A model generated the notes under the pieces. That model made no database searches. It was not told the origin of the DNA and saw only the letters and a list, made by a program, of their open reading frames with translations. This document shows positions 1 through 64,000 of a stretch of 64,000 nucleotides of DNA, in pieces (the stretch's first letter is position 1; each line of letters begins with the position of its first letter). The stretch comes from an uncultured Acidobacteriota bacterium (GTDB lineage Bacteria; Acidobacteriota; Thermoanaerobaculia; Multivoradales; UBA5704): the NCBI GenBank assembly GCA_963770895.1, contig CAVYRF010000002.1:3328001-3392000 (forward strand), read 5' to 3'. Position numbers and translations under genes: made by a program.

Positions 1-596
1 CGAGGGTCCACAGCACGAATAGCGTCGGGTTGCGCCGAGCGACGAGTCCCAGCCAATGCACTGAGGCCCGCTTTCGGCGTTGCAGCCGTTTGTACTTCCG
101 TCGCGCCCAGGCCGCGAGGGCCTCGTTGAGGTGGCGAAGGACCTGGAGACACTTCGACCTGTAGAACCGGCCATAGTAGTTCATCCAGCCCCGTACCGAC
201 GGATTGACGAGCCGAGCCAGATCCTCCAGGGTTTGATTGTTCCTGGCGGACGCCATCCGCCACTGCCGGATGGTGGCGCGGATCGCCTTGGCGGCGTTGG
301 TGCTGATCGCCGGCAGGAAGCTGACGAAAAACTCTCCCTGGGGGTTCTTTGCGCGTCGAGGTTGGAAGGTGTAGCCCAGGAAGTCGAACGCTACGTGTTC
401 GTGCTCCCCACGCCGATTGTCGTCCTTGCAGTAGACGATCCGGGTCTTCACCGGGTGAAGATCCAGACCGCACTGCTCGAACCGATCCCGGATGGCGTCC
501 AACACTTCTTCGGCCTGCGACCTGCTCCGGCAATGGACGATCGCGTCGTCCGCATAACGTTCGAACTGGACGCTCCGGAAGTTCCCTTGCATCCAG
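1..596 (-). pseudogene. ltrA: Group II intron reverse transcriptase/maturase, C-terminal part (copy 1; runs off the window edge, split by IS21)
   Basis: Nearly identical to 22470-23065 of the intact RT; encodes RYADD and FDFLGY on the minus strand. Confidence 0.92.
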
Positions 597-707
597 TGCT
601 CGGCGACAATTACTGCTGTGCAGTGGCGACAACTACACCTGTGCAATTTGAGCAGCGCGTGAAGTGGTTGGCGGTCTCGTACCCCCGGCGACCGGGGAGG
701 AGGCTGT

Positions 708-2183
708 TTGGTCACGAGCGACGCACAGGTGAGACGACTCATGGAAGAGCTGGAGCGAGAAGGCAGGATCGGCAAAGCCGCCCTACGTGCGGGGATGCAC
801 CGCAACACGGCGCGGCGGTACCGGAAGCTGGGAAAGTTGCCATCGGAGCTGAAGCAGCCGCGGACGTGGCGGACGCGGGAGGACCCGTTTGCCGCGGATT
901 GGCCGGCTTTGGCGCAGCGTCTTTCGGAGGCGCCGGAGCTGGAAGCGAAGGTACTGTTCGAGGATTTGGTGGCGCGGCGTCCGGAGCGTTACGGGCCCGG
1001 GCAGATGCGGACGTTTCAGCGGCGGGTCAAGGTGTGGCGGGCGCAGCAAGGTCCCGCCAAGGAGGTGTTTTTCTCGCAGCAGCATCGGCCGGGTGAGGCG
1101 ATGCAGAGCGACTTCACCTGGGCCAAGGAGCTGGCGATCACGATCGGCGGCAAGCCGTTCAGCCACCTGCTGTGTCAGGCGGTGCTGCCGTACTCGAATT
1201 GGTCGTGGGTGACGGTGTGCTTTTCGGAATCGCTGTCGGCTCTGCGCCGCGGCGTACAGAGCGCGGTGTTCCGGTTGGGGCGGGTACCGCGGTTTCATCA
1301 GACGGATAACTCCACGGCGGCGACGCACGACCTGCGGACGGGCAAGCGCGGCTTCAACGCTGAGTATGAGGCGTTGATGCGTCACTTGGGGATGGAACCG
1401 CGGACCATCGAACCGGGCCAGAAGCATCAGAACGGTGACGTCGAGGCGCTCAACGGCGCGCTCAAGCGCCGGATCGAGCAGCATCTGTTGTTGCGTGGCA
1501 GCCGCGACTTTGCGAGCCAGGAGGCCTACGAATCGTGGCTTGTGGAGGTGATGGAGAAAGCCAACCGGCTGCGCCGCCGTCGGCTGGCTGAGGAGCTGGA
1601 GGCGATGCATGCGCTACGCGTGGATCGTCTGCCGGAGTACAGCGAGGTGGAGGTCCGGGTGAGCAGCTGGAGCACGATTCGCGTCAAGCACAACGCCTAC
1701 TCGGTGCCGTCACGCTTGACCGGCGAGCGGGTACGGGTGCGGCTGTTTGACGCCCGGTTGGAGGTCTTCTACGGCGGCAGTCATCAGCTGACGATCGATC
1801 GGCTGCGCGGCGAAGGGGGTCACCGCATCGACTACCGTCACATCATCTGGTCATTGGTGCGCAAGCCCGGCGCCTTCGCCCGCTACCGCTATCGCGAGGA
1901 GCTGTTTCCAACGCCGGCCTTTCGCCGCGCCTATGACCGACTGCACGCCGCACGGGCGACGCCGCGGGCCGATCTGGAGTACCTGCGGATTCTGCATTTG
2001 GCCGCCTCGACGATGGAGTCGGAGGTGGAGGTGGCGTTGGAGCTGTTGGGCAAGGAGTTGCCATTGTACGAGCGCGTCAAGGGCCTGGTGCAGCCTGCGC
2101 GATCGTTGGCGGCGCCGGCGGTTTCGGAGCCGGTGGTCGACTTGCGTGCTTACGATGCGTTGCTGGCACAGGTGGCGTCATGA
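708..2183 (+). CDS. istA: IS21 transposase IstA
   Basis: N-terminal HTH; DDE motifs (QSDF, TDNS, GDVE); YSVP motif; GGAGGAGG RBS. Confidence 0.95.
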   Translation: MVTSDAQVRRLMEELEREGRIGKAALRAGMHRNTARRYRKLGKLPSELKQPRTWRTREDPFAADWPALAQRLSEAPELEAKVLFEDLVARRPERYGPGQMRTFQRRVKVWRAQQGPAKEVFFSQQHRPGEAMQSDFTWAKELAITIGGKPFSHLLCQAVLPYSNWSWVTVCFSESLSALRRGVQSAVFRLGRVPRFHQTDNSTAATHDLRTGKRGFNAEYEALMRHLGMEPRTIEPGQKHQNGDVEALNGALKRRIEQHLLLRGSRDFASQEAYESWLVEVMEKANRLRRRRLAEELEAMHALRVDRLPEYSEVEVRVSSWSTIRVKHNAYSVPSRLTGERVRVRLFDARLEVFYGGSHQLTIDRLRGEGGHRIDYRHIIWSLVRKPGAFARYRYREELFPTPAFRRAYDRLHAARATPRADLEYLRILHLAASTMESEVEVALELLGKELPLYERVKGLVQPARSLAAPAVSEPVVDLRAYDALLAQVAS

Positions 2184-2947
2184 GCGCGGCGGCGGCAAGT
2201 CTGTCGATCCAGCTGCGGGAGCTCAAGCTGCCGGCGTTCGTGGCCTACCACGCGGAGGTAGCGCAGCGGGCCGAGCAGGGCGGCTGGTCGTTTGAGGAGT
2301 ACCTGGTGCAGCTGACGCAGCTGGAGCTCGACGAGCGCCAACAGCGCAAGCTCGAACGCCTGCGCCGGGCCTCGCAGTTACCGGCGGAGAAGACGCTGGC
2401 GACGCTGGACCTATCGCGTCTTCCGGCCAAGGTCCGTCGCCTCCTGCCCAGCCTGTGCGAGGGCGGCTTCGTCGAGCGGGCGGAGAATCTGCTGGCGTTC
2501 GGCCTGCCCGGTCGGGGCAAGTCGCACACGTTGTGCGCGGTCGGTCACGCGCTGGTCGAGCGCGGCTACAAGGTGCTGTTCACGCCGGCGTACCGGCTGG
2601 TGCAGCGTCTGCTGGTGGCCAAGCGGAACCTCGCGTTGGAGGGCGAGCTGCGCCGTCTGGACGGCTTTGACGCCGTGCTGGTGGACGACATCGGCTACAT
2701 CCAGCAGGACCGCGAGGAGATGGAGGTACTGTTCACGTTTCTTGCCGAGCGCTACGAGCGCAAGAGCGTGCTGATCACCAGCAACCTGGTGTTTTCCCAG
2801 TGGGATCAGATCTTCAAGAACCCGATGACCACGGCCGCGGCGATCGACCGCCTGGTCCACCACGCGGTGATCCTGGAGATGACCGGTCCTAGCCTGCGCT
2901 CGGAAACCGCCGTATTGAAGAATCGCGCCGAGGCAGACAGTGCATAA
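2180..2947 (+). CDS. istB: IS21 helper ATPase IstB
   Basis: Walker A GLPGRGKS, Walker B LVDDIGY, ITSN, AIDRLVHH; ATGA overlap with istA. Confidence 0.96.
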   Translation: MSAAAASLSIQLRELKLPAFVAYHAEVAQRAEQGGWSFEEYLVQLTQLELDERQQRKLERLRRASQLPAEKTLATLDLSRLPAKVRRLLPSLCEGGFVERAENLLAFGLPGRGKSHTLCAVGHALVERGYKVLFTPAYRLVQRLLVAKRNLALEGELRRLDGFDAVLVDDIGYIQQDREEMEVLFTFLAERYERKSVLITSNLVFSQWDQIFKNPMTTAAAIDRLVHHAVILEMTGPSLRSETAVLKNRAEADSA

Positions 2948-3213
2948 GCAAACGCTGCCGGCCTGTGGAAGGTGCCGTCCTGTGGAAAACTGGAGCCGCC
3001 GCCCGCCCCACCTCCAGTTTCCCACAGGACTTGGACCACCCACTCGCGTTTCCCACACCTCCGCACAGGCCCGGCGGCGACTAGGCTCTATGCGCCTGAT
3101 TCCATTGAAGAAAGAAGCTACCCCGAAGGCCGGGCCTGCGGCCCGCCCTTCTCCCCCTACACAATGCACAAGTGTAATTGTCGTCGCTGCACAAGTGTAG
3201 TTGACGCCGGGCA

Positions 3214-3614
3214 ATCCAGGTGTCGAACGCATAGTGCAGGAAGAGGTTGGCCAGCAGCGGACTGAGGACTCCGCCCTGCGGCGTGCCCCTCGTGCGCGGC
3301 TCCACGGTCCCGTCTGCCCGCTGCACGGGGGCGCGAAGCCACCGTGCAACGTACAGGCGGACCCATGGGATGTCGGTGTGGTGCGCCACGGCGCGCTCGA
3401 CGAGATCGTGATCCAGGCTGTCAAAGAACGCCTTGATGTCCAGATCGATGACCCAGTCGGCGGCCCAGCATCGCCTCCTGGCAGTCTCCACGGCGTCGAG
3501 CGCAGACCGGCCAGGTCGATAGGCGAACGAGTCGGGATGGAAGCTTGGCTCCACCAGCGGCTCGAGCACCATCTTCGTGACCGTCTGAGCAACGCGGTCG
3601 GCAACCGTGGGAAT
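3214..3614 (-). pseudogene. ltrA: Group II intron RT, middle part (copy 1; first ~78 codons missing)
   Basis: IPTVADR...GTPQGGVLSPLLAN matches the intact RT; similarity stops abruptly at about 3614. Confidence 0.9.
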
Positions 3615-3621
3615 CGTGGTT

Positions 3622-4530
3622 TCAAATTGCGCCTCTTGCAGTAGTGGTTTGAGTTCGTAGCTTGATCCGCGTCGAACGAGAGACTCTCTGCCGGCAGGCT
3701 TCCTCCACGGCACGCGAAAACGGCACGCTCAAGCGCCCGCCCGCGCCGCGGCGCACGTCAAGCTGGCCGCAAGAGATCCAGTAGTAGACCACGCTCTCCG
3801 CGAGGTCGAGGCGATCGGCGATCTCGGCGACGGTCAACTCGCCGGGGCCGACAAGCGATCGTAGGGGGGCGGGAATCTTGTTCGCATAACGAATCCAGCG
3901 GACGGCGGCGGCGTTGAAGGGACGCCCCGCGCCGGTCGTCAAGCCGGCAGCCGCAAGCTCGGCCACGAGCTCCTCGGCGCTGCGCCCGGAGTGGCGCCTC
4001 ACCAGGTCGATCGCAGCGGCGGGGGTCTGCCGCGGCACGGAGCGAAGGACGACCAGCTCTTCGCTCGCTCCTGTCCGCCAGCGAATGCCCACGCGTATCC
4101 GCGCCCGTCCTCCGAGATCAAGGCAACGTCGGCCACAAGGGTACGCAAGAGGCGTTTGCGATCTTTGGGCGAAGTGGTGGGCGCGGCCCACAGATGAGGT
4201 AAGTCCAGGGCCAACGCTGCCAGATCGTCGCGTGACGGCAAGGGAGCGGCCACCGCCCGCGACGTCGCCAAGGCAGCCTCCGCCTCGCCGAGGACCACCA
4301 GCTTCTCCTCCCAGCGTTGCTCGAGGCTGCGAGCGACCAGACGGTTCTCGGGCTCACAGCGGTGGAACGCCCGCTCCGCCCTCGCTGCCTCGTAGCGGGC
4401 TCGCTCCACTTGGAGTTCTTGCGCTCGGGTGCTGCGCTCCCGTCGCGTGGTGACTTCCTCCGCCGCCGCCAAGGCCAGCGCGATTTGTTCTGGAGCCACG
4501 GCCGCGAGCAGTCGTTCGGCCACCGCGACC
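3622..4530 (-). pseudogene. Large serine recombinase family protein, C-terminal remnant with a frameshift near 4100
   Basis: Coiled coil ERARYEAARAERAF..EPENRLVARSLEQRWEEKL and DRKRLLRTLV continue in another frame into VGIRWRTG and a C-terminal HTH; catalytic N-terminus absent. Confidence 0.75.
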
Positions 4531-4571
4531 CCTTGGTGGCATGGGCGGCATCGCTCCCCATCATCTACTAA

Positions 4572-6074
4572 CTCTACTTTGTCAGATTCGTCGACGAGGT
4601 AGAGGCCCTGGATTCTTGCTGTCGGCGAGAAGCAGAGTCGATAGCGGCTTGACGTTGGCGGTGCCGGCTCTGCACCTGACGGATCGACTCCTCGATGTCG
4701 AGGTCCCGCCGGGGTAAGAGCCGAACGAGCAGATGTTTCACGTCGGCAGCACTCAGGAGAGGAAGAGCCTCGCTCTGCAACTGCTTTTCTTTCAGAATGA
4801 AAAGCAGCGCCATCATGACGAGGGCCATGTGGTGATACCAAGCTTGCCAGCTTCGCGCCTGGTATTCGTCCATGCCGGCCTCGTTCTTGGCTTCCTGGAA
4901 GGCACGTTCGACCCAGTAGCGCTGCCGCTGCATATAAGCCAACCGTTGCAAAGAGGTCTGCTCGGCGGCATTGCTGAAGCTGTACTTGGTGGTGTCGGGC
5001 GCACCGATCTCGCGCGTCACGATCAACTGCCAACAGCGGGCTTGGGTCTCTGTGGCTTCGCGCACCCAGACGCGGCAACGCAGGGCTTGCACACGAAGCT
5101 CCCCTTGGGTCCCGCGCCGGACCCATACTTCTTGCCATGCTGCGGCCGGTTGGCGAGCAACCCATTCGTCCACACGCAAGTCTTCAGCGCGAGACTCCGG
5201 TGTCGCCCGACGTCGTTTGGCCCGACGCGGGTTGTCAAGAAAGACCCGTTGGTCCCGGTGAACATCGATGACAAACGTCTCATCGGCGTCGTCGAGGGCG
5301 CGCAGCAGAGCGCGATCCTGACCATACGTCCCATCCGCCGCCACCCAGGCGAAGTGCACTCCGTTGCGTCGTGCTCGTCGAACCAGATCCAGAGCCAACG
5401 CTGGCTTCGTCTTCATCACGCGGCGCTCAACCGGCACACCCGCCGCGGCACATCGCATTGGATCCTCGACCCACTCCCGCGGCAGGTACAGCTCCGCATC
5501 GATCAGGCTGACCCGCTTGCCTCGCGCCAAGGCGGCGAAGACCGCCACCTGGCAGTTATCCGTCTTGCCCTGCAAGCCGAACCACTGCCGAGCTACGCCC
5601 ACCGACCGAACGCCTTTCTTCGCAAAGCAGGTCTCGTCGAGCAGCAGGCAGGTGTCCTGATCTCCGCCCAACAGCCCGCCGACCTCTTTCGCCACTTGAT
5701 CCATGACGGCTCGCGCATCCCAGGGCGAATGAGCGAGAAAGTGGTGCAGTGCCTGAGCCTCGGTGCCGGGCACCACCTCTGCCATCCGCTGGACGTTGCG
5801 CTTTGCGGCCTGCAACAAACCGCTCAGATACGCCCGTGCTTGCAAGTTCACGTCTCGGGTCCGCAGGCGGAAAAGAAGCGCAAATCCCCGCTGAAAGGCC
5901 AGGAATCGCGCTCCCAGCTCTTGCAGGGGAGCTGGGGCATAGCGTCTCTCCTTCCGACTATGGTCCTTTGAGGGGGGGAAGCATCTGGTCTCGGCGAGAA
6001 ATCATACTTTCCAGCCCAATTCTAAGAGCTAACCGCCTTGGAATCAAGCGCTTCCGAAATCTGACAAAGTAGAG
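4572..6074 (-). mobile_element. IS701-family insertion sequence
   Basis: Perfect 17-bp terminal IRs CTCTACTTTGTCAGATT (4572-4588 / 6058-6074) flanked by a CTAA duplication (4568-4571, 6075-6078). Confidence 0.93.
4574..5851 (-). CDS. IS701-family DDE transposase
   Basis: LDETCFAKKG..SVGVARQ..G..GKTDNCQV, ADGTYG, R..VERAFQEAK, W.HHMAL motifs; the true start may lie further upstream. Confidence 0.92.
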   Translation of the reverse strand: MNLQARAYLSGLLQAAKRNVQRMAEVVPGTEAQALHHFLAHSPWDARAVMDQVAKEVGGLLGGDQDTCLLLDETCFAKKGVRSVGVARQWFGLQGKTDNCQVAVFAALARGKRVSLIDAELYLPREWVEDPMRCAAAGVPVERRVMKTKPALALDLVRRARRNGVHFAWVAADGTYGQDRALLRALDDADETFVIDVHRDQRVFLDNPRRAKRRRATPESRAEDLRVDEWVARQPAAAWQEVWVRRGTQGELRVQALRCRVWVREATETQARCWQLIVTREIGAPDTTKYSFSNAAEQTSLQRLAYMQRQRYWVERAFQEAKNEAGMDEYQARSWQAWYHHMALVMMALLFILKEKQLQSEALPLLSAADVKHLLVRLLPRRDLDIEESIRQVQSRHRQRQAAIDSASRRQQESRASTSSTNLTK

Positions 6075-6094
6075 CTAAGCCGGGCTGTATGCCT

Positions 6095-6540
6095 CGGCCG
6101 GCTGTGACCCGCGCCTTCCGCGCCGGCACCGACCGCCGCGGCTTCTGCAAGATCGTTCGGTCAAGACCAACCTCGGGCACCTCGATTCGGCGGCCGGCAT
6201 CGCCGGTCTGATCAAGAGCGTGCTCGCCTTGGAGCACCGGCTCATCCCGCCGAGCTTGCACTGCGCGAGCCCAACCCGGCGGTGCCGTGGGAGGAAACGC
6301 CATTCACCGTCGCCGCCGCCGCGGAGCCCTGGGAGAGCTCCGGCGGGCCGCGGCGGGCAGGCGTCAATTCCTTCCGCATCGGTGGCACCAACGCCCACGT
6401 GGTGCTCGAAGAGGCGCCGCCCGCGGCCGCCTCGGGACCCTCGCGCCCCTGGCAGTTGGTGGTGCTGTCGGCGGCAAACGCCGCCGCGGGCGATCTCGCC
6501 GGCTGGCTCGGTGCTCATCCCGAGGTGCCGCTGGCCCCGC
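6095..6540 (+). pseudogene. Type I PKS ketosynthase C-terminal fragment (frameshifted)
   Basis: [27 protein letters not shown] and [22 protein letters not shown] spread over different frames. Confidence 0.8.
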
Positions 6541-6554
6541 CTGCCCTCGTGCAC

Positions 6555-6794
6555 CGCCTACGCCAGGCGCTTCATGAACGAGCGCAACCGCAGCGCCGCC
6601 GCGACGCTCGCCGACTTCGCCACGGCGCGCGGCTGCTCGCTGCGCGAGCTGGCGTTCTCCTGGCTGCTGCACCGGCCGGTCGTCTCATCGGTCATCGCCG
6701 GCGCCACCAGCGCGTACGGGCCAACGCCGCAGCCCCCGGCCGGCAGCTCACCGCCGAGGATCTCGCTGCGATCGACCGGCTCGCGACGCTCTGA
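6555..6794 (+). pseudogene. Aldo/keto reductase C-terminal fragment
   Basis: [21 protein letters not shown] followed, after a frameshift, by [10 protein letters not shown]. Confidence 0.65.
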
Positions 6795-6935
6795 CGGAGC
6801 GCTCGGCTTCTTGGCGGAGGAGACTAGCCCCATAAGGGCTTGTTTCTTTCTCTTCTTTATTCTAGAATTACTATTCTTGAGGATTCCTTGCATGACGCTG
6901 ACTTCTATACCCTCGGGCTGCTCGACCTAGGCGCA

Positions 6936-9659
6936 ATGCTTGGAAACACAGACCTTACTCAGTCGACAGGCCTGCCCGCTCCCCCGGTCATCGCCCGGCT
7001 CGCAGGCCTATCCGCACAGGCCATCGAATCCCTTACGAGCCCGTCCTGCCTCGCCCTTCTGCAAGCCCGGGAGCTTCTCCAAGCAGAGCTCGAAGAATCC
7101 AGACGATCCATGGCCGAGGCCATCGGCCACGCCCTGCTTGGATTCAACGTTGAGCACCGCCGGTTCCTGCTGGCGATCAAGCGCAGCTGCTTCAACCGCC
7201 GCGAGATCGGGATTCACCGCGAAAAAACACTCTGGAACGTGCTTATCCGGCTTTCCCCCAATCTGGCAGAGAGGATGGCGGCTCTTGAAGATCAACTCCG
7301 CGCGAACGATCTCGCTCTCACCGCCCTTTACAAGCGTGAGCGCACCCGCGAACGACGACATGTCCTCGACCTGATAGAAGACCACCGCTTCTTACGGGGT
7401 GTGGCCCTGGGAAGTCCTGGCTTAGTTCAGAAGATACGCGCTCATGCCCCATCTCTAACGGCTTCCGACCCACTGAAACACCCCGCGAAGTGGGAACAGA
7501 GCCTTCTTCGCTTCGTTACCCGCGCGGCGGCCAAGCTGTCCGCCAACTCGACGCTCACTACCTATGCTTTGGGGAGCATCCAGGCATCGCCATCCTCGCA
7601 AGCCCTGCATTTCGTCCACTCTCCACAAAGAGAGCTTTCATTAGTGCGCGCGGACCGCCCAGAGACCGAGAAGCTCGAAAATCTTCTTCTGCGCCATCCG
7701 GCGGTACGAGCGCGCGCCTTTGTCGCCAGCAACAACAAATGCGAAGAACTCGAGGCGGGGCGGCATCGCTTCCTGCGTGGTGGCCACTGGACCCTCGATC
7801 CTGGCGCGAAAGATCTTCGCTTTGTCGCGCCCTCACGGATTACGCTGAACCTCTCCAACTCGCTCTTGGGAGTTGCCCAAAAAGCTCTCCGTAGCGGTGA
7901 GCTCCGATATGACCGACTGCTGGCTATTCTAAGAGACGCACTTCAAGGGATTCCGATAGCCGACACGCCCAGCACGTGCCCCGAGAGCGCGCTCGATCAA
8001 TTCCTTGACCTCGGACTCCTTGTTCTCATGCCGCCATGGCGACCTTATGATGCCTGGTTGGAGCAACAAATCTGCGAGTTCCTGCGAGCGGTGCCAAACG
8101 CACCCGCTCTTCTCTCGATTGCCGACATCCTGGACGAGCTCCTCGCCGCCGAAAGACGATTCGCTTCAACGCCCCGGCCCGAGACTGCGATCGCCAGCAT
8201 GGAAGATACCTTCTCGCGGCTGCTCAACACGGTTGCCCACCAAGTCGGCCATGAGGGTTCGCTCACAACTCGGCCCCATTTCTTCGAAGACGTGCTCGTA
8301 GAACCCGTGGCGCCCTCAGCAGACAACCGGATACTCATTCAGGTCGCGGCGTCAACGGTTCAGAAGATCCTCGAGAGCGCAACCCTTGTCTCACGCTTTG
8401 CGGGCTTGTTCAACCATCGCCACGACGTTCTGCACACCCTGGCCGCCTGGTGGAAGGATCACGAGCCAAGCCGTCGCGAGATCCCCTTTCTCGTGATCGC
8501 CCAGGGGTTTGCCCCGATCTGGAGCCAGTTCATCCATTTTAACAAGACCGCGAACGCGTCTACCCTCAGCATGTTCGATCCGCTGCAAACGTCTAGTCTC
8601 CGGACGCTGCTGGAATTACGCCGGACACTCCTCGTCAACTACAGAGCTTTGCTGAGCGCATCGCCAACAAAAGATCTCATCTCACCGCAAGATCTCGCAG
8701 AGCTCGTACAGTCGCTTCCCTGCCGCTACGCCCCTCTGGTCGGATCATGCGTCTTCGTCCAACCCATCGATGCCGATGGCGATTACTGGGTGCTCAACGA
8801 TATTCATGAGGGGACGGGCCGCTACTTGAGCCGCGTCACACCACTGTTGGAAAAGCCACTCCAGCAGCGGTTCCTCGACCATCTAACTGCGAGATCGACT
8901 GTCGCTCTCGAAGGAGAGGAGGCCGATCTACTGGAGGTCATGAATCCCTGGGGCAACCTGGTAAATGCGCATCCGCCTCAGGCAGCGAAAGTCTTGGACA
9001 TCCCGGGCCTGCGCCTTGATCTGCCGCCAGCGCGGAGGATCCGGCTCGGCGACCTCACAGTGCAAGCGGATCTCGACGCCGAGGACTTCCGTTTGGTCGA
9101 CGCTTCAGGACGGCGCATGCTCCCCGTCAACCTGAGCACCCTGGCCGATGTCTGGCATCCAAATATCCTACGCTTTCTTCTCGCGTTTGGGCCTGGCCAG
9201 ACTCGCGGTGTCTTTCCCCCTGCGCACTCGGAGGGCGATGATAACCTGTGCAGCTTCGACCGCTTAACCTGCGGCAAGTTGGTGCTACGCCGGCGGCGCT
9301 GGATGATCGCTATCCAATGCCTCCGCGAAGGGTTGCAGGGTCTTTCCGCTCTCGAATCTTACGCTTACGTCCAAACCTGGCGCCGTCGGTTACAGCTGCC
9401 GCAGGTGGGCTTTTATTCCGAGCGCACCTATCATGGTGCATTCAAGCCACAGTATGTTGACCTAAGCTCTCCGTCCCTGTGCGGACTTTTCGTGTCCAGC
9501 CTGAGCAGGATGACGGCTGGACATCTGGTCCTTGAAGAAGCCCTGCCTTCACCCGCAAGCTACCCTTTCGATGTGATGGCAAATCGCCGAGGGCTTGAGC
9601 TTCTGATAGATAGCTTGGCAATCCGTGCCGCTGGTGGAGCTCACTCTGCCAAGGCATGA
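6936..9659 (+). CDS. Lantibiotic dehydratase, glutamylation domain (split LanB / TbtB-like)
   Basis: RAAAKLSANSTLT (cf. RxxxKxSPFSTFT), FFED, GRYLSR, GKLVLRRRRW, KPQYVDLSSP, LEEALP; start uncertain (ORF open from 6840). Confidence 0.88.
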   Translation: MLGNTDLTQSTGLPAPPVIARLAGLSAQAIESLTSPSCLALLQARELLQAELEESRRSMAEAIGHALLGFNVEHRRFLLAIKRSCFNRREIGIHREKTLWNVLIRLSPNLAERMAALEDQLRANDLALTALYKRERTRERRHVLDLIEDHRFLRGVALGSPGLVQKIRAHAPSLTASDPLKHPAKWEQSLLRFVTRAAAKLSANSTLTTYALGSIQASPSSQALHFVHSPQRELSLVRADRPETEKLENLLLRHPAVRARAFVASNNKCEELEAGRHRFLRGGHWTLDPGAKDLRFVAPSRITLNLSNSLLGVAQKALRSGELRYDRLLAILRDALQGIPIADTPSTCPESALDQFLDLGLLVLMPPWRPYDAWLEQQICEFLRAVPNAPALLSIADILDELLAAERRFASTPRPETAIASMEDTFSRLLNTVAHQVGHEGSLTTRPHFFEDVLVEPVAPSADNRILIQVAASTVQKILESATLVSRFAGLFNHRHDVLHTLAAWWKDHEPSRREIPFLVIAQGFAPIWSQFIHFNKTANASTLSMFDPLQTSSLRTLLELRRTLLVNYRALLSASPTKDLISPQDLAELVQSLPCRYAPLVGSCVFVQPIDADGDYWVLNDIHEGTGRYLSRVTPLLEKPLQQRFLDHLTARSTVALEGEEADLLEVMNPWGNLVNAHPPQAAKVLDIPGLRLDLPPARRIRLGDLTVQADLDAEDFRLVDASGRRMLPVNLSTLADVWHPNILRFLLAFGPGQTRGVFPPAHSEGDDNLCSFDRLTCGKLVLRRRRWMIAIQCLREGLQGLSALESYAYVQTWRRRLQLPQVGFYSERTYHGAFKPQYVDLSSPSLCGLFVSSLSRMTAGHLVLEEALPSPASYPFDVMANRRGLELLIDSLAIRAAGGAHSAKA

Positions 9660-9699
9660 GTACGACAGAGAGATGAATCTCTCAGAAAGGAAGTGCAAA

Positions 9700-9861
9700 A
9701 TGTCAGAGACACTGGACCCGAAGGCGGACGTCGAGATCGAGACCCTTTCCGAAGAAGATCTCGATTCGGTCAGTGGTGGGGTCAACAGCGGGGCTCCCGA
9801 CAACACCGGAACCGGAACCTGCGTCAACAACTCAGGGACCGGGACCTGCTCTGGTTCCTAG
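9700..9861 (+). CDS. RiPP precursor peptide, 53 aa: double-glycine leader and Ser/Thr/Cys/Asn-rich core
   Basis: AGAAAGGAAG RBS; MSETLDPKADVEIETLSEEDLDSVSGG | VNSGAPDNTGTGTCVNNSGTGTCSGS; directly downstream of the dehydratase. Confidence 0.9.
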   Translation: MSETLDPKADVEIETLSEEDLDSVSGGVNSGAPDNTGTGTCVNNSGTGTCSGS

Positions 9862-9874
9862 TCTTCGGAGCGAC

Positions 9875-9908
9875 TCCCCGCCCCCGATCGCTTGGTCGGG
9901 GGCGGGGA
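9875..9908 (+). terminator. Strong GC stem-loop after the precursor (mRNA-stabilising or partial terminator)
   Basis: TCCCCGCCCCCGATC-gctt-GGTCGGGGGCGGGGA, a 15-bp stem with one G-U pair; no clear U tract. Confidence 0.7.
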
Positions 9909-9970
9909 ATTCCGGTTCGTTATTCGTCGGACGGGGTTTGGCGCTTACCCACGGCAAGGGAGGTAGTGTG

Positions 9971-11212
9971 ATGGAGCATAATGCGCGATCCTTTAGGGAC
10001 CTGATCGCCCCACTATCCTTCGACGATTTTCTTGCGAATTACTGGGAGAGAACCTTCCTTCATCTTCAGGGTGAGCCTGAACGCTTTGCCGATTATTTCT
10101 CGTCGCGCGATATTGATAGCTGGCTAACCTCGACGCGGTCGGGACTGCCGGACAGCATCATGATCACAGCCCCTGAAGGCGCCGAGGCTCGATCCGACAA
10201 GTGTCGCCCAGGTGATATTGGCGCGGATGCGGTCCATATGGCGTTTGCGAGGGGCTCCTCGCTGGTCCTGAACCACATGGAAGACTGGCCCTCGCTGCAT
10301 CGTCTCGTCAAGGCGCTGGGACGAGACTTTCATGCCGATATCGGCGTGAACGCCTATTTCACTCCCAAAGGAGCGCGGACGCTTCCGATACACACCGATG
10401 AGCATGACGTCTTGATTCTACACCTTGAGGGAGAAAAGGTCTGGCGCCTTCATGAGTTTTCCCTCCTGCAGGTCCGTCTCGCACAGAAGAAGAATCTTCG
10501 GTTTTCCCAGGAATGGTACGGCAGGACCAGTACGCCGCTCCTCGCCGAGATAGTAATCCGGCCCGGCGACCTACTGTACATTCCACGCGGAATGCCGCAT
10601 TTCGCGGTAGCGCAAGACAGCACTTGCCTGCACCTGACGGTGAGCGTGTCACCGTTGTACTGGATGGATTTCCTGAAGATCGCCGCCGAGCAGGCGGCAA
10701 TCTATTCACAGGAGCTGCGGCGAGCACTACCGCCCGGCTTTGTCGACAGCCAAGAGCTCTGCGACCGAATGCGGCGCGCTTTCCCAGACATCATGAGGGC
10801 GTTCCAGGAATTCACTTCCTTCGACGAAGTGCTCGCAGCGATCAAGCGAAACCGAGTGACATTCCAGGGCGCCCCCGCGGATGGCCAATTTGCGCTTTTC
10901 TCATCAACCGATGATCTCGTCGCCGAATCCGAGGTCGAGCGACGCCGAGACGTCCTCTGTGTAGTCGACGAGGTCTTCGACAATGAGCGGAACAAGAAGA
11001 TTGCAATTTGGTTTGCCAATCAATACGTTGCCGGCCCGCCGCACCTGCGACGGACGCTGGAGTTCATCCGCGACCATGCCAAGTTCCGCGTGTCCGAGAT
11101 GCCTGGTCTCGATGAGAACGGCCAGATGATTCTGGTGCGCCGCTTGATCAGGGAGGGCCTATTGCGCCGAGTAGCAGAGCGCACCACGGCGCCAGAGCTC
11201 GTCTTGGCCTGA
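9971..11212 (+). CDS. JmjC/cupin 2OG-Fe(II) oxygenase (YcfD/ROXA-like)
   Basis: FLANYWER, NAYFTP, HTDEHDVLILHLEGEKVW (HxD), PGDLLYIPRGMPH (distal His), HLTVS; GGGAGG RBS. Confidence 0.9.
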   Translation: MEHNARSFRDLIAPLSFDDFLANYWERTFLHLQGEPERFADYFSSRDIDSWLTSTRSGLPDSIMITAPEGAEARSDKCRPGDIGADAVHMAFARGSSLVLNHMEDWPSLHRLVKALGRDFHADIGVNAYFTPKGARTLPIHTDEHDVLILHLEGEKVWRLHEFSLLQVRLAQKKNLRFSQEWYGRTSTPLLAEIVIRPGDLLYIPRGMPHFAVAQDSTCLHLTVSVSPLYWMDFLKIAAEQAAIYSQELRRALPPGFVDSQELCDRMRRAFPDIMRAFQEFTSFDEVLAAIKRNRVTFQGAPADGQFALFSSTDDLVAESEVERRRDVLCVVDEVFDNERNKKIAIWFANQYVAGPPHLRRTLEFIRDHAKFRVSEMPGLDENGQMILVRRLIREGLLRRVAERTTAPELVLA

Positions 11213-11237
11213 GCAGCTTGCGCTACCGCTTTCAGGC

Positions 11238-12314
11238 TCAAGGTAGACGGGAGCCTGGCCTCCCGGGGGGGGCGGCGAGCTTGGCGAGAGCTTTAGAGAG
11301 AAGGTCGCCGAAGGCCGTCCCTGGTTGCTCCACCGCTCCCCACATATTGTGTTTCCGAAGCCAGGACAGGCTCTCTCCGGGTTTGGCGCGAAGCTCGCAA
11401 AAGGTCACGCTCAAGAGCCGGCTAATGTAGACCTCCTCTGCGTTGCAGAGACCCAGCCGCGTCGCGGTCATGTGCAACTGGCTTCCGCCGATACGCGCTC
11501 TGGTCGAGCGGTCGGAGTCTCTGATCGCGTTCGAGAGTCGGCCAGCACCCAGGGCGAGGAGGTCCCCTTCCATGCCGCATGACCCTTCGACCCGCAGCGC
11601 GCGCGCCTCGGCCAAGCTATCACCTAAGAGTTGGAGAAAGGTCGTCATTTTGGAACATGCGACGGCATCCCCCTTTTCGACGACCCTGGGCAGTGCCCCG
11701 CCCCACGAATCCACGCCATACCTGATGAGATCGATCAATTCGAGCTCATCGACCGAGAAACCGAGAGCCTGTCGAAACAGAAGCTGGAGGGCGTGCGCGA
11801 GTTGCACAGACCGCGACACTTCCGCACATTTCGCGAGAAACTGAAGGGCCGCGGCGCTCGACAGCGTGAAGAAGTCGAGCGATGCCCGGAAAAGGACTGG
11901 TCCTCCGTAGCGTTCGACCTCGGGCCGGAACGGCGCAAACCGGAACCAGTTGTCCGGATAGACCGAGTCGTCAGTCTCATTAGGTTCCCCTCTGAGGAGG
12001 GACTCGTTGGTTCGCCGAATCGTCTCCTTGTCAACCGATCGGGTCGAGGGAGTGAGTTGCAAAAAGCGTTGAGCGCACTGCTGCATTGCTTCCTGAATGC
12101 GCTTTCTGCTCCCTGGCCTAATCCGAAGTCGCAGACGGATGTGAGGCCCCCCCAAGGCATAACGGACGAAAAAGAATGCACCGATCTCGTCTTCTCTAAC
12201 AAGAGAGGCAACGAGAGGATGCACAAAGGACCGAACTACCTGATCGAGGCTTTGGTGATAGTAGAGATGACCCGCGATCCAGCTGTTTTGGATTTCCTCG
12301 ATTGTTCCAGGCAT
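11238..12314 (-). CDS. Lantibiotic dehydratase elimination domain (Lant_dehydr_C / TbtC-like)
   Basis: W...HLYY, FFFVRY..GGPHIRLR, PEVERYGG, F..SS, SQLHM..TRLG motifs. Confidence 0.87.
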   Translation of the reverse strand: MPGTIEEIQNSWIAGHLYYHQSLDQVVRSFVHPLVASLVREDEIGAFFFVRYALGGPHIRLRLRIRPGSRKRIQEAMQQCAQRFLQLTPSTRSVDKETIRRTNESLLRGEPNETDDSVYPDNWFRFAPFRPEVERYGGPVLFRASLDFFTLSSAAALQFLAKCAEVSRSVQLAHALQLLFRQALGFSVDELELIDLIRYGVDSWGGALPRVVEKGDAVACSKMTTFLQLLGDSLAEARALRVEGSCGMEGDLLALGAGRLSNAIRDSDRSTRARIGGSQLHMTATRLGLCNAEEVYISRLLSVTFCELRAKPGESLSWLRKHNMWGAVEQPGTAFGDLLSKALAKLAAPPGRPGSRLP

Positions 12315-12560
12315 TTGAGGATCCCCAGGGTGCTCTCGACCCTTGACAAAGGCCGTCGGATAGGTTGCGGTTGGTTGCGCAGCCCATATATCACGTATAG
12401 CTAATATGAGCAATATGTGAACCCGCTCCGCGCACGATCGCGCTCGCTGGGCGGGGATGCCAGTCACAGTCAGATCTTTCACCATCGTTGCGTGAGCGGC
12501 AGAAGCGGCTAACCCAACCTCCGGTCGCGCGAGGGGCCTCGCGCGTCGCCGGAATCCGCC

Positions 12561-12640
12561 GTTTAGGGGCTGCTTGTCTGTTGCCAGCCCTTTTGGCTGC
12601 CGGTGCCTGAGTAGGTGTCCCATGCTCCGTTTCCACAGCC
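12561..12640 (-). other. Probable group II intron domain VI remnant of a different intron type
   Basis: Minus strand GTGGAAACGGAGCATGG...GGCACCGGCAGCCAAAAGGGCTGGCAACAGAC..CCTAAAC resembles long DVI ends of bacterial introns; no DV or RT attached. Confidence 0.5.
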
Positions 12641-12754
12641 ACCGTTCGGGCCTCCGCCGGCAACGAGCCCCATCTTTTGCCGGACGCTTGCCACTCTAGT
12701 ACGCGAAAGGCCCGATCTGGTCGCGCTCCATACCGTTCCCCCCGCTGTCGCCAA

Positions 12755-12850
12755 ATCCTCGGCGCTGGGCGTTGGGTCGCCGCTGGGATGGGTATGAAAG
12801 AGGGCCATGCCTCCGGCGCCTCGTAGCAGGCACTCCTGCAGACTCACCTG
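12755..12850 (-). pseudogene. RadC/JAB-domain fragment
   Basis: ECLLRGAGGMALFHTHPSGDPTPSAED, a close paralogue of 19955-20040. Confidence 0.75.
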
Positions 12851-12928
12851 CGCTAGCGCACGCAACCCGGCGGCGGCCAGCCCGCCGCCGCCCCTGCGAT
12901 CCGCCCTCGCCCCTCGCCCGGCCGCCGC

Positions 12929-13760
12929 TTACTGGTAGTACCCGTTGACGTCGATCAGCAGATTGAGCGACGAGGCCGAGTCCACCTGCACCTTGACCGA
13001 GCCGGCGCCGTTGTGCGCCAGGCCCATCATCACGTTGTTGGCCAGCACCGCCCCGGCGTTGAACGACACGGTGGTGGAGAGCGGCGACACCGTCTCGTCA
13101 CCCGGATACAGCCGCACGTCGCCGCCGGCACCGGGCTGCACCACCGTGACGTTGGTGGCCAGCGACTTGGCCGTGGTCGGCACCCCGCAGGCGCCCCGCA
13201 GGCGCCGGTGAGCACGAACGTCCGCGTCGAATTCGCCGCCAGCGCCGGCCCGCCCAACGGCCCCGCGGCGTTGCGCGTATCGACCAGGCGACATGGCGTG
13301 ATCGTATGGAACCGCGCCGCCGGCAGATTGTTGAGGTAGTGCGTCGTGGTCGACGCCATCGCGATCCCGTGCCCCGAATCGCGGTCGGTGCCCGCCGACA
13401 TGATGTCGAGCGCCGACTCGAGCATCGCCACGCGCACCTGGTCCGGCGACGGGTGCGTCGGCAGCGACAGCGCGAGCGCCGCCATCGCCGCCGCGTGCGG
13501 CGCCGCCGCCGAGGTGCCGCAGAAGGGGCTGAAGCCGGTCACCGCCGTCGGCACGCAGTCCGCCGCGGTGACGTCGACCTTCGGCAGCACCGTGCCGCCG
13601 TTGGTGGCGATGAGGAAATTGCCCGGCGTGATCGACGTGCCGTTGGGGTTGAAGAAGATGCGGCGCGGGCCGTCCGAGCTGTAGAACTCGACCGCCGTCG
13701 AACCGCTGGCGGTGAACGCCCCGCCCGCCGCCTTCGACACCGGCACCGCCTTGGAGTTGC
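12929..13760 (-). pseudogene. Subtilisin-like S8 peptidase C-terminal fragment with PCRLVDTR-type domain
   Basis: Catalytic GTSAAAPH; 11-bp tandem duplication (CCCGCAGGCGC x2, about 13184-13205) shifts the frame; N-terminus missing. Confidence 0.78.
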
Positions 13761-14070
13761 ACCGAGGCGGACGCCAAGCCCCAGCCCAGAGGCTCGCGCT
13801 ACAGGCCTTGCCCGGCACCAAAGGATCCTCATGTTCGCCACGACGCCGCACCAGCCGATCTGTCCGTGTCCGAATCGCCACCATCGGGTCCGGCCGGCCA
13901 AGGATCCTCGGCCGCAGCAGCTGACTGCCGGGAACTTGAGCAAATCCGTCGTCGACACCCGTGAGCCCCGCCCTTGCCTGTGCGGCTGGAGCGCCAGCCT
14001 CGTTGCCCAAGGTCCTCGCCATGCCCTTGACTGCAAAACGAAAACACCCGGCGCCAGGCGGCAGCCGCCA

Positions 14071-15381
14071 TCAGTTGGTAGACAGCAGCAGCCGCGGCGC
14101 CTGGTTGAGCGTCGTGCCGTCGGCGAGCTTCACCTGCAGAGTCCAACGGTAGGCGCCCGGCTCTGTCGGCATCGTCACGTCGAGCACGTAGTCGCCACGT
14201 TCGGGATCGAGCGCAAGCGGCTGCTGCCTCAGTTGAGTCCCCGTGATCGAGAGCTTGACCGCGGCGTCCTGAATCGGCTTGCCGGCGGCATCCTGCACCA
14301 CTACCGCCAGGCGGTTGGTGTCCCCCGGCACGAAGAACTTGTCGTTCTTGAAGGCCGAGAAGACCATCACCGGCGCCAGTTCCAGGCCCAGGAGGAGCGG
14401 CGTCAGCACCTTCGCCTGCAGCTGATCGTCGCCGTAGAGCTCCGAGTGATCGCACTGCGGCAACGCAAAACGCCGTAGCATCGGGGCCGTGAGTCGATTG
14501 CCGCGGCCGGAGATCTCTGGCACGGTTGAGTCGCCGCGCGGTTGCGGATTGGCAATCTGCAGGCCGCCGGCGGTGGCGCCGGCCGCCGCCACCAAAGTGT
14601 CCAGCCGCGTGCCGTAAACCAGCGCCGCGCGCACGGGCAGCGCATCCGGCAGCCCGCCGACGACGGTGCGCGCAGCCGCCAGGAGCTGCTGCATCGCGGG
14701 TGTCGCGCACCAATCCGGCACGTCCAAGGCCGACCTGGAGACACCCTCCCACAGGAAGAGCTTTTCGGCCGGATTGCTGGGCAGCAGCTCGAAGGCCCCG
14801 GGCGCCGTGCGGGCCGCGGCCATCAAGTCGGCGGCGGAGAACAGGTAGAAGGGGCGTTGGCCCAGCAGCGCCTGGAGGGTTTCGAGCATGCCGTGGTGAG
14901 GCGTGCCGAAAGTGATCAGCCAATCGACCTGATCGGCGAGCTCTGGATGCTGCGCCAGGCAGGCGCGCGCCACCAGGCCCCCTTGACTGTGGGCCAGGAG
15001 GTTGACCTTGGCGGCGCCGCTCTGGGTCAACACGGTGCGGATCTGGCGGCTGAGCTTTTCCACGCTGTCGAGCAGCGAGCGGCGCCAATCGAAGGAGAAC
15101 TCGGACACTGTCAGGTGCAGCGTGTTCCTGAGGAAGTTGAGGAAATCGCGGTACACGTCGAGGCGAAAGAAGCCGGGGATGAGGCTGACCTCTTCGAGGA
15201 TGCCGCCGGCCACCAGGCGATCGGGGTCCGCAGGGTCGAAATGGAGCGCCGCCATGGTCGATCCACCGTCGAGGAGACGTTCGCCGTCGAGCCAGACCAG
15301 CTCGTCGTGGGCCTCCAAGTTGAGCTTCGAGCCGTAGAAGCCAGGCAGAACGATCACCGGATTGAGGGATGGTGCGGGCAC
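14071..15381 (-). CDS. Alpha/beta hydrolase (LCAT/PGAP1-like lipase/acyltransferase) with C-terminal Ig-like domain
   Basis: PVIVLPGFYGSKL, FDWR, AHSQGG nucleophile elbow, GTPHHG, GDSTVP, HSEL. Confidence 0.85.
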   Translation of the reverse strand: MPAPSLNPVIVLPGFYGSKLNLEAHDELVWLDGERLLDGGSTMAALHFDPADPDRLVAGGILEEVSLIPGFFRLDVYRDFLNFLRNTLHLTVSEFSFDWRRSLLDSVEKLSRQIRTVLTQSGAAKVNLLAHSQGGLVARACLAQHPELADQVDWLITFGTPHHGMLETLQALLGQRPFYLFSAADLMAAARTAPGAFELLPSNPAEKLFLWEGVSRSALDVPDWCATPAMQQLLAAARTVVGGLPDALPVRAALVYGTRLDTLVAAAGATAGGLQIANPQPRGDSTVPEISGRGNRLTAPMLRRFALPQCDHSELYGDDQLQAKVLTPLLLGLELAPVMVFSAFKNDKFFVPGDTNRLAVVVQDAAGKPIQDAAVKLSITGTQLRQQPLALDPERGDYVLDVTMPTEPGAYRWTLQVKLADGTTLNQAPRLLLSTN

Positions 15382-15489
15382 AGGCGCCTCCTTTCCAAAG
15401 ACGGCATGCTCAAGGAGACGGACCTGCCTGGCCTTTTTCCCGCCCCGGTCGCGACCGCCGACGAGACAGCCGGCGGCTCAGCAGTTGGG

Positions 15490-15600
15490 GGTCGCTGGCG
15501 CAGCCGGCACACTCCAGGACGCTCGACGCCGAGGATCTCGCCCTCGCCGCGAGCATCCGCCACCACGGCATCCTCGAACCAGCCGATCACCGACACATGT
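15490..15600 (+). pseudogene. ParB N-terminal fragment
   Basis: LALAASIRHHGILEP resembles the ParB box LAxSIxxxGxxxP; very short. Confidence 0.4.
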
Positions 15601-15874
15601 CCGTGCGCATCCCTCGCACCGAGGGCCTCCCATCCGGCGCAAGGGCTTCGACGCCGGTACCCACTGCGCCCCCGGAATGTCACAAATCCCCCCGCTACCG
15701 GACTATTCCCAGCAGAAGCCTCCTCGCCCCCGCCACCGCCACCCCACTCCACCCCCATGCCCGCCTCCCACCCCCCCGCCCCCATCCTCGCGAGGCGTAC
15801 CGAATGCTGCGGCCCGAAGCTCTCCTCCGGCGACCCTGAAGACCCTGCTACAATAAGCAAGGCTCCCCATCCCC

Positions 15875-17536
15875 ATGCTCTTCGGCCGCCTCTTCATCTC
15901 CTCGGTCTTCGGCGGCCTCCTCGACCTGCGCGCCGCCGCCGCCGCGGCGGCGAAGCTCGCCGGCTTCGAGCCGGTGCTGACCGAAACCCACGTCGCACAA
16001 CCCCTCGCCGTTCGCGACGCGCTGACCCGCGAGATCGACGCCTGCGACACCTACCTGGGCCTCTTCGATCAACGTCGAGGCACCGTCCCCAAGACCGGCA
16101 CCGCCGACCATCGGGCGATCACCGAGGAAGAGCTCCGCCTGGCCCGCGAGCGCGGGTTGCGCTGCCTGGTCTTCCTGTCGCGAGACGCAGCCGGCACCCG
16201 CGACCCGCGGCTGACGGAGTTTCTCGACCGTGAGGTCACCGACTACGCCGCCGGCCTGTGGACGCGGCCCTACGACGGCGAGGCCGGCCTGCGGCGCGAG
16301 ATCGTCGCGGCTCTCGCCGCCCTGCGGCCGCGATTGGTCCTCGCCCTCGAGGCGCAACCAAGCGCCGCCCCGGGGGCGTTCCAGGCGAGCCTCGACCTCC
16401 GACCCCTGGGTCCCGCCTGGGCCGGTCCCGCCGCCGCCGGCCCCCTGCCCGCGGACCTCCACCTCGACCCCGGCACCACCGCCGTGCTCGCGGCGTTTCG
16501 CCACGGCGAGGACGCACGCAACCGCCTCGATCCGGCGGCCCTGCAAGTCGCCGGGGCGGCTCTCGCCGGCACCCTGCCAAGCCCCCTGCGCGACGCCCTG
16601 GCCCAGGTGCTCGACATGACCGCCGGCCGCGGGCGGCTGGTACTGCTCGAGGTGCGGTCCGCCGACAGCGGCGTGCTCGGCCTGCCGTGGGAGCTGCTCT
16701 CGCTGCCGGGGCACCCCCTGCCCGTGCGAGAGGGTCTCCTCGAGATCGTCCGCCGGGTCGTGCTCCCCGGAACGCCGGCGGCTCCGGCCCTGGAGCCAGC
16801 GACCGCGGTGCCCGCCGACCGCCTGGACGTCCTCGGCTTCACCGCTTCGCCGATCGAGGATCAGCAGGAGGGCGCCGGCCTCGGCAACGCCGGCCTGACC
16901 GGCGACAGCGATCTCTTCTGGGAGCGCGAGCAGGAGCGCCTGCTCGTCGCGCTCGACGGCTTGGTGCGCCAGGGCCGCGGGAGGCTGACCCTCCCCGAGA
17001 CCGGCGACCGCGACGAGCTCCGCCGGGAGCTGGCGCGCCCCGACCGGCCGCAGCTCGTCCACCTCGCCTGCCACGGCGGCACTCGGCCCGCAACCGACGG
17101 CGCCGCCGAGCCCGTGCTCTATCTCGAAGACGTCGACGCGCATCGCGCCGCCATCGGCCCGGGCGAGTTGCTCGGCTGGTGCCGCGCCACCCCCACCGCC
17201 GCCGACCTCGAGCTGATGGTGCTCGCCGCCTGCAGCACCGCCAGCGCTCCGGCAGCTGGCCGCGCCGGCGGCACCGCCGCCGGCCTGCGCGCCGCAGCCG
17301 CTACGCCACCGCCGCCGGAGGAGGCACCCCCGGCGCGGGGTTTCGCCGAAAGGCTCGTGCGCGGCGGCGTGCCGCGCGTCCTCGCGATGCAGAGCGTGAC
17401 AGCCGATGAGGGCCGGCGGCGCCAGCGAGTGTCTACAGGAAGCAAAGTCTCCGTTGCTCGAAGAGTCTGGGGTAAAGTGCTACAGTTAAGCCATGTGCGC
17501 ATGCGGCCTTCGTCTAAGATGAATTCAAGTCCATGA
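15875..17536 (+). CDS. DUF4062 (TIR-like) + CHAT (caspase-like) domain protein, probably C-terminally truncated near 17410
   Basis: FISS..DLR, CDTYLGL, TEEEL..A (DUF4062); LPWELL, HLACHG, VLAACST, VLAMQ (CHAT); GC drops sharply after 17410. Confidence 0.82.
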   Translation: MLFGRLFISSVFGGLLDLRAAAAAAAKLAGFEPVLTETHVAQPLAVRDALTREIDACDTYLGLFDQRRGTVPKTGTADHRAITEEELRLARERGLRCLVFLSRDAAGTRDPRLTEFLDREVTDYAAGLWTRPYDGEAGLRREIVAALAALRPRLVLALEAQPSAAPGAFQASLDLRPLGPAWAGPAAAGPLPADLHLDPGTTAVLAAFRHGEDARNRLDPAALQVAGAALAGTLPSPLRDALAQVLDMTAGRGRLVLLEVRSADSGVLGLPWELLSLPGHPLPVREGLLEIVRRVVLPGTPAAPALEPATAVPADRLDVLGFTASPIEDQQEGAGLGNAGLTGDSDLFWEREQERLLVALDGLVRQGRGRLTLPETGDRDELRRELARPDRPQLVHLACHGGTRPATDGAAEPVLYLEDVDAHRAAIGPGELLGWCRATPTAADLELMVLAACSTASAPAAGRAGGTAAGLRAAAATPPPPEEAPPARGFAERLVRGGVPRVLAMQSVTADEGRRRQRVSTGSKVSVARRVWGKVLQLSHVRMRPSSKMNSSP

Positions 17537-18410
17537 GATTACCCTTCCGCAACTGGCTGCAGGAGCAGCTTCTCGACCACGACTCGCGTTCGCTCTACGA
17601 CGAGGCGATCCTCTCCTATCAAGTCGGGGCCAATCGTGGCGCGCTGTTACTGTCCTACCTTGCATTTCTGAGAACGATTGCTGGTCGGCTGATGCAGGCT
17701 AGTAAACCTACTTGCATTCCTGAGAGACTTTGGGAAAGCATCCAAGGGGGGCTAAGAAACGACCTGCAATGGGAGCGGCAAGCGTTTGACGCGCTATCGC
17801 GTACGCAGCCGATTTCCATTTTCCTGATAGATGATGAGATCCGCCAGCAGCTGGAATACTGGCGCGGGAGAAGAAACGATGTGGCTCACTCGCGCGGCAA
17901 CGAAATAGGTCAAGCGCACGTCGAGGCTTTTTGGATGTTTGTGCGATCCAATCTATCCAAGTTTGTTGTAAACGGCGGGCGCGAAGGATTGCTAGAGAGA
18001 TTCCGGCGGCACTTCGATCCGGGCCAGACTCCGCCAGACCAGGACTTTACGCATTTGGTTGCAGAGATCTCAAGTGCTGTTAGGCCACAGGAGCGGCGCG
18101 ACTTTTTCAGATCTCTCGTCGAGGCGACCGGAGCATTCGGAGATATAGACATTGCCCAAATGGATTACAGAATAGCGAGCAAGGGTAAGGCTCTGCTCGA
18201 TTCCGTGAGTCGTGTGAATGATGCGGTGCTAATTGAGAATCTGGCCGAGGAGATGCGAGCGCGTCCAGACTTGTTAGTTGCGTGCCTGCTTGCTAGGCCG
18301 CAGCTCGTGCACTGGTTCGGCGAAGATCGCTCTCTCATTAGGTCTCTTTGGCACGACCTTCTTCCACTTGAAGCGTCAATTTATCACGCCCCGCTAATAT
18401 TACTCCGTTA
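17533..18410 (+). CDS. Lower-GC hypothetical protein with putative HEPN motif, 3' end overwritten by an IS remnant
   Basis: EAILSY..GA.RGA N-terminus and RNDVAH (RxxxxH) at 17872-17889; the ORF runs on to 18573 through IS701 DNA. Confidence 0.6.
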
Positions 18411-18625
18411 TGTCATGAGGAGTCATTCTGAAAGGTCCTCCGGCAGACTGGGCAGCATCCGGCCCATCGAACGAGAAGAATCTGGAGCTTCTGACGGGTC
18501 TGGGGAAGGGTCCAGGATGGAGTTTTTTTGGAGCGAAGCGTCTCCAAGGCGAGAAACGCATAGGCGAGGCTGACCAAGGTCACGTGATGGTGCCAACCTC
18601 TCCACGAACGGCCCTCAAAATGGGG
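18395..18625 (-). mobile_element. IS701-family transposase 3' remnant
   Basis: HFEGRSWRGWHHHVTLVSLAYAFL...CPVC. Confidence 0.8.
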
Positions 18626-18987
18626 AGCATGGGCCGCCACCGCCCCCGGCGGCTTTCGACGGCCGCGACAGCCCCCAGCGCCCGGATGCTGGTCGCCGAG
18701 GTGGCGGCTCGCTGCGGGCGCCGGGGCCGGCGGGCGCTAACCTCCTGCCGCCCCGGCTATCGATCGCCCCGTGGCGCCGCGGCCAGCGCGGGGCAAGGGC
18801 AACGAGGCGTCCATCGGGCAAGGCCGGCCCAGGTGGCGGGCGGCTCAAAGGGTGCTCGCGGGCAAGGCGGCTCCGGCGGTTGCCCGGCCTGGCGGCGGCG
18901 GCCCGTGTCGGCACTCAGCTCGCCGCTCGCGCCTGGCGGCCGGCGGCGCGGCAGCTCCGGCAGCCGGGGTGGGGGGGCCTGGCCACC

Positions 18988-19234
18988 TCAGTCGCCGCCG
19001 CCGTCCAAGGAGAACGCGATCGGCTTCCCGTAGAGCCTGGTAAACACCTGAAGCTCGGTAGGATCGATGCGTCGCTCGCCAGACTCGCACTTCGAGACGA
19101 AGGACTGCGGGCGCCTGAAGTGCGTCGCGACCGCCACCTGCGTCAGCCCGGCAGCTTGGCGGGCCTGCCGGAGCTTGGCGAGCATCCGCCGGTACTGTGG
19201 GGGGAGTGTGGATCGACTTCGGAGCGCCGGCCAT
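18988..19234 (-). CDS. XRE-family HTH regulator, apparent frameshift in a G6 run at 19199-19204
   Basis: LRQARQAAGLTQVAVA..F.RPQSFVSKCESGERRIDPTEL; upstream MAGAPKSIHTP lies one base out of frame. Confidence 0.75.
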
Positions 19235-19316
19235 CACGGTCCTCGGACCCGGGAACGATGGCCCCGCCGCCGGCTGCCTGCTGCTCCTCGCAGGCCAGCG
19301 GCGGGGCGTCGCTACT

Positions 19317-19832
19317 TTAGGCGGGATGTGAGCTGCGCGACCGCTCTGGCGAGCTGCCCCTGCCGGCAGCGTCGGCACTCTCTGAGCTGCCTGCTTGTAG
19401 CTCCAGAAAGGCCAAACAGCAATGGGCGACGGCCTTGCCGCACTCCTGCGCCAGCCGCACGGCCGCCTTGTGGGAGCTGGTGGGGGTCTCTGCCGCAAGC
19501 GTTCGAGTGTCAGGCGGCAGGGTACCGTCTCCTCCTTGCTCTTCGGCCTGCCGCTGAGCGCGATACAGGTCCGCCATGGTCAGGCCCATGGCTTCGACGA
19601 TTCGCCACAGGTTGCTGGCTCTCGGCTGCAATTCGCCATGCTCGTAGCGGTCAAGGGAGGTTAGCGAGACGCCCGACTCGGCGGCGAGTTGCCGGAGGGT
19701 CATGCCGGACGCCCGACGGGCAGCCAAGAGCGCCCGTCCAACGATCTCCGCATCGTCGCTGTTCCGCTTCCTCGGTCGCGATCGTTTCGGGCCAATCTTC
19801 ACGAGTTCGATGGGTTCCACCTTTTGGGTCAT
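19317..19832 (-). CDS. XRE-family HTH transcriptional regulator
   Basis: ARRASGMTLRQLAAESGVSLTSLDRYEHGELQP. Confidence 0.8.
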   Translation of the reverse strand: MTQKVEPIELVKIGPKRSRPRKRNSDDAEIVGRALLAARRASGMTLRQLAAESGVSLTSLDRYEHGELQPRASNLWRIVEAMGLTMADLYRAQRQAEEQGGDGTLPPDTRTLAAETPTSSHKAAVRLAQECGKAVAHCCLAFLELQAGSSESADAAGRGSSPERSRSSHPA

Positions 19833-19834
19833 AG

Positions 19835-20557
19835 TCACCAAGCCCCTCTGCGGTGGAGCGATGCCCACCGGCCAGTCGCGCCAAGTACGAGATGGTCGAG
19901 CAGCTCGACGCCCATCACATCGGCGGCTTCCTTCATGCGCTTGGTGAAGTGCCAATCCTCAGCGCTGGGCGTTGGATCACCGCTGGGATGGGTGTGAAAG
20001 AGCGCCACACCGGCGGCGCCTCGGAACAGGCATTCCTTCAAGATCTCGCGGGCCTCGACGTAGACCCGGTGCTGGGTGCCCCGGTAAATCTCCTTCTCGC
20101 CGATGAGGCTGTGGCGCAGGTCGAAGAACAGGGCACCGAGGACTTCCTGGTCGCGCTGCTGGTAGCGGAGCGTCAGGTAGCGGGCCAGCTCCGCCGGGCG
20201 GGTCAGCACGTGGTGGTCGGGAATGTACTGGCGCGCCAGGCGCCCGGCCAGCTCGGAGGCGGCGAGAACAACGGCAGCCTGGGTGTCGCGCAGGCCGCAA
20301 TGCCGAAGTAGGGCGAGGGTCAAGGCCGGGATGGCGGGCAGGCCGCCTCGGTCGGCCAGGAGGTGATGCGCCAGGGCCAGAGGCCGGTCACCGCTGCGAC
20401 CGCCACCGATCAGGACGGCGATGACCTCGCAGTCCGAGAGCGATGCGCTGCCCGCCCGCAGGAGCCGTGCCGCCGGCGGCTCCGCGGCGGGCATCGGCAA
20501 CGGGGCAGCCGGTGACGCATCCCGGTCGGCTGTGGTGACGAGTTGGAGGGCGTTCAT
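19835..20557 (-). CDS. radC: RadC-family JAB-domain protein
   Basis: G..SLSDCEVIAVLI N-terminal domain; E..HTHPSGDPTPSAED; LLDHLV. Confidence 0.9.
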   Translation of the reverse strand: MNALQLVTTADRDASPAAPLPMPAAEPPAARLLRAGSASLSDCEVIAVLIGGGRSGDRPLALAHHLLADRGGLPAIPALTLALLRHCGLRDTQAAVVLAASELAGRLARQYIPDHHVLTRPAELARYLTLRYQQRDQEVLGALFFDLRHSLIGEKEIYRGTQHRVYVEAREILKECLFRGAAGVALFHTHPSGDPTPSAEDWHFTKRMKEAADVMGVELLDHLVLGATGRWASLHRRGAW

Positions 20558-20886
20558 GGGCGTCTCCGCTGCAACCGCTCGTAGAACTCCCGTTGCAGCT
20601 CTTGGTCGGTGACCTGAGCCGACCGTAGCAGCGAGTGGATGGCAGGCCAGAGATCGTCGCCCACAACACATTCGATGGTGCCGAGAATGTCCGTGGCGAC
20701 GTCGTACGCCTTGCGTCCTTCCTGGCGGTCGGCAATGTCGGTAGGCGCCGGCAGTCCGTCGTGGACCTCTTCGAGGAGGTCCGTTACGGCGAGGAGTTGG
20801 GCGGCGGCATCGCTGAGGGCGGTCTGTGCCCTGGCGACCGTCCACGGGATAGGGGAAGAAGAGGTATCTTCGCTACAGCTCGGCAT
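20554..20886 (-). CDS. Hypothetical helical protein in the integrase-radC operon
   Basis: ATGA overlap with radC; acidic helical sequence; GGAG upstream. Confidence 0.6.
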   Translation of the reverse strand: MPSCSEDTSSSPIPWTVARAQTALSDAAAQLLAVTDLLEEVHDGLPAPTDIADRQEGRKAYDVATDILGTIECVVGDDLWPAIHSLLRSAQVTDQELQREFYERLQRRRP

Positions 20887-20991
20887 CGGGAGTCCTCCGG
20901 TGTCCGGGTCAGGCTCCGGCGGGAGCCTTCAACTCTCGCCGGGGCCGTCTGGTTGAGAAATTGGGGCGGCACGATGCCGCCCCGCCGTGCA

Positions 20992-22191
20992 TCAGGACTT
21001 CTTGAAGGGGATCACCTCCGCGGCCGGCTGGCCGTTGAGATCGGCGGCGATCTGGTTGGAGATCCGCGCGGCGGCGGCGCGGCGCGGGTCGTCGTCCAAG
21101 TGCGCGTAACGTGCGGTGGTCGCCGGGTGGCGGTGGCCGAGGATGGCGCCCAGCACCGGCAGCCCGAGATTGGCGGCTACGCCCACGGAGGCAAATCCGT
21201 GGCGAAGGTCATGCAGCCGGACATCCCCCAGCCCGGCCCGCTCGCGGATGCGCGTCCAGGGGCGCTGTAGGCCCACGAAGCGCCCATTCGGCCGGCGGCC
21301 GGGGATGACATAGGGGCTGCCTTCCAAGCGCGGCGCAGCGGCCAGCAGCTCGGCGGGCGCCGGACCGAGCGGGATGGACTTCTTGCCGGTCTTGCTGTCG
21401 GGCAGGTTGAGGGTGCCGGTGGCGAGGTCCACGTCCTGCCAGCGCAGATTGAGGATCTCGTTGCGCCGAGCGCCGGTCAGCAGGAGCAGCCGGATCGCCA
21501 GGACCGCGGCCGGGTCCTCCGAGCCGTCCTGTTCGACCGCGGAGAGCGCTTCGCCGAGCCGGCGAAGCTCGGCACCGGACATAAACCGTTCGCGCTTGCT
21601 CTCGCGAAAGCGGGCGATCCTCGGGCAGGGGTTCGAATGGAGCGGCCGGAGTCCCCACGTCTCGGCCAGGTTGAGCATCTTGCTCACCAAGGCGAGGACG
21701 CGGTTGGCCTGTACCGGCTTCTCCCGCAGGCTGTGGTGCAGGTCGGAGACCTCCTTCAGTCCGACCGCGGCAACCTTCCGCCGCCGGAGCGCCGGCAGGA
21801 CGTAGAGCCGCAAGCTCCGCTCATCGGCTTCGATGCTGGCCGGCTTCTTCTTCGGGCCGGCATGCTCCTCCAGGTAGCGACGGGCGAGGTCGGCGAACGT
21901 CGGCGCGGTCTTCTCGTCGGCCCGCTCGGCCGCCGGGTCCTCGCCGCGCGCTACCCGGCCGAGGATCTCCCGCGCGCGGTCCCGGGCCTGGTCAACGGTG
22001 ACCGGGCCGAACTCGCCCAGCGTCAGCCGGCGGGTCCGGCGCTCCCGCATCCACTCGACGGCGAACCACTGGCGCCCACTGGCCCGCACCCGGACGACGA
22101 AGCCGCGCAGCTCCGTGTCCCACACCTTGACCTCGCCGGCTGCCGGCGGCGGCAGGGAGTCGAGAAGACGTTTGGTGATCTTGGCTCGCAT
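20992..22191 (-). CDS. Tyrosine recombinase/integrase with N-terminal arm-binding domain
   Basis: WDTELRGF.VRV arm domain; TGARRNEI, SKTG, HDLRH, LGH...TTARYAH. Confidence 0.93.
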   Translation of the reverse strand: MRAKITKRLLDSLPPPAAGEVKVWDTELRGFVVRVRASGRQWFAVEWMRERRTRRLTLGEFGPVTVDQARDRAREILGRVARGEDPAAERADEKTAPTFADLARRYLEEHAGPKKKPASIEADERSLRLYVLPALRRRKVAAVGLKEVSDLHHSLREKPVQANRVLALVSKMLNLAETWGLRPLHSNPCPRIARFRESKRERFMSGAELRRLGEALSAVEQDGSEDPAAVLAIRLLLLTGARRNEILNLRWQDVDLATGTLNLPDSKTGKKSIPLGPAPAELLAAAPRLEGSPYVIPGRRPNGRFVGLQRPWTRIRERAGLGDVRLHDLRHGFASVGVAANLGLPVLGAILGHRHPATTARYAHLDDDPRRAAAARISNQIAADLNGQPAAEVIPFKKS

Positions 22192-22206
22192 GGGTCGGGT
22201 CTTTGG

Positions 22207-22249
22207 CTGGGCTGTCGCTGGGATATCCTGGGCTGTCGCTGGGCTGTCG
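22207..22249. repeat. Three direct repeats CTGGGCTGTCG upstream of the integrase (putative arm-type sites)
   Basis: Copies at 22207, 22228 and 22239, plus a partial copy at 22218. Confidence 0.65.
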
Positions 22250-22369
22250 TGGAACGGGATTCACAGAGTATCACCGGGATGCAGAAAGTCAAGAAACCCC
22301 ATAGAATAAAGGTTTGAGAGCACAACCGGGAACCATGAAAATTCGAGACACCAAGACTGAAAATCACGG

Positions 22370-24049
22370 GTCGAGTGGCGCGGGGGAATTTCACCCCCGC
22401 GCTCTCACGGAACCGGACGTGAGGCTCTCGCCTCATCCGGCTCTTACGATCCAGCCTCCGGTTGCGCCCCGAGGGTCCACAGCACGAATAGCGTCGGGTC
22501 GCGCCGAGCGACGAGTCCCAGCCAATGCACCGAGGCCCGTTTTCGGCGTTGCAGCCGTTTGTACTTCCGTCGCGCCCAGGTCGCCAGGGCCTCGTTGAGA
22601 TGGCGAAGGACTTGGAGACACTTCGACCGGTAGAACCGGCCGTAGTAGTTCATCCAGCCCCGCACCGATGGATTGACGAGCCGAGCCAAATCCTCCAGGG
22701 TCTGATTGTTCCTGGTGGACGCCATCCGCCACTGCCGGATGGTGGCGCGGATCGCCGTGGCGGCCTTGGTGCTGATCGCCGGCAGGAAGCTGACGAAAAA
22801 CTCTCCCTGGCGGTTCTTTGCTCGTCGAGGTTGGAAGGTGTAGCCCAGGAAGTCGAACGCTACGTGTTCGTGCTCCCCACGCCGATTGTCGTCTTTGCAG
22901 TAGACGATCCGGGTCTTCACCGGGTGAAGCTCCAGACCGCACCGTTCGAACCGACCCCGGATGGCGTCCAGCACTTCTTCGGCCTGCGACCTGCTCCGGC
23001 AATGGACGATCGCGTCGTCCGCATAGCGTTCGAACTGGACGCTCCGGAAGTTCCATTGCATCCAGGTGTCGAACGCGTAGTGCAGGAAGAGGTTGGCCAG
23101 CAGCGGACTGAGGACTCCGCCCTGCGGCGTGCCCTTCGTGCGCGGCTCCACGGTCCCGTCTCCCCTCTGCACGGAGGCACGAAGCCACCGTGCAACGTAC
23201 AGGCGGACCCATGGGATGTCGGTGTGGTGCGCCACGGCGCGCTCGACGAGATCGTGATCCAGGCTGTCAAAGAACGCCTTGATGTCCAGATCGATAACCC
23301 AGTCGGCGGCCCAGCATCGCCTCCTGGCAGTCTCCACGGCGTCGAGCGCAGACCGACCAGGCCGATAGGCGAACGAGTCGGGATGGAAGCTTGGCTCCAC
23401 CAGCGGCTCGAGCACCATCTTGGTGACCGTCTGAGCAACGCGGTCGGCAACCGTGGGTATGCCGAGGGGGCGCGTGCCCCCGTCTGCCTTCGGAATCTCA
23501 ACGAGCCGCACCGCTGGCGGGAAGTACGACCCCGACGACATTCGATTCCAGATCTTGTACAGGTTGCCCTTCAGATCCTTCTCGAACGCCGTCAACGTCT
23601 CGCCATCGATGCCAGCCGCACCGCGGTTCGCCTTCACCCGCTGGTACGCTTCCCAAACGAGTCGCTTCGGAATCTGGTAAGGCTTTGCCTCAGGCACAGG
23701 CTCCTCCCATTGCTGGTTGACCTAAACCGTTGGCCCGATCGTCGGGCTCCTTCGCTCCACCCGCATTACCAGGCTTCGCCGCTACTACGAGCCCGTCCGC
23801 CCCTTCGCCCCGCATCGGTACTCGACTCCTCGTGGGTCCACCACTTGGAGGTCTCCCTTAGCATCGAGGCGAGAGGTTCCCACGTTCCGCACAAGAGCCT
23901 GCACTGGGCTCACGCCGTCTCCATGCCGGTCGCCGCTCGGGCCGTCGGCAGGCACCCCCCGAGCTTCATCCCGGGCCGCCAACAGGAGCCCGGTTTCGGC
24001 GACATCCCTGAACTTTCGACACCTCGTCAACGGTTCACTCGCGTTCGTC
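22370..24049 (-). mobile_element. Group II intron (RmInt1-like, no endonuclease domain), 5' end possibly truncated
   Basis: DV/DVI GAGCCGGATGAGGCGAGAGCCTCACGTCCGGTTC...ACTCGAC directly after the RT stop; intron-like non-coding leader 23698-24049. Confidence 0.85.
22444..23697 (-). CDS. ltrA: Group II intron reverse transcriptase/maturase
   Basis: N.GAAGIDG, RPLGIPTVADR, GTPQGG, YADD, FDFLGY, GWMNYY; 417 aa. Confidence 0.97.
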   Translation of the reverse strand: MPEAKPYQIPKRLVWEAYQRVKANRGAAGIDGETLTAFEKDLKGNLYKIWNRMSSGSYFPPAVRLVEIPKADGGTRPLGIPTVADRVAQTVTKMVLEPLVEPSFHPDSFAYRPGRSALDAVETARRRCWAADWVIDLDIKAFFDSLDHDLVERAVAHHTDIPWVRLYVARWLRASVQRGDGTVEPRTKGTPQGGVLSPLLANLFLHYAFDTWMQWNFRSVQFERYADDAIVHCRSRSQAEEVLDAIRGRFERCGLELHPVKTRIVYCKDDNRRGEHEHVAFDFLGYTFQPRRAKNRQGEFFVSFLPAISTKAATAIRATIRQWRMASTRNNQTLEDLARLVNPSVRGWMNYYGRFYRSKCLQVLRHLNEALATWARRKYKRLQRRKRASVHWLGLVARRDPTLFVLWTLGAQPEAGS

Positions 24050-24217
24050 GAGCAGAGCGAGCAGCTCCACCCTGTGGTCGCGAAGCGTCTGCGCGATGTC
24101 GGGCGTCATGCTGGCGCGCGGCCCCCTAACGCGCAGGCTGTCGCCGTCCACCGCGATGGAGAGCCCCATCCGCGCCAACGTCGCGAGCAGCTCGGCCGCG
24201 CTCACGTGATCGTCCAT
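24035..24217 (-). CDS. Small protein resembling TubC N-terminal docking-like domains seen in mobile elements
   Basis: ELLATLARMGLSIAVDGDSLRVRGP...LRDHRVELLALL pattern. Confidence 0.5.
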   Translation of the reverse strand: MDDHVSAAELLATLARMGLSIAVDGDSLRVRGPRASMTPDIAQTLRDHRVELLALLDERE

Positions 24218-24615
24218 TCCCCGGTGTCGGCCTCTGCCTCTGTCCCAGCAGTCTCGGTTCGGGCCAGCAGCGCTGCTGGCGCTCCCGTGTCACCCGACAG
24301 CTCGCTCGGTTCCATTGCGTGGTCCGTCTCGGGCCCCTCCCCTCCGGGAGGAACGGGCGAAGGCGTGCGCGAAGTCCTGCCGGACGTAGCCCTTGGCCGT
24401 CCTGGCTCCGTCGCGGAGCGACCTCGACCGTATGCCAAACCAGGCGGCATCCCGCGTGTGGCCGCCAGGCGGCTGACGGCAGCGCGGAGCGTTTCAGCTA
24501 CCGCCGCGCACGATACTCTCAGAGACGAAAAAAACTGGCGGAGGCGGGTGGGCTGGTCGGCCCGCTGGCCAATTCTGCCTCGGGGGGGCACCCCGAGAGC
24601 GACAAGGAGCCACCG

Positions 24616-24795
24616 ATGAGAAAGGCCAACAGGAAGCTTCCGGTCTGCCGTGAGACCCTCCACGCCCTGACCCTCAGCGCGGCGCCCCTGCGGGATGCGG
24701 TTGGCGGCTACCCGACGCAGTCCACGGTGCCAGGCTGCAGCGCCAACTGCACAAAGGTGCTCGCCTGCTCGATCAGGATCAACTGCACCCAGTAA
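24616..24795 (+). CDS. Orphan lanthipeptide-like precursor, 59 aa
   Basis: AAGGAG RBS; MRKANRKLPVCRETLHAL..AVGG leader | YPTQSTVPGCSANCTKVLACSIRINCTQ core (4 Cys, 7 Ser/Thr). Confidence 0.75.
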   Translation: MRKANRKLPVCRETLHALTLSAAPLRDAVGGYPTQSTVPGCSANCTKVLACSIRINCTQ

Positions 24796-24969
24796 AGCGC
24801 CCTCACGCATCGCTCCGAGGCGGCGGCGACGGGCGACATCGACCACGGTCTCGCCCTCGCGCCGCGATCGTTTCGCCGGTGGGCCGCCGATCACGCCACC
24901 GCGCTTATGGAAGGTCCAACCGCATCGAGTTGACCCTTGCCGCGGTCAGGCACCGGACCATCTTCGCCG

Positions 24970-25185
24970 AGGGAGGCCGAAGTCGCCGTGGGTGACGAAC
25001 TCGACGATTTTGGTGCGCAGGATCGCGTCGGGGTCGATGAGGCGCGTCAGGGAGCCGTCGAGGAAGCTCTGGCGCAAGCTGGTGAGCCGCCAAGCGCCGG
25101 TCTCTTTGAGGGTCGGTGGCCAGTTGCGGTCGAGGTAGCCGGCTCCGATAGATTCGTTGAGGAGGGCGCTGGATTTGAGGGTGCT
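24970..25185 (-). pseudogene. Possible internal fragment of a DUF499-type ATPase
   Basis: ALLNESIGAGYLDRNWPP.LKE.GAW.L.SLRQSFLDGSLTRLIDPD; family assignment from memory only. Confidence 0.4.
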
Positions 25186-26047
25186 GAGGACTCTTCCGCA
25201 GAGGGTCTCTCCGCGGCGTGGCTACGCCGCCCGATCGATCTGCACGCGGTGCAAGCGGGCGACTGTCCAGCGTCACGCACTACATCGTGGCGCTCCGGGA
25301 CGGTGGCGACTGGTCGCTCGACAACGGCCAGGGCGTCAGCGCCGGTTGGCCCAACGAGCTGGGGGCGGAGGAGCGCGCCAGAAGGATGGGGGGGTTGCTA
25401 TCACCGCCAAGCACCACAGAGAGCTCGATGAGCGTTTAATTGTCCGGGCACTACGCAATCAACGCCCGATCGACAAAATTGCGAATGCGACTCGAACGCA
25501 CCACACACCCGGGAAAATCAAGCGAAGGATACGAAATCACAGATCACGGCGTTCTGCCGATTCCTCCACACCGCCGGCGCCGCCGGCCGTACCTGCGGCT
25601 CCAATCCCGTCGTCGTCTTTCGCAGTGTGGCGGTCCGGCCAATCGCTGGGGTAGCCTGCTGCGTCTACGCCAGCGCCGTCATGAGCGGCCTGCGTCCCTT
25701 CCCCTCGTCGAGCCCGGCGTGGTGCGGCTCGGCGTCATCCCGATGGACTTCTACAATCGCTACGATCCCTTCCTGCGTGTGCTGCTTGCCGCCAACCCGC
25801 TGCACTCCGGCGACGACGATGCGGCAAGACCCGCCAAGCCGGCAGCACGGCCGGCCACCCCGCCGCCGGCCCGGCCGCGGTAGGCCGGCGGCGGCCGGAC
25901 GGACGCTGTGTGGCATGGCGCCTCGCTGCCGGCGCCCCCGCATCGGCCCCCTCGGATCGGACGCTCGCTCCCTGCCCACCGAGGGCCGCAGCGGCGGGCG
26001 TGCCGAGTCGCAGCACGCCTGCAGCCGGCCTTCGGGGCACGGACCTC

Positions 26048-27133
26048 CTACGGGCAGGGCAGCGCCGCCGTGTCGGCCACGGTCACCGTGGTGGTGCCGT
26101 TGTTGTTGAGGTACCCCTTGTGGTGGCCGGTCTGGGTATCGACCACCTCGACGCCCCAGCCCTGGTTGGTGAGGCCGCCGATGAAGACCCAGAAGCTGTT
26201 GTTGATCGCGCAGGCATCCAGCACCTTGACGCCCATCTCGAAGTTGCTCGAATCGGTGAAGTAGAAGAATACCGACTCGTCGCTCTCTGCGCGCGTACCG
26301 TTGAAGCTCAGCACACTGGCAGAACCGCTGCCGGTGGTCGTGTTGTCGTAGGCCGCGCTCACCTGGAACCGCGAGCTGAGCAGACAACCGCTGCTCGAGG
26401 TCGGCGAGCACGAGGTGGCCACGGAGCAGGTCGAGCCCGAAGGCTCGTCGAGCGGGAATTCCACGAACCCGTTGCTCTCCGGCGCCGAGGCCGTGCCGCC
26501 TCTGGTGAAGGTGCGGATGTCCGCCAGGTGGGTGCCCGAGATCAGGACGATCGACAGGTAGTAGCAGCCGGGGGTATTGGGCGGTGCGTAGGCGATCTCG
26601 CCGGTGTCCACGCTGCCGGTGTCCGTGCCGCCCGTGAGCACTGCGTCGAGGTCGGCCAGCGCCAGCTGGTAGTAGGTGAAGGTGCCGCTGGTGAGGGCAG
26701 GCACCACGGCGGTGGCCCACAGGGCGATCTTGAGGTCGCCGGTGGTGCCGCCCGCGTTGGTGTCGATGATGTCCGATACCTTGACCTCCGCCTGACCATT
26801 TCCCCAGGTGGCACCGATGGCATCGACCAGGTAGAGGCCGGACGCGGCGTCCTTCGGCTGCAGCGAGGTCGAGAGCACCTGGCCCGCGCCGTCGTTCCGC
26901 GCCGCCCGCGCATGCACGGGACCGATCGACACGTATGAGCGCACCGCCGGCAGGGCGCTTGCGGGCGTCGCCGCGCCGCCCCCGGCCTGGCCGAGGTCGG
27001 CGAAGACGACGGCCTCCGGCGGTGGCGCGGCAAAGGCCGCGGTGGCCAGCAGGCCGGCGGCAGTAATGGTGGCGAGCGCCAGCGAACGCGTCCGGCGACG
27101 ATCGATTCTCTGCGACTGCATGGAGTTCGACAT
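26048..27133 (-). CDS. Secreted hypothetical protein with conserved C-terminal 'VKVLDAC..N..FWVF' domain
   Basis: Signal-peptide-like N-terminus; AAAGGAGAG RBS; C-terminal domain shared with 29441-31327. Confidence 0.8.
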   Translation of the reverse strand: MSNSMQSQRIDRRRTRSLALATITAAGLLATAAFAAPPPEAVVFADLGQAGGGAATPASALPAVRSYVSIGPVHARAARNDGAGQVLSTSLQPKDAASGLYLVDAIGATWGNGQAEVKVSDIIDTNAGGTTGDLKIALWATAVVPALTSGTFTYYQLALADLDAVLTGGTDTGSVDTGEIAYAPPNTPGCYYLSIVLISGTHLADIRTFTRGGTASAPESNGFVEFPLDEPSGSTCSVATSCSPTSSSGCLLSSRFQVSAAYDNTTTGSGSASVLSFNGTRAESDESVFFYFTDSSNFEMGVKVLDACAINNSFWVFIGGLTNQGWGVEVVDTQTGHHKGYLNNNGTTTVTVADTAALPCP

Positions 27134-27497
27134 ACGCGGTCTCTCCTTTCCGGCCCGGTCGGCATCCAGCCTCCGGGAGGCTGTACCGGATGGCCTGGCC
27201 GACAGATCTCGGCGAAAACTGTGAGAAGGGTGATGCTTAGAGATTGTACCAGAGCTCGACCCCGCGTACAGTCCGGCTGCGGAGCGCCGGTCCCCGGCCG
27301 CCCCGAGCGCTGATCAGCTGCCGGTTCCGTCTCTGTCGGATGAGCCGTACTCGGAAAGGAGGCACCCCTACCCAAGCAACCGCTCAATCCGATGATCTTT
27401 CTACCCGGCTTCTACGGCTCGCAGCTCAACCTGGAGCGACCAAGGATCAGGAACGCGAGCTTGGCCGGCGCGCTCGCATCTTGATCAAGGAGCTGTG

Positions 27498-27800
27498 ATG
27501 AACAAGAAGCATTTCGGCGAGATGCTGGGTTCGCTCGATGAGGCCGTCGAGATCGCCCGCGGAAGCGGACGCCCGGCAGGGCCTACACTCTGAGCAAGCC
27601 GGATGCGCGCGCGATCCGCCGGTCGCTTGGCCTGACGCAGGTGGAGTTTGCCGCGCTCCTCAACATTCCGGTGACCACCATTCAGGGGTATGAGCAGGGG
27701 CGGCGCGCACCCGATGCGCCAGCCCGCACTCTGCTGCGCGTCGCTCTGGCAGCGCCAGAGCTCCTGCGGAGCATCCACGCTGAAAGGAAGGTCGCGAGAG
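27498..27800 (+). pseudogene. HigA/NadS-like HTH antitoxin, frameshifted near 27580; possible degenerate toxin remnant upstream
   Basis: MNKKHFGEMLGSLDEAVEIARG continues in another frame as AIRRSLGLTQVEFAALLNIPVTTIQGYEQGRRAPDAPARTLL. Confidence 0.75.
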
Positions 27801-28106
27801 CGGCTGGCTCGCCGGGGCAGCCACGCGGCAAGGCCGAGCCGGCCGGCGCTCAACGCCCAGGCCCTGATCTCCCTGGCGGCCGGGGTGCACAACCGGGCAT
27901 CGGTTGCGCGCCCCCCTATAGCAGATGGCATGCGGTTGGCCGCGGCGCGCAGCGGTTCGTCGGCGCAGAAATGCGTGCTCAGGCGCCGTATCGGCCTCGA
28001 AATCGGGCGCCCACCTGGCCAGGCTGTCGGTGATGGTGGCGATGAGGACGAGCAGAGCTGCGCGCTGGAAGTCTCCGTGCGGGCGGCCAGGTCTGGTGCT
28101 CGCGCC

Positions 28107-28900
28107 TCATGGCACCCGCAGCTCGAAGCCGAGCCAGGCGTCCAGGAAGCGGAGGTCGCCGGCCCCGGTACCGTTCACTGCGTGAGCGGTGACCCCGGTC
28201 TCGAGCGCGGCGCGAGCGGTCACCGGCACCTCGAGGCCCACCCCGGCCTGGTAGCCCCCATGGGTGCTGCCGAGGGCACGGTACAGTCCCACCCCGGCGC
28301 TGGCGAAGGGGCGCCACAGACCGCTCCCGCCGAGGACCTTGACCGCCAGGGCGGCGTCGGTGACCCCCAGGTTGCCGGGCGGGGCCGCCGGCGTTGGGGC
28401 GAAGGCGTGGTAGCCGAGCTCCACTCCAGCCCGGAAGTGCTGGGTGAACGGCCACTCGAGGTCGACTCGGGATTCGAAGCCGGGGGAGTAGGCGTCATGC
28501 ATCTTGGCGACCGGATAGTCGCCGCCCACCGACACCCCCAGAAGGAGCGCATGGGGCGAGCCGAACGCGCCCGCCGCTCCCGAACCGCCAGCGCCGCCCA
28601 CGGCGCCAGAGCCGCCCGCGACCGCGCCGTCGGGGGCGCGGCGGATGCCGGCCAGTTGATAGAAGACGGTCGAAACCACCGGCCCCACGACGTAGGCGTG
28701 CTGGTGGGGATCGTAGTGCTTCGCGTGCGGGTCAACGACTCGCGCGATGAGGTAGACGGTCGTCGAGGGGAACAGATCGCGCTGGGTTCCAGCGCAGATC
28801 GGGCCTTCCTTGTCCGGGCTCTGCAGCGAGTCCCGCCCTGTCGTCGATCGGCCGGCAGTGGGGATGCCCTGACTGCAATCGACGACCCCGGGCTCCCCGA
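28107..28900 (-). pseudogene. C-terminal fragment ending in an outer-membrane beta-barrel domain
   Basis: Amphipathic strands RPFASAGVGLY, YQAGVGLEV, AWLGFELR; no plausible start. Confidence 0.55.
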
Positions 28901-29034
28901 GGCGATGCCTGACCTCGACATGCGGCGGCTGTGAAAGCGGCGCCACCGCGCAGCGCCTGCCGTCGCGCAGCTCGCCTGGCTCGCATTTGCCGACCAGCCA
29001 GGGGCGGATCGAATCGCCGGTGCGCGTCTTCGGC

Positions 29035-29215
29035 TCTGGGACCCGCTGGCCCGCAAGGCCCACAGGGACCGCAAGGCGTCTCTGCGCCGGCTGGCGTGCG
29101 AGTGTTCACGGCTTCCCAATGCAGCAGCGCCTGCACGCTTGTCGTCCCCGCCGGAGTCGGCCAGGTGATAGTCGAGGCCTGGGGAGCCGGTGGTGGAGGT
29201 GGTGGCGCCATCACC
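29035..29215 (+). pseudogene. Collagen-like GXY plus glycine-rich domain fragment
   Basis: GPAGPQGPQGPQG ... VPAGVGQVIVEAWGAGGGGGG. Confidence 0.5.
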
Positions 29216-29440
29216 CCGCCGGTCGATGTAGCCACGGTCATGGTCCTCCCGTCCGTTGCGGCCTGCAGGGCGGTCGCCGTCGCGTTTCTCGGTCTCGCTG
29301 TCGTCGTCGCCGCGACGACCTATGCGGCAAGCCCACTATCCGAGCTCCATGATCTCGGCGTGACGCCGGGCAGGCGGGTTAATTCTCCCAGATGCCCAAT
29401 GGTATCTGGACAGGTGCATTGGTCTACCCCAGCTTGCTTT

Positions 29441-31327
29441 CTATGGACAAGTTAGCGCGGCCGTGTCCTGGACGGGCGGCGCGGCCGTGCCTTCGGGATT
29501 TGTGTAGATCTTCTGGTGCCTGGTCTGGCCGTCGATGACCGTAACGGTGAAGCCGACGTTGGTGTCCGCAGCGTAGAAGATCCAGTACCGCTTGTTGACG
29601 GCGCAACCATCGATCACCTTGATCAGCATCTCTGGGTTGTCGGCGCTGAAGAACCAGAACAGCCCGCCCTGTTCGATCCCGAGGGTTTGCAGGGATATGG
29701 CGTTGCCCTTGCCGGCGTTGCCGCTGCCCGCGTTGTAGCTGACGGTCACCTGGAAGCGGCTGTCGATGCAGAGCGTCTTGGGGCCGGGGGTGCAATCGGC
29801 AGCGGCTTCCGGCGATGCGGCGATCGCGCTTCCGGGTGCTGACGCGATGGCGCTGGGGAATGACCAGGTGGCGTCATGCAGGGGCGAAGGCGCAAGGGCG
29901 CCGGCCGGAGGGGCGAGGTCCGCTGCGTCAGGGTCCGGTGGCGCCGGCGCGGTGGATGGGCCGTCGCCATTGATGCAGGCGAACGCCGAGGTGTCCTGGA
30001 TCGGCGGCGCGGCTCTGCCGTCAGAGTTGGTATAGGCCTTGGCCCGCCCGGTGCTGGTGTCCCTGACGGTGATCGTGAAGCCGACGTTGGTGCCGGCGGC
30101 GGAAAAGACCCAGAACTGCTGGTTGACCCCGCAGCCGTCCACTACCTTGACCAGCATCTCCGGGTTGTTGGCGGCGAAGAACCAGAAGAGGCCGCCTTGC
30201 GTGACGCCGAGGCTGCTGAGCTGGACGGCGGTGCCGTAGCCGGAGCTGCCTCCTCCCTCGGCGGTGTGGTAGGCGGTCTTGACCTGCCAGCGCCGGTCGC
30301 CTGGCTGGTCGTCGAGGCACAGGCTGCCGCCGCCGGGCGAGCAGGGCGGCGCGGCACGGCCGATCTTTCCGGCAAGGCCCTCGCTGAACCACATGTTGCC
30401 ATCCGGCCCGCCGGTGATCGCCTGCGGATAGGCGCCCGCGGTCGGAATCTGCACCTCGGTCACCGCCCCGGCGGTGGTGATCCAGCCGATGGCGTTGGCG
30501 TTCTCGTTTTCGACGAACCAGAGGTTGCCGTCGGGTCCCGTGGCGATCTGATAGGCGGGGTTGGTGGTCGGGAACTTGGTGATATCGCCGGCGGCGGTCA
30601 TGCGCCCGATCTGGTTGGTGAACTCCATGGTGAACCATAGGTTGCCGTCCGGCCCGGAGGCGATGCCGATCGGGCTCGGTGGGCATGGGAACTCCGTCAA
30701 CGCGCCGCCGGGAGTGATGCGGCCGATCTTGGCGGCGAAGCCCTCCGTAAACCAGAGATTGCCGTCGGGTCCGGTGGTGATGTCGGTCGGCGCCGAGCCG
30801 GCGTACGGCAGCGGCAGCTCGGTGATCGCGCCTGCGGTCGTGATGCGCCCGATCTTGCCGCTGTTGTACTCGGTGAACCAGAGGTTTCCGTCGGGGCCGG
30901 GCGTGATTCCGGCCGGGTCCGCCAGCGCGGTAGGCAACGGGAACTCGGTGATCACACCTGCCGGCGTGATGCGCGCGATCTTGTTGCCCAACGGCTCGGT
31001 GAACCAGACGTTGCCGTCGGGGCCCGGGGCGATCCCCGCGGGATTCTCGACGTAGAAGACGTTGGCGGCGACCGGGAATTCTCCGAGCACGACGCCGGAT
31101 GGGGACATCTTGCCGATCTTGCTCGCCCGTATCTCGATGAACCAAAGGTTGCCGTCGGGCCCGGTGGTGATGCTCGCCGGATCCGAGTTCGCGGCCGGCA
31201 GCGGGAACTCGGTGATCGGGATGGTGGCGGCCGAGACGGCTGCCACCCCTGCGGACAGCACGGTACAGAGCGCAATCGCCGCAGGTCTGGCGAGGCGCGA
31301 GCAGTTCGACACGATCGAGCGGGCCAT
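29441..31327 (-). CDS. Secreted Vgb (virginiamycin B lyase)-like beta-propeller with two conserved C-terminal domains
   Basis: Seven GPDGN[LVM]WF repeats; signal peptide; two FWFF..NPEML.KV.DGC domains; AGGAGG RBS. Confidence 0.88.
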   Translation of the reverse strand: MARSIVSNCSRLARPAAIALCTVLSAGVAAVSAATIPITEFPLPAANSDPASITTGPDGNLWFIEIRASKIGKMSPSGVVLGEFPVAANVFYVENPAGIAPGPDGNVWFTEPLGNKIARITPAGVITEFPLPTALADPAGITPGPDGNLWFTEYNSGKIGRITTAGAITELPLPYAGSAPTDITTGPDGNLWFTEGFAAKIGRITPGGALTEFPCPPSPIGIASGPDGNLWFTMEFTNQIGRMTAAGDITKFPTTNPAYQIATGPDGNLWFVENENANAIGWITTAGAVTEVQIPTAGAYPQAITGGPDGNMWFSEGLAGKIGRAAPPCSPGGGSLCLDDQPGDRRWQVKTAYHTAEGGGSSGYGTAVQLSSLGVTQGGLFWFFAANNPEMLVKVVDGCGVNQQFWVFSAAGTNVGFTITVRDTSTGRAKAYTNSDGRAAPPIQDTSAFACINGDGPSTAPAPPDPDAADLAPPAGALAPSPLHDATWSFPSAIASAPGSAIAASPEAAADCTPGPKTLCIDSRFQVTVSYNAGSGNAGKGNAISLQTLGIEQGGLFWFFSADNPEMLIKVIDGCAVNKRYWIFYAADTNVGFTVTVIDGQTRHQKIYTNPEGTAAPPVQDTAALTCP

Positions 31328-31465
31328 GGGAGAGCCTCCTGACGAGATAGATCGGGTGCGGCGCTGCCGCGCAGAACGCAGTGTAATCAAAGATGCTAGC
31401 AGGGCGACTATCGAGCGAGCAAGGCGACTCCGGCCCGGCAGTGACAGCGGAGTAGGATTATCGCC

Positions 31466-33067
31466 ATGGGGAAGGTCGCCTTGGGGGTGGCCGTCGCGGC
31501 GGCGCTGGTCGCGGCGGCAGTGCCGGTGCTCTGCGCCCAGCCTCTGCCTGCGGCGATTGCTCAGCTCGACCACACGGTGTGGACGGTCCGCGACGGCGCT
31601 CCCGTGGGAGTCAACGCGCTCGCGCAGTCCGCCGACGGTGTGCTGTGGATCGGCACCACCACGGGCCTCTACCAGTTCGACGGCGTGGAGTTCGCGCCGT
31701 ACGAGCCAGGCGCGGGGCAAGCGCTGCTCTCGCTGTCGGTGTCGACGCTGCTGGCGCTGCCGGACGGCGGGCTCTGGGTCGGCTACCACTGGGGCGGCGT
31801 CAGCTCGCTCGTCAGGGGACGGCTCACCAGTTGGCTGCCGGGGGACGCGCTGCCCAGCGGCACGGTGACCGGGCTCGCTCGCGACAGCAGTGGGGAGATC
31901 TGGGCGTCGACAACGACCGGTCTTGCGCGGTTCCGCGGCGGGCTCTGGAACCGTCTCGGTGCCGAGAGCGGCTACCCGGGTGGCATGACCTCCGACCTCG
32001 TCGTGGACCGTAGCGGTGCGGTGTGGGCGGCCACCGCGAGCGGCGTTTTCGTGCAGCCGCGGGGTGCCAGCCGGTTCGAGCGGCGGGCGCCGTCGCTCGA
32101 TCCGTCCGCCGGCGGCGGCGGGGTTCCGCGCCAGGCGCCCGACGGCTCGATCTGGGCGTCGTCGATGACGCTTGGCCTGACGCAGCTGGCCGATGCTTCG
32201 GGAGCGGCGACACCGCCCGCGACGGCGGCGGCCGGACTCGGCGCGGCGTGTAACCTCATGGTGGATCGCCATGCCAAGGCCTGGGTGACGCTCGGCGTCG
32301 GTCTGGTGTACGCGCCGCTCCCGGCGCGCACGGACGGTGCATCCGCGCGCCTTCGGCCGCGGCCGCCGCTGCCCTGGGTGCGGGTTCCCGTGGCGAGTGG
32401 CGATCAGGTGAGCTCCCTGCTGGAGGACCGCGAGGGGAACGTATGGGTGGGAACCACCGGAGGTCTCGATCAGTATCGCGAGACGAAGCTCAAGCCGGTG
32501 GTGTTCCCGCGGCCGATCGTCAAACCGGCTCTTGTCTCCGAGGCGACGAACGGTGCCGAGGCCGTCACGCTCTTCGCGGCCCACCGGCCGGACGTCGTCC
32601 TGATCGACCTGCGCATGCCGAAGCTCGACGGCGTGGGCGCCATTCAGGCGATCCGCGCCGTCGACCCCGGCGCGCGGCTGGTGGCGCTGACCACCTACGA
32701 GGGCGACGGCGACATCCACCGTGCGCTGAGCGCCGGCGCCTGCGGCTACCTGCTCAAGGACGCGTTGGTCGGAGAGCTGGTCAACGCGGTCCGCGCGGTG
32801 GCTGCCGGCAAGCGGGTCATCCCGCCGGCCGTCGCGAATCGGCTAGCCGAGTTCACGCCGCGCGACGACCTCAGCGCCCGCGAGCGCGAGGTGCTGCTGT
32901 ACGTGGCACGAGGTCTGGGCAACAAACAGATCGCGCGCGCCATCGGGCGTTCGGCCGAGACCATGAAAGCCCACCTTGAAAGCGCCTTCCAGAAGCTCGG
33001 CGCTCGGGACCGCACGCACGCCGTCACCTTGGCCCCGCAACGCGGGAACATCCACCTGGACGAGTAG
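31466..33067 (+). CDS. In-frame fusion of a sensor beta-propeller N-terminus with a NarL-type response regulator (probable deletion product)
   Basis: Signal peptide; AQSADGVLWIGT and EDREGNVWVGT repeats, then EATNGAEA..PDVVLIDLRMP..GYLLK and LuxR HTH LSAREREVL. Confidence 0.78.
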   Translation: MGKVALGVAVAAALVAAAVPVLCAQPLPAAIAQLDHTVWTVRDGAPVGVNALAQSADGVLWIGTTTGLYQFDGVEFAPYEPGAGQALLSLSVSTLLALPDGGLWVGYHWGGVSSLVRGRLTSWLPGDALPSGTVTGLARDSSGEIWASTTTGLARFRGGLWNRLGAESGYPGGMTSDLVVDRSGAVWAATASGVFVQPRGASRFERRAPSLDPSAGGGGVPRQAPDGSIWASSMTLGLTQLADASGAATPPATAAAGLGAACNLMVDRHAKAWVTLGVGLVYAPLPARTDGASARLRPRPPLPWVRVPVASGDQVSSLLEDREGNVWVGTTGGLDQYRETKLKPVVFPRPIVKPALVSEATNGAEAVTLFAAHRPDVVLIDLRMPKLDGVGAIQAIRAVDPGARLVALTTYEGDGDIHRALSAGACGYLLKDALVGELVNAVRAVAAGKRVIPPAVANRLAEFTPRDDLSAREREVLLYVARGLGNKQIARAIGRSAETMKAHLESAFQKLGARDRTHAVTLAPQRGNIHLDE

Positions 33068-33173
33068 CCGCCGGCGCCATCTGCGCCGACCCGCGGCCAC
33101 GGTCCTGGGACAAGCGCTTGCATGACGGCGCCAGGCAGCAGGGTGGCGACTTTGTGGTCTTATTGCAGGAGCA

Positions 33174-34661
33174 GTGTCGCCGCTGGCTGGGCGATTACCC
33201 CCAGCGCCGTTTCACGCGTGCGGAGATGGAGGAACGCTGATTTTCTCGACACCAGGATCGCGGGCGTCCTCCTCTGCCGTTCGACTCACCTCGGGGCCTG
33301 AGCCGGTGCAGGTCGTCCTGGTGGCCGGTGTCGATCCTGTCCACAACGCCGGCGGGCATGAAAGCTACGTTGTCAGCCATGGGCTCGCGGCTCGCGCCGT
33401 GGGGTTCTCTCCCGCCATCTTCTGCCTTGGTAGCCACAACGCGGAGGAGGCGACGGAGTTCGGTACCCTGCGGCGGATCGCCTCACCGGTGAGGCCGTTT
33501 CGCGGCTTCATGGTCGCTCTGCACAGCCCGTTTCTGGTGGCTGGCATCCTGCGGTTTCTGCGTCATCGACCCGGACCGGTGCTGCTCCACGCCTTTGGCA
33601 TCTGGTCCTATGTCGCGGCCAAGGTCGCCAAGGTGCTGCGTCGCCAGGGCCGCAGTGTCGCGTCGCTGGCGAGCGCCTATACCTCCTGCCGGCATGAGTC
33701 CCGCGAGAAACTTGGCGGGCTTCACCGTGACCACGGGCTACGCCAGCGCTGGCGGCATACCCGCGAGTATGTGCTGCTGCGCCTCATCGGCACGCGCGCC
33801 GAGCGCCGCGGCTACCAGGCGCAGGACCTGGTTCTCGTGAACTACGATGCGGTGCGCCGCCGATTGATCGCCGACTGCCGGTTGCGCGTCGAGATCCGCC
33901 AGGTTCCCTACGCCGCGCCGGCGGCGTTTCGGCACCCGCTCGCCTTGCAGCCCGCTGCAACCACGCCGGTCCTCATGGAGCTGCAACCTGTCGACGCGCC
34001 GCTCATCGTCTCGGTGTCGCGCCAGGATCCACGCAAAGGTGTCGATGTGCTCCTGCGGGCGTTGGCCGTGCTGCACCGCGACGGCCGTTGCTTCCGTGCC
34101 TGCGTGCTGAGCGCTGGACCTCTCCTCCTTCCTCATCGCCAACTCGCCACGCAGCTGGGGCTCGGCGCGACGACGGCCCTGCCGGGCCGGGTGAGCGATC
34201 CCTTCGCCTTCCTGCGCCACGCGGATGTGTTTGTTCTTCCGTCCTTGCAAGAGGGCAGCGGGTCGCTCTCTTTGCTCGAGGCCATGCAGGCGGGATGTGC
34301 GGTGGTCGCGTCGGCTTGCGACGGCCTGGTCGAGGACCTGGTGGATGGAGACAACGCTCTCCTGGTCCCCCGTGGCGACGTCGCCGCGTTGAGCGCCGCG
34401 CTCGGCCGGCTCCTTGCCGATGACGAGTTGCGGCGCCGCCTGGCCTGCCGCGCGCGTGCGACCTACGAGGAGAGGTTCTCGGCCGGACGCTTCGCCGCTG
34501 CCCTGGGAAGCGTCTACACGACGATGATCGATGCTGCCCTGACGGACACAGTGCGCACAACCGACAGGCCTGTCGCCGCGTCCCAGGGCCTGCACGACGG
34601 GACGCGTGCCGGCGCGGCGCGAGATGCAGAACCCATCACGGTGGGAGCAGCAAGAACGTGA
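33174..34661 (+). CDS. Glycosyltransferase family 4
   Basis: R...KGVDVLL, ADVFVLPS.QEG..SLLEAMQAG; start uncertain. Confidence 0.88.
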   Translation: MSPLAGRLPPAPFHACGDGGTLIFSTPGSRASSSAVRLTSGPEPVQVVLVAGVDPVHNAGGHESYVVSHGLAARAVGFSPAIFCLGSHNAEEATEFGTLRRIASPVRPFRGFMVALHSPFLVAGILRFLRHRPGPVLLHAFGIWSYVAAKVAKVLRRQGRSVASLASAYTSCRHESREKLGGLHRDHGLRQRWRHTREYVLLRLIGTRAERRGYQAQDLVLVNYDAVRRRLIADCRLRVEIRQVPYAAPAAFRHPLALQPAATTPVLMELQPVDAPLIVSVSRQDPRKGVDVLLRALAVLHRDGRCFRACVLSAGPLLLPHRQLATQLGLGATTALPGRVSDPFAFLRHADVFVLPSLQEGSGSLSLLEAMQAGCAVVASACDGLVEDLVDGDNALLVPRGDVAALSAALGRLLADDELRRRLACRARATYEERFSAGRFAAALGSVYTTMIDAALTDTVRTTDRPVAASQGLHDGTRAGAARDAEPITVGAART

Positions 34662-36445
34662 TCCTGGTCGCTCGCGACACCAGGGTGATCGCGCGCCTGA
34701 TGTTGAGCTGCGCCTTGACTGGCTTGATGGCTTGCACGCCACGCGACAATAGCGCTACGGAGCACGATGAAGTGACGGTCGAACGCAGCGTCGCCGTGAA
34801 AATGCGCGACGGCGTCACCTTGCGGGCGCAGGTGTTCCATCCACGAAGGGCAGGCAGGTATCCCGTGCTGCTGGCGCGCACGCCCTACAACCGGAACAGC
34901 CTGACGGAGTTTTCTCTGCAGGCGGCGGCGCGCGGTTACGTGGTCGCCGTCCAGGACGTGCGGGGGCGGTACGCCTCGGAGGGGGAATGGTACCCCTTCC
35001 TGCACGAGGCCTCCGATGGCTACGACACGGTGGAGTGGGCGGCCGCGCTCCCCTGGTCGAACGGCAAGGTGGGAATGTTCGGCGGGTCCTACGTCGGGGC
35101 CACGCAGTTTCTTGCCGCGCTTGCCGATCCGCCGCACCTGGCGGGGCTTTGCCCCAACGACACGGCCTCCGACTACCACGACGGGTGGACCTATCACGGC
35201 GGTGCGTTCGAGCAATGGTTCGGCGAGTCATGGACGACAGCCCTGGCTGACAACACCCTGAGCCGGCGCGTCGCCGCCACCACCCATCCGCAGCGTTGGA
35301 CCCAGATCCTGCCGCTACGGTCCTATCCCGTGCTGGGCGCACCCTCGGCGGCGGTGCCGGCGCCGTACTTCAACGATTGGCTCGCGCACCCGACTGACGA
35401 CGAGTATTGGAAGCGGTGGTCCATCGCCGGCCACTCTTCCCAGATCCGCGTGCCGGTGTTCAACCTTGGCGGGTGGTACGACATCTTTCTGGGCGGCGCG
35501 TTGAGCAATTACCAGCGTCTCAAGACCGAGGCTGGGACGGCTGCGGCGCGCCGCGGCCAACGCCTGTTGCTGTATGTCGCCGGCCATGCCGGCGGATTGG
35601 ACTGGAGGCAGGTCGGCGCCGTCGATTTTGGCAAGCAGCTGCCGCTCGACCTCGGTGAGCTGACCCTGCGCTGGTACGACCATCTGTTGAAGGGTTTGGC
35701 CAATGGCGTCGATCGTGAGAAGCCGGTAAAGATCTTCGTCATGGGAGCGAACGCGTGGCGCGAGGAAGAGGATTGGCCGCTGCCGCGCGCCCAGGTCACG
35801 CCGTTTTACCTGCATTCGACTGGCGCGGCGAAAGGCAGCGAAGGCGGCGGCACGCTGGGTACCGATGCGCCTGCTCAAGAGAAGCCGGATCATTATGACT
35901 ACGATCCCGCCAACGCCGTGCCCACGATTGGCGGGCCCCTTTGTTGCGAACCCTTGCCGACCGGGATCGGCCCGCAGGATCAGCGTCCCGCCGAGACGCG
36001 AGCCGATGTGCTGGTGTTCTCCTCACCGGCCTTGACCGCAAGGACCGAGGTCACGGGCCCCATCGTGCTCGACCTCTACGTCAGCAGCTCCGCGGTCGAC
36101 ACCGACTTCACCGGCAAGTTGGTCGACGTCTGGCCTGATGGGTTTGCCCAGAACCTGACCGAAGGCATCCTCCGACTGCGCTATCGCCGTTCGCAAGAGA
36201 AGCCGGAGCTCGGCACGCCCCATCAGATCTACCGCATCCGCATCGACCTCGGTGCCACGAGCAATGTGTTCCTGCCCCGTCACCGGCTGCGGCTCGAGGT
36301 GTCCAGCAGCAACTTTCCGCGCTTCGATCGCAACCTCAACACCGGCGAGGACCAGAGTCGCGGGCTCCGGATGGTGAAAGCGACCAACGTCATCTATCAC
36401 GACCGCAGCCACCCTTCGGCGCTGATTCTCCCCCTCGTGCAGTAA
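34658..36445 (+). CDS. CocE/NonD-family hydrolase (peptidase S15), possible lipoprotein
   Basis: MRDGVTL, RTPYN, QDVRGRYASEG, GGSYVG, GGWYDIF, SSSNFPRFDRN. Confidence 0.92.
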   Translation: MILVARDTRVIARLMLSCALTGLMACTPRDNSATEHDEVTVERSVAVKMRDGVTLRAQVFHPRRAGRYPVLLARTPYNRNSLTEFSLQAAARGYVVAVQDVRGRYASEGEWYPFLHEASDGYDTVEWAAALPWSNGKVGMFGGSYVGATQFLAALADPPHLAGLCPNDTASDYHDGWTYHGGAFEQWFGESWTTALADNTLSRRVAATTHPQRWTQILPLRSYPVLGAPSAAVPAPYFNDWLAHPTDDEYWKRWSIAGHSSQIRVPVFNLGGWYDIFLGGALSNYQRLKTEAGTAAARRGQRLLLYVAGHAGGLDWRQVGAVDFGKQLPLDLGELTLRWYDHLLKGLANGVDREKPVKIFVMGANAWREEEDWPLPRAQVTPFYLHSTGAAKGSEGGGTLGTDAPAQEKPDHYDYDPANAVPTIGGPLCCEPLPTGIGPQDQRPAETRADVLVFSSPALTARTEVTGPIVLDLYVSSSAVDTDFTGKLVDVWPDGFAQNLTEGILRLRYRRSQEKPELGTPHQIYRIRIDLGATSNVFLPRHRLRLEVSSSNFPRFDRNLNTGEDQSRGLRMVKATNVIYHDRSHPSALILPLVQ

Positions 36446-36447
36446 TG

Positions 36448-37989
36448 TCAGCGCTTCAAGGTCTGGTCGTAGAACTGCGCCAGGTCGGCCTTCAGCTGGG
36501 TGAGCGCCTCGGGATGAAGGTAAATCATGTGGCCGGACTGGTAGTAGCCCCAATGGAGATTCTTCGCAAGGCTCGGATCGAGTCCCATGTGACCGACGGT
36601 GTACTCCGTCTCGAAAAACGGCGTGGCGAAATCGAAGTAGCCGTTGGCGAAGAAGACATGGAGCCCCGGGTTGCGGCTCAGCGCCTGGCGCAGGTCCTCG
36701 GCCACATCCGGCATTGCGGCGCGTCCCATATCAGTGCGGTGACGGTCGTCCCAGTTGCCGCCAATCTCCTGAAAGTTGTTCTCGCGGTAGAGATCCTCGG
36801 TCTCGAACTTGAGATCGCCTCGCAGATAGGCGTTGAAGGCGCCCACGAAGGCCGGGGCGATGGACTGGTCGGCGGCATCGTACTCCGTGGCCTCGCCCGC
36901 GGCGTCGTGGTCGATGCCCTTGAACCGTGCGTCGAGCTGGCCGATCGTGCGCCGCTCGCTGCGCAGCAGCTCCTTCTCGAAGCGAGCAGGACTGATGCGC
37001 AGGTTGGCGTTGCGGAGAAACGCGATCGGCAGGCCGGTGTAGCGGTGGAGCTTCTCCGCGGTCGCGGCAGCCACGCTCTCGCTGATGTGATCCCCGGCGG
37101 CGAGAGCCTGGAGGTACTCGCCGAGCGCAAAGCCGCGGACTTCGGCCAGGAAGGCCGGCAGATCGGCGGGCTGCGGGTCGAGCCGCTTGTGGTACCAGGC
37201 GGCCGCGGCCATGGTGGGTAGATAGAGCGCATACGGAGTGTCGCTCGAGAACGGTGGGCCGTTGAAGTCGTCCCACGCGTTGAGGTACGACGAGACCATC
37301 ACCACGCCGTTGAACGCGACGCCGGAATCGAGCAGACGGTTGAGCAGGCCAGCGGCGCGGGTCGTTCCGTAGGATTCGCCGAGCAGGAACTTCGGCGAAT
37401 TCCAGCGGCCGTTCTGGCTCACCCAGCGCTGGATGAACTGGGCAAACGCCGCGATGTCCGCGTCCGTGCCGTAGAAGTCCTTGCCCTCCCCTTTGCCGAT
37501 GATGCGCGAGAAGCCGGTGCCCATGGCGTCGATGAACACCAGATCCGTCTTGTCGAGCAGGGTCGAGGCATTCTCGGCCACGGTGTAGGGCGGCGGCGGC
37601 GAAGGCGCGCCGTCGGTCGTCACCACGCGCACCGGACTGAACGAGCCCATGTGAAGCCAGATCGATGAGGAACCCGGTCCGCCATTGAAGCAGAAGGTCA
37701 CGGGCCGCGCTTTCGCGTCCCGGCCGTCTGCCGTGTAGGCGACCGAGAACATCCGTCCGATCGGCTCATCCTTGTCGTTCTTGAGCTCGATGGTGCCCGC
37801 CGTCGCCGTGTAGTTGATCGCGGTCCCGCCGACGGAAATGTGGTGATGGGTCTGCGAAGGCTTCGGGGCCTCCGACTTTTTCTCATCCGCGGCCTTGTCG
37901 TCCTTCTTTTCGGGCTCCGCGGCCGCCGCCACGGCAGCCACGATCAGCCACGCTCCACACGCCAGCGCCCAACGCTTGTCGATCCTCAC
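36448..37989 (-). CDS. Secreted serine carboxypeptidase (peptidase S10)
   Basis: FNGGPGSSS, GTGFS, GESYG, GYFDFATP, GHMIY; GTG start with GGAGG RBS. Confidence 0.92.
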   Translation of the reverse strand: MRIDKRWALACGAWLIVAAVAAAAEPEKKDDKAADEKKSEAPKPSQTHHHISVGGTAINYTATAGTIELKNDKDEPIGRMFSVAYTADGRDAKARPVTFCFNGGPGSSSIWLHMGSFSPVRVVTTDGAPSPPPPYTVAENASTLLDKTDLVFIDAMGTGFSRIIGKGEGKDFYGTDADIAAFAQFIQRWVSQNGRWNSPKFLLGESYGTTRAAGLLNRLLDSGVAFNGVVMVSSYLNAWDDFNGPPFSSDTPYALYLPTMAAAAWYHKRLDPQPADLPAFLAEVRGFALGEYLQALAAGDHISESVAAATAEKLHRYTGLPIAFLRNANLRISPARFEKELLRSERRTIGQLDARFKGIDHDAAGEATEYDAADQSIAPAFVGAFNAYLRGDLKFETEDLYRENNFQEIGGNWDDRHRTDMGRAAMPDVAEDLRQALSRNPGLHVFFANGYFDFATPFFETEYTVGHMGLDPSLAKNLHWGYYQSGHMIYLHPEALTQLKADLAQFYDQTLKR

Positions 37990-38624
37990 GCTCGTGCCTC
38001 CTCGATCTGTGTCCGTGCGACCGCAGAGGCCGCAGCGGTTCCGTCCGCGCCAGGTCCCACCGATCCGGGTTCCTGCCGAGTCAGGAACGATATCGCGTGC
38101 TGCCTGCTTCGGGGGTCGGGACGCAGCAGTAGCCTGCACGATATACGAGCGGCCACGCTGACGGGTTGCAGCCGCGAGCCGCCCGCTGTCCGCCTGTGTC
38201 GATCGGGCACCGCGGCGGGTGGCCTGTCTGTGGGTAGAATGGCGCATCTCATTGCAGGTGGTCGCGGCGCCGCGGCGGCGTGGTGGCTTGGCCGGTGCGG
38301 AGCGGGCGCCGCGGGCCGGGAGGAGAGCGATGCGGTCAGGATGGGGTCTGTGCACGTGCCGGGGCGCGGGGCTCGTGGGGATGCTGCTGCTGGGGGCGGT
38401 GGTACGGGTGGCGGCTGCCAGCGCGGCTGGGGTGGGCGCGGTGTCGGCGGCGGCGGGGAGTGCGAGCGGGATGGCCGTGGGAGCGGGGCCGGCGGCACCG
38501 CGGTCTTGGCGGCGGCTTCACGGCTTTTGTACAGTCGGTGCCTCTTCGCAATGTATCGCATCGCGATGATAGTGACTGCGTTGTCGCACTGGCGCAATGG
38601 CTCTCACTGGCCATCGCCAGGCGA

Positions 38625-38700
38625 AAAACGGTCGCCTTCAGCCTGGAACGGGTGGTCGCCTTCAAACGGAATCAGTGGTCGCCTTCGACCGGAATACGCA
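38625..38700. mobile_element. Solo IS21-family terminus
   Basis: Three GGTCGCCTTC..GGAA repeats at about 23-bp spacing ending in GGAATACGCA; no transposase adjacent. Confidence 0.65.
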
Positions 38701-39337
38701 CGCTCCAGGAAGCCATGGGAGTCTTCGACAGGCTGCGGGAGGCCCGGCACCACGTCATGGAGTGTCGGCGCTCGCCGGCCGCGGCGGCGGCCCAGGTGTA
38801 CAGGGACCCGCAGAGATCGCTGCGCGCTCTCCTCGCCGATCGGGGTGGCGCCGCAACGCTGAAGAGAGGACAGGCCCACCGCTACGGCGAACTGCGAGGC
38901 CGAGGCGGCATCCTTCCCGCGAACCGCGAGCGAGCGGCCCTCCACGCCGTATCCTCCCTGACAGGCCGGCTCCATGCTCACGAGCGGAGCGTCGCCGCGC
39001 TGCACGGCGCCAAACAGGAGGCTCGCGAGCTGGCTGCCGGAATCTCCCTACGGCCGCCGAGCGTAGCGCGAGGCATTCATGGCACAAGAGCTGTCGAGGC
39101 CGCCGCCGCCGTCCTCGTCTCCCAGCGACCGCTCAGGATCGCGGGCAGCCAGACACTCCGCAGGATCTCGCCTTTACCGGCGACGGTGCATCGCGAGCGG
39201 GGTGATTAGCCGCGGATTGGACCTCGGACTCGAACGCTAGGGACTTCAACGGCGACGGCAAGGCCGACCTGGCAGTGCGCAAGCACTTGCCGCATCCAAG
39301 GGCGCTCACTCTGTGCCCGCGGCATACCCCAAGCCCG

Positions 39338-41149
39338 TCAGTGGAAGAAGCCGTCCAGAGTCGTGACGTGCTTCTTGATTTCGCCCCAATACTCGGCCGT
39401 GGTGGGGCCCATGGGGTCGCGCCGCATGACTTCGTCGATCTCCCGGAATTTACGCACCAGGTCTTTTGCCTGCACCTTGAGCTCCATCTGATCGGCCTCC
39501 AGCGAGGCATGCGGCCGCAGGCGTTGCGCCAAGCCCTTAAAACCTGTGCCGGTCGCCTTCTGATATGCGCTTTTCAGCTCATCGGTCAAGGACTTGAAGT
39601 CCCCCAGCAGGCGCAGTCCGGCATTGCTCTTTTGCGGATCGTGTTCTGCGGCGTCGTACGCATCGTCGGCCAGGGGAGCCAGGGCAAAGATGACCTCCTT
39701 CATCCTGGTAAGGTCGCTCACTCTGAGGTCCGAGGCGGACGCCGGCGGCGCCGGCTCGGCCGCGCGCGCCACCTTGGCGGTTTCGGCGTCGGCGGGCGCC
39801 GGCGCGGCGGGCTCCGGCGGCGGCGATTTGACGGCATCCGGCGGCAGGGTTCGTGTTTTCTTTGCCTGCGCAAGCTTGGGTTTGGGGGCCGTCGGCGGGC
39901 TCTCGACGTCGGTCGGCGCTGCCGCGTCGGGCGATGAAGTGGGCGGCTGCGCGGCTGCCAACAAGGCCTGGGCAGGCTGGGAGGCCGGCGCCCGCTGGAG
40001 AGGCATCGCCGGCTGCAAGGGGGCTGGCGCCGTGCCAGGTGGCGCGACCAGGGCGACCGCCGCGGGAGGAGGAGCGCTGGCGGCGGGTTGACCGTGCAGC
40101 GCCAAGGCCAGCACGAGGGCCGTACCGGCTGCCACCAACACCGCAGCCGCCGCCAGAATCCAGACGCCGCGCCCCTGCAGCAGCGCGCCCAGCCCGGACC
40201 TGGATACGGGGTTCTGGCCGGAAGCCAGCGCCGCACCCGGATGGGACTGCGCATCCAGGACCGTTGGGTGCGGGGTGAGCATGGCCTGCGGTGCCGCTGG
40301 CGTCGTTGGCTGCGAAGGGGGCGGCTGCGTCGCCGGAGCGGCCTCTTGCAAGGCGCGCAGAAAAGCGCCGGCGCTCGGAAAGCGATCGTCGGGGGCCTTG
40401 CTGAGAGCCACTTCGATCGCTCGCAACACGCCAGGTGGCAGGTCCGGGTTGAGCGTCGCCAGATCCGGCGGCGGCGACTCGATGTGCTGCTTCTTGATCG
40501 CATACTCGGTATCGGCGTCGAACGGTGGCTGGCCGGCAAGCATTTCAAATAAGACCACGGCGGCGCTGTAGATATCGCTGCGGTGATCGACGGTGCGCGG
40601 ATAGAGAATCTGCTCGGGCGACATGTAAATGGGAGTACCGATCGAGGATTGCGAGGCCGTCAAGCGCTTGTCGCCGATAAGCAGCGCGATGCCGAAGTCC
40701 ATGAGCTTGACCCGGCCTTGGGCCGTGATCAGAGCATTGGAAGGCTTTACGTCGCGATGAATCACGCCTTCCGAATGAGCATAGTCGAGTGCCGCGAGGA
40801 TCTGGCCGAAGATGCCCATCGCCTCGCCGAGCGCCATGCCGTGTCCGGCGGCCGCCTTGAGCCGCTGATCGAGCCCTTCGCCGGGGACCAGCTCCATGAC
40901 GATGAAGTACTCGCCGGCGTCCTCGACCAGGTCGTAGACCGCAATGATGTTGGGGTGGTGAAGGTGGGCTTGCGTCTTCGCCTCGGCGAAGAAGCGCTCC
41001 TTGAATTCGGGCTGCCGGGTCAGCTCGGGCGCCAGGGCTTTGATGGCCACCGCACGCCCCAGGTGATCGTGCACGCCGCGATAGACGACCCCCATGCCGC
41101 CGCGTCCGATGAGTCCCTCAATCCGGTAGTGTCCGACGTTGGATCTCAC
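39338..41149 (-). CDS. Membrane Ser/Thr protein kinase (Hanks type)
   Basis: GRGGMGVVY, VAIK, HRDVKPSN, DFG, YMSPEQ; one TM segment and a Pro/Ala-rich linker. Confidence 0.95.
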   Translation of the reverse strand: MRSNVGHYRIEGLIGRGGMGVVYRGVHDHLGRAVAIKALAPELTRQPEFKERFFAEAKTQAHLHHPNIIAVYDLVEDAGEYFIVMELVPGEGLDQRLKAAAGHGMALGEAMGIFGQILAALDYAHSEGVIHRDVKPSNALITAQGRVKLMDFGIALLIGDKRLTASQSSIGTPIYMSPEQILYPRTVDHRSDIYSAAVVLFEMLAGQPPFDADTEYAIKKQHIESPPPDLATLNPDLPPGVLRAIEVALSKAPDDRFPSAGAFLRALQEAAPATQPPPSQPTTPAAPQAMLTPHPTVLDAQSHPGAALASGQNPVSRSGLGALLQGRGVWILAAAAVLVAAGTALVLALALHGQPAASAPPPAAVALVAPPGTAPAPLQPAMPLQRAPASQPAQALLAAAQPPTSSPDAAAPTDVESPPTAPKPKLAQAKKTRTLPPDAVKSPPPEPAAPAPADAETAKVARAAEPAPPASASDLRVSDLTRMKEVIFALAPLADDAYDAAEHDPQKSNAGLRLLGDFKSLTDELKSAYQKATGTGFKGLAQRLRPHASLEADQMELKVQAKDLVRKFREIDEVMRRDPMGPTTAEYWGEIKKHVTTLDGFFH

Positions 41150-41496
41150 GATCCCTCTCCTTTGCAATCAAGCGTGGTGGGCCTGGGCTCACGCCGGAAG
41201 CTCGATCCGCTCGCCCAGCGGCCAGCAATGTCATCTTCTGTAAGTGGGCGACAGCATACCATTCAACAGAATAACTTCAATCACTCATCGAGTCATACAC
41301 AAGTCACAATATTTAGGCAACTGCATGTGTTTGCACCTGCGCGCGCTGTTCTCTATGATCGGTTTCACGATCGGTAGGTACACCTGCGAAGGAGGCGCCG
41401 GAATGCATGCGGATGCCTCCGCAGAGCTGGCGGCGGATGGCGGTTGCGGCGCTCCCGAAGCGTCCAAACCGCGGGACCCGAGGGAGGCACCGCAGC

Positions 41497-42339
41497 ATGG
41501 AGGCAAAGCTGGAGACCGTCGTGACGCCTTGCTTCGAGGTGGAGCTCGGCCTGGTGTCGGAGTGTGGTCCCGCGCGCTCGGAAAATGAGGACGCCGCCGC
41601 CGCGTGGCATGAAGCGCAGGCGATCGCGGCGCTGGTGGTGGCAGACGGGATGGGTGGTCACCGCGGCGGCCGCGAGGCGGCCGAGATCGTGGTGCGCTGC
41701 AGCTTGGACAGCGTTCGTGAGCTGGCGGCGGCCACGGCGCCCAGTTGGAGCGACATGCTGCGCAGTGCCATGGCCAGCGCGCATGAACAGGTGCTGGCGG
41801 CAGCGCGCGGCACGCGGGACGACGGCAGCGGACGAGCGCTGGCGGGCATGGGAGCCACTGCCGTTCTCGCCGTTGTCGACCTGGCGGCGACTCCCATCCT
41901 GCACGTCGCGCACGTCGGCGACAGCCGCGCCTACCTGTTTCGCGGCACGTCGCTGATGCGCTTGACCCGCGACCACTCGCTGGTCGGCAGGATGGTGGCG
42001 GACGGCCTGCTGACCGAAGCCGCGGCATTCAGACATCCCGACAGCAACGTCATCGAAAGAGCCATCGGGCAATCGGAACCGCTGACTGCGGAGATAGAGA
42101 CGGCGCTGCTGCTCATGGCAGGCGACCTGGTGCTGCTCACCACCGACGGCCTGCATGGAGCATTGCCGGACGACGCCATCCGCCAGCTGCTGCTCGACGC
42201 CGGCTCGGCACAGGCGGCGTGCGAGGAGCTGGCGGCGGCCGCGCTTGCCGCCGACGGCCAGGACAACGTCACGGTCGGCTGCATGAAGCTCGTCGAGCTC
42301 GACGGATTCAGCCGGCGCCCAACCCGCGTCGAGGCGTGA
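41497..42339 (+). CDS. PP2C-family Ser/Thr phosphatase
   Basis: RSENED, VADGMGGH.GG, HVGDSRAY, DHS, TDGL, DNVT. Confidence 0.95.
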   Translation: MEAKLETVVTPCFEVELGLVSECGPARSENEDAAAAWHEAQAIAALVVADGMGGHRGGREAAEIVVRCSLDSVRELAAATAPSWSDMLRSAMASAHEQVLAAARGTRDDGSGRALAGMGATAVLAVVDLAATPILHVAHVGDSRAYLFRGTSLMRLTRDHSLVGRMVADGLLTEAAAFRHPDSNVIERAIGQSEPLTAEIETALLLMAGDLVLLTTDGLHGALPDDAIRQLLLDAGSAQAACEELAAAALAADGQDNVTVGCMKLVELDGFSRRPTRVEA

Positions 42340-42364
42340 GCGCGCGAATCGCCAGAGGAGCTCG

Positions 42365-43198
42365 ATGATTGAATGTTCCAGCTGTCACACCTTGAATCCC
42401 GAAGGCGAAGCGAAGTGCCTGCTCTGCCGCGCCGAGCTGGCGCTTCCGCAGCGCGCCGCCGCCGCGGTGCGCTGCGCCGCCGGCCACCCGATCGATCCGA
42501 GCTGGCGCAGCTGCCCGTATTGCGAGCGCCAGGCAGGTGGGCAAAGCCAGTCAAGCTCGCCGCGGACCGATCTGGGCGGCACCGTTCCGCCCCGTCCGAC
42601 GCTCGTCGAGGAGCAACCCACAGCCCAGTTGCGGCACCAGCGAGCGAGCGCTGCTGCCGCGGGCGCAGTCAGGGCGACGCGGCTGGAGTCTCCCGCAAAC
42701 CAGCTTCTGCCGCACCCGACCGTGCTGTCGAGCGCGGTTCCGGCGCCGCCGGGTGCAGGGGCGGCACCCGCCGTTCCCGGTACCCGTGTGCTTGACGCGA
42801 CAGCGGGTGCCGCCGCGCCGGCACTCGACACGCGCCCCCTGGTGGCGGTCCTGGCGGCACCGCTGCTACGCGCCGGTGGCGCGGTCTTCGCGGTGCGGGC
42901 GGGCAAGAATGTGCTCGGTGCAAGCGACGCCAGCGACATCTGCCTGGCAGAGGACCGGCGCGTCTCCGCCGAGCACGCCATCTTGTTATATCGCGGTGGT
43001 ACCTTCCAACTGGCGGATCGCATGTCGTCGAATGGCACATGGCTGAACGGCCGGGAGGTGCCTGCCAATGGCGCCGTCGAGGTGCGCGACCGCGATCGCA
43101 TTCGTTGCGGCGGTGTCGAGCTTGTGCTGCTGGTGATCGACGGAGCCGCCGGCAGCGCCGCGGCGGCAAGCGAACCAGGCCGATCGATCTCAGGCTGA
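42365..43198 (+). CDS. Zinc-ribbon + FHA domain protein
   Basis: CxxC..CxxC, CxxGH..CPYC; FHA motifs VSAEHA and SSNGTWLNG. Confidence 0.85.
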   Translation: MIECSSCHTLNPEGEAKCLLCRAELALPQRAAAAVRCAAGHPIDPSWRSCPYCERQAGGQSQSSSPRTDLGGTVPPRPTLVEEQPTAQLRHQRASAAAAGAVRATRLESPANQLLPHPTVLSSAVPAPPGAGAAPAVPGTRVLDATAGAAAPALDTRPLVAVLAAPLLRAGGAVFAVRAGKNVLGASDASDICLAEDRRVSAEHAILLYRGGTFQLADRMSSNGTWLNGREVPANGAVEVRDRDRIRCGGVELVLLVIDGAAGSAAAASEPGRSISG

Positions 43199-43217
43199 AA
43201 AGCGGAGGGATCCTAAA

Positions 43218-44780
43218 GTGTCAACGGTTGTGACTATCAAGTATTTTACCGGCTCGCTCGCCGGCCGCAGCCAGCCGCTCGTTCTCAACGAAGGCCAGCG
43301 AGTGCGCATGGGCCGGGCGCAGGACTCCGACATCAGGTTCATCGATGCAATCGACGATTCGGTAAGCAGCCTGCACGCGGAGCTGAGCCTGCAACAGGGC
43401 CGCGTCTATCTCGAAGACAAGCGCAGCACCAACGGCACTTTTGTCAATGGCGAACGCTGCGTCCCATTTCAGGCGATCGCCCTTGCCGACGGCAGCCGCA
43501 TCCGCCTGGGCAAGGAGGGCCCGGAAATGCAGCTCCTGGTGGAGGCGCCTGCCGCCGCCGCGGCGGGTGTTGCTGCGCGCAGCGTGGACCCGGCGGCGCC
43601 GGCGGCCTCAGCGGGAGCCGCGCCGGGAGGTGCGACGCTCGCCGGGACCGCCGCCACCGACGCCGGCTCGGGCTTGGTACCGGCAAAGGTGTCCGTTGGC
43701 CGCGCCACGCTGCTGCGCGAAATCGATCGCGCTCGCCAGGACGAGCGCAACGTCGTCTCCGGGCAGCTTGCCAACTCTCGACGCAACACCGGCGTCTGGG
43801 TTGCGCTCGGGCTCGTTTTCGTGCTGGTGCTGGCCGCTCTCGGCATCGGCGGTGTGGTGCTCTGGAATCGCCGCCAGCTCGAAGCCCAGCGCGCGACCAC
43901 CAGCGCCGAGGTCGCCAAGGCCGAGACGGACGCGGCGCGGGCGGCAAGCTTGGCAAAGGAAAACGTCTGGGCGAGCGTCGAGCGCCATGCTGGGCCGGCG
44001 GTGGTTCACATTCGCTGCGGGTTCCGCGTCTTCCGGCCGAGAATCGCGCACAAGCTGACCAGCGCGACGGCGCAACTTGTCGAAACCAGGGGCGAGTTTT
44101 ATCAAGAAGAAGCGGTCGAAGGTTCCGGTGTCCTGGTGAAGCCCGGGCTCGTGCTGACGGCCAGGCATCTGATCGAACCCTGGCAGTTTGAGTTCAAGCC
44201 GTGGAGCGATCTCGAGCGCCGCGGCTGGAAGGCCGAGGACCAGATGCTCGAAGTCCAGTTTCCAGGTCAGCAGCCGATCAAGGCGAGCCTGGTCGCGGCC
44301 TCGGATAAATTCGACCTCGCACTGCTGCAGATTCAGCCAACCAACGCTCCGTATGTGGCCATAGCGAAGTCCAACGAGGGCGTGAAGGTGACGGACCGTA
44401 TCGCCGTGATCGGGTACCCCGCCGACGTCGGCCAGACGACGAGGCCGGTGGCGAAGCCGACCGGAGCCGGCTCGGAACCGGCGGAGGTGACCGACATTAC
44501 GCCGACCTTTGTCGTGGGCACGATCACCCAAGGAATCCACAGCGCACTGGACTACCAGAAGATTACCTTCGACGCCTCGATAACCAACGGCAACAGCGGC
44601 GGTGCGGTGCTCAACGAACGCGGCGAGCTGATCGGAATCGTCACGGCGCAGTACATCATGGATAAGAAAAAGGTGATCATGGGAGTTACCGTGTGGATGC
44701 AGGACCCCGTCCCTGGAGCCAACGTGGCAGTGAGCCCGCAAGCGATTCAAGAGTTCCTGCGCACGTACGGCATGACCTAG
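43218..44780 (+). CDS. FHA-TM-trypsin-like serine protease
   Basis: FHA motifs GR, VSSLHA, STNGTFVNG; TM helix; triad LTARH / DLALL / GNSGGA. Confidence 0.9.
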   Translation: MSTVVTIKYFTGSLAGRSQPLVLNEGQRVRMGRAQDSDIRFIDAIDDSVSSLHAELSLQQGRVYLEDKRSTNGTFVNGERCVPFQAIALADGSRIRLGKEGPEMQLLVEAPAAAAAGVAARSVDPAAPAASAGAAPGGATLAGTAATDAGSGLVPAKVSVGRATLLREIDRARQDERNVVSGQLANSRRNTGVWVALGLVFVLVLAALGIGGVVLWNRRQLEAQRATTSAEVAKAETDAARAASLAKENVWASVERHAGPAVVHIRCGFRVFRPRIAHKLTSATAQLVETRGEFYQEEAVEGSGVLVKPGLVLTARHLIEPWQFEFKPWSDLERRGWKAEDQMLEVQFPGQQPIKASLVAASDKFDLALLQIQPTNAPYVAIAKSNEGVKVTDRIAVIGYPADVGQTTRPVAKPTGAGSEPAEVTDITPTFVVGTITQGIHSALDYQKITFDASITNGNSGGAVLNERGELIGIVTAQYIMDKKKVIMGVTVWMQDPVPGANVAVSPQAIQEFLRTYGMT

Positions 44781-44809
44781 CCTGCGTTCCATAGCTAAGC
44801 TCAGCCGCA

Positions 44810-45754
44810 ATGGTTTACGACCTCTTCATCAGCTACGCGACCAAGGATGCCGCGAGCGCCAAGGCGATCTGCCAAGCGCTGGAGGCCAGGGGCCTGGTCT
44901 GCTGGATCTCGCCGCGCGACATCGTTCCCGGCACGGACTATTCCACCGCGCTGGCGCAAGCCATTCCTTCCTGTTGCCTGTTCTTGCTGCTGCTTTCCCG
45001 TCACTCCAACGAGTCACCCTGGGTGCATCGCGAATTGGAGCGTGCGATCAGCCGTGGAAAGCCGGTGCTGACGGTACGCCTGGAGAAGGTCGCCCCCAAC
45101 GAACACCTGGAGCTGTTCATCTCGAGCTCGCAGTGGTTCGATGCGTTTGGGCTCAGGCCATCGTCCTACCTCCCGGACCTGGGAGACAAGATTCGCCTGC
45201 TGCTCGGCCCTTCACGCGATGGCGGTGTGGCCGCTGCGCCCGCCGTCGAAGGCAAGTTGCCTCGCCCCGCGCCACCGGCCGGAGAAGTTCAGCAAGGCGG
45301 CGCAGCCGTCGATCCAAAGCCGCAGCTTCAAGTGAGCGACGCTGGCGCCGTGAAAGTTAGAAGCGGCACGGATGCCCACTCTCCAACCGCACCGATGGCG
45401 CCTTTACGTAGGCGCAGTGTGCTGCTGGCAGCAGTGGGGGTGCTGCTGGTGCTTGCGGTAGGTGGCGTGGCCTTCCTTGGCATGGTCGTCAGACCTGCAC
45501 CCGGTGAGCAACCCTCGCCTGCCCAAAGCGGGGAGCCGCAGGGGCCATCGCCCGAGCAGACGATCACGAAGTTCCAGGAGGCTGAGAAGAGCTTCGCGGA
45601 CACGATCGCGAATGGAACCTGCTCGCCGACCTCTGACGAGTATCAAGCCCTTGAGACATCTGCCGGCAAGGCGCCCGTGTCGGAGGAGGGTTGGATGAGG
45701 AGAGATATGAATAATCTCCTCACGGAATGTGAAAAAGAAACGGGTGGGCCATGA
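44810..45754 (+). CDS. TIR-domain membrane protein
   Basis: YDLFISY, W...RDI.PG, SNESPWVHREL (conserved Glu); single TM helix. Confidence 0.88.
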   Translation: MVYDLFISYATKDAASAKAICQALEARGLVCWISPRDIVPGTDYSTALAQAIPSCCLFLLLLSRHSNESPWVHRELERAISRGKPVLTVRLEKVAPNEHLELFISSSQWFDAFGLRPSSYLPDLGDKIRLLLGPSRDGGVAAAPAVEGKLPRPAPPAGEVQQGGAAVDPKPQLQVSDAGAVKVRSGTDAHSPTAPMAPLRRRSVLLAAVGVLLVLAVGGVAFLGMVVRPAPGEQPSPAQSGEPQGPSPEQTITKFQEAEKSFADTIANGTCSPTSDEYQALETSAGKAPVSEEGWMRRDMNNLLTECEKETGGP

Positions 45755-45817
45755 CCACGGCAGACAGATGGTGGGTGACTCTTAAAGTACGTCGCTTGCA
45801 GGGTAAGGGGCGCTGAC

Positions 45818-46927
45818 ATGTTGATCGGTGACGGGGTGCGAGGAGGTGGGGTGAAGCTGCGCCAAGGGTGCCGGCGTGCCTGCCGGATGACGTTCGCCGT
45901 ATGTGCGGTGCTGCAATGGGGGATGACGGCAGGCGCTCATGCGGCCACGACAACCGCCGCGAGCTCCGGCACCGTGGGCAAGGCCGGCGATGCACCGTAT
46001 GTGCTGCTCCGGTTTGCCGCTGAGGCGGGAAGTCAGGTCGGCAGCGATGAGCGCCGCGAGGCGCTGACGCAGGCCCTGATCGCGAGCGCTAGCGCCGCGC
46101 ATGTCCTGATCTGTCGTCACGGCGTCGCCGCGGCCGGGGGGCCCTCCTTCGATCGGATGTGCTCCGAGCCCAACCGGGCGATTCCGGAGCTGTGGTGGGA
46201 TGCGGCCATCGCGATCCATCGGGCCGGCGAGACGACGGTCACCTGTTCGCTGCAGCTGGCGCTGGGTGACAGGGCTCCGAAGGCGGCGCCGGCGTTCTTT
46301 CTGACGCCTCCGATCACGCTTCCCGCAGATCTCGGTGCTGCGAGCGTCGAAGGCGCTGCCCTCCGCGAGGTCAGCGCGGAGATCGCCGCCAATCCTTACC
46401 TGGTTGCGTGGTTCAGGCAGGTGGCGAAGCTGCCTGGACCGACGGGCGCAAAGGCGGCGGAGACCCCGCCAGCGGCTCCGCCAGCTGCAGCCGAACGTCC
46501 CGCGCGCGAGCCGGCTGTGGCCGCAACCAAGGCGGCTGGCGCAGGCAGCGGCAAGGCGCCGCCGCCTCCCCCCCAGGCGGAAACGTCCTTCACCGTGCGG
46601 CAAGCGGTGATTGGCGAGGGCTTCGGCGGCGGCGCGGACGGGTACCTGCGAATCGGCAGCGAGGGAGTGGCTTTCAGCCGCAAGGAGCAGGGGCCAGCCG
46701 AGTGGACGATCCGGTGGAAAGACCTGGCTTCGGCCTCCCAGAACGATGGTATCTGGGACGCTCCCTTCGTGATCGCCCTGGTGGAGAAGGGCGGCAGGGT
46801 GCGCTATCTCACCCGCACTGACGGGCGCGGCCACTATCTCGCTGGCGACGCGGTGCTGGCCGCAATAACCCACCGGCGCGAATCGCCCCCCAAGACCGAC
46901 TCGAGCGAGGATGGGGTCCAAAAGTAG
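45818..46927 (+). CDS. Secreted hypothetical protein, possible PH-like C-terminus
   Basis: Signal-like N-terminus; Pro/Ala linker; GYLRIGSEGVAFS...WTIRWKDL; co-oriented with the FHA/TIR genes. Confidence 0.6.
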   Translation: MLIGDGVRGGGVKLRQGCRRACRMTFAVCAVLQWGMTAGAHAATTTAASSGTVGKAGDAPYVLLRFAAEAGSQVGSDERREALTQALIASASAAHVLICRHGVAAAGGPSFDRMCSEPNRAIPELWWDAAIAIHRAGETTVTCSLQLALGDRAPKAAPAFFLTPPITLPADLGAASVEGAALREVSAEIAANPYLVAWFRQVAKLPGPTGAKAAETPPAAPPAAAERPAREPAVAATKAAGAGSGKAPPPPPQAETSFTVRQAVIGEGFGGGADGYLRIGSEGVAFSRKEQGPAEWTIRWKDLASASQNDGIWDAPFVIALVEKGGRVRYLTRTDGRGHYLAGDAVLAAITHRRESPPKTDSSEDGVQK

Positions 46928-47383
46928 CGCCCGCGCCACCGCCTTCCCGCCCCGGAGCTGCTTGACCGCGCAACGGCGCGACGGCGACGCTGCTGTCGGA
47001 TCCTATAGTAAATGGCGCCACCCGCACTCCGTGGCGAACGTCGCGGGGTGCAGGGTGGCTGCGGTGCAGCTGGTGCAGCGCTTAAAGCGACAGGGAAGCG
47101 GCCAGCACGTGCCTGGGGTAGGGGGATACCCACTGCGTTGCCGGCGCGGGGGTATCGCCGGAAGATCAGGCCCTGATAGCAGGACACTCCAGCATTGCCG
47201 CGGCACATTTACAGGTAGACCTCGGCGCGCGTGACGCTCGCCGGAGGCACCCGAGAGGAGAACGGAATGAAGATCCGGTTGGGACTGCTGTTCACGAGCA
47301 TCCTGCTGGTCGCGGCCACGGCTGCTGCCGCATCTCCGGCCGCCGCGTCGCCCCCCGCGCCACCCGCCCTGCAGGCTGGCGGC

Positions 47384-48809
47384 GGGGATGTCCCACTTTC
47401 CGTTGAAAGTCGACGGCGAAGTTGGCGGTAGTTTCACGCAGTGAGCGTCTCCTGGTCAAGCTTTTCTGGGTAAGAAGGGGCAGACCGAGCGAGGGCGATG
47501 CTGAGAGCCGGCAGGTCGCGGTAGCCCTTGATGCGACGGAAGCGCTTCTCGGCTTCGAGGATCCCGGTGACCGCCCAGCGCAAGACCATCGTCCCTCCTC
47601 GCCAGCGCTTGACACGGCGAGCCAGGTGCTTCAGAGCACTGTTGAGATTCTCGATTGGATTGGTCGAGCGCAAACTGCGAGTGAGCGTCGCCGACATGCG
47701 CAGGCCGATGATTGTTAAGGTTTCATCGAGACCTTCCCGCAACGACGACGCTGCGCCTGGATGCGCCTCTTCCAGTTGCTCTGCCAAGCCCACGAGGCGC
47801 TTCCGGGCTTGCTCGACAGAGCCAGCGGCCCAAGCCTTCCGGATCACCGTTCGCACCCACGCGTGCTTACTATCAGGTAAATGATCGATCACGTTGCGCA
47901 TCTTGTGGATCTGGCAGCGTTGGATCAATGCCCAGCCCGCAAAAGTCTTTCTAATCGCGGCACGCACGCCCTTGCCGCCGTCCACAACGAACAGGCGCAT
48001 CCGCTCTACCAGCAGGCCGCGCTCGATCAAGTTGCGCAGCAACGCCCGCCCTGCCTGCTCGCTCTCGCTGCTGCCTTCCACCACCCCCAGCACTCGCTTC
48101 GACCCATCCGCCTCGATGCCCATCGCCAACAGCAGCACATGGTCGCCAAGCACCGTGCCGTCGATCATGAGCACCGGGAAGTCCCTGCCTTCGAGGGACT
48201 CGGACAGCCGCTGGGTGATCTGCTGGCGGGTCCGCGCGACGAAGCGCCGGGACACGCTCGAACGGCTGACCGAGCACGAGTTCCGGCTCTCGGGCAGGGC
48301 CTCCAGGCTCCGGGCATACTTGCGCGTCGATACGCCCACGATCATCTGCTCGAGAGCTCGCTCGTCGAGAGGATCTTCCTGTCGCATCGCGACCCAACTC
48401 GGCAGCGCCAACTCCTCGCCCCCGACGGTGCGCACCCGCGGCCGGCCCAGCTGCACCTTGCGGCCTCCGAGGACCACGCGACCCTGCTCATGTCCGTAGC
48501 GATACGCCGTGCGCTGCGCTCCCTGCCGGCTGCCGGCAGGACCCACCAGCGCCTCGCGGTCCTCCTCCAGCATCGCCTCGAACACCGCGAGCCCCGTCGC
48601 CATCACCAGCTCCCGTAGCGCCTCTCCGGCTCGCACCAGCACGCCCCCCACGCCTACTCGCCGACAGGCTCCCTCGTGCCCAGCAGTTGCCTCTCTCCCT
48701 CTCGCCGTGGCACTCTTCTTCATGACGGTGACCCTCCTTTAGTTGGCACCCCCATGCTCTATGGGGGCGAGGATCGCCGTCAACTTTCAACGGATTCTGG
48801 GACAAGGCC
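47384..48809 (-). mobile_element. IS256-family insertion sequence
   Basis: Imperfect 36-bp IRs (GG..TGTCCCA..TCCGTTGAAAGT.GACGGCGA); 9-bp TSD GCTGGCGGC at 47375-47383 and 48810-48818. Confidence 0.93.
47434..48723 (-). CDS. IS256-family transposase
   Basis: GVSTRKY, MIDG, VDGGKG, QRCQIHKMRN, STNPIENLN. Confidence 0.95.
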   Translation of the reverse strand: MKKSATARGREATAGHEGACRRVGVGGVLVRAGEALRELVMATGLAVFEAMLEEDREALVGPAGSRQGAQRTAYRYGHEQGRVVLGGRKVQLGRPRVRTVGGEELALPSWVAMRQEDPLDERALEQMIVGVSTRKYARSLEALPESRNSCSVSRSSVSRRFVARTRQQITQRLSESLEGRDFPVLMIDGTVLGDHVLLLAMGIEADGSKRVLGVVEGSSESEQAGRALLRNLIERGLLVERMRLFVVDGGKGVRAAIRKTFAGWALIQRCQIHKMRNVIDHLPDSKHAWVRTVIRKAWAAGSVEQARKRLVGLAEQLEEAHPGAASSLREGLDETLTIIGLRMSATLTRSLRSTNPIENLNSALKHLARRVKRWRGGTMVLRWAVTGILEAEKRFRRIKGYRDLPALSIALARSAPSYPEKLDQETLTA

Positions 48810-49129
48810 GCTGGCGGCGCCGTCACGCCGGATTGCGGCCTATCGCCCGCCGCTCCCTTGACCACCTCCCTGACGTTCCCATCCTCGAGCCCCGCGCCGA
48901 CTTTTCTCGCCTCCGGTGTCACCTGTGGCTCGTGCAGCAGGAATCCTTGCGTGGGAGCGGCCTACAATTCTATTTGCGGTGAGCAGAACGACCAGTACGG
49001 GCTCTGCCTGTCGCCGCTGGGCAACAACTGCAGCGACGGCATCACGTTCAAGTGCCAGTGCTGGTACGGTCCGCTGCCGTAGCCCGTTGAGTGGCGCCGC
49101 CAGGCGGCGCCACGCCGCCGGCCCGGGCG

Positions 49130-49430
49130 GAGGCTGCTCATGCTCGGTGCAGCAGCGCGAGCAGGCGCTGCTGCACCTCCGGCCACTCCGTGCGAGGATC
49201 GTGTCGCGGGCCGTGACGGCCAGTCCGCGCCAGCGCGATCAACGGCCCTGTATCGGCAATGATTGCGGAGCTCAACGTGCGATTTCGACCTCATCTGCCA
49301 GCTCCTCGGAGCCGCATCGCACCGCCGGCACGGCCGCTTGGCCGAGCGTCTCCAAGAAGAGTTCCACGGGAAGCTCCGCCATCCTCGCCGCCTGAGCCAG
49401 GGTCAACTGCTCGTCGACCACCGTCACAGG
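49130..49430 (-). pseudogene. Remnant of a UPF0175 antitoxin / DUF3368 PIN toxin pair
   Basis: LTLAQAARMAELPVELFLETL..EELADEVEIAR overlapping the start of IIADTGPLIALA. Confidence 0.55.
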
Positions 49431-49625
49431 CCCGGTGTTCCTGGCCGTAGATCCAGGCGACTGGGGCGTAAGCACGGCAGGGCCGAGGAACTCTTCTGAA
49501 GCGTTCACCGCCTTCGGAGAAACCGGTGGCTCCCTGGGCGCTCGCCAAGCGCCGGCCGAAGTTCCAGCATGGCCGTAGCGTTGCCGGAACCACAATAGAA
49601 AACGCTCCACCGCCTCAGGGCAGGC

Positions 49626-50006
49626 TCACGTCGAGTGTTTTTGTCCGAAAGCTGGTTCGCCTTCGCCGATATCCATTCGCTCGATGAGGCCGTTCTCCAG
49701 AGTATAGACATGTATCAGGACCTGATCAGAAAGAACGTCGCCACTCAAGGTCTTCACGAGCTGGTGAACCTTCACGTCGACCTTGCCGTTGTTCAGGCCG
49801 CTTACCTCGATCGGTTCTACGTGCGGATCAAACTCCTTCCACTGCCGCGCCCAATAGGCGCGTATTTCTTCCTTTCCAATGACCCGCCCCCCTTCGGAGG
49901 CCTTCGGCCAGTTGACGCTAGGGCTCATGCGGGCGAGGGCTCCGTCGATGTCGCGCCGATTGAATGCAGAATAGATCCCTTCAATCAGAGCTCGTGTGTT
50001 GTTCAT
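49626..50006 (-). CDS. SnoaL/NTF2-like protein
   Basis: YSAFNRRDIDG..V.WP...G.EEIRAYW..HVY...GLIERMDI. Confidence 0.85.
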   Translation of the reverse strand: MNNTRALIEGIYSAFNRRDIDGALARMSPSVNWPKASEGGRVIGKEEIRAYWARQWKEFDPHVEPIEVSGLNNGKVDVKVHQLVKTLSGDVLSDQVLIHVYTLENGLIERMDIGEGEPAFGQKHST

Positions 50007-50428
50007 TTGCTCCCCGGATCTCGTCGGTGGCGGCGTTAAGATTCTGTAAAATAGGGCGCCCTTAGACCTACGTTCCAAGCGATCCGCGCAGAGTCCAGAT
50101 CAGTTACTGGGCAGGCGCCCCGCCGCGGCGTGGATACGAGAAATCGCCATTCCAGGTGAGAGTATATCTCTTACGTAGACGCAGAACATATCCCAATCTG
50201 CCGATCTCGCGCCGCATCTGGTGGGCCTCTTCAAGGCAGCTCGCTCGCTCCGTCGCGGCGAGGGGGGGGCGGCTTCCCGCCTGGTCAGCATCGGCACCCA
50301 AGTGGTCGGCTCGGTAACCAACGCCTCGTTTGGCCAAGACCGCTGCGTACTTGTCCGCCTGGATCTAATGGCCAGGAGCACCGCGCCGCCCGTGATACAC
50401 TCTGTAGGCACAATTTAAGGAGTTCTCA

Positions 50429-50875
50429 ATGAACAGCGTACAAATCGAGCAGAAGACCTATGAGATGCCCCCACAGGAGGGGATCAGCATCGCGCATTTT
50501 CTCACCGTCACCAACATCGAGCGATCGGCTCGCTACTACGAGACGGTCTTCGGCGCTCGTATTCTGAGCCTGGGTGACGGCAACGCGCCTGCGTACCTTC
50601 AGCTCGCGAATATCTGGATGATTTTGAACGTCGGGGGCGGGCCGACACCGGACAAGCCTACGGTAACGCTCAGCGTTCCCGACCCGAATCACATCAACAG
50701 CTTTATGAACATTCGCGTCGCAGATATTCAGGCGTGCTATGAATTATGGAAAACCCGAGGGGCCGAGTTCATCACGGAACCCTTGGAGAAGTACGGCGAG
50801 TGGCGCTGCTACATCCGCGATCCCGACGGTTATCTGATCGAGATCGGACAGAGCACCACCCTCAAGTATGGTTAA
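50429..50875 (+). CDS. VOC/glyoxalase family protein
   Basis: H.LTV.NIERSARYYE.VFG; YIRDPDGYLIE; AAGGAG RBS. Confidence 0.9.
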   Translation: MNSVQIEQKTYEMPPQEGISIAHFLTVTNIERSARYYETVFGARILSLGDGNAPAYLQLANIWMILNVGGGPTPDKPTVTLSVPDPNHINSFMNIRVADIQACYELWKTRGAEFITEPLEKYGEWRCYIRDPDGYLIEIGQSTTLKYG

Positions 50876-51131
50876 CGCTTGGCCCGAATAGCAGCAGGTT
50901 TATTCAGCCGACAACAGCCGGAGAGTGTCATGCCCGTGAGGCGGCTGAGCGGGTTCTCATCAGAGGTCCAGTCGCGACCCGCCTGGAAGTCAGCGGGGTG
51001 GGTGGTTGCGAACAGCCTCACCGTCTCCATCCAGCCGGCAGGCGGGGACATCGGCGGATTCGCCAACTTCATCCGGGATGTACAGGGCCGGCCTTGTGGT
51101 GCGGCGCCGTTTGCGCCAGGATTGCGAAACC

Positions 51132-52295
51132 ATGTCGAGATCGCAGCCGTCGCCTTCGCGCGCCGCCCCCGGCGGCATCCTGGCGCGCGTCTGGCTGGTC
51201 GCGTGCTGGCTCGCCGTCATGGTGCCGCCGCCGGGCCGGGCGGTGGCCGTCGGCGCCGGGCCGCTCGGGCTGCTCCTCGCCAGCTCCGACGTGGTGCTCG
51301 TGGCCCGTGTCGAATCTATCGAGCGCTCCTCTGAATATGAGTATCTCGCCTTTCACGCCGAGACCATCGCTGTCCTCGCGGGGGCCGATCCGATCCCTGC
51401 CCACCTCACGCTCACGCCGGCATTTCCGATCTGGCCGGCGGACCTCGGCGTGCCCTACGAGGTGGGGACGACCGTCATCGTCTTCCTGGAGCGCCGGAGC
51501 GATGGCCTCGCGTTGATCAACGAGGTGCGAGCTATCCTGCCGGCCGGCGGTGCCGCGGGGGCGGGAGCGGGTGGAGCGGCGGTGGGGGCGAGGGTGGGGG
51601 TAGGGGTACGCTACGGAAACCTGCGCGCCGGTGTTTTCGATCAGCTCTCCGCCGCGCTCGGCCGTACTCACGATGACCGCCAGGCGGCTCGCCTGCTGGT
51701 GCTGCTCGCCGAGATATCGATCGACAGAGACGAAGGCACCTTCGTGCCGTTCCTCGACGGCACCGGCACCGGCGTCTGGAGCCGCCGCGCCGCGCTGGCC
51801 GCCCTGCTGCGCCTCCATCCCACGCCGGCGCGGGTCCGCCTTGCCGGCGAAGACTTCCGGGGGTTCCTCGCCAGCCCCCCAGACGCAGCCGACCGTTTCC
51901 TGTTGCGGGAGCTCTACGAATCGGTGCTCGACGACCGCTTCGTCTCACCCCAGGAAGCGCCGGGGCGGGCGGCGCCGTTTCTCCCCATCTACCGCGCCAT
52001 CGCCGACGCGCCGGATGAATTGGGTCTCGAAGAGGCCGCCCTGCACGGCCTGCAGCACGCCGGGCAACGCGCCGACGCCCTGCGGCTTTACGCCTACGCC
52101 AGGAGTCCCCGGCCGTACCTCCGCCACCAGGCGCTCGACACCCTCTGCCAGATGTTCGGCGTCCCCCTCCGCCAGCACACCGTGATCTCCTACGAGATGC
52201 CGCTCGCCCCGGAGGTCGTCGAGCAGGAGCAGCTCATGCAGACCGCGGTCCGCGCGGCGCTCGAGCGCGAGGGCCTGCTCCCTCCCGGCGGTTGA
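51132..52295 (+). CDS. Hypothetical secreted protein with HEAT-like helices
   Basis: Signal-like segment; SDVVLVARVES; helical repeats; start uncertain. Confidence 0.55.
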   Translation: MSRSQPSPSRAAPGGILARVWLVACWLAVMVPPPGRAVAVGAGPLGLLLASSDVVLVARVESIERSSEYEYLAFHAETIAVLAGADPIPAHLTLTPAFPIWPADLGVPYEVGTTVIVFLERRSDGLALINEVRAILPAGGAAGAGAGGAAVGARVGVGVRYGNLRAGVFDQLSAALGRTHDDRQAARLLVLLAEISIDRDEGTFVPFLDGTGTGVWSRRAALAALLRLHPTPARVRLAGEDFRGFLASPPDAADRFLLRELYESVLDDRFVSPQEAPGRAAPFLPIYRAIADAPDELGLEEAALHGLQHAGQRADALRLYAYARSPRPYLRHQALDTLCQMFGVPLRQHTVISYEMPLAPEVVEQEQLMQTAVRAALEREGLLPPGG

Positions 52296-52393
52296 CCTTT
52301 GTTGAGCTCGCCGATCTTCACGAGGAAATCTGTCACATTGCCGCGCGGCGGGGCGACCGCCGCGCGGACACGTTCAGGTGCTGGTTGTCGGCT

Positions 52394-52432
52394 CCGCGAG
52401 CGGCGCGTGGGTTCGAGTCCCACTCCCTCCGC
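52394..52432 (+). other. 3' fragment of a tRNA (Ser-like), possible att-site scar
   Basis: T-arm GTGGG-TTCGAGT-CCCAC followed by acceptor-like TCCCTCCGC; no matching 5' half upstream. Confidence 0.65.
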
Positions 52433-52470
52433 GACCCGGTTCTTGACGCCGGTTTTGCTTCAGCTTCGGA

Positions 52471-53964
52471 CTACGGGGCAGCGCAGGCCACGCCTCGGCT
52501 TTCGGCGGCGTTGAAGACGAGTTGGGTGCAAAGCGCGGCCTGGTCTGTGGTGACGGTCAGAACGGAGAGCGGCACGCCATTTTGGAGGACCCCGCACTGG
52601 TCACCGGCTCCGGGTGTATTCCCTCCAGCGGCCAGGCTGAAGATCGTTGGGTCGTACATTACGGGTGGATCGATCGAGGTGATGACGGCGCCCCCGAGAT
52701 TGACGCAGTAGTTGAGGTTGGCGAGGATGGAGTTGAACTGATCGATGGTGGAGCAGGGGCAGGTCGCCGGCTGGGCCATCACCGACACGTTGTCGACCAT
52801 CGGTCCGGCGCACGTCCCGTCGTTTTCCAGGCTCGCAAACGAGATCACCGTCGAGGCGCCGACGGCCGTAAAGCTGAGCGAAGCGGCATGCCAGATGTTG
52901 GTGCCGTCCAGGTAGCCCTCGGCGAGCGGATCGGCCGAGACCACGGTGGAGCCGCTCCCGGCGCTCGCCTGCATGGTCTTCGGTCCAAAGTAGCAGGGCG
53001 AGTAGGAATTGGCGGAATAGGAGAAGCTCATGGTGTACGAAACGCCGGGCGTCGTCGGTATCGTCTGCGAGACCGTTCCCGGTGCGTTGCCGCAGCAGCT
53101 GTTCAGGTCGATGAAACGTTCGCCGTCCGCGGCGACCATCGAGTCGGGGACGGTCAAGTCCGCATCCTGCCAGTCCACGCCGCCGCCGCTGACCGTCCAG
53201 TTGGGAATCGTGTCCGTCGCCCCAAAGTACCCGATCGGCGCCCAATAGCCGTGGTTGTTGGGCCAGCCGCCGTCGATCTGGGTGGTGCTTTCGAACCCCA
53301 CCTCGAAGCTTCCGTTCTGGACCAGATTGGGCAGCACCGAGACGTTGTCGACCATCGGCCCGGCGCACGTCCCGTCGTTTTCGAGGCTGGCGAACGAGAT
53401 CACCGTCGACGCGCTGGCGGCCGTAAAGCTGACCGAAGCGGCATGCCAGATGTTGGTGCTGTCCAGGTAGCCCTCGGCGAGCGGATCGGCCGAGACCACG
53501 GTGGCGGCGCTCCCGGCGCTCGCCTGCATGGTCTTCGGCCCAAAGTAGCAGGGCGAGTAGGGGTTGGCGGAGTAGGAAAAGCTCATGGTGTACGCAACCC
53601 CGGTCGTCGTCGCTATCGTTTGCGAGATCACGCCCGGTGCGTTGCCACAGCAGCTGTTCAGGTCGATGAAACGCTCGCCGTCCGCGGCGACCATCGAGTC
53701 GGGGACGGTTGAGTCCGCGTCCTGCCAGTCCACACCGCCGCCGCTGACCGTCCAGTTGGGAATCGTGTCGGTCGCCCCAAAGTACCCGATCGGCGCCCAA
53801 TAGCCGTGGTTGCTCGGCCAGCCGCCGTCGATCTGGGTGGTGCTTTCGTATCCCACCTCGAAGCTTCCGTTCTGGGCCAGGTTGGTTTGAGCCGCGGCCG
53901 GGCTTGACACCAGCGCCAATGCCAAGCCGACAAGCATGAAAAGGCCGATGACACTTCTCCTCAT
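52471..53964 (-). CDS. Secreted protein with two tandem DUF642/galactose-binding-like domains
   Basis: Signal peptide; NL.QNGSFE..W....AADG...IDLN..ISQT..DNVSV twice; GAGGAGGA RBS. Confidence 0.8.
   Translation of the reverse strand: MRRSVIGLFMLVGLALALVSSPAAAQTNLAQNGSFEVGYESTTQIDGGWPSNHGYWAPIGYFGATDTIPNWTVSGGGVDWQDADSTVPDSMVAADGERFIDLNSCCGNAPGVISQTIATTTGVAYTMSFSYSANPYSPCYFGPKTMQASAGSAATVVSADPLAEGYLDSTNIWHAASVSFTAASASTVISFASLENDGTCAGPMVDNVSVLPNLVQNGSFEVGFESTTQIDGGWPNNHGYWAPIGYFGATDTIPNWTVSGGGVDWQDADLTVPDSMVAADGERFIDLNSCCGNAPGTVSQTIPTTPGVSYTMSFSYSANSYSPCYFGPKTMQASAGSGSTVVSADPLAEGYLDGTNIWHAASLSFTAVGASTVISFASLENDGTCAGPMVDNVSVMAQPATCPCSTIDQFNSILANLNYCVNLGGAVITSIDPPVMYDPTIFSLAAGGNTPGAGDQCGVLQNGVPLSVLTVTTDQAALCTQLVFNAAESRGVACAAP
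52780..53883. repeat. Intragenic tandem duplication, 555-bp unit
   Basis: Near-identical blocks offset by exactly 555 bp (e.g. 53030 vs 53585). Confidence 0.92.
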
Positions 53965-54103
53965 GAGGAATCCTCCTCTTTCTTCTGATCAGGTAGCGAG
54001 ATTGCCGCCTCACTACCTATTCGGAATTCGGAGGCCGGACCTATCACGAGTCGTCAACGCAAGGCCTCGATCGCGTCCACCCTGTGCGGTCGGGCGTTCG
54101 CTC

Positions 54104-56890
54104 TCACCCCCCAGCTCGCACTGAGCCGGTGGCGGGCCGTGCCGCTGTTGCCAGCACCTTGAGGTGAGCGAGAAGCGGCGCGGTCGGGACCAGCGCCCCT
54201 TCGGCCTGCTTCAGGATGGTCGCCGCGAGCGCTGCGCCCGCGGCGCGTTGGGCAGCGGTGCCGCGCGCCAGGAGCTCGGCGCGCGGCACCTTGCCCACGG
54301 CGCAGAGGATGTGCCCGGCACCATAGTACTGCTGCTCGGTCTGCTCGGCGCGCAGCAAGCCTTGGAGCGCCTCCGTGGTGTGTCCGAGTGCCGCCTCGGC
54401 GAGAGCGGCTTGGCGCTCTACCTCGATGCCCAGCCACGACTTTGTCACCGGCACCAGCGGCCGGATGCTGGCCATCTCCGCCAGCGCCCGCGCCGCATCG
54501 CCCTTGCGCAGGTACCACATCGCTTGCACGAGGCGCGCCTTGAGCGTATCCGGTGCGTTCTCACGGCGGGTGGCGAGGCGCATCTTGAGCGCCATTGCGA
54601 CCTGCGGGCGGGCGGCGTCGAGCTCGCCGGCGCGCACCAGCGACAGGGCGTAGTTGACGCGGATGACCGCCAGGCTGCCTTCCGAGGAGGATCTGGCGAG
54701 CGCGGCAAGCGACCGTTCCCAGGCGCGCGTGGCGGCGCGTTCATCGCCGACCGCGTCTTCGGCCATCGCCAGGTTGTGAAGCATGATGCCGACCGGTGCC
54801 GAGGACGGGCCCATCCTGCGGGTCGCGATCGAAATCGCCTGTTGATAGAGCGGGATGGCCTCGCGCCCGCGTCCCGCGAAGTCCAGGCCGCGCGCCAGCT
54901 CCGCCATCGCCCAGGCGGTCGCGAAGGAGTCGGCGCCCTTGATGCGACGGTTGGCGGAGAGCGCGGCGCGGAATTCCGCCACGGCCTCGGGGAAGCGCTG
55001 CGCGTCGTCGAGGGCCCGGCCGATGTTCTCGTACGTCTCGATGTAATCATTGTCATTCTTGCCATGCAGCTGGCCGTACATTCCCTGGCCGCGGCGCAGC
55101 GTCGCGATCGCATCGTCGTGCCAGCCTTCCTTCGAAAGCGTCATGCCGAGCACATCGAGAGCATCCGCCAGGTCGTTGCTCGGGCCGCCGCGCGCCAGGA
55201 TCGCCACGTTGCGTCGCCGCAGCGCCTCCGCTTCGCGGGTCCGATCGGTCAGATGAAGGATGGCGGCGAGCTCTTCGCGCGCCGTGACCGCCAGCATCCC
55301 CTCCGCTCCGGCATGCCGTTCGACGAGTGTCAGCGCCTCGCGTGCGTCGGCCTCGCCGCTGGCCGGATCGAACGTCACATCGCGCAGGTCCGACAGGTTT
55401 ATCAAGAGGCGGGCCAGGGCGAGCGGCCGGTCCAGGCTGCGCTCGATCGCGACGGCGCGGAGCAGGTGATCGCGCGCCTTGACGGTATTGCCCATGTTCT
55501 CCTGGACCTGGCCGAGTGCGCCGTGAATGTCGGAGAGCGCCGCGGCCTGTCCCTTGAGCTCGGTCTCGAGACGCGCTTCGGCCTGGGCGATCAGCGTCGC
55601 GGTCGGCACCGGGGCGACCTCGCCAGCCTCGTGCGAGGCGCGGAAGATCGACACCAGGAAGTCGCTGACTTGGCGCGATGCGGCTTCGGCCCGCGTGGCG
55701 CGGTTGCGGTCGCTCTCCGCCTTGGACGCGGCGGCGCGGGCGCTCCGTTCGGCGGTGCGTGCCAGGTGCGACTCGAACATCGCCTGGGCGGCGGCCGCGG
55801 AGACGGTCGCGGCGAGGAGCAGGGCGGCCGCCGCCGCCGTCCGGCGGCGGGCGAGGAGCTTGCGCAGCACGTAGCCGCGCCGCCCCTGCCATTCGGCAAT
55901 GGGAAGGCGGTCGCGGAAGCGTCGGATGTCGGCGGTCAGCGAGTCGACCGTGGCATAGCGCTCGGCCGGGTCGCGACGCGTGGCACGGGCGATGATCGCC
56001 GCGAGCTCGCGCCGGCGCAGCGCAGACAGGTGTTGCCGGCCGGCCGCCGCCGCGAGGAGCTCGGCCAGGAGCACGCCGAGGCTGTAGATGTCGCTCGCCG
56101 TGGAGAGCGCTCCGCGCTCGATCTGCTCGGGACTGGCGTAGCGCGGCGTAAAGGCGTGCGGCGGCGGGGCGGCGGGCAAGGCGGGCTCGGCGCCCGCCTC
56201 GACGCGGCCGAGCAGGTGGGCGATGCCGAAGTCGAGCAGCACCGGGCGGCCGCCGGCGTCGATCAGCAGATTCGACGGCTTGAGGTCACAGTGGATGACC
56301 AGCTGGCGATGGGCGAACGCCACCGCGTCGCAGGCGGTGAGAAAGAGATCGAGGATCGCCTCGACACCGAGCTGCGCGTGGCGGCAGTGCACGTCGATGT
56401 GATTTCCCTCGATGTACTCCATGACCAGGTAGGGCCGCTGGTTCGGTGTCGCGCCGCCGTCGAGCAGGCGGGCGATGTTGGGGTGGGTGAGGTGGGCGAG
56501 GAGCTGCCGCTCGCGGGTGAAGAGCGCCAACGCCTGCGGGCTCGGCACGCCCTGCAAGATCTTGAGAGCCGCGCGCTGCTCGAAGTGGCCGTCGCTACGT
56601 TCGGCCAGGAAGACGCGCGCCATGCCGCCACGGCCGATCTCGGCCGCGATGCGCCAAACCCCCAGGGTGTCGCCCGGCGCGATCGCGTGCGTCGCCGCTT
56701 CGTCGAGCACCGAGGCGATGGGTTGCCAGGCGAGCGTCGTACCAGTGGTCACGGCGTGGAGTGCCAGCACCTCGGCGATCACCCCTGCATCGTCGGTGAG
56801 CCCCGCCAGGGCCGCGGCGCGCTGGTCGGGCGGCAGCTCGGCGACCACGGCGAAGAGGCGCTTGATGGTTGCGTACTGCTCGGGGCTCAT
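54104..56890 (-). CDS. Ser/Thr kinase with TM segment and TPR repeats (ECF-associated)
   Basis: GRGGMARV, ERQLLAHLTHPNIARLLDGG, HCDLKPSN, DFG, YASPEQ; TPR-like C-terminus. Confidence 0.92.
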   Translation of the reverse strand: MSPEQYATIKRLFAVVAELPPDQRAAALAGLTDDAGVIAEVLALHAVTTGTTLAWQPIASVLDEAATHAIAPGDTLGVWRIAAEIGRGGMARVFLAERSDGHFEQRAALKILQGVPSPQALALFTRERQLLAHLTHPNIARLLDGGATPNQRPYLVMEYIEGNHIDVHCRHAQLGVEAILDLFLTACDAVAFAHRQLVIHCDLKPSNLLIDAGGRPVLLDFGIAHLLGRVEAGAEPALPAAPPPHAFTPRYASPEQIERGALSTASDIYSLGVLLAELLAAAAGRQHLSALRRRELAAIIARATRRDPAERYATVDSLTADIRRFRDRLPIAEWQGRRGYVLRKLLARRRTAAAAALLLAATVSAAAAQAMFESHLARTAERSARAAASKAESDRNRATRAEAASRQVSDFLVSIFRASHEAGEVAPVPTATLIAQAEARLETELKGQAAALSDIHGALGQVQENMGNTVKARDHLLRAVAIERSLDRPLALARLLINLSDLRDVTFDPASGEADAREALTLVERHAGAEGMLAVTAREELAAILHLTDRTREAEALRRRNVAILARGGPSNDLADALDVLGMTLSKEGWHDDAIATLRRGQGMYGQLHGKNDNDYIETYENIGRALDDAQRFPEAVAEFRAALSANRRIKGADSFATAWAMAELARGLDFAGRGREAIPLYQQAISIATRRMGPSSAPVGIMLHNLAMAEDAVGDERAATRAWERSLAALARSSSEGSLAVIRVNYALSLVRAGELDAARPQVAMALKMRLATRRENAPDTLKARLVQAMWYLRKGDAARALAEMASIRPLVPVTKSWLGIEVERQAALAEAALGHTTEALQGLLRAEQTEQQYYGAGHILCAVGKVPRAELLARGTAAQRAAGAALAATILKQAEGALVPTAPLLAHLKVLATAARPATGSVRAGG

Positions 56891-57576
56891 GTCGATCGCG
56901 GCCTGCGCGGTTGCGACGGGTGGAGAGCATGCCGTTGGAAACCTGGCGGCTGGTGCTGCGGCGGCGCATGCCGCCGCGGCGGGTCCCTGCGCGCCGGGGC
57001 GCCGAGCGCCTTGTTGAGCCAGGCGCGGGCGAAGCGGAGCTCGCGGTCGACCGTCGGCACCGAGATGTCGAGGAGGCTCGCGATCTCCTCGCGGTCCAGG
57101 CCGCCGAAGCACTTGAGATGCATGATCTGGCCGCAGCGCGCATCGAGCCGCGCCAGGCGTTCGAGCGCGTCATCGATGACCAGCAAGTCGACCGCCGCCG
57201 CGCCGCTGCCGCCAGCCGCCTCCGCCACGTCCGCCAGGGTGACGCGCAGGGCGCCACCGCCGCGCTTTCCGGCGGCACGCGCCCGCGCGTGATCGACCAG
57301 GATCGAGCGGATGGCGAGCGACAGCGTGGCAAAGAAGTGCGCTCGGTTCTGGAACTCGGCGGGCGACGGCAGGAGGCCCAACAGAGCCTCGTGCAGCACC
57401 TCGGTCGGCGAGAGCGTGACCGGGTGGCTGCCGCGGCTCACTCGCCGGGCGGCCACCGCCTTGAGCTGGTCGTAGACCTGGTCGATGAGCTCGCCGAACG
57501 CAGTGCCGCTTCCCTGGCGCCAGGAGCGGAGGAGGGCGGTGAGCGGCGGCGGCTCGGGGGGCGGGGTTGGAGGCAT
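56887..57576 (-). CDS. ECF sigma factor of the kinase-associated type
   Basis: LTALLRSW..G, VY.QL, TLSPTEVLHEA, NRAHFF, ILVDHAR...A.KRGG, TVDRELRFARAWL. Confidence 0.92.
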   Translation of the reverse strand: MPPTPPPEPPPLTALLRSWRQGSGTAFGELIDQVYDQLKAVAARRVSRGSHPVTLSPTEVLHEALLGLLPSPAEFQNRAHFFATLSLAIRSILVDHARARAAGKRGGGALRVTLADVAEAAGGSGAAAVDLLVIDDALERLARLDARCGQIMHLKCFGGLDREEIASLLDISVPTVDRELRFARAWLNKALGAPARRDPPRRHAPPQHQPPGFQRHALHPSQPRRPRST

Positions 57577-57881
57577 CGTGCCAGGGAGCGATGCGGTGAT
57601 CGGGTGCCGCCAGGAGACAAGCTCCCGGCAACTCCAGCCGCGCCCGCAATGAGTCGTGTGCGGTGCCTGAGCTTCCTTGTGCAGCCGTCCATTATACAGC
57701 TATGCAGCACAGGTGTGTGGGTGCAGCGCCGGCCCGTCGCTGCGAGCGTTCACTGGTGCTGGACCTGCGGTTGCAGCACTTTCCTGGCGTACACTTGGTC
57801 GAGACCGTCGAACGCCGCAGCGAGATCGCGCGGCGCCTCCGGCGGCTCGCCTGAAACGCCCAAGACGCAAGGAGAATGGAT

Positions 57882-58364
57882 ATGGCCGATCTCGTTACGT
57901 GCCTGTGGTTCGACCACGGCGAATCAAGCAAGGCGGCGGAATTCTACGCCGCGACATTTCCCGACAGCCATGTCGACCGGGTGAACGCTGCCCCCGGTGA
58001 TTTTCCCGGCGGCCACGAAGGCAGCGAGTTGACCGTCGAATTCACGGTGCTCGGGCGGCGGTTCGTCGGTCTCAACGGTGGCCCGAATTTCACGCCGAAT
58101 GAATCGGTCAGCTTCATGGTCGTTACCGAAGACCAGGAAGAGACCGACCGCTACTGGGACGCGATCGTCGGCAATGGAGGCGTCGAGAGTGCCTGCGGCT
58201 GGTGCAAGGACCGTTGGGGCTTTTCCTGGCAAATCACGCCGAGGCGGCTGCTTGACCTGACGACGAGTTCCGACCGTGGCAAGGCAAAGCGCGCCTTCGA
58301 GGCGATGATGACGATGACGAAAATCGACGTCGCCAGGATCGAAGAGGCGGCGGAAGCCGCCTGA
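57882..58364 (+). CDS. VOC family protein (PhnB-like)
   Basis: [34 protein letters not shown]. Confidence 0.92.
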
Positions 58365-58618
58365 AGGGCGCCCGCCAGGGCTGAGCCGGAGCCTGCACGT
58401 CTCATCGAGAACCAGGAGGAGCGCTCCGCGGCACTCCACCGCGCACCGCGGAGAGCGGCGAGCCCAACACCGATCTGGGCAGTCGGCGGCCACTTTTACT
58501 CGGCGCCGAACCCACCTCCAGCGTCGCCCTTTCGGCCAATCCCTCCAATGCTTGAGTGAGCGGCGCGGCTGCGCCGGCGCAGGTGCGCCGCGGTGGGTTA
58601 GGCCGCTTTGCGGCGCGG

Positions 58619-60970
58619 TCAGGGGCCCGGCGGCGGCTCGACGGCGGCCAGCCAGGTGGTGAAAGCGGCGCCGAAGTCCAGGTGGCCAGCTGGCAGCGGC
58701 AGCCATTGGGCGAAGTCGGGGAAGGCGCGCAGGCCGTCGAGGAAGAGCGGCACGCCGGTGGGCTGCCTGCCGGCTTCCGACCCTCCCGCGATGCGGGCCA
58801 GCGCCGCGGTGTCGGGCAGGTCGGGGAAGTACGCGGTCAGATTTGCCACCACCTCGGGCAGCGCCTGCCGGCGGCGGCGCCGAACTAGCTCGAAGGCGGC
58901 CAGGCAGGCGCCGATCGGATCCACCCACTTGATGGACAGCGCCTGATCAAGCCGGGCGTCACTGACGTCAGTTTCGAGGCGTCGCCGGCGGCGGAAGGCG
59001 CGGCTGAGCTGGGCCAGGAAGCGAAGATCCTGCAGGGCGTTTCTGCCGGCAAGCATCTGTTGCATCCCCGTGGGCAGAGAGCCCAGAAGATGTCCCAGCG
59101 GCAGCAGAAACTGGCTGACGCGCGGCACGTGCTCTTCGTCCAGGGTCAAGACGATAAGAGTGCCGCGGTTCGGTATGGCGAAACTCGCGACCGTCGAGGG
59201 CGCCATGTCGTCCACCTGCAGCGAGACCAGCATGCCACCCGATCGCGGAGCGAAGACGGCGTGGCGAATGCCTGGCATCGCCGTGGGCTCCGCCGCGGAC
59301 TGCCAGACCAGTGAGGCTGTCGCGCCGGCGATCTGGGGTGAGGCTTCCGGTGTCGCGGGCACCTTCAGTTCGGTGACGGCCACTTTGAGCGTGGTGGCCG
59401 GCTGCTCGAAGCCCGCCAACACATAGAGGGGAGAGCCGCCCTGTGCAATCTGCGAAAAATTGCCCAGCGGCAAGGTGGCGATCTTGCTGTAGTCGCCCTG
59501 CGAACCGAGAATGCGGCCGCCGCCCAACAGGGTGAGCCACAGATCTAGGTCCGGATCCGCGATCGGGCCGCCGAGCGATTCGGAAAAGTCGAGCCCGTCC
59601 TGCGCCGCAGGCAGCAGGCGCGCGATCGACTGATGAGGGATGCTATCTCCCCACGCCGCAGGGTTCAAGACCGTACGCTCTCCCGGCTGCAGATAGATCT
59701 CCCGGCGCAGCAGGGCCGGCCCGTGCGGGGTGTTAAACGTCACCGCGTAGGTGCCGGGTGTGAGCGCCGCAGTGACGGACCTCTCGAAGAACGACTTGAT
59801 GCCGGTTTCGACGTTGTGCAAGGCGACCTCGCTCCCCTGCGGCACGAGCAGATCCACCTGTGCTGCCAGGCTCTCGCTGCTGGCGCCGCCGATCTCCCCA
59901 TCGCCGTCCCATCCGCCGCCGAGCAGAGGCTTGAATTCGACGGTCGCGTCCTCGAACAGCTCGACGGGCGCCTCGCCGGCCGGCAGCACCTGCGTCGCGG
60001 GCAGGTTGAGGCGCACTGTGTAGAAATCCGGCTCCAAGGCGAGCACCAGCCGCTGCTGGTCGAACGCGTGCGCCGTTTCTGCAGGCGAGGTCGAGCGTTT
60101 CAAAAACAAGGTGCCGGTGAGGCCCGTGTGGGCGGACGCCAGATTGACGGTCAAATTGCACAATGGCACGGGTTTGATCTTGGCGAGAATCGCATCCGCT
60201 TCGCCGTCCTCGCCTGCAACCCAGTGAGTGATGGGTTGCCTTGACGCTAGACGCTCCTTAAGGAATCGGCGCAGGGACTCGTAATTGACCACCATCGCAT
60301 CGGCCATGGGCAGTTGCCAGATCTTGGCTTTACCTGCACCCCTGAGGCCCGCTTCGAGGGTCGAGGCGAAGGGGCCACCCACCAGCGCCGGGGCTCCCCG
60401 TACCGTGGATTGCAGGACGTAGATCGTGGACTCTTCAGAATCTTGCGCATCTTGCTGCAGCTGGAGCCCTACTTGGACGGAGTTCGGCTTGAGGATATTC
60501 CGGCAGGCGTCGATGAAGTGGAAATGATGACCGATGCCCATGTTCGTCTGTAGCCAGCCGACGATCTCGTCAAGCTTGAAGCAGCTGGCGCTCGACACCT
60601 TGCCATTCTTGAAATCGGCAGTGACCAGGACATCCGAGCGGGAGCCCGGTGTGCCCTCAAAGCAAAATCCGTGGCCGCTGAAATAGAAGAACAGCTCTTC
60701 GGTCATGTTGCGTCCTGCGGTCTTCAGGTCTTCCAGAGCCGTGATGAGATCCTCGCGGGAAGCGCCGCGACCGCCGGCAACCTGCGGTTCGGAGCAGAAC
60801 AGAAGCTGCGTCTCAGGGGGGTTCCTTCCCTGATCGGATTGCCACCTCTGTTCCAGCCAGGCGCGGAATCTGTTGGCGGCCGCGAGCGTTCCTGGCAGGA
60901 TATCCGCCAGCCCTCCCTGGTCGATGCGTGGGTACCGTTCGATGGCAATGATGAGGGCGCGGGAAGTCAT
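58619..60970 (-). CDS. Caspase-family (peptidase C14) protein with long C-terminal extension
   Basis: ALIIAIERY; FYFSGHG and IDACRN dyad. Confidence 0.9.
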   Translation of the reverse strand: MTSRALIIAIERYPRIDQGGLADILPGTLAAANRFRAWLEQRWQSDQGRNPPETQLLFCSEPQVAGGRGASREDLITALEDLKTAGRNMTEELFFYFSGHGFCFEGTPGSRSDVLVTADFKNGKVSSASCFKLDEIVGWLQTNMGIGHHFHFIDACRNILKPNSVQVGLQLQQDAQDSEESTIYVLQSTVRGAPALVGGPFASTLEAGLRGAGKAKIWQLPMADAMVVNYESLRRFLKERLASRQPITHWVAGEDGEADAILAKIKPVPLCNLTVNLASAHTGLTGTLFLKRSTSPAETAHAFDQQRLVLALEPDFYTVRLNLPATQVLPAGEAPVELFEDATVEFKPLLGGGWDGDGEIGGASSESLAAQVDLLVPQGSEVALHNVETGIKSFFERSVTAALTPGTYAVTFNTPHGPALLRREIYLQPGERTVLNPAAWGDSIPHQSIARLLPAAQDGLDFSESLGGPIADPDLDLWLTLLGGGRILGSQGDYSKIATLPLGNFSQIAQGGSPLYVLAGFEQPATTLKVAVTELKVPATPEASPQIAGATASLVWQSAAEPTAMPGIRHAVFAPRSGGMLVSLQVDDMAPSTVASFAIPNRGTLIVLTLDEEHVPRVSQFLLPLGHLLGSLPTGMQQMLAGRNALQDLRFLAQLSRAFRRRRRLETDVSDARLDQALSIKWVDPIGACLAAFELVRRRRRQALPEVVANLTAYFPDLPDTAALARIAGGSEAGRQPTGVPLFLDGLRAFPDFAQWLPLPAGHLDFGAAFTTWLAAVEPPPGP

Positions 60971-60994
60971 GATGGTTCTCTGTCAACTCGCCAG

Positions 60995-61957
60995 TCAGGC
61001 TGGCGCGGAGGCGAACGGGCGCAAGGCATCGGCATCGAGCGCCTCGTTGCGGTACATGAAGAAGCCCGCGCGGTGAATGCCTACCGCGCGGCCCGATTCC
61101 AGCGAGAAGATCGGCGATCCCGAGCTGCCCCCCGTGGTCGAACAATCATGAAACAGATCAGGGGCTTGGGTACCGTCTAGCGACTCTCCCAAGGCGGCAC
61201 GTTTGACGCCAAACCTTCCCTGGTAGACGGCCGACAAGAAGAGCGGATTGCGACCTGCATCCGCGGCAGGGTAACCGACCGCGACGACGCGGTGCCCCGC
61301 TTCGACGGCTGCCGGCGCGATGTCGACGACGGGCCGGCCGAGCTTACGTACGGCGAGCAGGACGATGTCGAGATGCGGATGGATCGCGGCCACATCCTCG
61401 ATCTCGACGGTATGCTCAGGTGCGTCAGTCGATTTTTCCTCGCGTTGAAAGAGTACGCGGGCCTGCCCGGGTTCGAGCTTTTCAGCGCCGAAGCTCAGGT
61501 CGTCCAAGACGTGCCGGTTGGTGGCGAGCACTCCGTCCTGCACCAGGAAACCGCTACCGACCTGGTTGCCGTCCGCGCTCTCGATCCGGCCGATGGAGTA
61601 AAGCAGCGGCTGGATTTTCTTGCGGAAGGCGCTCCACAAGTCCTTGAGCTCGGGCGGCTGCAGATTGTGTTCCGGCGTGTCCGGCAGGTCGTCCAGCATG
61701 CCTCCATGGGAGAGCGGTGCCGGACGCAGGACGCGAATGACGATTTCCAGGGCGGCCAACTGGGTGGCGGAAGGCGCTACGCCGTTGCGCAGCTGGTCCC
61801 ATGCGGCCTGCGCGGCCACTTCGCTGGCGGGAATCGTGACCGGTCCGATGATGGCGCGCGTTTTCTTGAGCGCCTGGGAAATCTGGTGCGGTCCCAGCGC
61901 CCGATCGGCGCGGGCGAGAAGAAGCTGCTCCCTGGTGGTGAGCGGCAGGGCGTTCAC
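60995..61957 (-). CDS. Cytoplasmic trypsin-like (V8-like) serine protease
   Basis: GSGFLV, ATNRHV, DIVLL, STTGGSSGSP, GIH; GTG start overlaps the upstream stop. Confidence 0.9.
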   Translation of the reverse strand: MNALPLTTREQLLLARADRALGPHQISQALKKTRAIIGPVTIPASEVAAQAAWDQLRNGVAPSATQLAALEIVIRVLRPAPLSHGGMLDDLPDTPEHNLQPPELKDLWSAFRKKIQPLLYSIGRIESADGNQVGSGFLVQDGVLATNRHVLDDLSFGAEKLEPGQARVLFQREEKSTDAPEHTVEIEDVAAIHPHLDIVLLAVRKLGRPVVDIAPAAVEAGHRVVAVGYPAADAGRNPLFLSAVYQGRFGVKRAALGESLDGTQAPDLFHDCSTTGGSSGSPIFSLESGRAVGIHRAGFFMYRNEALDADALRPFASAPA

Positions 61958-63252
61958 GCCACCAACTCGCGCTCGTAGATGACTCGCCCCTCGGGGTCGA
62001 GGACCTGCTCGGCGAGCCGCGGTCCGTCGAGCGTGAGGATGGCATAACCGTGCGGCAGGAACTTCTCCGCTTCGTCGCCGAGATAGGGGTTGCGGCCTTC
62101 GAGCACGAGCGCGGCCGGGATCGGGTTGCCGTTGCCGTCCAGCTTCGCCGCGGCTCGTCGCCAGTCCGCCGCGGTCTGATCCGGCGCGGCCGGCAGCTCT
62201 TTGGTTGTGGCCCGGCTTTCGGGCATCCCGCCGTGGCCGATGCAGCGCGCCCAGATGCCGGATCGCGGGTCGCATTCCTCGTAGAGGCAGCAGCGATGCT
62301 CGTGTCCCCAATACCAGGCGAAGATGCGCCGGCTGGCGAGGATCTCGGCGAAGCGCGGGTGTTGCCACAGCTTGTCGCCCTGGGCGTCAAACTGCGAGTA
62401 GAGCTGGTGATGGGAGAAGAGCACGACCTTGCGGTTTTCCGCCTGCGCGAGAATCGCTTGCAGCCAGGCCACCTGTTCGTCGTCGATCGCATGATCCAGG
62501 TACGCCACATCGAGCCCCACCAGGGTCCAGTGATCGTTCTGCAGGGCGAAATAGCTCGCATCCTGGTGAAAGGCTGCCAGGGTGTCGTCGAAGTAGGCGT
62601 AGCCGCCGGAGTACATGTCGTGGTTCGAGTTGAGCGCCCGCTGCAGCGCGTCATCGCGGGCCGGCCACAGATCGAGGAAGCGCTCCCGAACCTCCTTCCT
62701 GGTGCCGGCGTAATAGACATCTCCCAGGTGGAGCAGCAGGGCGAACGGATTCTTGTCGTCGCGGATGGCCCGTGCGATCTGCGGCGCGCCGTAGAGTCCC
62801 GTCCCCCAATCGCCGACGACCACGATACGCCCGAAGTTGGGAAAGGCCGCAGGTGCGGACCGGCTCGGCCGCAGCAGAGGGTGCTTGCGCGGGTTCCTGA
62901 TCTTAGCCCAGGCGACCGTCGCCCACCCTGGCCAGTCATGGGTGTCGAACTTTGCCTCCATGCCGCCGCCGGGGAGGGGTTCGAGGCGCAGTTGGGCCGC
63001 CTCGCCGGAAGCGAGGAGGCTCTGCAGGCGCGATGACGGCCCGTGCTGGGCGGTGACCAGAACGGCGTCGCTGCCCGCCCGGCGTTCCGCCTTGCCAAGT
63101 TCGGTCAGGATGGAGCCGAGGGTCGCCATGGCGACGGCGGCTTCGAGGCCGTCGTCGGCCGCTCTTTCGACGACAACCGATTCCGCGCTCGTGAGAGCTT
63201 TTTTCACCTCGCGGAAAGTGACGATGACAGGTGCCGAAGATGAGTCTGACAT
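61954..63252 (-). CDS. Calcineurin-like metallophosphoesterase
   Basis: GDWG, HLGDVYY, NSNHD, SHH, GHEH metal-binding motifs. Confidence 0.92.
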   Translation of the reverse strand: MSDSSSAPVIVTFREVKKALTSAESVVVERAADDGLEAAVAMATLGSILTELGKAERRAGSDAVLVTAQHGPSSRLQSLLASGEAAQLRLEPLPGGGMEAKFDTHDWPGWATVAWAKIRNPRKHPLLRPSRSAPAAFPNFGRIVVVGDWGTGLYGAPQIARAIRDDKNPFALLLHLGDVYYAGTRKEVRERFLDLWPARDDALQRALNSNHDMYSGGYAYFDDTLAAFHQDASYFALQNDHWTLVGLDVAYLDHAIDDEQVAWLQAILAQAENRKVVLFSHHQLYSQFDAQGDKLWQHPRFAEILASRRIFAWYWGHEHRCCLYEECDPRSGIWARCIGHGGMPESRATTKELPAAPDQTAADWRRAAAKLDGNGNPIPAALVLEGRNPYLGDEAEKFLPHGYAILTLDGPRLAEQVLDPEGRVIYERELVA

Positions 63253-63261
63253 CGCAGTACC

Positions 63262-63620
63262 TTAGCGGAGGCTCGCGTTCTGCGCAACGATATTGCCCGA
63301 GACCAATGGATGGCGATGCCCGTTCGCGTGCCCGGACTTCAGCGGGCGAGGGCGGGGTAGCTGTCGAACCAGCGGCGGGGGCGGATGACGATGGCCGGCG
63401 CGAAGCTCCACGCCTGTGCTCAAGGGGCCGTAGGCGGCGGAGAGGATGCCGTCGCTGTGGCCGCCGGCGAAACGCAGGCGGGCTTCGATGTCGGCTTTGC
63501 CCGAGGTGACGGCGAGGTTGTCGATGGCGACGTAGCCGTTGCCGAGCGTCAGCTCGCCGCTCGCGTCGATGGGGTGGAGGTCGAGCAGGGGTCGAGCCAG
63601 GAGAGAGGCGGCCACGAGGC
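63262..63620 (-). pseudogene. Fragment of a beta-rich (AsmA-like?) protein
   Basis: IDASGELTLGNGYVAIDNLAV..IEARLRF; no clear start. Confidence 0.3.
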
Positions 63621-63790
63621 GCCAGCCGGCGGCGCGGCGGATGGGTGCTCAAAGACTGCCGCGACGCCCGGCATGCTGGCGAAGGAAAAAAGAACGGGCG
63701 GCGAAGGCTGGTCGAAGACAGGTCGGGCGCGCAGGGCCATTCTTCTTGGGCATTGGAACTGGATCCCGTGTCCACCAAGGAGAGTGGCCT

Positions 63791-64000
63791 ATGAATACCT
63801 CCCGTCCTCACACGATCGTCGACCCGAGCCCGTCCCAATGCCGGCCCAGGAGAGGTGGTCTCACGGTGGTCACGATTGCCGCGTCCTTGCTTCTGCCGCT
63901 CGCGAGCTGGGCCCGCGCAGACGTGCCGCCCGGACTCGTCTATACCCCGGTTCCGCCGTGCGTTCTGGTCCGCACCGCTGGGTCGCCGGCAGGTAGGATG
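63791..64000 (+). CDS. Start of a secreted protein with a YTPVPPC-type domain (runs off the window)
   Basis: AAGGAGAG RBS; MNTSRP..hydrophobic stretch..GLVYTPVPPCVLVRT; open to the window end. Confidence 0.6.
   Translation, partial: MNTSRPHTIVDPSPSQCRPRRGGLTVVTIAASLLLPLASWARADVPPGLVYTPVPPCVLVRTAGSPAGRM

What the first reader, a model, noticed from the sequence alone, without database searches (positions are those of the whole stretch)
6936..12314. Atypical RiPP cluster: split LanB + double-Gly precursor + JmjC oxygenase, with no LanC or YcaO
Seen: a stand-alone glutamylation protein, a 53-aa precursor, a JmjC/cupin gene and a convergent stand-alone elimination-domain gene form a lower-GC block bounded by gene debris. 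Established: class I lanthipeptides need LanC; thiopeptides need YcaO plus a pyridine synthase; pyritides need a pyridine synthase as well as the eliminase; PEARLs lack an eliminase. This four-gene set fits none of them. Inference: a possibly new RiPP subclass giving a dehydrated, hydroxylated peptide, with thioether rings formed non-enzymatically, by an unlinked cyclase, or not at all. Best candidate for an undescribed system in this window.
Basis: partly seen in the sequence, partly recalled or inferred. Interest (0 to 1): 0.88.

Follow-up and report, generated by a model that had tools for sequence, protein, structure and literature searches.

The report
LanC-less split-LanB peptide cluster with JmjC
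This is the intact four-gene core of a rare soil-Acidobacteria peptide-antibiotic-type pathway that dehydrates a small Ser/Thr/Cys-rich peptide but, unlike its known cousins, carries no ring-closing LanC enzyme and instead always keeps a JmjC-type protein.

Summary
Window 6936-12314 encodes four intact genes in a 59% GC block inside a 71% GC genome, flanked by transposases and gene fragments:
- a split-LanB glutamylation protein
- a 53-aa double-Gly precursor
- a three-domain JmjC (ribosomal-oxygenase-like) protein
- a convergent elimination-domain protein

The same order recurs in 17 other Acidobacteriota or soil loci. None has LanC or YcaO inside the set. More distant relatives (11 loci) place LanC between the JmjC and eliminase genes, so this is a derived branch of class-I-like lanthipeptide clusters, not an unrelated system.

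- The relatives' exporter and regulator genes are missing here. They sit on another contig with an empty slot exactly where the core belongs.
- 13 of 37 JmjC homologues, all in the LanC-less clade, have lost the Fe/2OG ligands yet stay under purifying selection (dN/dS 0.16-0.34). The protein therefore has a non-oxygenase role.
- Intact ligands, as in this window, go with a conserved Asn in each core repeat.

Most likely product: a dehydrated, probably Asn-hydroxylated peptide whose two Cys close small thioether rings without a dedicated LanC. This chemistry is inferred, not shown. I rate it a new variant of a known kind.

The parts
6936..9659 (+). Split-LanB glutamylation protein (LanB N-terminal type), 907 aa. 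Alternative upstream starts exist: a TTG at 6840, and the database copy is 923 aa.
   Evidence: ORF. No Pfam hit. phmmer to goadsporin protein 9jhq_A, E 5.3e-5. Family profile A1 hits TbtB 6ec7_A at E 2.1e-43 and 9jhq_A at E 1.3e-25. 77 homologues, 34-68% identical, nearly all unnamed; the named ones are Thermoanaerobaculia or Acidobacteriota MAG proteins.
9700..9861 (+). Precursor peptide, 53 aa. A 27-aa acidic leader ends in Gly-Gly. The 26-aa core holds two Asn-(Ser/Thr)-Gly-Thr-Gly-Thr-Cys repeats.
   Evidence: Alignment A4 of 20 homologues shows invariant L16, L21, S23, G26, G27 and two invariant Cys. Homologous peptides sit at the same position in relatives.
9971..11212 (+). JmjC / ribosomal-oxygenase-like Fe(II)/2-oxoglutarate protein, 413 aa. 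It has three domains: JmjC barrel, helical domain and C-terminal winged-helix-like domain. Ligands H141, D143, H210 and K156 are intact.
   Evidence: PF08007 E 2.4e-23. NO66 E 8.4e-25, MINA53 1.1e-17, YxbC/1vrb 8e-10. AF2 model with pLDDT 95.3. Foldseek to NO66 and MINA53 over the full length, TMq 0.70-0.73. Ligand columns.
11238..12314 (-). Stand-alone LanB C-terminal (glutamate-elimination) domain protein, 358 aa, convergent with the JmjC gene. The open frame runs on to 12623, but homologues start near 12314.
   Evidence: PF14028 E 3.9e-31. TIGR03891 at 77.3 bits, above its cut-off; the pyridine-synthase model NF045556 gives only 57 bits against a cut-off of 325. Profile A2 aligns to NisB across two Arg-containing motifs of its C-terminal domain. 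R60, R62, R135 and H281 are invariant in 15 of 15.
4574..6794 (.). Left boundary: DDE_5 transposase (4574-5851, -) and a ketosynthase C-terminal fragment (6282-6794, +).
   Evidence: Pfam. GC step.
12563..14022 (-). Right boundary: short unassigned frames and a subtilase (Peptidase_S8) C-terminal fragment (13030-14022).
   Evidence: Pfam. ORFs. GC rises from 0.55 to 0.68-0.73.

Best explanation
The locus is the biosynthetic core of a conserved Acidobacteriota RiPP family that descends from split-LanB (class-I-like) lanthipeptide clusters and has dropped LanC.

Proposed pathway:
1. The acidic double-Gly leader docks the 53-aa precursor on the enzymes (inferred).
2. The 907-aa protein glutamylates Ser/Thr of the core using Glu-tRNA(Glu). 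The separate elimination protein removes glutamate to give dehydroalanine and dehydrobutyrine (inferred from homology to TbtB, the goadsporin protein and NisB).
3. The JmjC protein, whose Fe/2OG site is intact in this copy, hydroxylates the core, most likely the Asn that heads each repeat (inferred from correlation across relatives).
4. The single Cys ending each Gly-rich repeat adds to a dehydro residue 3-5 positions upstream, giving two small (methyl)lanthionine rings without a cluster-encoded LanC. This would happen either spontaneously or templated by the JmjC protein (inferred, the least certain step).
5. A C39-peptidase ABC exporter cuts after Gly-Gly and exports the product. In this genome that exporter set lies on contig C1 (shown as gene content only).

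The core itself looks horizontally acquired and sits in a mobile-element-rich island.

The confidence of 0.55 is for the whole chain. For the gene identities and the conserved LanC-less architecture alone it is about 0.9. For steps 3 and 4 it is about 0.4.
For: Gene identities.

Conserved architecture: glutamylase, precursor, JmjC and reversed eliminase occur in that order in 17 loci besides the window. That is 12 of 18 genome loci and 5 of 78 metagenome loci. Most of the remaining metagenome contigs are too short or belong to other architectures.

No linked LanC:
- A local LanC HMM finds LanC inside only 1 of these 17 loci (L035), where it belongs to a second adjacent split-LanB set.
- Whole-genome PF05147 searches place the nearest LanC 84, 288, 546 and 358 kb away for L013, L014, L016 and L018.
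- The genomes of L018 and L019 show only LanC domains inside frames longer than 850 aa, that is, no stand-alone LanC.

No linked YcaO: none in 5 of 5 genomes checked, and none at all in 2 of them. The own genome has a single YcaO, on C1.

Tree: the window sits in a 17-row clade (support 100) that is uniformly LanC-less. A second LanC-less trio is sister (support 93) to a JmjC+LanC clade.

Exporter:
- Relatives carry cNMP-binding, ABC, C39-ABC, HlyD and OEP genes plus a cyclase-AAA-TPR regulator around the core.
- Homologues lie at C1:1780086-1792060 (PCAT 72% identical), with only 114 bp where the core would sit.

JmjC active site:
- H141, D143, K156 and H210 are kept in the window and in 128 of 137 wider family members.
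- With intact ligands, 33 of 38 Cys units have an Asn just upstream. With degenerate ligands, 15 of 50 do.

Horizontal origin:
- GC is 0.592 against 0.707 for the genome.
- The family is found in 2 of 401 sampled genomes of the phylum. The one relative in the same family carries the LanC-containing type, only 39% identical.
Against: - No chemistry is shown. Dehydration, hydroxylation and ring formation are all inferred.
- The genome holds 14 LanC-like matches. Two stand-alone ones lie about 12 kb upstream and could act in trans.
- In L022 and L035, and possibly L017, a LanC-bearing second cluster lies next to the LanC-less one.
- The Asn correlation is between related sequences, so it is not independent. 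Several cores have no Asn at all.
- The core is separated from its exporter and sits among transposases, so it may be silent.
- Mapping of numbered contigs to named contigs for the short-contig genomes is assumed.
- The tree is the quick search, not the finished careful one.
Confidence: 0.55

Rival explanations
1. This is an ordinary class I lanthipeptide pathway whose cyclase is encoded elsewhere. One of the genome's stand-alone LanC proteins, for instance the tandem pair 12 kb upstream, closes the rings in trans.
For: - The genome has 14 LanC-like matches, 9 of them in frames of 392-600 aa, but only one full LanB and one other Lant_dehydr_N, so most LanCs are orphans.
- Two LanC genes with a MacB/FtsX permease lie at window -7512 to -5117. 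Only mobile-element genes sit between them and the cluster.
- L022 and L035 have a LanC-bearing cluster next door.
Against: - The nearby LanCs are only 24-33% identical, over partial lengths, to the LanCs that accompany this LanB family. They fall in a separate deep clade with the genome's other paralogues.
- 15 of 17 LanC-less loci show no LanC within the fetched flanks (with for L022).
- The genomes of L018 and L019 show no stand-alone LanC at all. Both are MAGs, so absence is not proven.
- The LanC-less state is uniform across a 17-row clade.
Confidence: 0.22
2. No lanthionine is made. The product is either a linear dehydrated (and hydroxylated) peptide with free or otherwise modified Cys, or the JmjC iron enzyme performs a different, oxidative Cys chemistry.
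For: - There is no cyclase in the cluster.
- Fe/2OG enzymes are versatile.
- Thr directly precedes Cys in most repeats, an arrangement not needed for ordinary rings.
Against: - Each repeat keeps exactly one Cys plus Ser/Thr 3-5 residues upstream in every LanC-less core seen. This is the spacing of small lanthionine rings.
- Relatives with similar leaders do carry LanC, so the ancestral chemistry was thioether formation.
- 13 of 37 JmjC homologues lack the metal ligands, so oxidative Cys chemistry cannot be the family's common step.
Confidence: 0.13
3. In this genome the four genes are a stranded, silent relic. A mobile-element-driven rearrangement or horizontal transfer cut the core off from its promoter, regulator and exporter context.
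For: - The core is flanked by a transposase, an IS21 pair, a reverse-transcriptase fragment, and PKS and subtilase fragments.
- The exporter and regulator are on another contig with an empty slot.
- Two relatives (L024, L026) show the same cluster in decay, with the JmjC gene in 3-4 pieces and the eliminase gone.
- No convincing promoter was found: 1 sigma-70-like site against 1.4 expected.
Against: - All four frames are intact and full length. Every column that is invariant in the family alignments is kept, including the catalytic ones.
- A PCAT exporter 72% identical to a relative's cluster-encoded one is present in trans.
Confidence: 0.15

Closest known systems
Class I lanthipeptide clusters with split LanB (pinensin, SapT type)
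   Same: - Glutamylation and elimination run on two polypeptides.
- The core is rich in Ser, Thr and Cys, behind a leader peptide.
- More distant members of this very family carry LanC.
   Different: - There is no LanC in the cluster across a whole clade.
- An obligatory JmjC-type gene sits between the precursor and the eliminase.
- Export is by a Gram-negative-type C39-ABC/HlyD/OEP set.
- The pinensin and SapT details come from a passage in PMC7268733 and from abstracts in the listings, not from sequence comparison here.
Thiopeptide and goadsporin split LanB (TbtB/TbtC, GodF/GodG)
   Same: These are the nearest solved structures to the 907-aa protein by profile: TbtB at E 2.1e-43 and the goadsporin protein at E 1.3e-25. 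They also use a stand-alone elimination protein.
   Different: No YcaO or azole machinery and no pyridine synthase is linked.
Pyritides
   Same: A split LanB without YcaO, plus a SpaB_C-fold protein.
   Different: Pyritides need a second SpaB_C-like [4+2] pyridine synthase. Here there is a single SpaB_C-type gene. It scores 57 bits against the 325-bit cut-off of the pyridine-synthase model and keeps the NisB-type elimination motifs.
JmjC-type peptide hydroxylases of RiPP pathways (BipG of biphenomycin, CzlI of curacozole)
   Same: A JmjC Fe/2OG enzyme encoded in a RiPP cluster and acting on the precursor peptide (passages read in PMC12707348 and PMC11575548).
   Different: - Those enzymes sit in MNIO/rSAM or azole clusters, not with LanB.
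- Their targets are Orn and Phe.
- No loss of the metal site with retention of the gene is reported in the passages I read.
Ribosomal oxygenases NO66, MINA53 and YcfD
   Same: The whole three-domain fold matches: TMq 0.70-0.73 to NO66 and MINA53, sequence E 8.4e-25. The HxD...H and Lys ligands are present.
   Different: The genomic context is a RiPP cluster and the likely substrate is a small peptide. Identity is 15-24%.

Membership tests
Class I lanthipeptide biosynthetic cluster | LanB glutamylation domain | tested here: met
   Family profile hits TbtB at E 2.1e-43 and goadsporin protein 9jhq_A at E 1.3e-25. Pfam PF04738 itself does not hit this copy but is precomputed on relatives.
Class I lanthipeptide biosynthetic cluster | LanB elimination domain with catalytic Arg/Arg/His | tested here: met
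   PF14028 at E 3.9e-31. The profile aligns to the two Arg-containing NisB motifs. R60, R62, R135 and H281 are invariant in 15 of 15. Which NisB residues are catalytic is recalled, not taken from a call.
Class I lanthipeptide biosynthetic cluster | LanC cyclase encoded with LanB | tested here: not met
   No PF05147 match in the window; the nearest are 12 kb upstream and of a different LanC lineage. No LanC lies inside the gene set in 17 of 17 relatives with this architecture.
Class I lanthipeptide biosynthetic cluster | Thioether (Lan/MeLan) rings in the product | not testable with these tools
   Needs mass spectrometry or chemical analysis.
Thiopeptide / LAP (goadsporin type) | YcaO cyclodehydratase in the cluster | tested here: not met
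   The single YcaO of the genome is on contig C1. A local single-sequence YcaO model gave no hit in 96 loci. PF02624 is 92 kb or more away, or absent, in 5 of 5 relatives' genomes.
Thiopeptide / pyritide | Pyridine synthase (second SpaB_C-like protein) | tested here: not met
   Only one Lant_dehydr_C gene in the cluster and two in the genome. NF045556 scores 57.2 bits against a cut-off of 325.
PEARL (small LanB, amino-acid-adding) | LanB-N-like enzyme without an elimination partner, acting at the scaffold peptide's C-terminus | tested here: not met
   An elimination-domain gene is present and conserved next to it. The definition of the family is recalled.
JmjC / ROX Fe(II)-2OG oxygenases | HxD...H facial triad and 2OG-binding Lys | tested here: met
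   H141, D143, H210 and K156 align with the NO66 ligand motifs. They are at least 90% conserved in 137 family members. They are lost in 13 of 37 cluster homologues, but not in the window's copy.
JmjC / ROX Fe(II)-2OG oxygenases | Three-domain fold (JmjC barrel, helical dimerisation domain, winged helix) | tested here: met
   AF2 model with pLDDT 95.3 and pTM 0.91. Foldseek gives NO66 at E 7e-30 with TMq 0.70 and MINA53 with TMq 0.73 over about 440-460 columns.
Double-glycine (PCAT-exported) peptides | Gly-Gly leader end plus a C39-peptidase ABC exporter | tested here: inconclusive
   Gly-Gly is invariant in 20 of 20. The C39-ABC gene is in the cluster in relatives, but in this genome it is only on another contig.

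The most novel reading that the evidence does not exclude
In this clade the ribosomal-oxygenase-like JmjC protein is an obligatory non-oxygenase partner of the split LanB. It would act as a leader-docking scaffold and/or a template for Cys addition, functionally replacing LanC. Oxygenase activity would then be an optional extra, kept in the window's copy and lost in a third of relatives. If so, thioether rings are made by a LanC-independent, JmjC-fold-assisted route. The evidence that allows this reading:
- Every LanC-less locus keeps the gene.
- All 13 ligand-less copies lie in the LanC-less clade and evolve under dN/dS 0.16-0.34, like the glutamylase.
- The co-fold with the precursor gave weak support: score 0.53 against a best control of 0.02.
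Probability: 0.2. Interest if true: 0.85.

Novelty: new variant of a known kind. Interest (0 to 1): 0.64.

Why it matters
- Lanthipeptide mining tools and surveys anchor on LanC (Walker et al. 2020, passages read). A LanB-based family that has shed LanC is therefore invisible to them.
- The family offers a natural experiment on whether thioether rings in Gly-rich repeats need a cyclase at all.
- It also shows a JmjC fold kept for something other than oxygen chemistry.
- The repeated small-ring cores, up to five identical repeats in relatives, are simple and easily expressed test substrates.
- The empty slot in the exporter locus suggests that biosynthetic cores move as cassettes between shared export modules.

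Tried and rejected
- Pfam and NCBIfam on the 907-aa protein gave nothing. A profile was needed.
- The first AF2 run on 15 sequences was poor (pLDDT 54) and was not used. It was redone with 137 sequences.
- The co-fold of JmjC with the precursor gave a 'weak support' verdict. The three runs scored 0.48, 0.58 and 0.53, and the best of 3 controls scored 0.02. The mark was reached by 58 of 80 solved complexes and 2 of 110 mismatched pairs, but at 0.60 or under by only 7 of those 80 and by both mismatches. Partner pLDDT was at least 48 and contacts agreed in at least 53%. I used my own alignments, so these counts hold only roughly. I treat the result as a hint only.
- No direct or inverted repeats bracket the core, so there is no evidence for a composite transposon.
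- The promoter and terminator scan was uninformative.
- Sequencing runs: no RNA holder is listed. Two DNA rows from one soil study hold 0.24 and 0.11 of the words.
- No Zn-type Cys/His cluster is conserved in the JmjC alignment. There is only one invariant Cys, C330, so a LanC-like metal mechanism is not supported.
- The nearby LanC pair as the lost partner of this cluster is rejected on phylogeny.
- The pyridine-synthase reading of the SpaB_C gene is rejected.
- The GC3 gene-calling script was too strict and was not used.
- Literature: 'split LanB' with 'JmjC' gave 0 papers. lanthipeptide + Acidobacteria + 'split LanB' gave 0. Acidobacteria + lanthipeptide + LanB + precursor gave 2, irrelevant by title and abstract. 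JmjC + RiPP gave 117 papers, 15 listed, none with LanB by title. 'split LanB' alone gave 13 papers, 10 listed. One search on 'no LanC' phrases returned only noise.
- The library covers open-access papers only, and supplements were closed and not consulted. A supplementary cluster table somewhere could list this family.

Full report
**What is there.** Window 6936-12314 holds four intact genes.
- 6936-9659 (+) encodes a 907-aa protein.
- 9700-9861 (+) encodes a 53-aa peptide.
- 9971-11212 (+) encodes a 413-aa JmjC protein (PF08007, E 2.4e-23).
- 11238-12314 (-) encodes a 358-aa Lant_dehydr_C protein (PF14028, E 3.9e-31; TIGR03891 above its cut-off).

The 907-aa protein has no Pfam or NCBIfam hit, even at E<=10, and only a weak PDB hit (goadsporin protein 9jhq_A, E 5.3e-5). 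A profile of 25 family members hits the split-LanB glutamylase TbtB (6ec7_A, E 2.1e-43) and 9jhq_A (E 1.3e-25). It is therefore a divergent stand-alone glutamylation protein.

The eliminase profile aligns to the NisB C-terminal domain across its two Arg-containing motifs. R60, R62, R135 and H281 are invariant in 15 of 15 homologues. The pyridine-synthase model scores 57 bits against a cut-off of 325. I read this gene as an eliminase, not a [4+2] cyclase.

**Setting.** The core has 0.592 GC in a 0.707 GC genome of 8.16 Mb.
- To the left lie an IS21 pair, a reverse-transcriptase fragment, a DDE_5 transposase and a ketosynthase fragment.
- To the right lies a subtilase fragment.
- The window holds no LanC or YcaO.
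- The genome has 14 LanC-like matches and one YcaO, the latter on contig C1.
- Two tandem LanC-like genes beside a MacB/FtsX permease lie at window -7512 to -5117, about 12 kb upstream. An integrase and transposase genes sit between them and the cluster.
- These two LanCs are only 24-33% identical, over partial lengths, to the LanCs that accompany this LanB family elsewhere. They cluster with the genome's other stand-alone LanC paralogues.

**Relatives.** The glutamylase has 77 homologues. The few that are named are Thermoanaerobaculia or Acidobacteriota MAG proteins. I fetched 18 genome loci and 78 metagenome loci and annotated them with local HMMs.
- Seventeen loci besides the window show the order glutamylase, precursor, JmjC, reversed eliminase, with nothing between: L011-L016, L018-L022, L027, L032, L035-L037 and L099.
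- Eleven loci place LanC between JmjC and the eliminase: L023, L028, L038, L039, L042-L044, L059, L068, L069 and L098.
- In eleven more the contig ends after JmjC.
- Two (L024, L026) are decaying copies.
- The remaining loci are mostly LanC-glutamylase-eliminase sets without JmjC, variants with B12-radical-SAM genes, or short fragments.

Of the 17 LanC-less loci, only L035 has a LanC anywhere in the fetched DNA, and it belongs to a second split-LanB set next door. L022 has such a set just outside the locus.

Whole-genome PF05147 searches put the nearest LanC 84-546 kb away for the four loci on long named contigs. They find no stand-alone LanC at all in the genomes of L018 and L019. YcaO is unlinked or absent in 5 of 5 genomes checked.

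A quick maximum-likelihood tree of 55 glutamylases gives the following.
- All JmjC-linked loci fall in one clade of 30 rows (support 100).
- The window falls in a uniformly LanC-less clade of 17 rows (support 100), sister to L013.
- A second LanC-less trio is sister (support 93, below the tool's mark) to a JmjC+LanC clade. This suggests, but does not prove, two losses of LanC.

Only 2 of 401 sampled genomes of the phylum carry the family at E<=1e-100. The other one, in the same family as the window's genome, coincides with L028, a LanC-containing type only 39% identical. Together with the GC contrast, this points to horizontal acquisition.

**The missing half.** In relatives the core lies between two sets of genes.
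- On one side is a divergent adenylate/guanylate-cyclase-AAA-TPR regulator.
- On the other is a run of cNMP-binding protein, ABC transporter, C39-peptidase ABC transporter, HlyD and outer-membrane factor.

None of these is in the window. Their homologues (56-72% identical to those of L011; the outer-membrane factor 44% to that of L019) lie together at C1:1780086-1792060. Only 114 bp separates the cNMP-binding gene from the regulator, exactly where the core sits elsewhere. A Nif11-like double-Gly peptide follows the regulator there, as in relatives. The core is lower in GC than its flanks in most relatives too. This fits a cassette that moves between shared export modules.

**Precursors.** Leaders are strongly conserved and end in an invariant Gly-Gly. 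Cores of the LanC-less clade consist of two to five Gly-rich repeats, each ending in one Cys with Ser/Thr 3-5 residues upstream. The window has two repeats of the pattern N-[ST]-G-T-G-T-C. LanC-containing relatives have different cores, often with Cys-Cys.

**The JmjC protein.** It matches NO66 (E 8.4e-25), MINA53, YxbC/1vrb ('putative asparaginyl hydroxylase' by its PDB title) and YcfD.

An AF2 model from 137 sequences (pLDDT 95.3) superposes on NO66 and MINA53 over all three domains (TMq 0.70-0.73).

The family is large, with 1468 representatives at E<=1e-30. H141, D143, K156 and H210 are kept in 128 of 137.

Among the 37 copies linked to this LanB family, 24 (including the window) keep all four residues and 13 do not. 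All 13 lie in the LanC-less clade. Those 13 remain full-length. Their dN/dS is 0.16-0.34, the same range as the glutamylase of the same pairs, 0.16-0.46. The protein therefore has a selected role that does not need iron or 2OG.

Where the site is intact, 33 of 38 Cys units have an Asn within the preceding residues. Where it is degenerate, 15 of 50 do. Nine loci had no core found and one duplicate was dropped. The sequences are related, so the Fisher p of 1e-7 overstates the case.

I take Asn hydroxylation as the best guess for the window's enzyme.

JmjC hydroxylases are known in other RiPP pathways: BipG (PMC12707348) and CzlI (PMC11575548), from passages read. A survey of RiPP recognition elements noted PF08007 homologues in RiPP-like contexts (PMC12710340, one passage). 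A co-fold with the precursor gave only weak support (details under Tried and rejected).

**Verdict.**
- The LanC-less, YcaO-less four-gene set is real and conserved.
- It is an offshoot of split-LanB lanthipeptide clusters rather than a system apart.
- This copy is a stranded core whose exporter lies elsewhere.
- I found no paper describing it in the searches listed under Tried and rejected. Those searches cover open-access text only, without supplements.
- The chemistry (dehydration, Asn hydroxylation, LanC-independent rings) is inferred and testable by simple co-expression.

Noticed in passing
L029 (own genome C1:1776001-1796000), about 3915-17400: A complete export and regulator module: OEP, HlyD, C39-ABC, ABC, cNMP-binding protein and cyclase-AAA-TPR regulator. 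It has an empty 114-bp slot (12592-12707) where relatives carry the biosynthetic core. A Nif11-like double-Gly peptide with a short Trp/Pro-rich core lies near 17344 (-). Similar Nif11-like peptides sit beside the regulator in many relatives.
   Followed up: partly
L010 9642-15195 (window -10358 to -4805): A MacB/FtsX-type permease followed by two tandem stand-alone LanC-like genes with no LanB nearby. The genome has about nine stand-alone LanC-like genes but only one full LanB.
   Followed up: partly
window 708-5851 and L010 2377-4650, 15719-19689: A dense mobile-element island: IS21 istA/istB, a reverse-transcriptase fragment, a DDE_5 transposase, a large serine recombinase, an rve fragment and a tyrosine integrase.
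   Followed up: partly
window 12754-12800 and 19954-20000: A 47-nt direct repeat, 91% identical, 7.2 kb apart. It brackets the lipase-like gene (14071-15381), the DUF4062-CHAT gene (15875-17536) and a second low-GC block.
   Followed up: no
window 17500-18500: A second sharp low-GC block (0.54 against 0.75 on either side) holding a 346-aa frame (17533-18573). Not examined.
   Followed up: no
L040 7188-11496; L074 13399-15729: Other LanC-less members of the wider LanB family carry a B12-binding radical SAM enzyme between the glutamylase and the eliminase. L040 also carries a second Lant_dehydr_C gene. These may be further undescribed variants.
   Followed up: partly
L022 1-2856 and L035 2812-8767: A second, LanC-containing split-LanB set with its own Cys-rich double-Gly precursor lies directly beside the LanC-less set in two relatives.
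   Followed up: partly
L015 ~8532, L016 ~18279, L033 ~8434, L089 543 and 1041: Extra double-Gly precursor genes with different Cys-containing cores occur near some clusters, so some loci may process several peptides.
   Followed up: no
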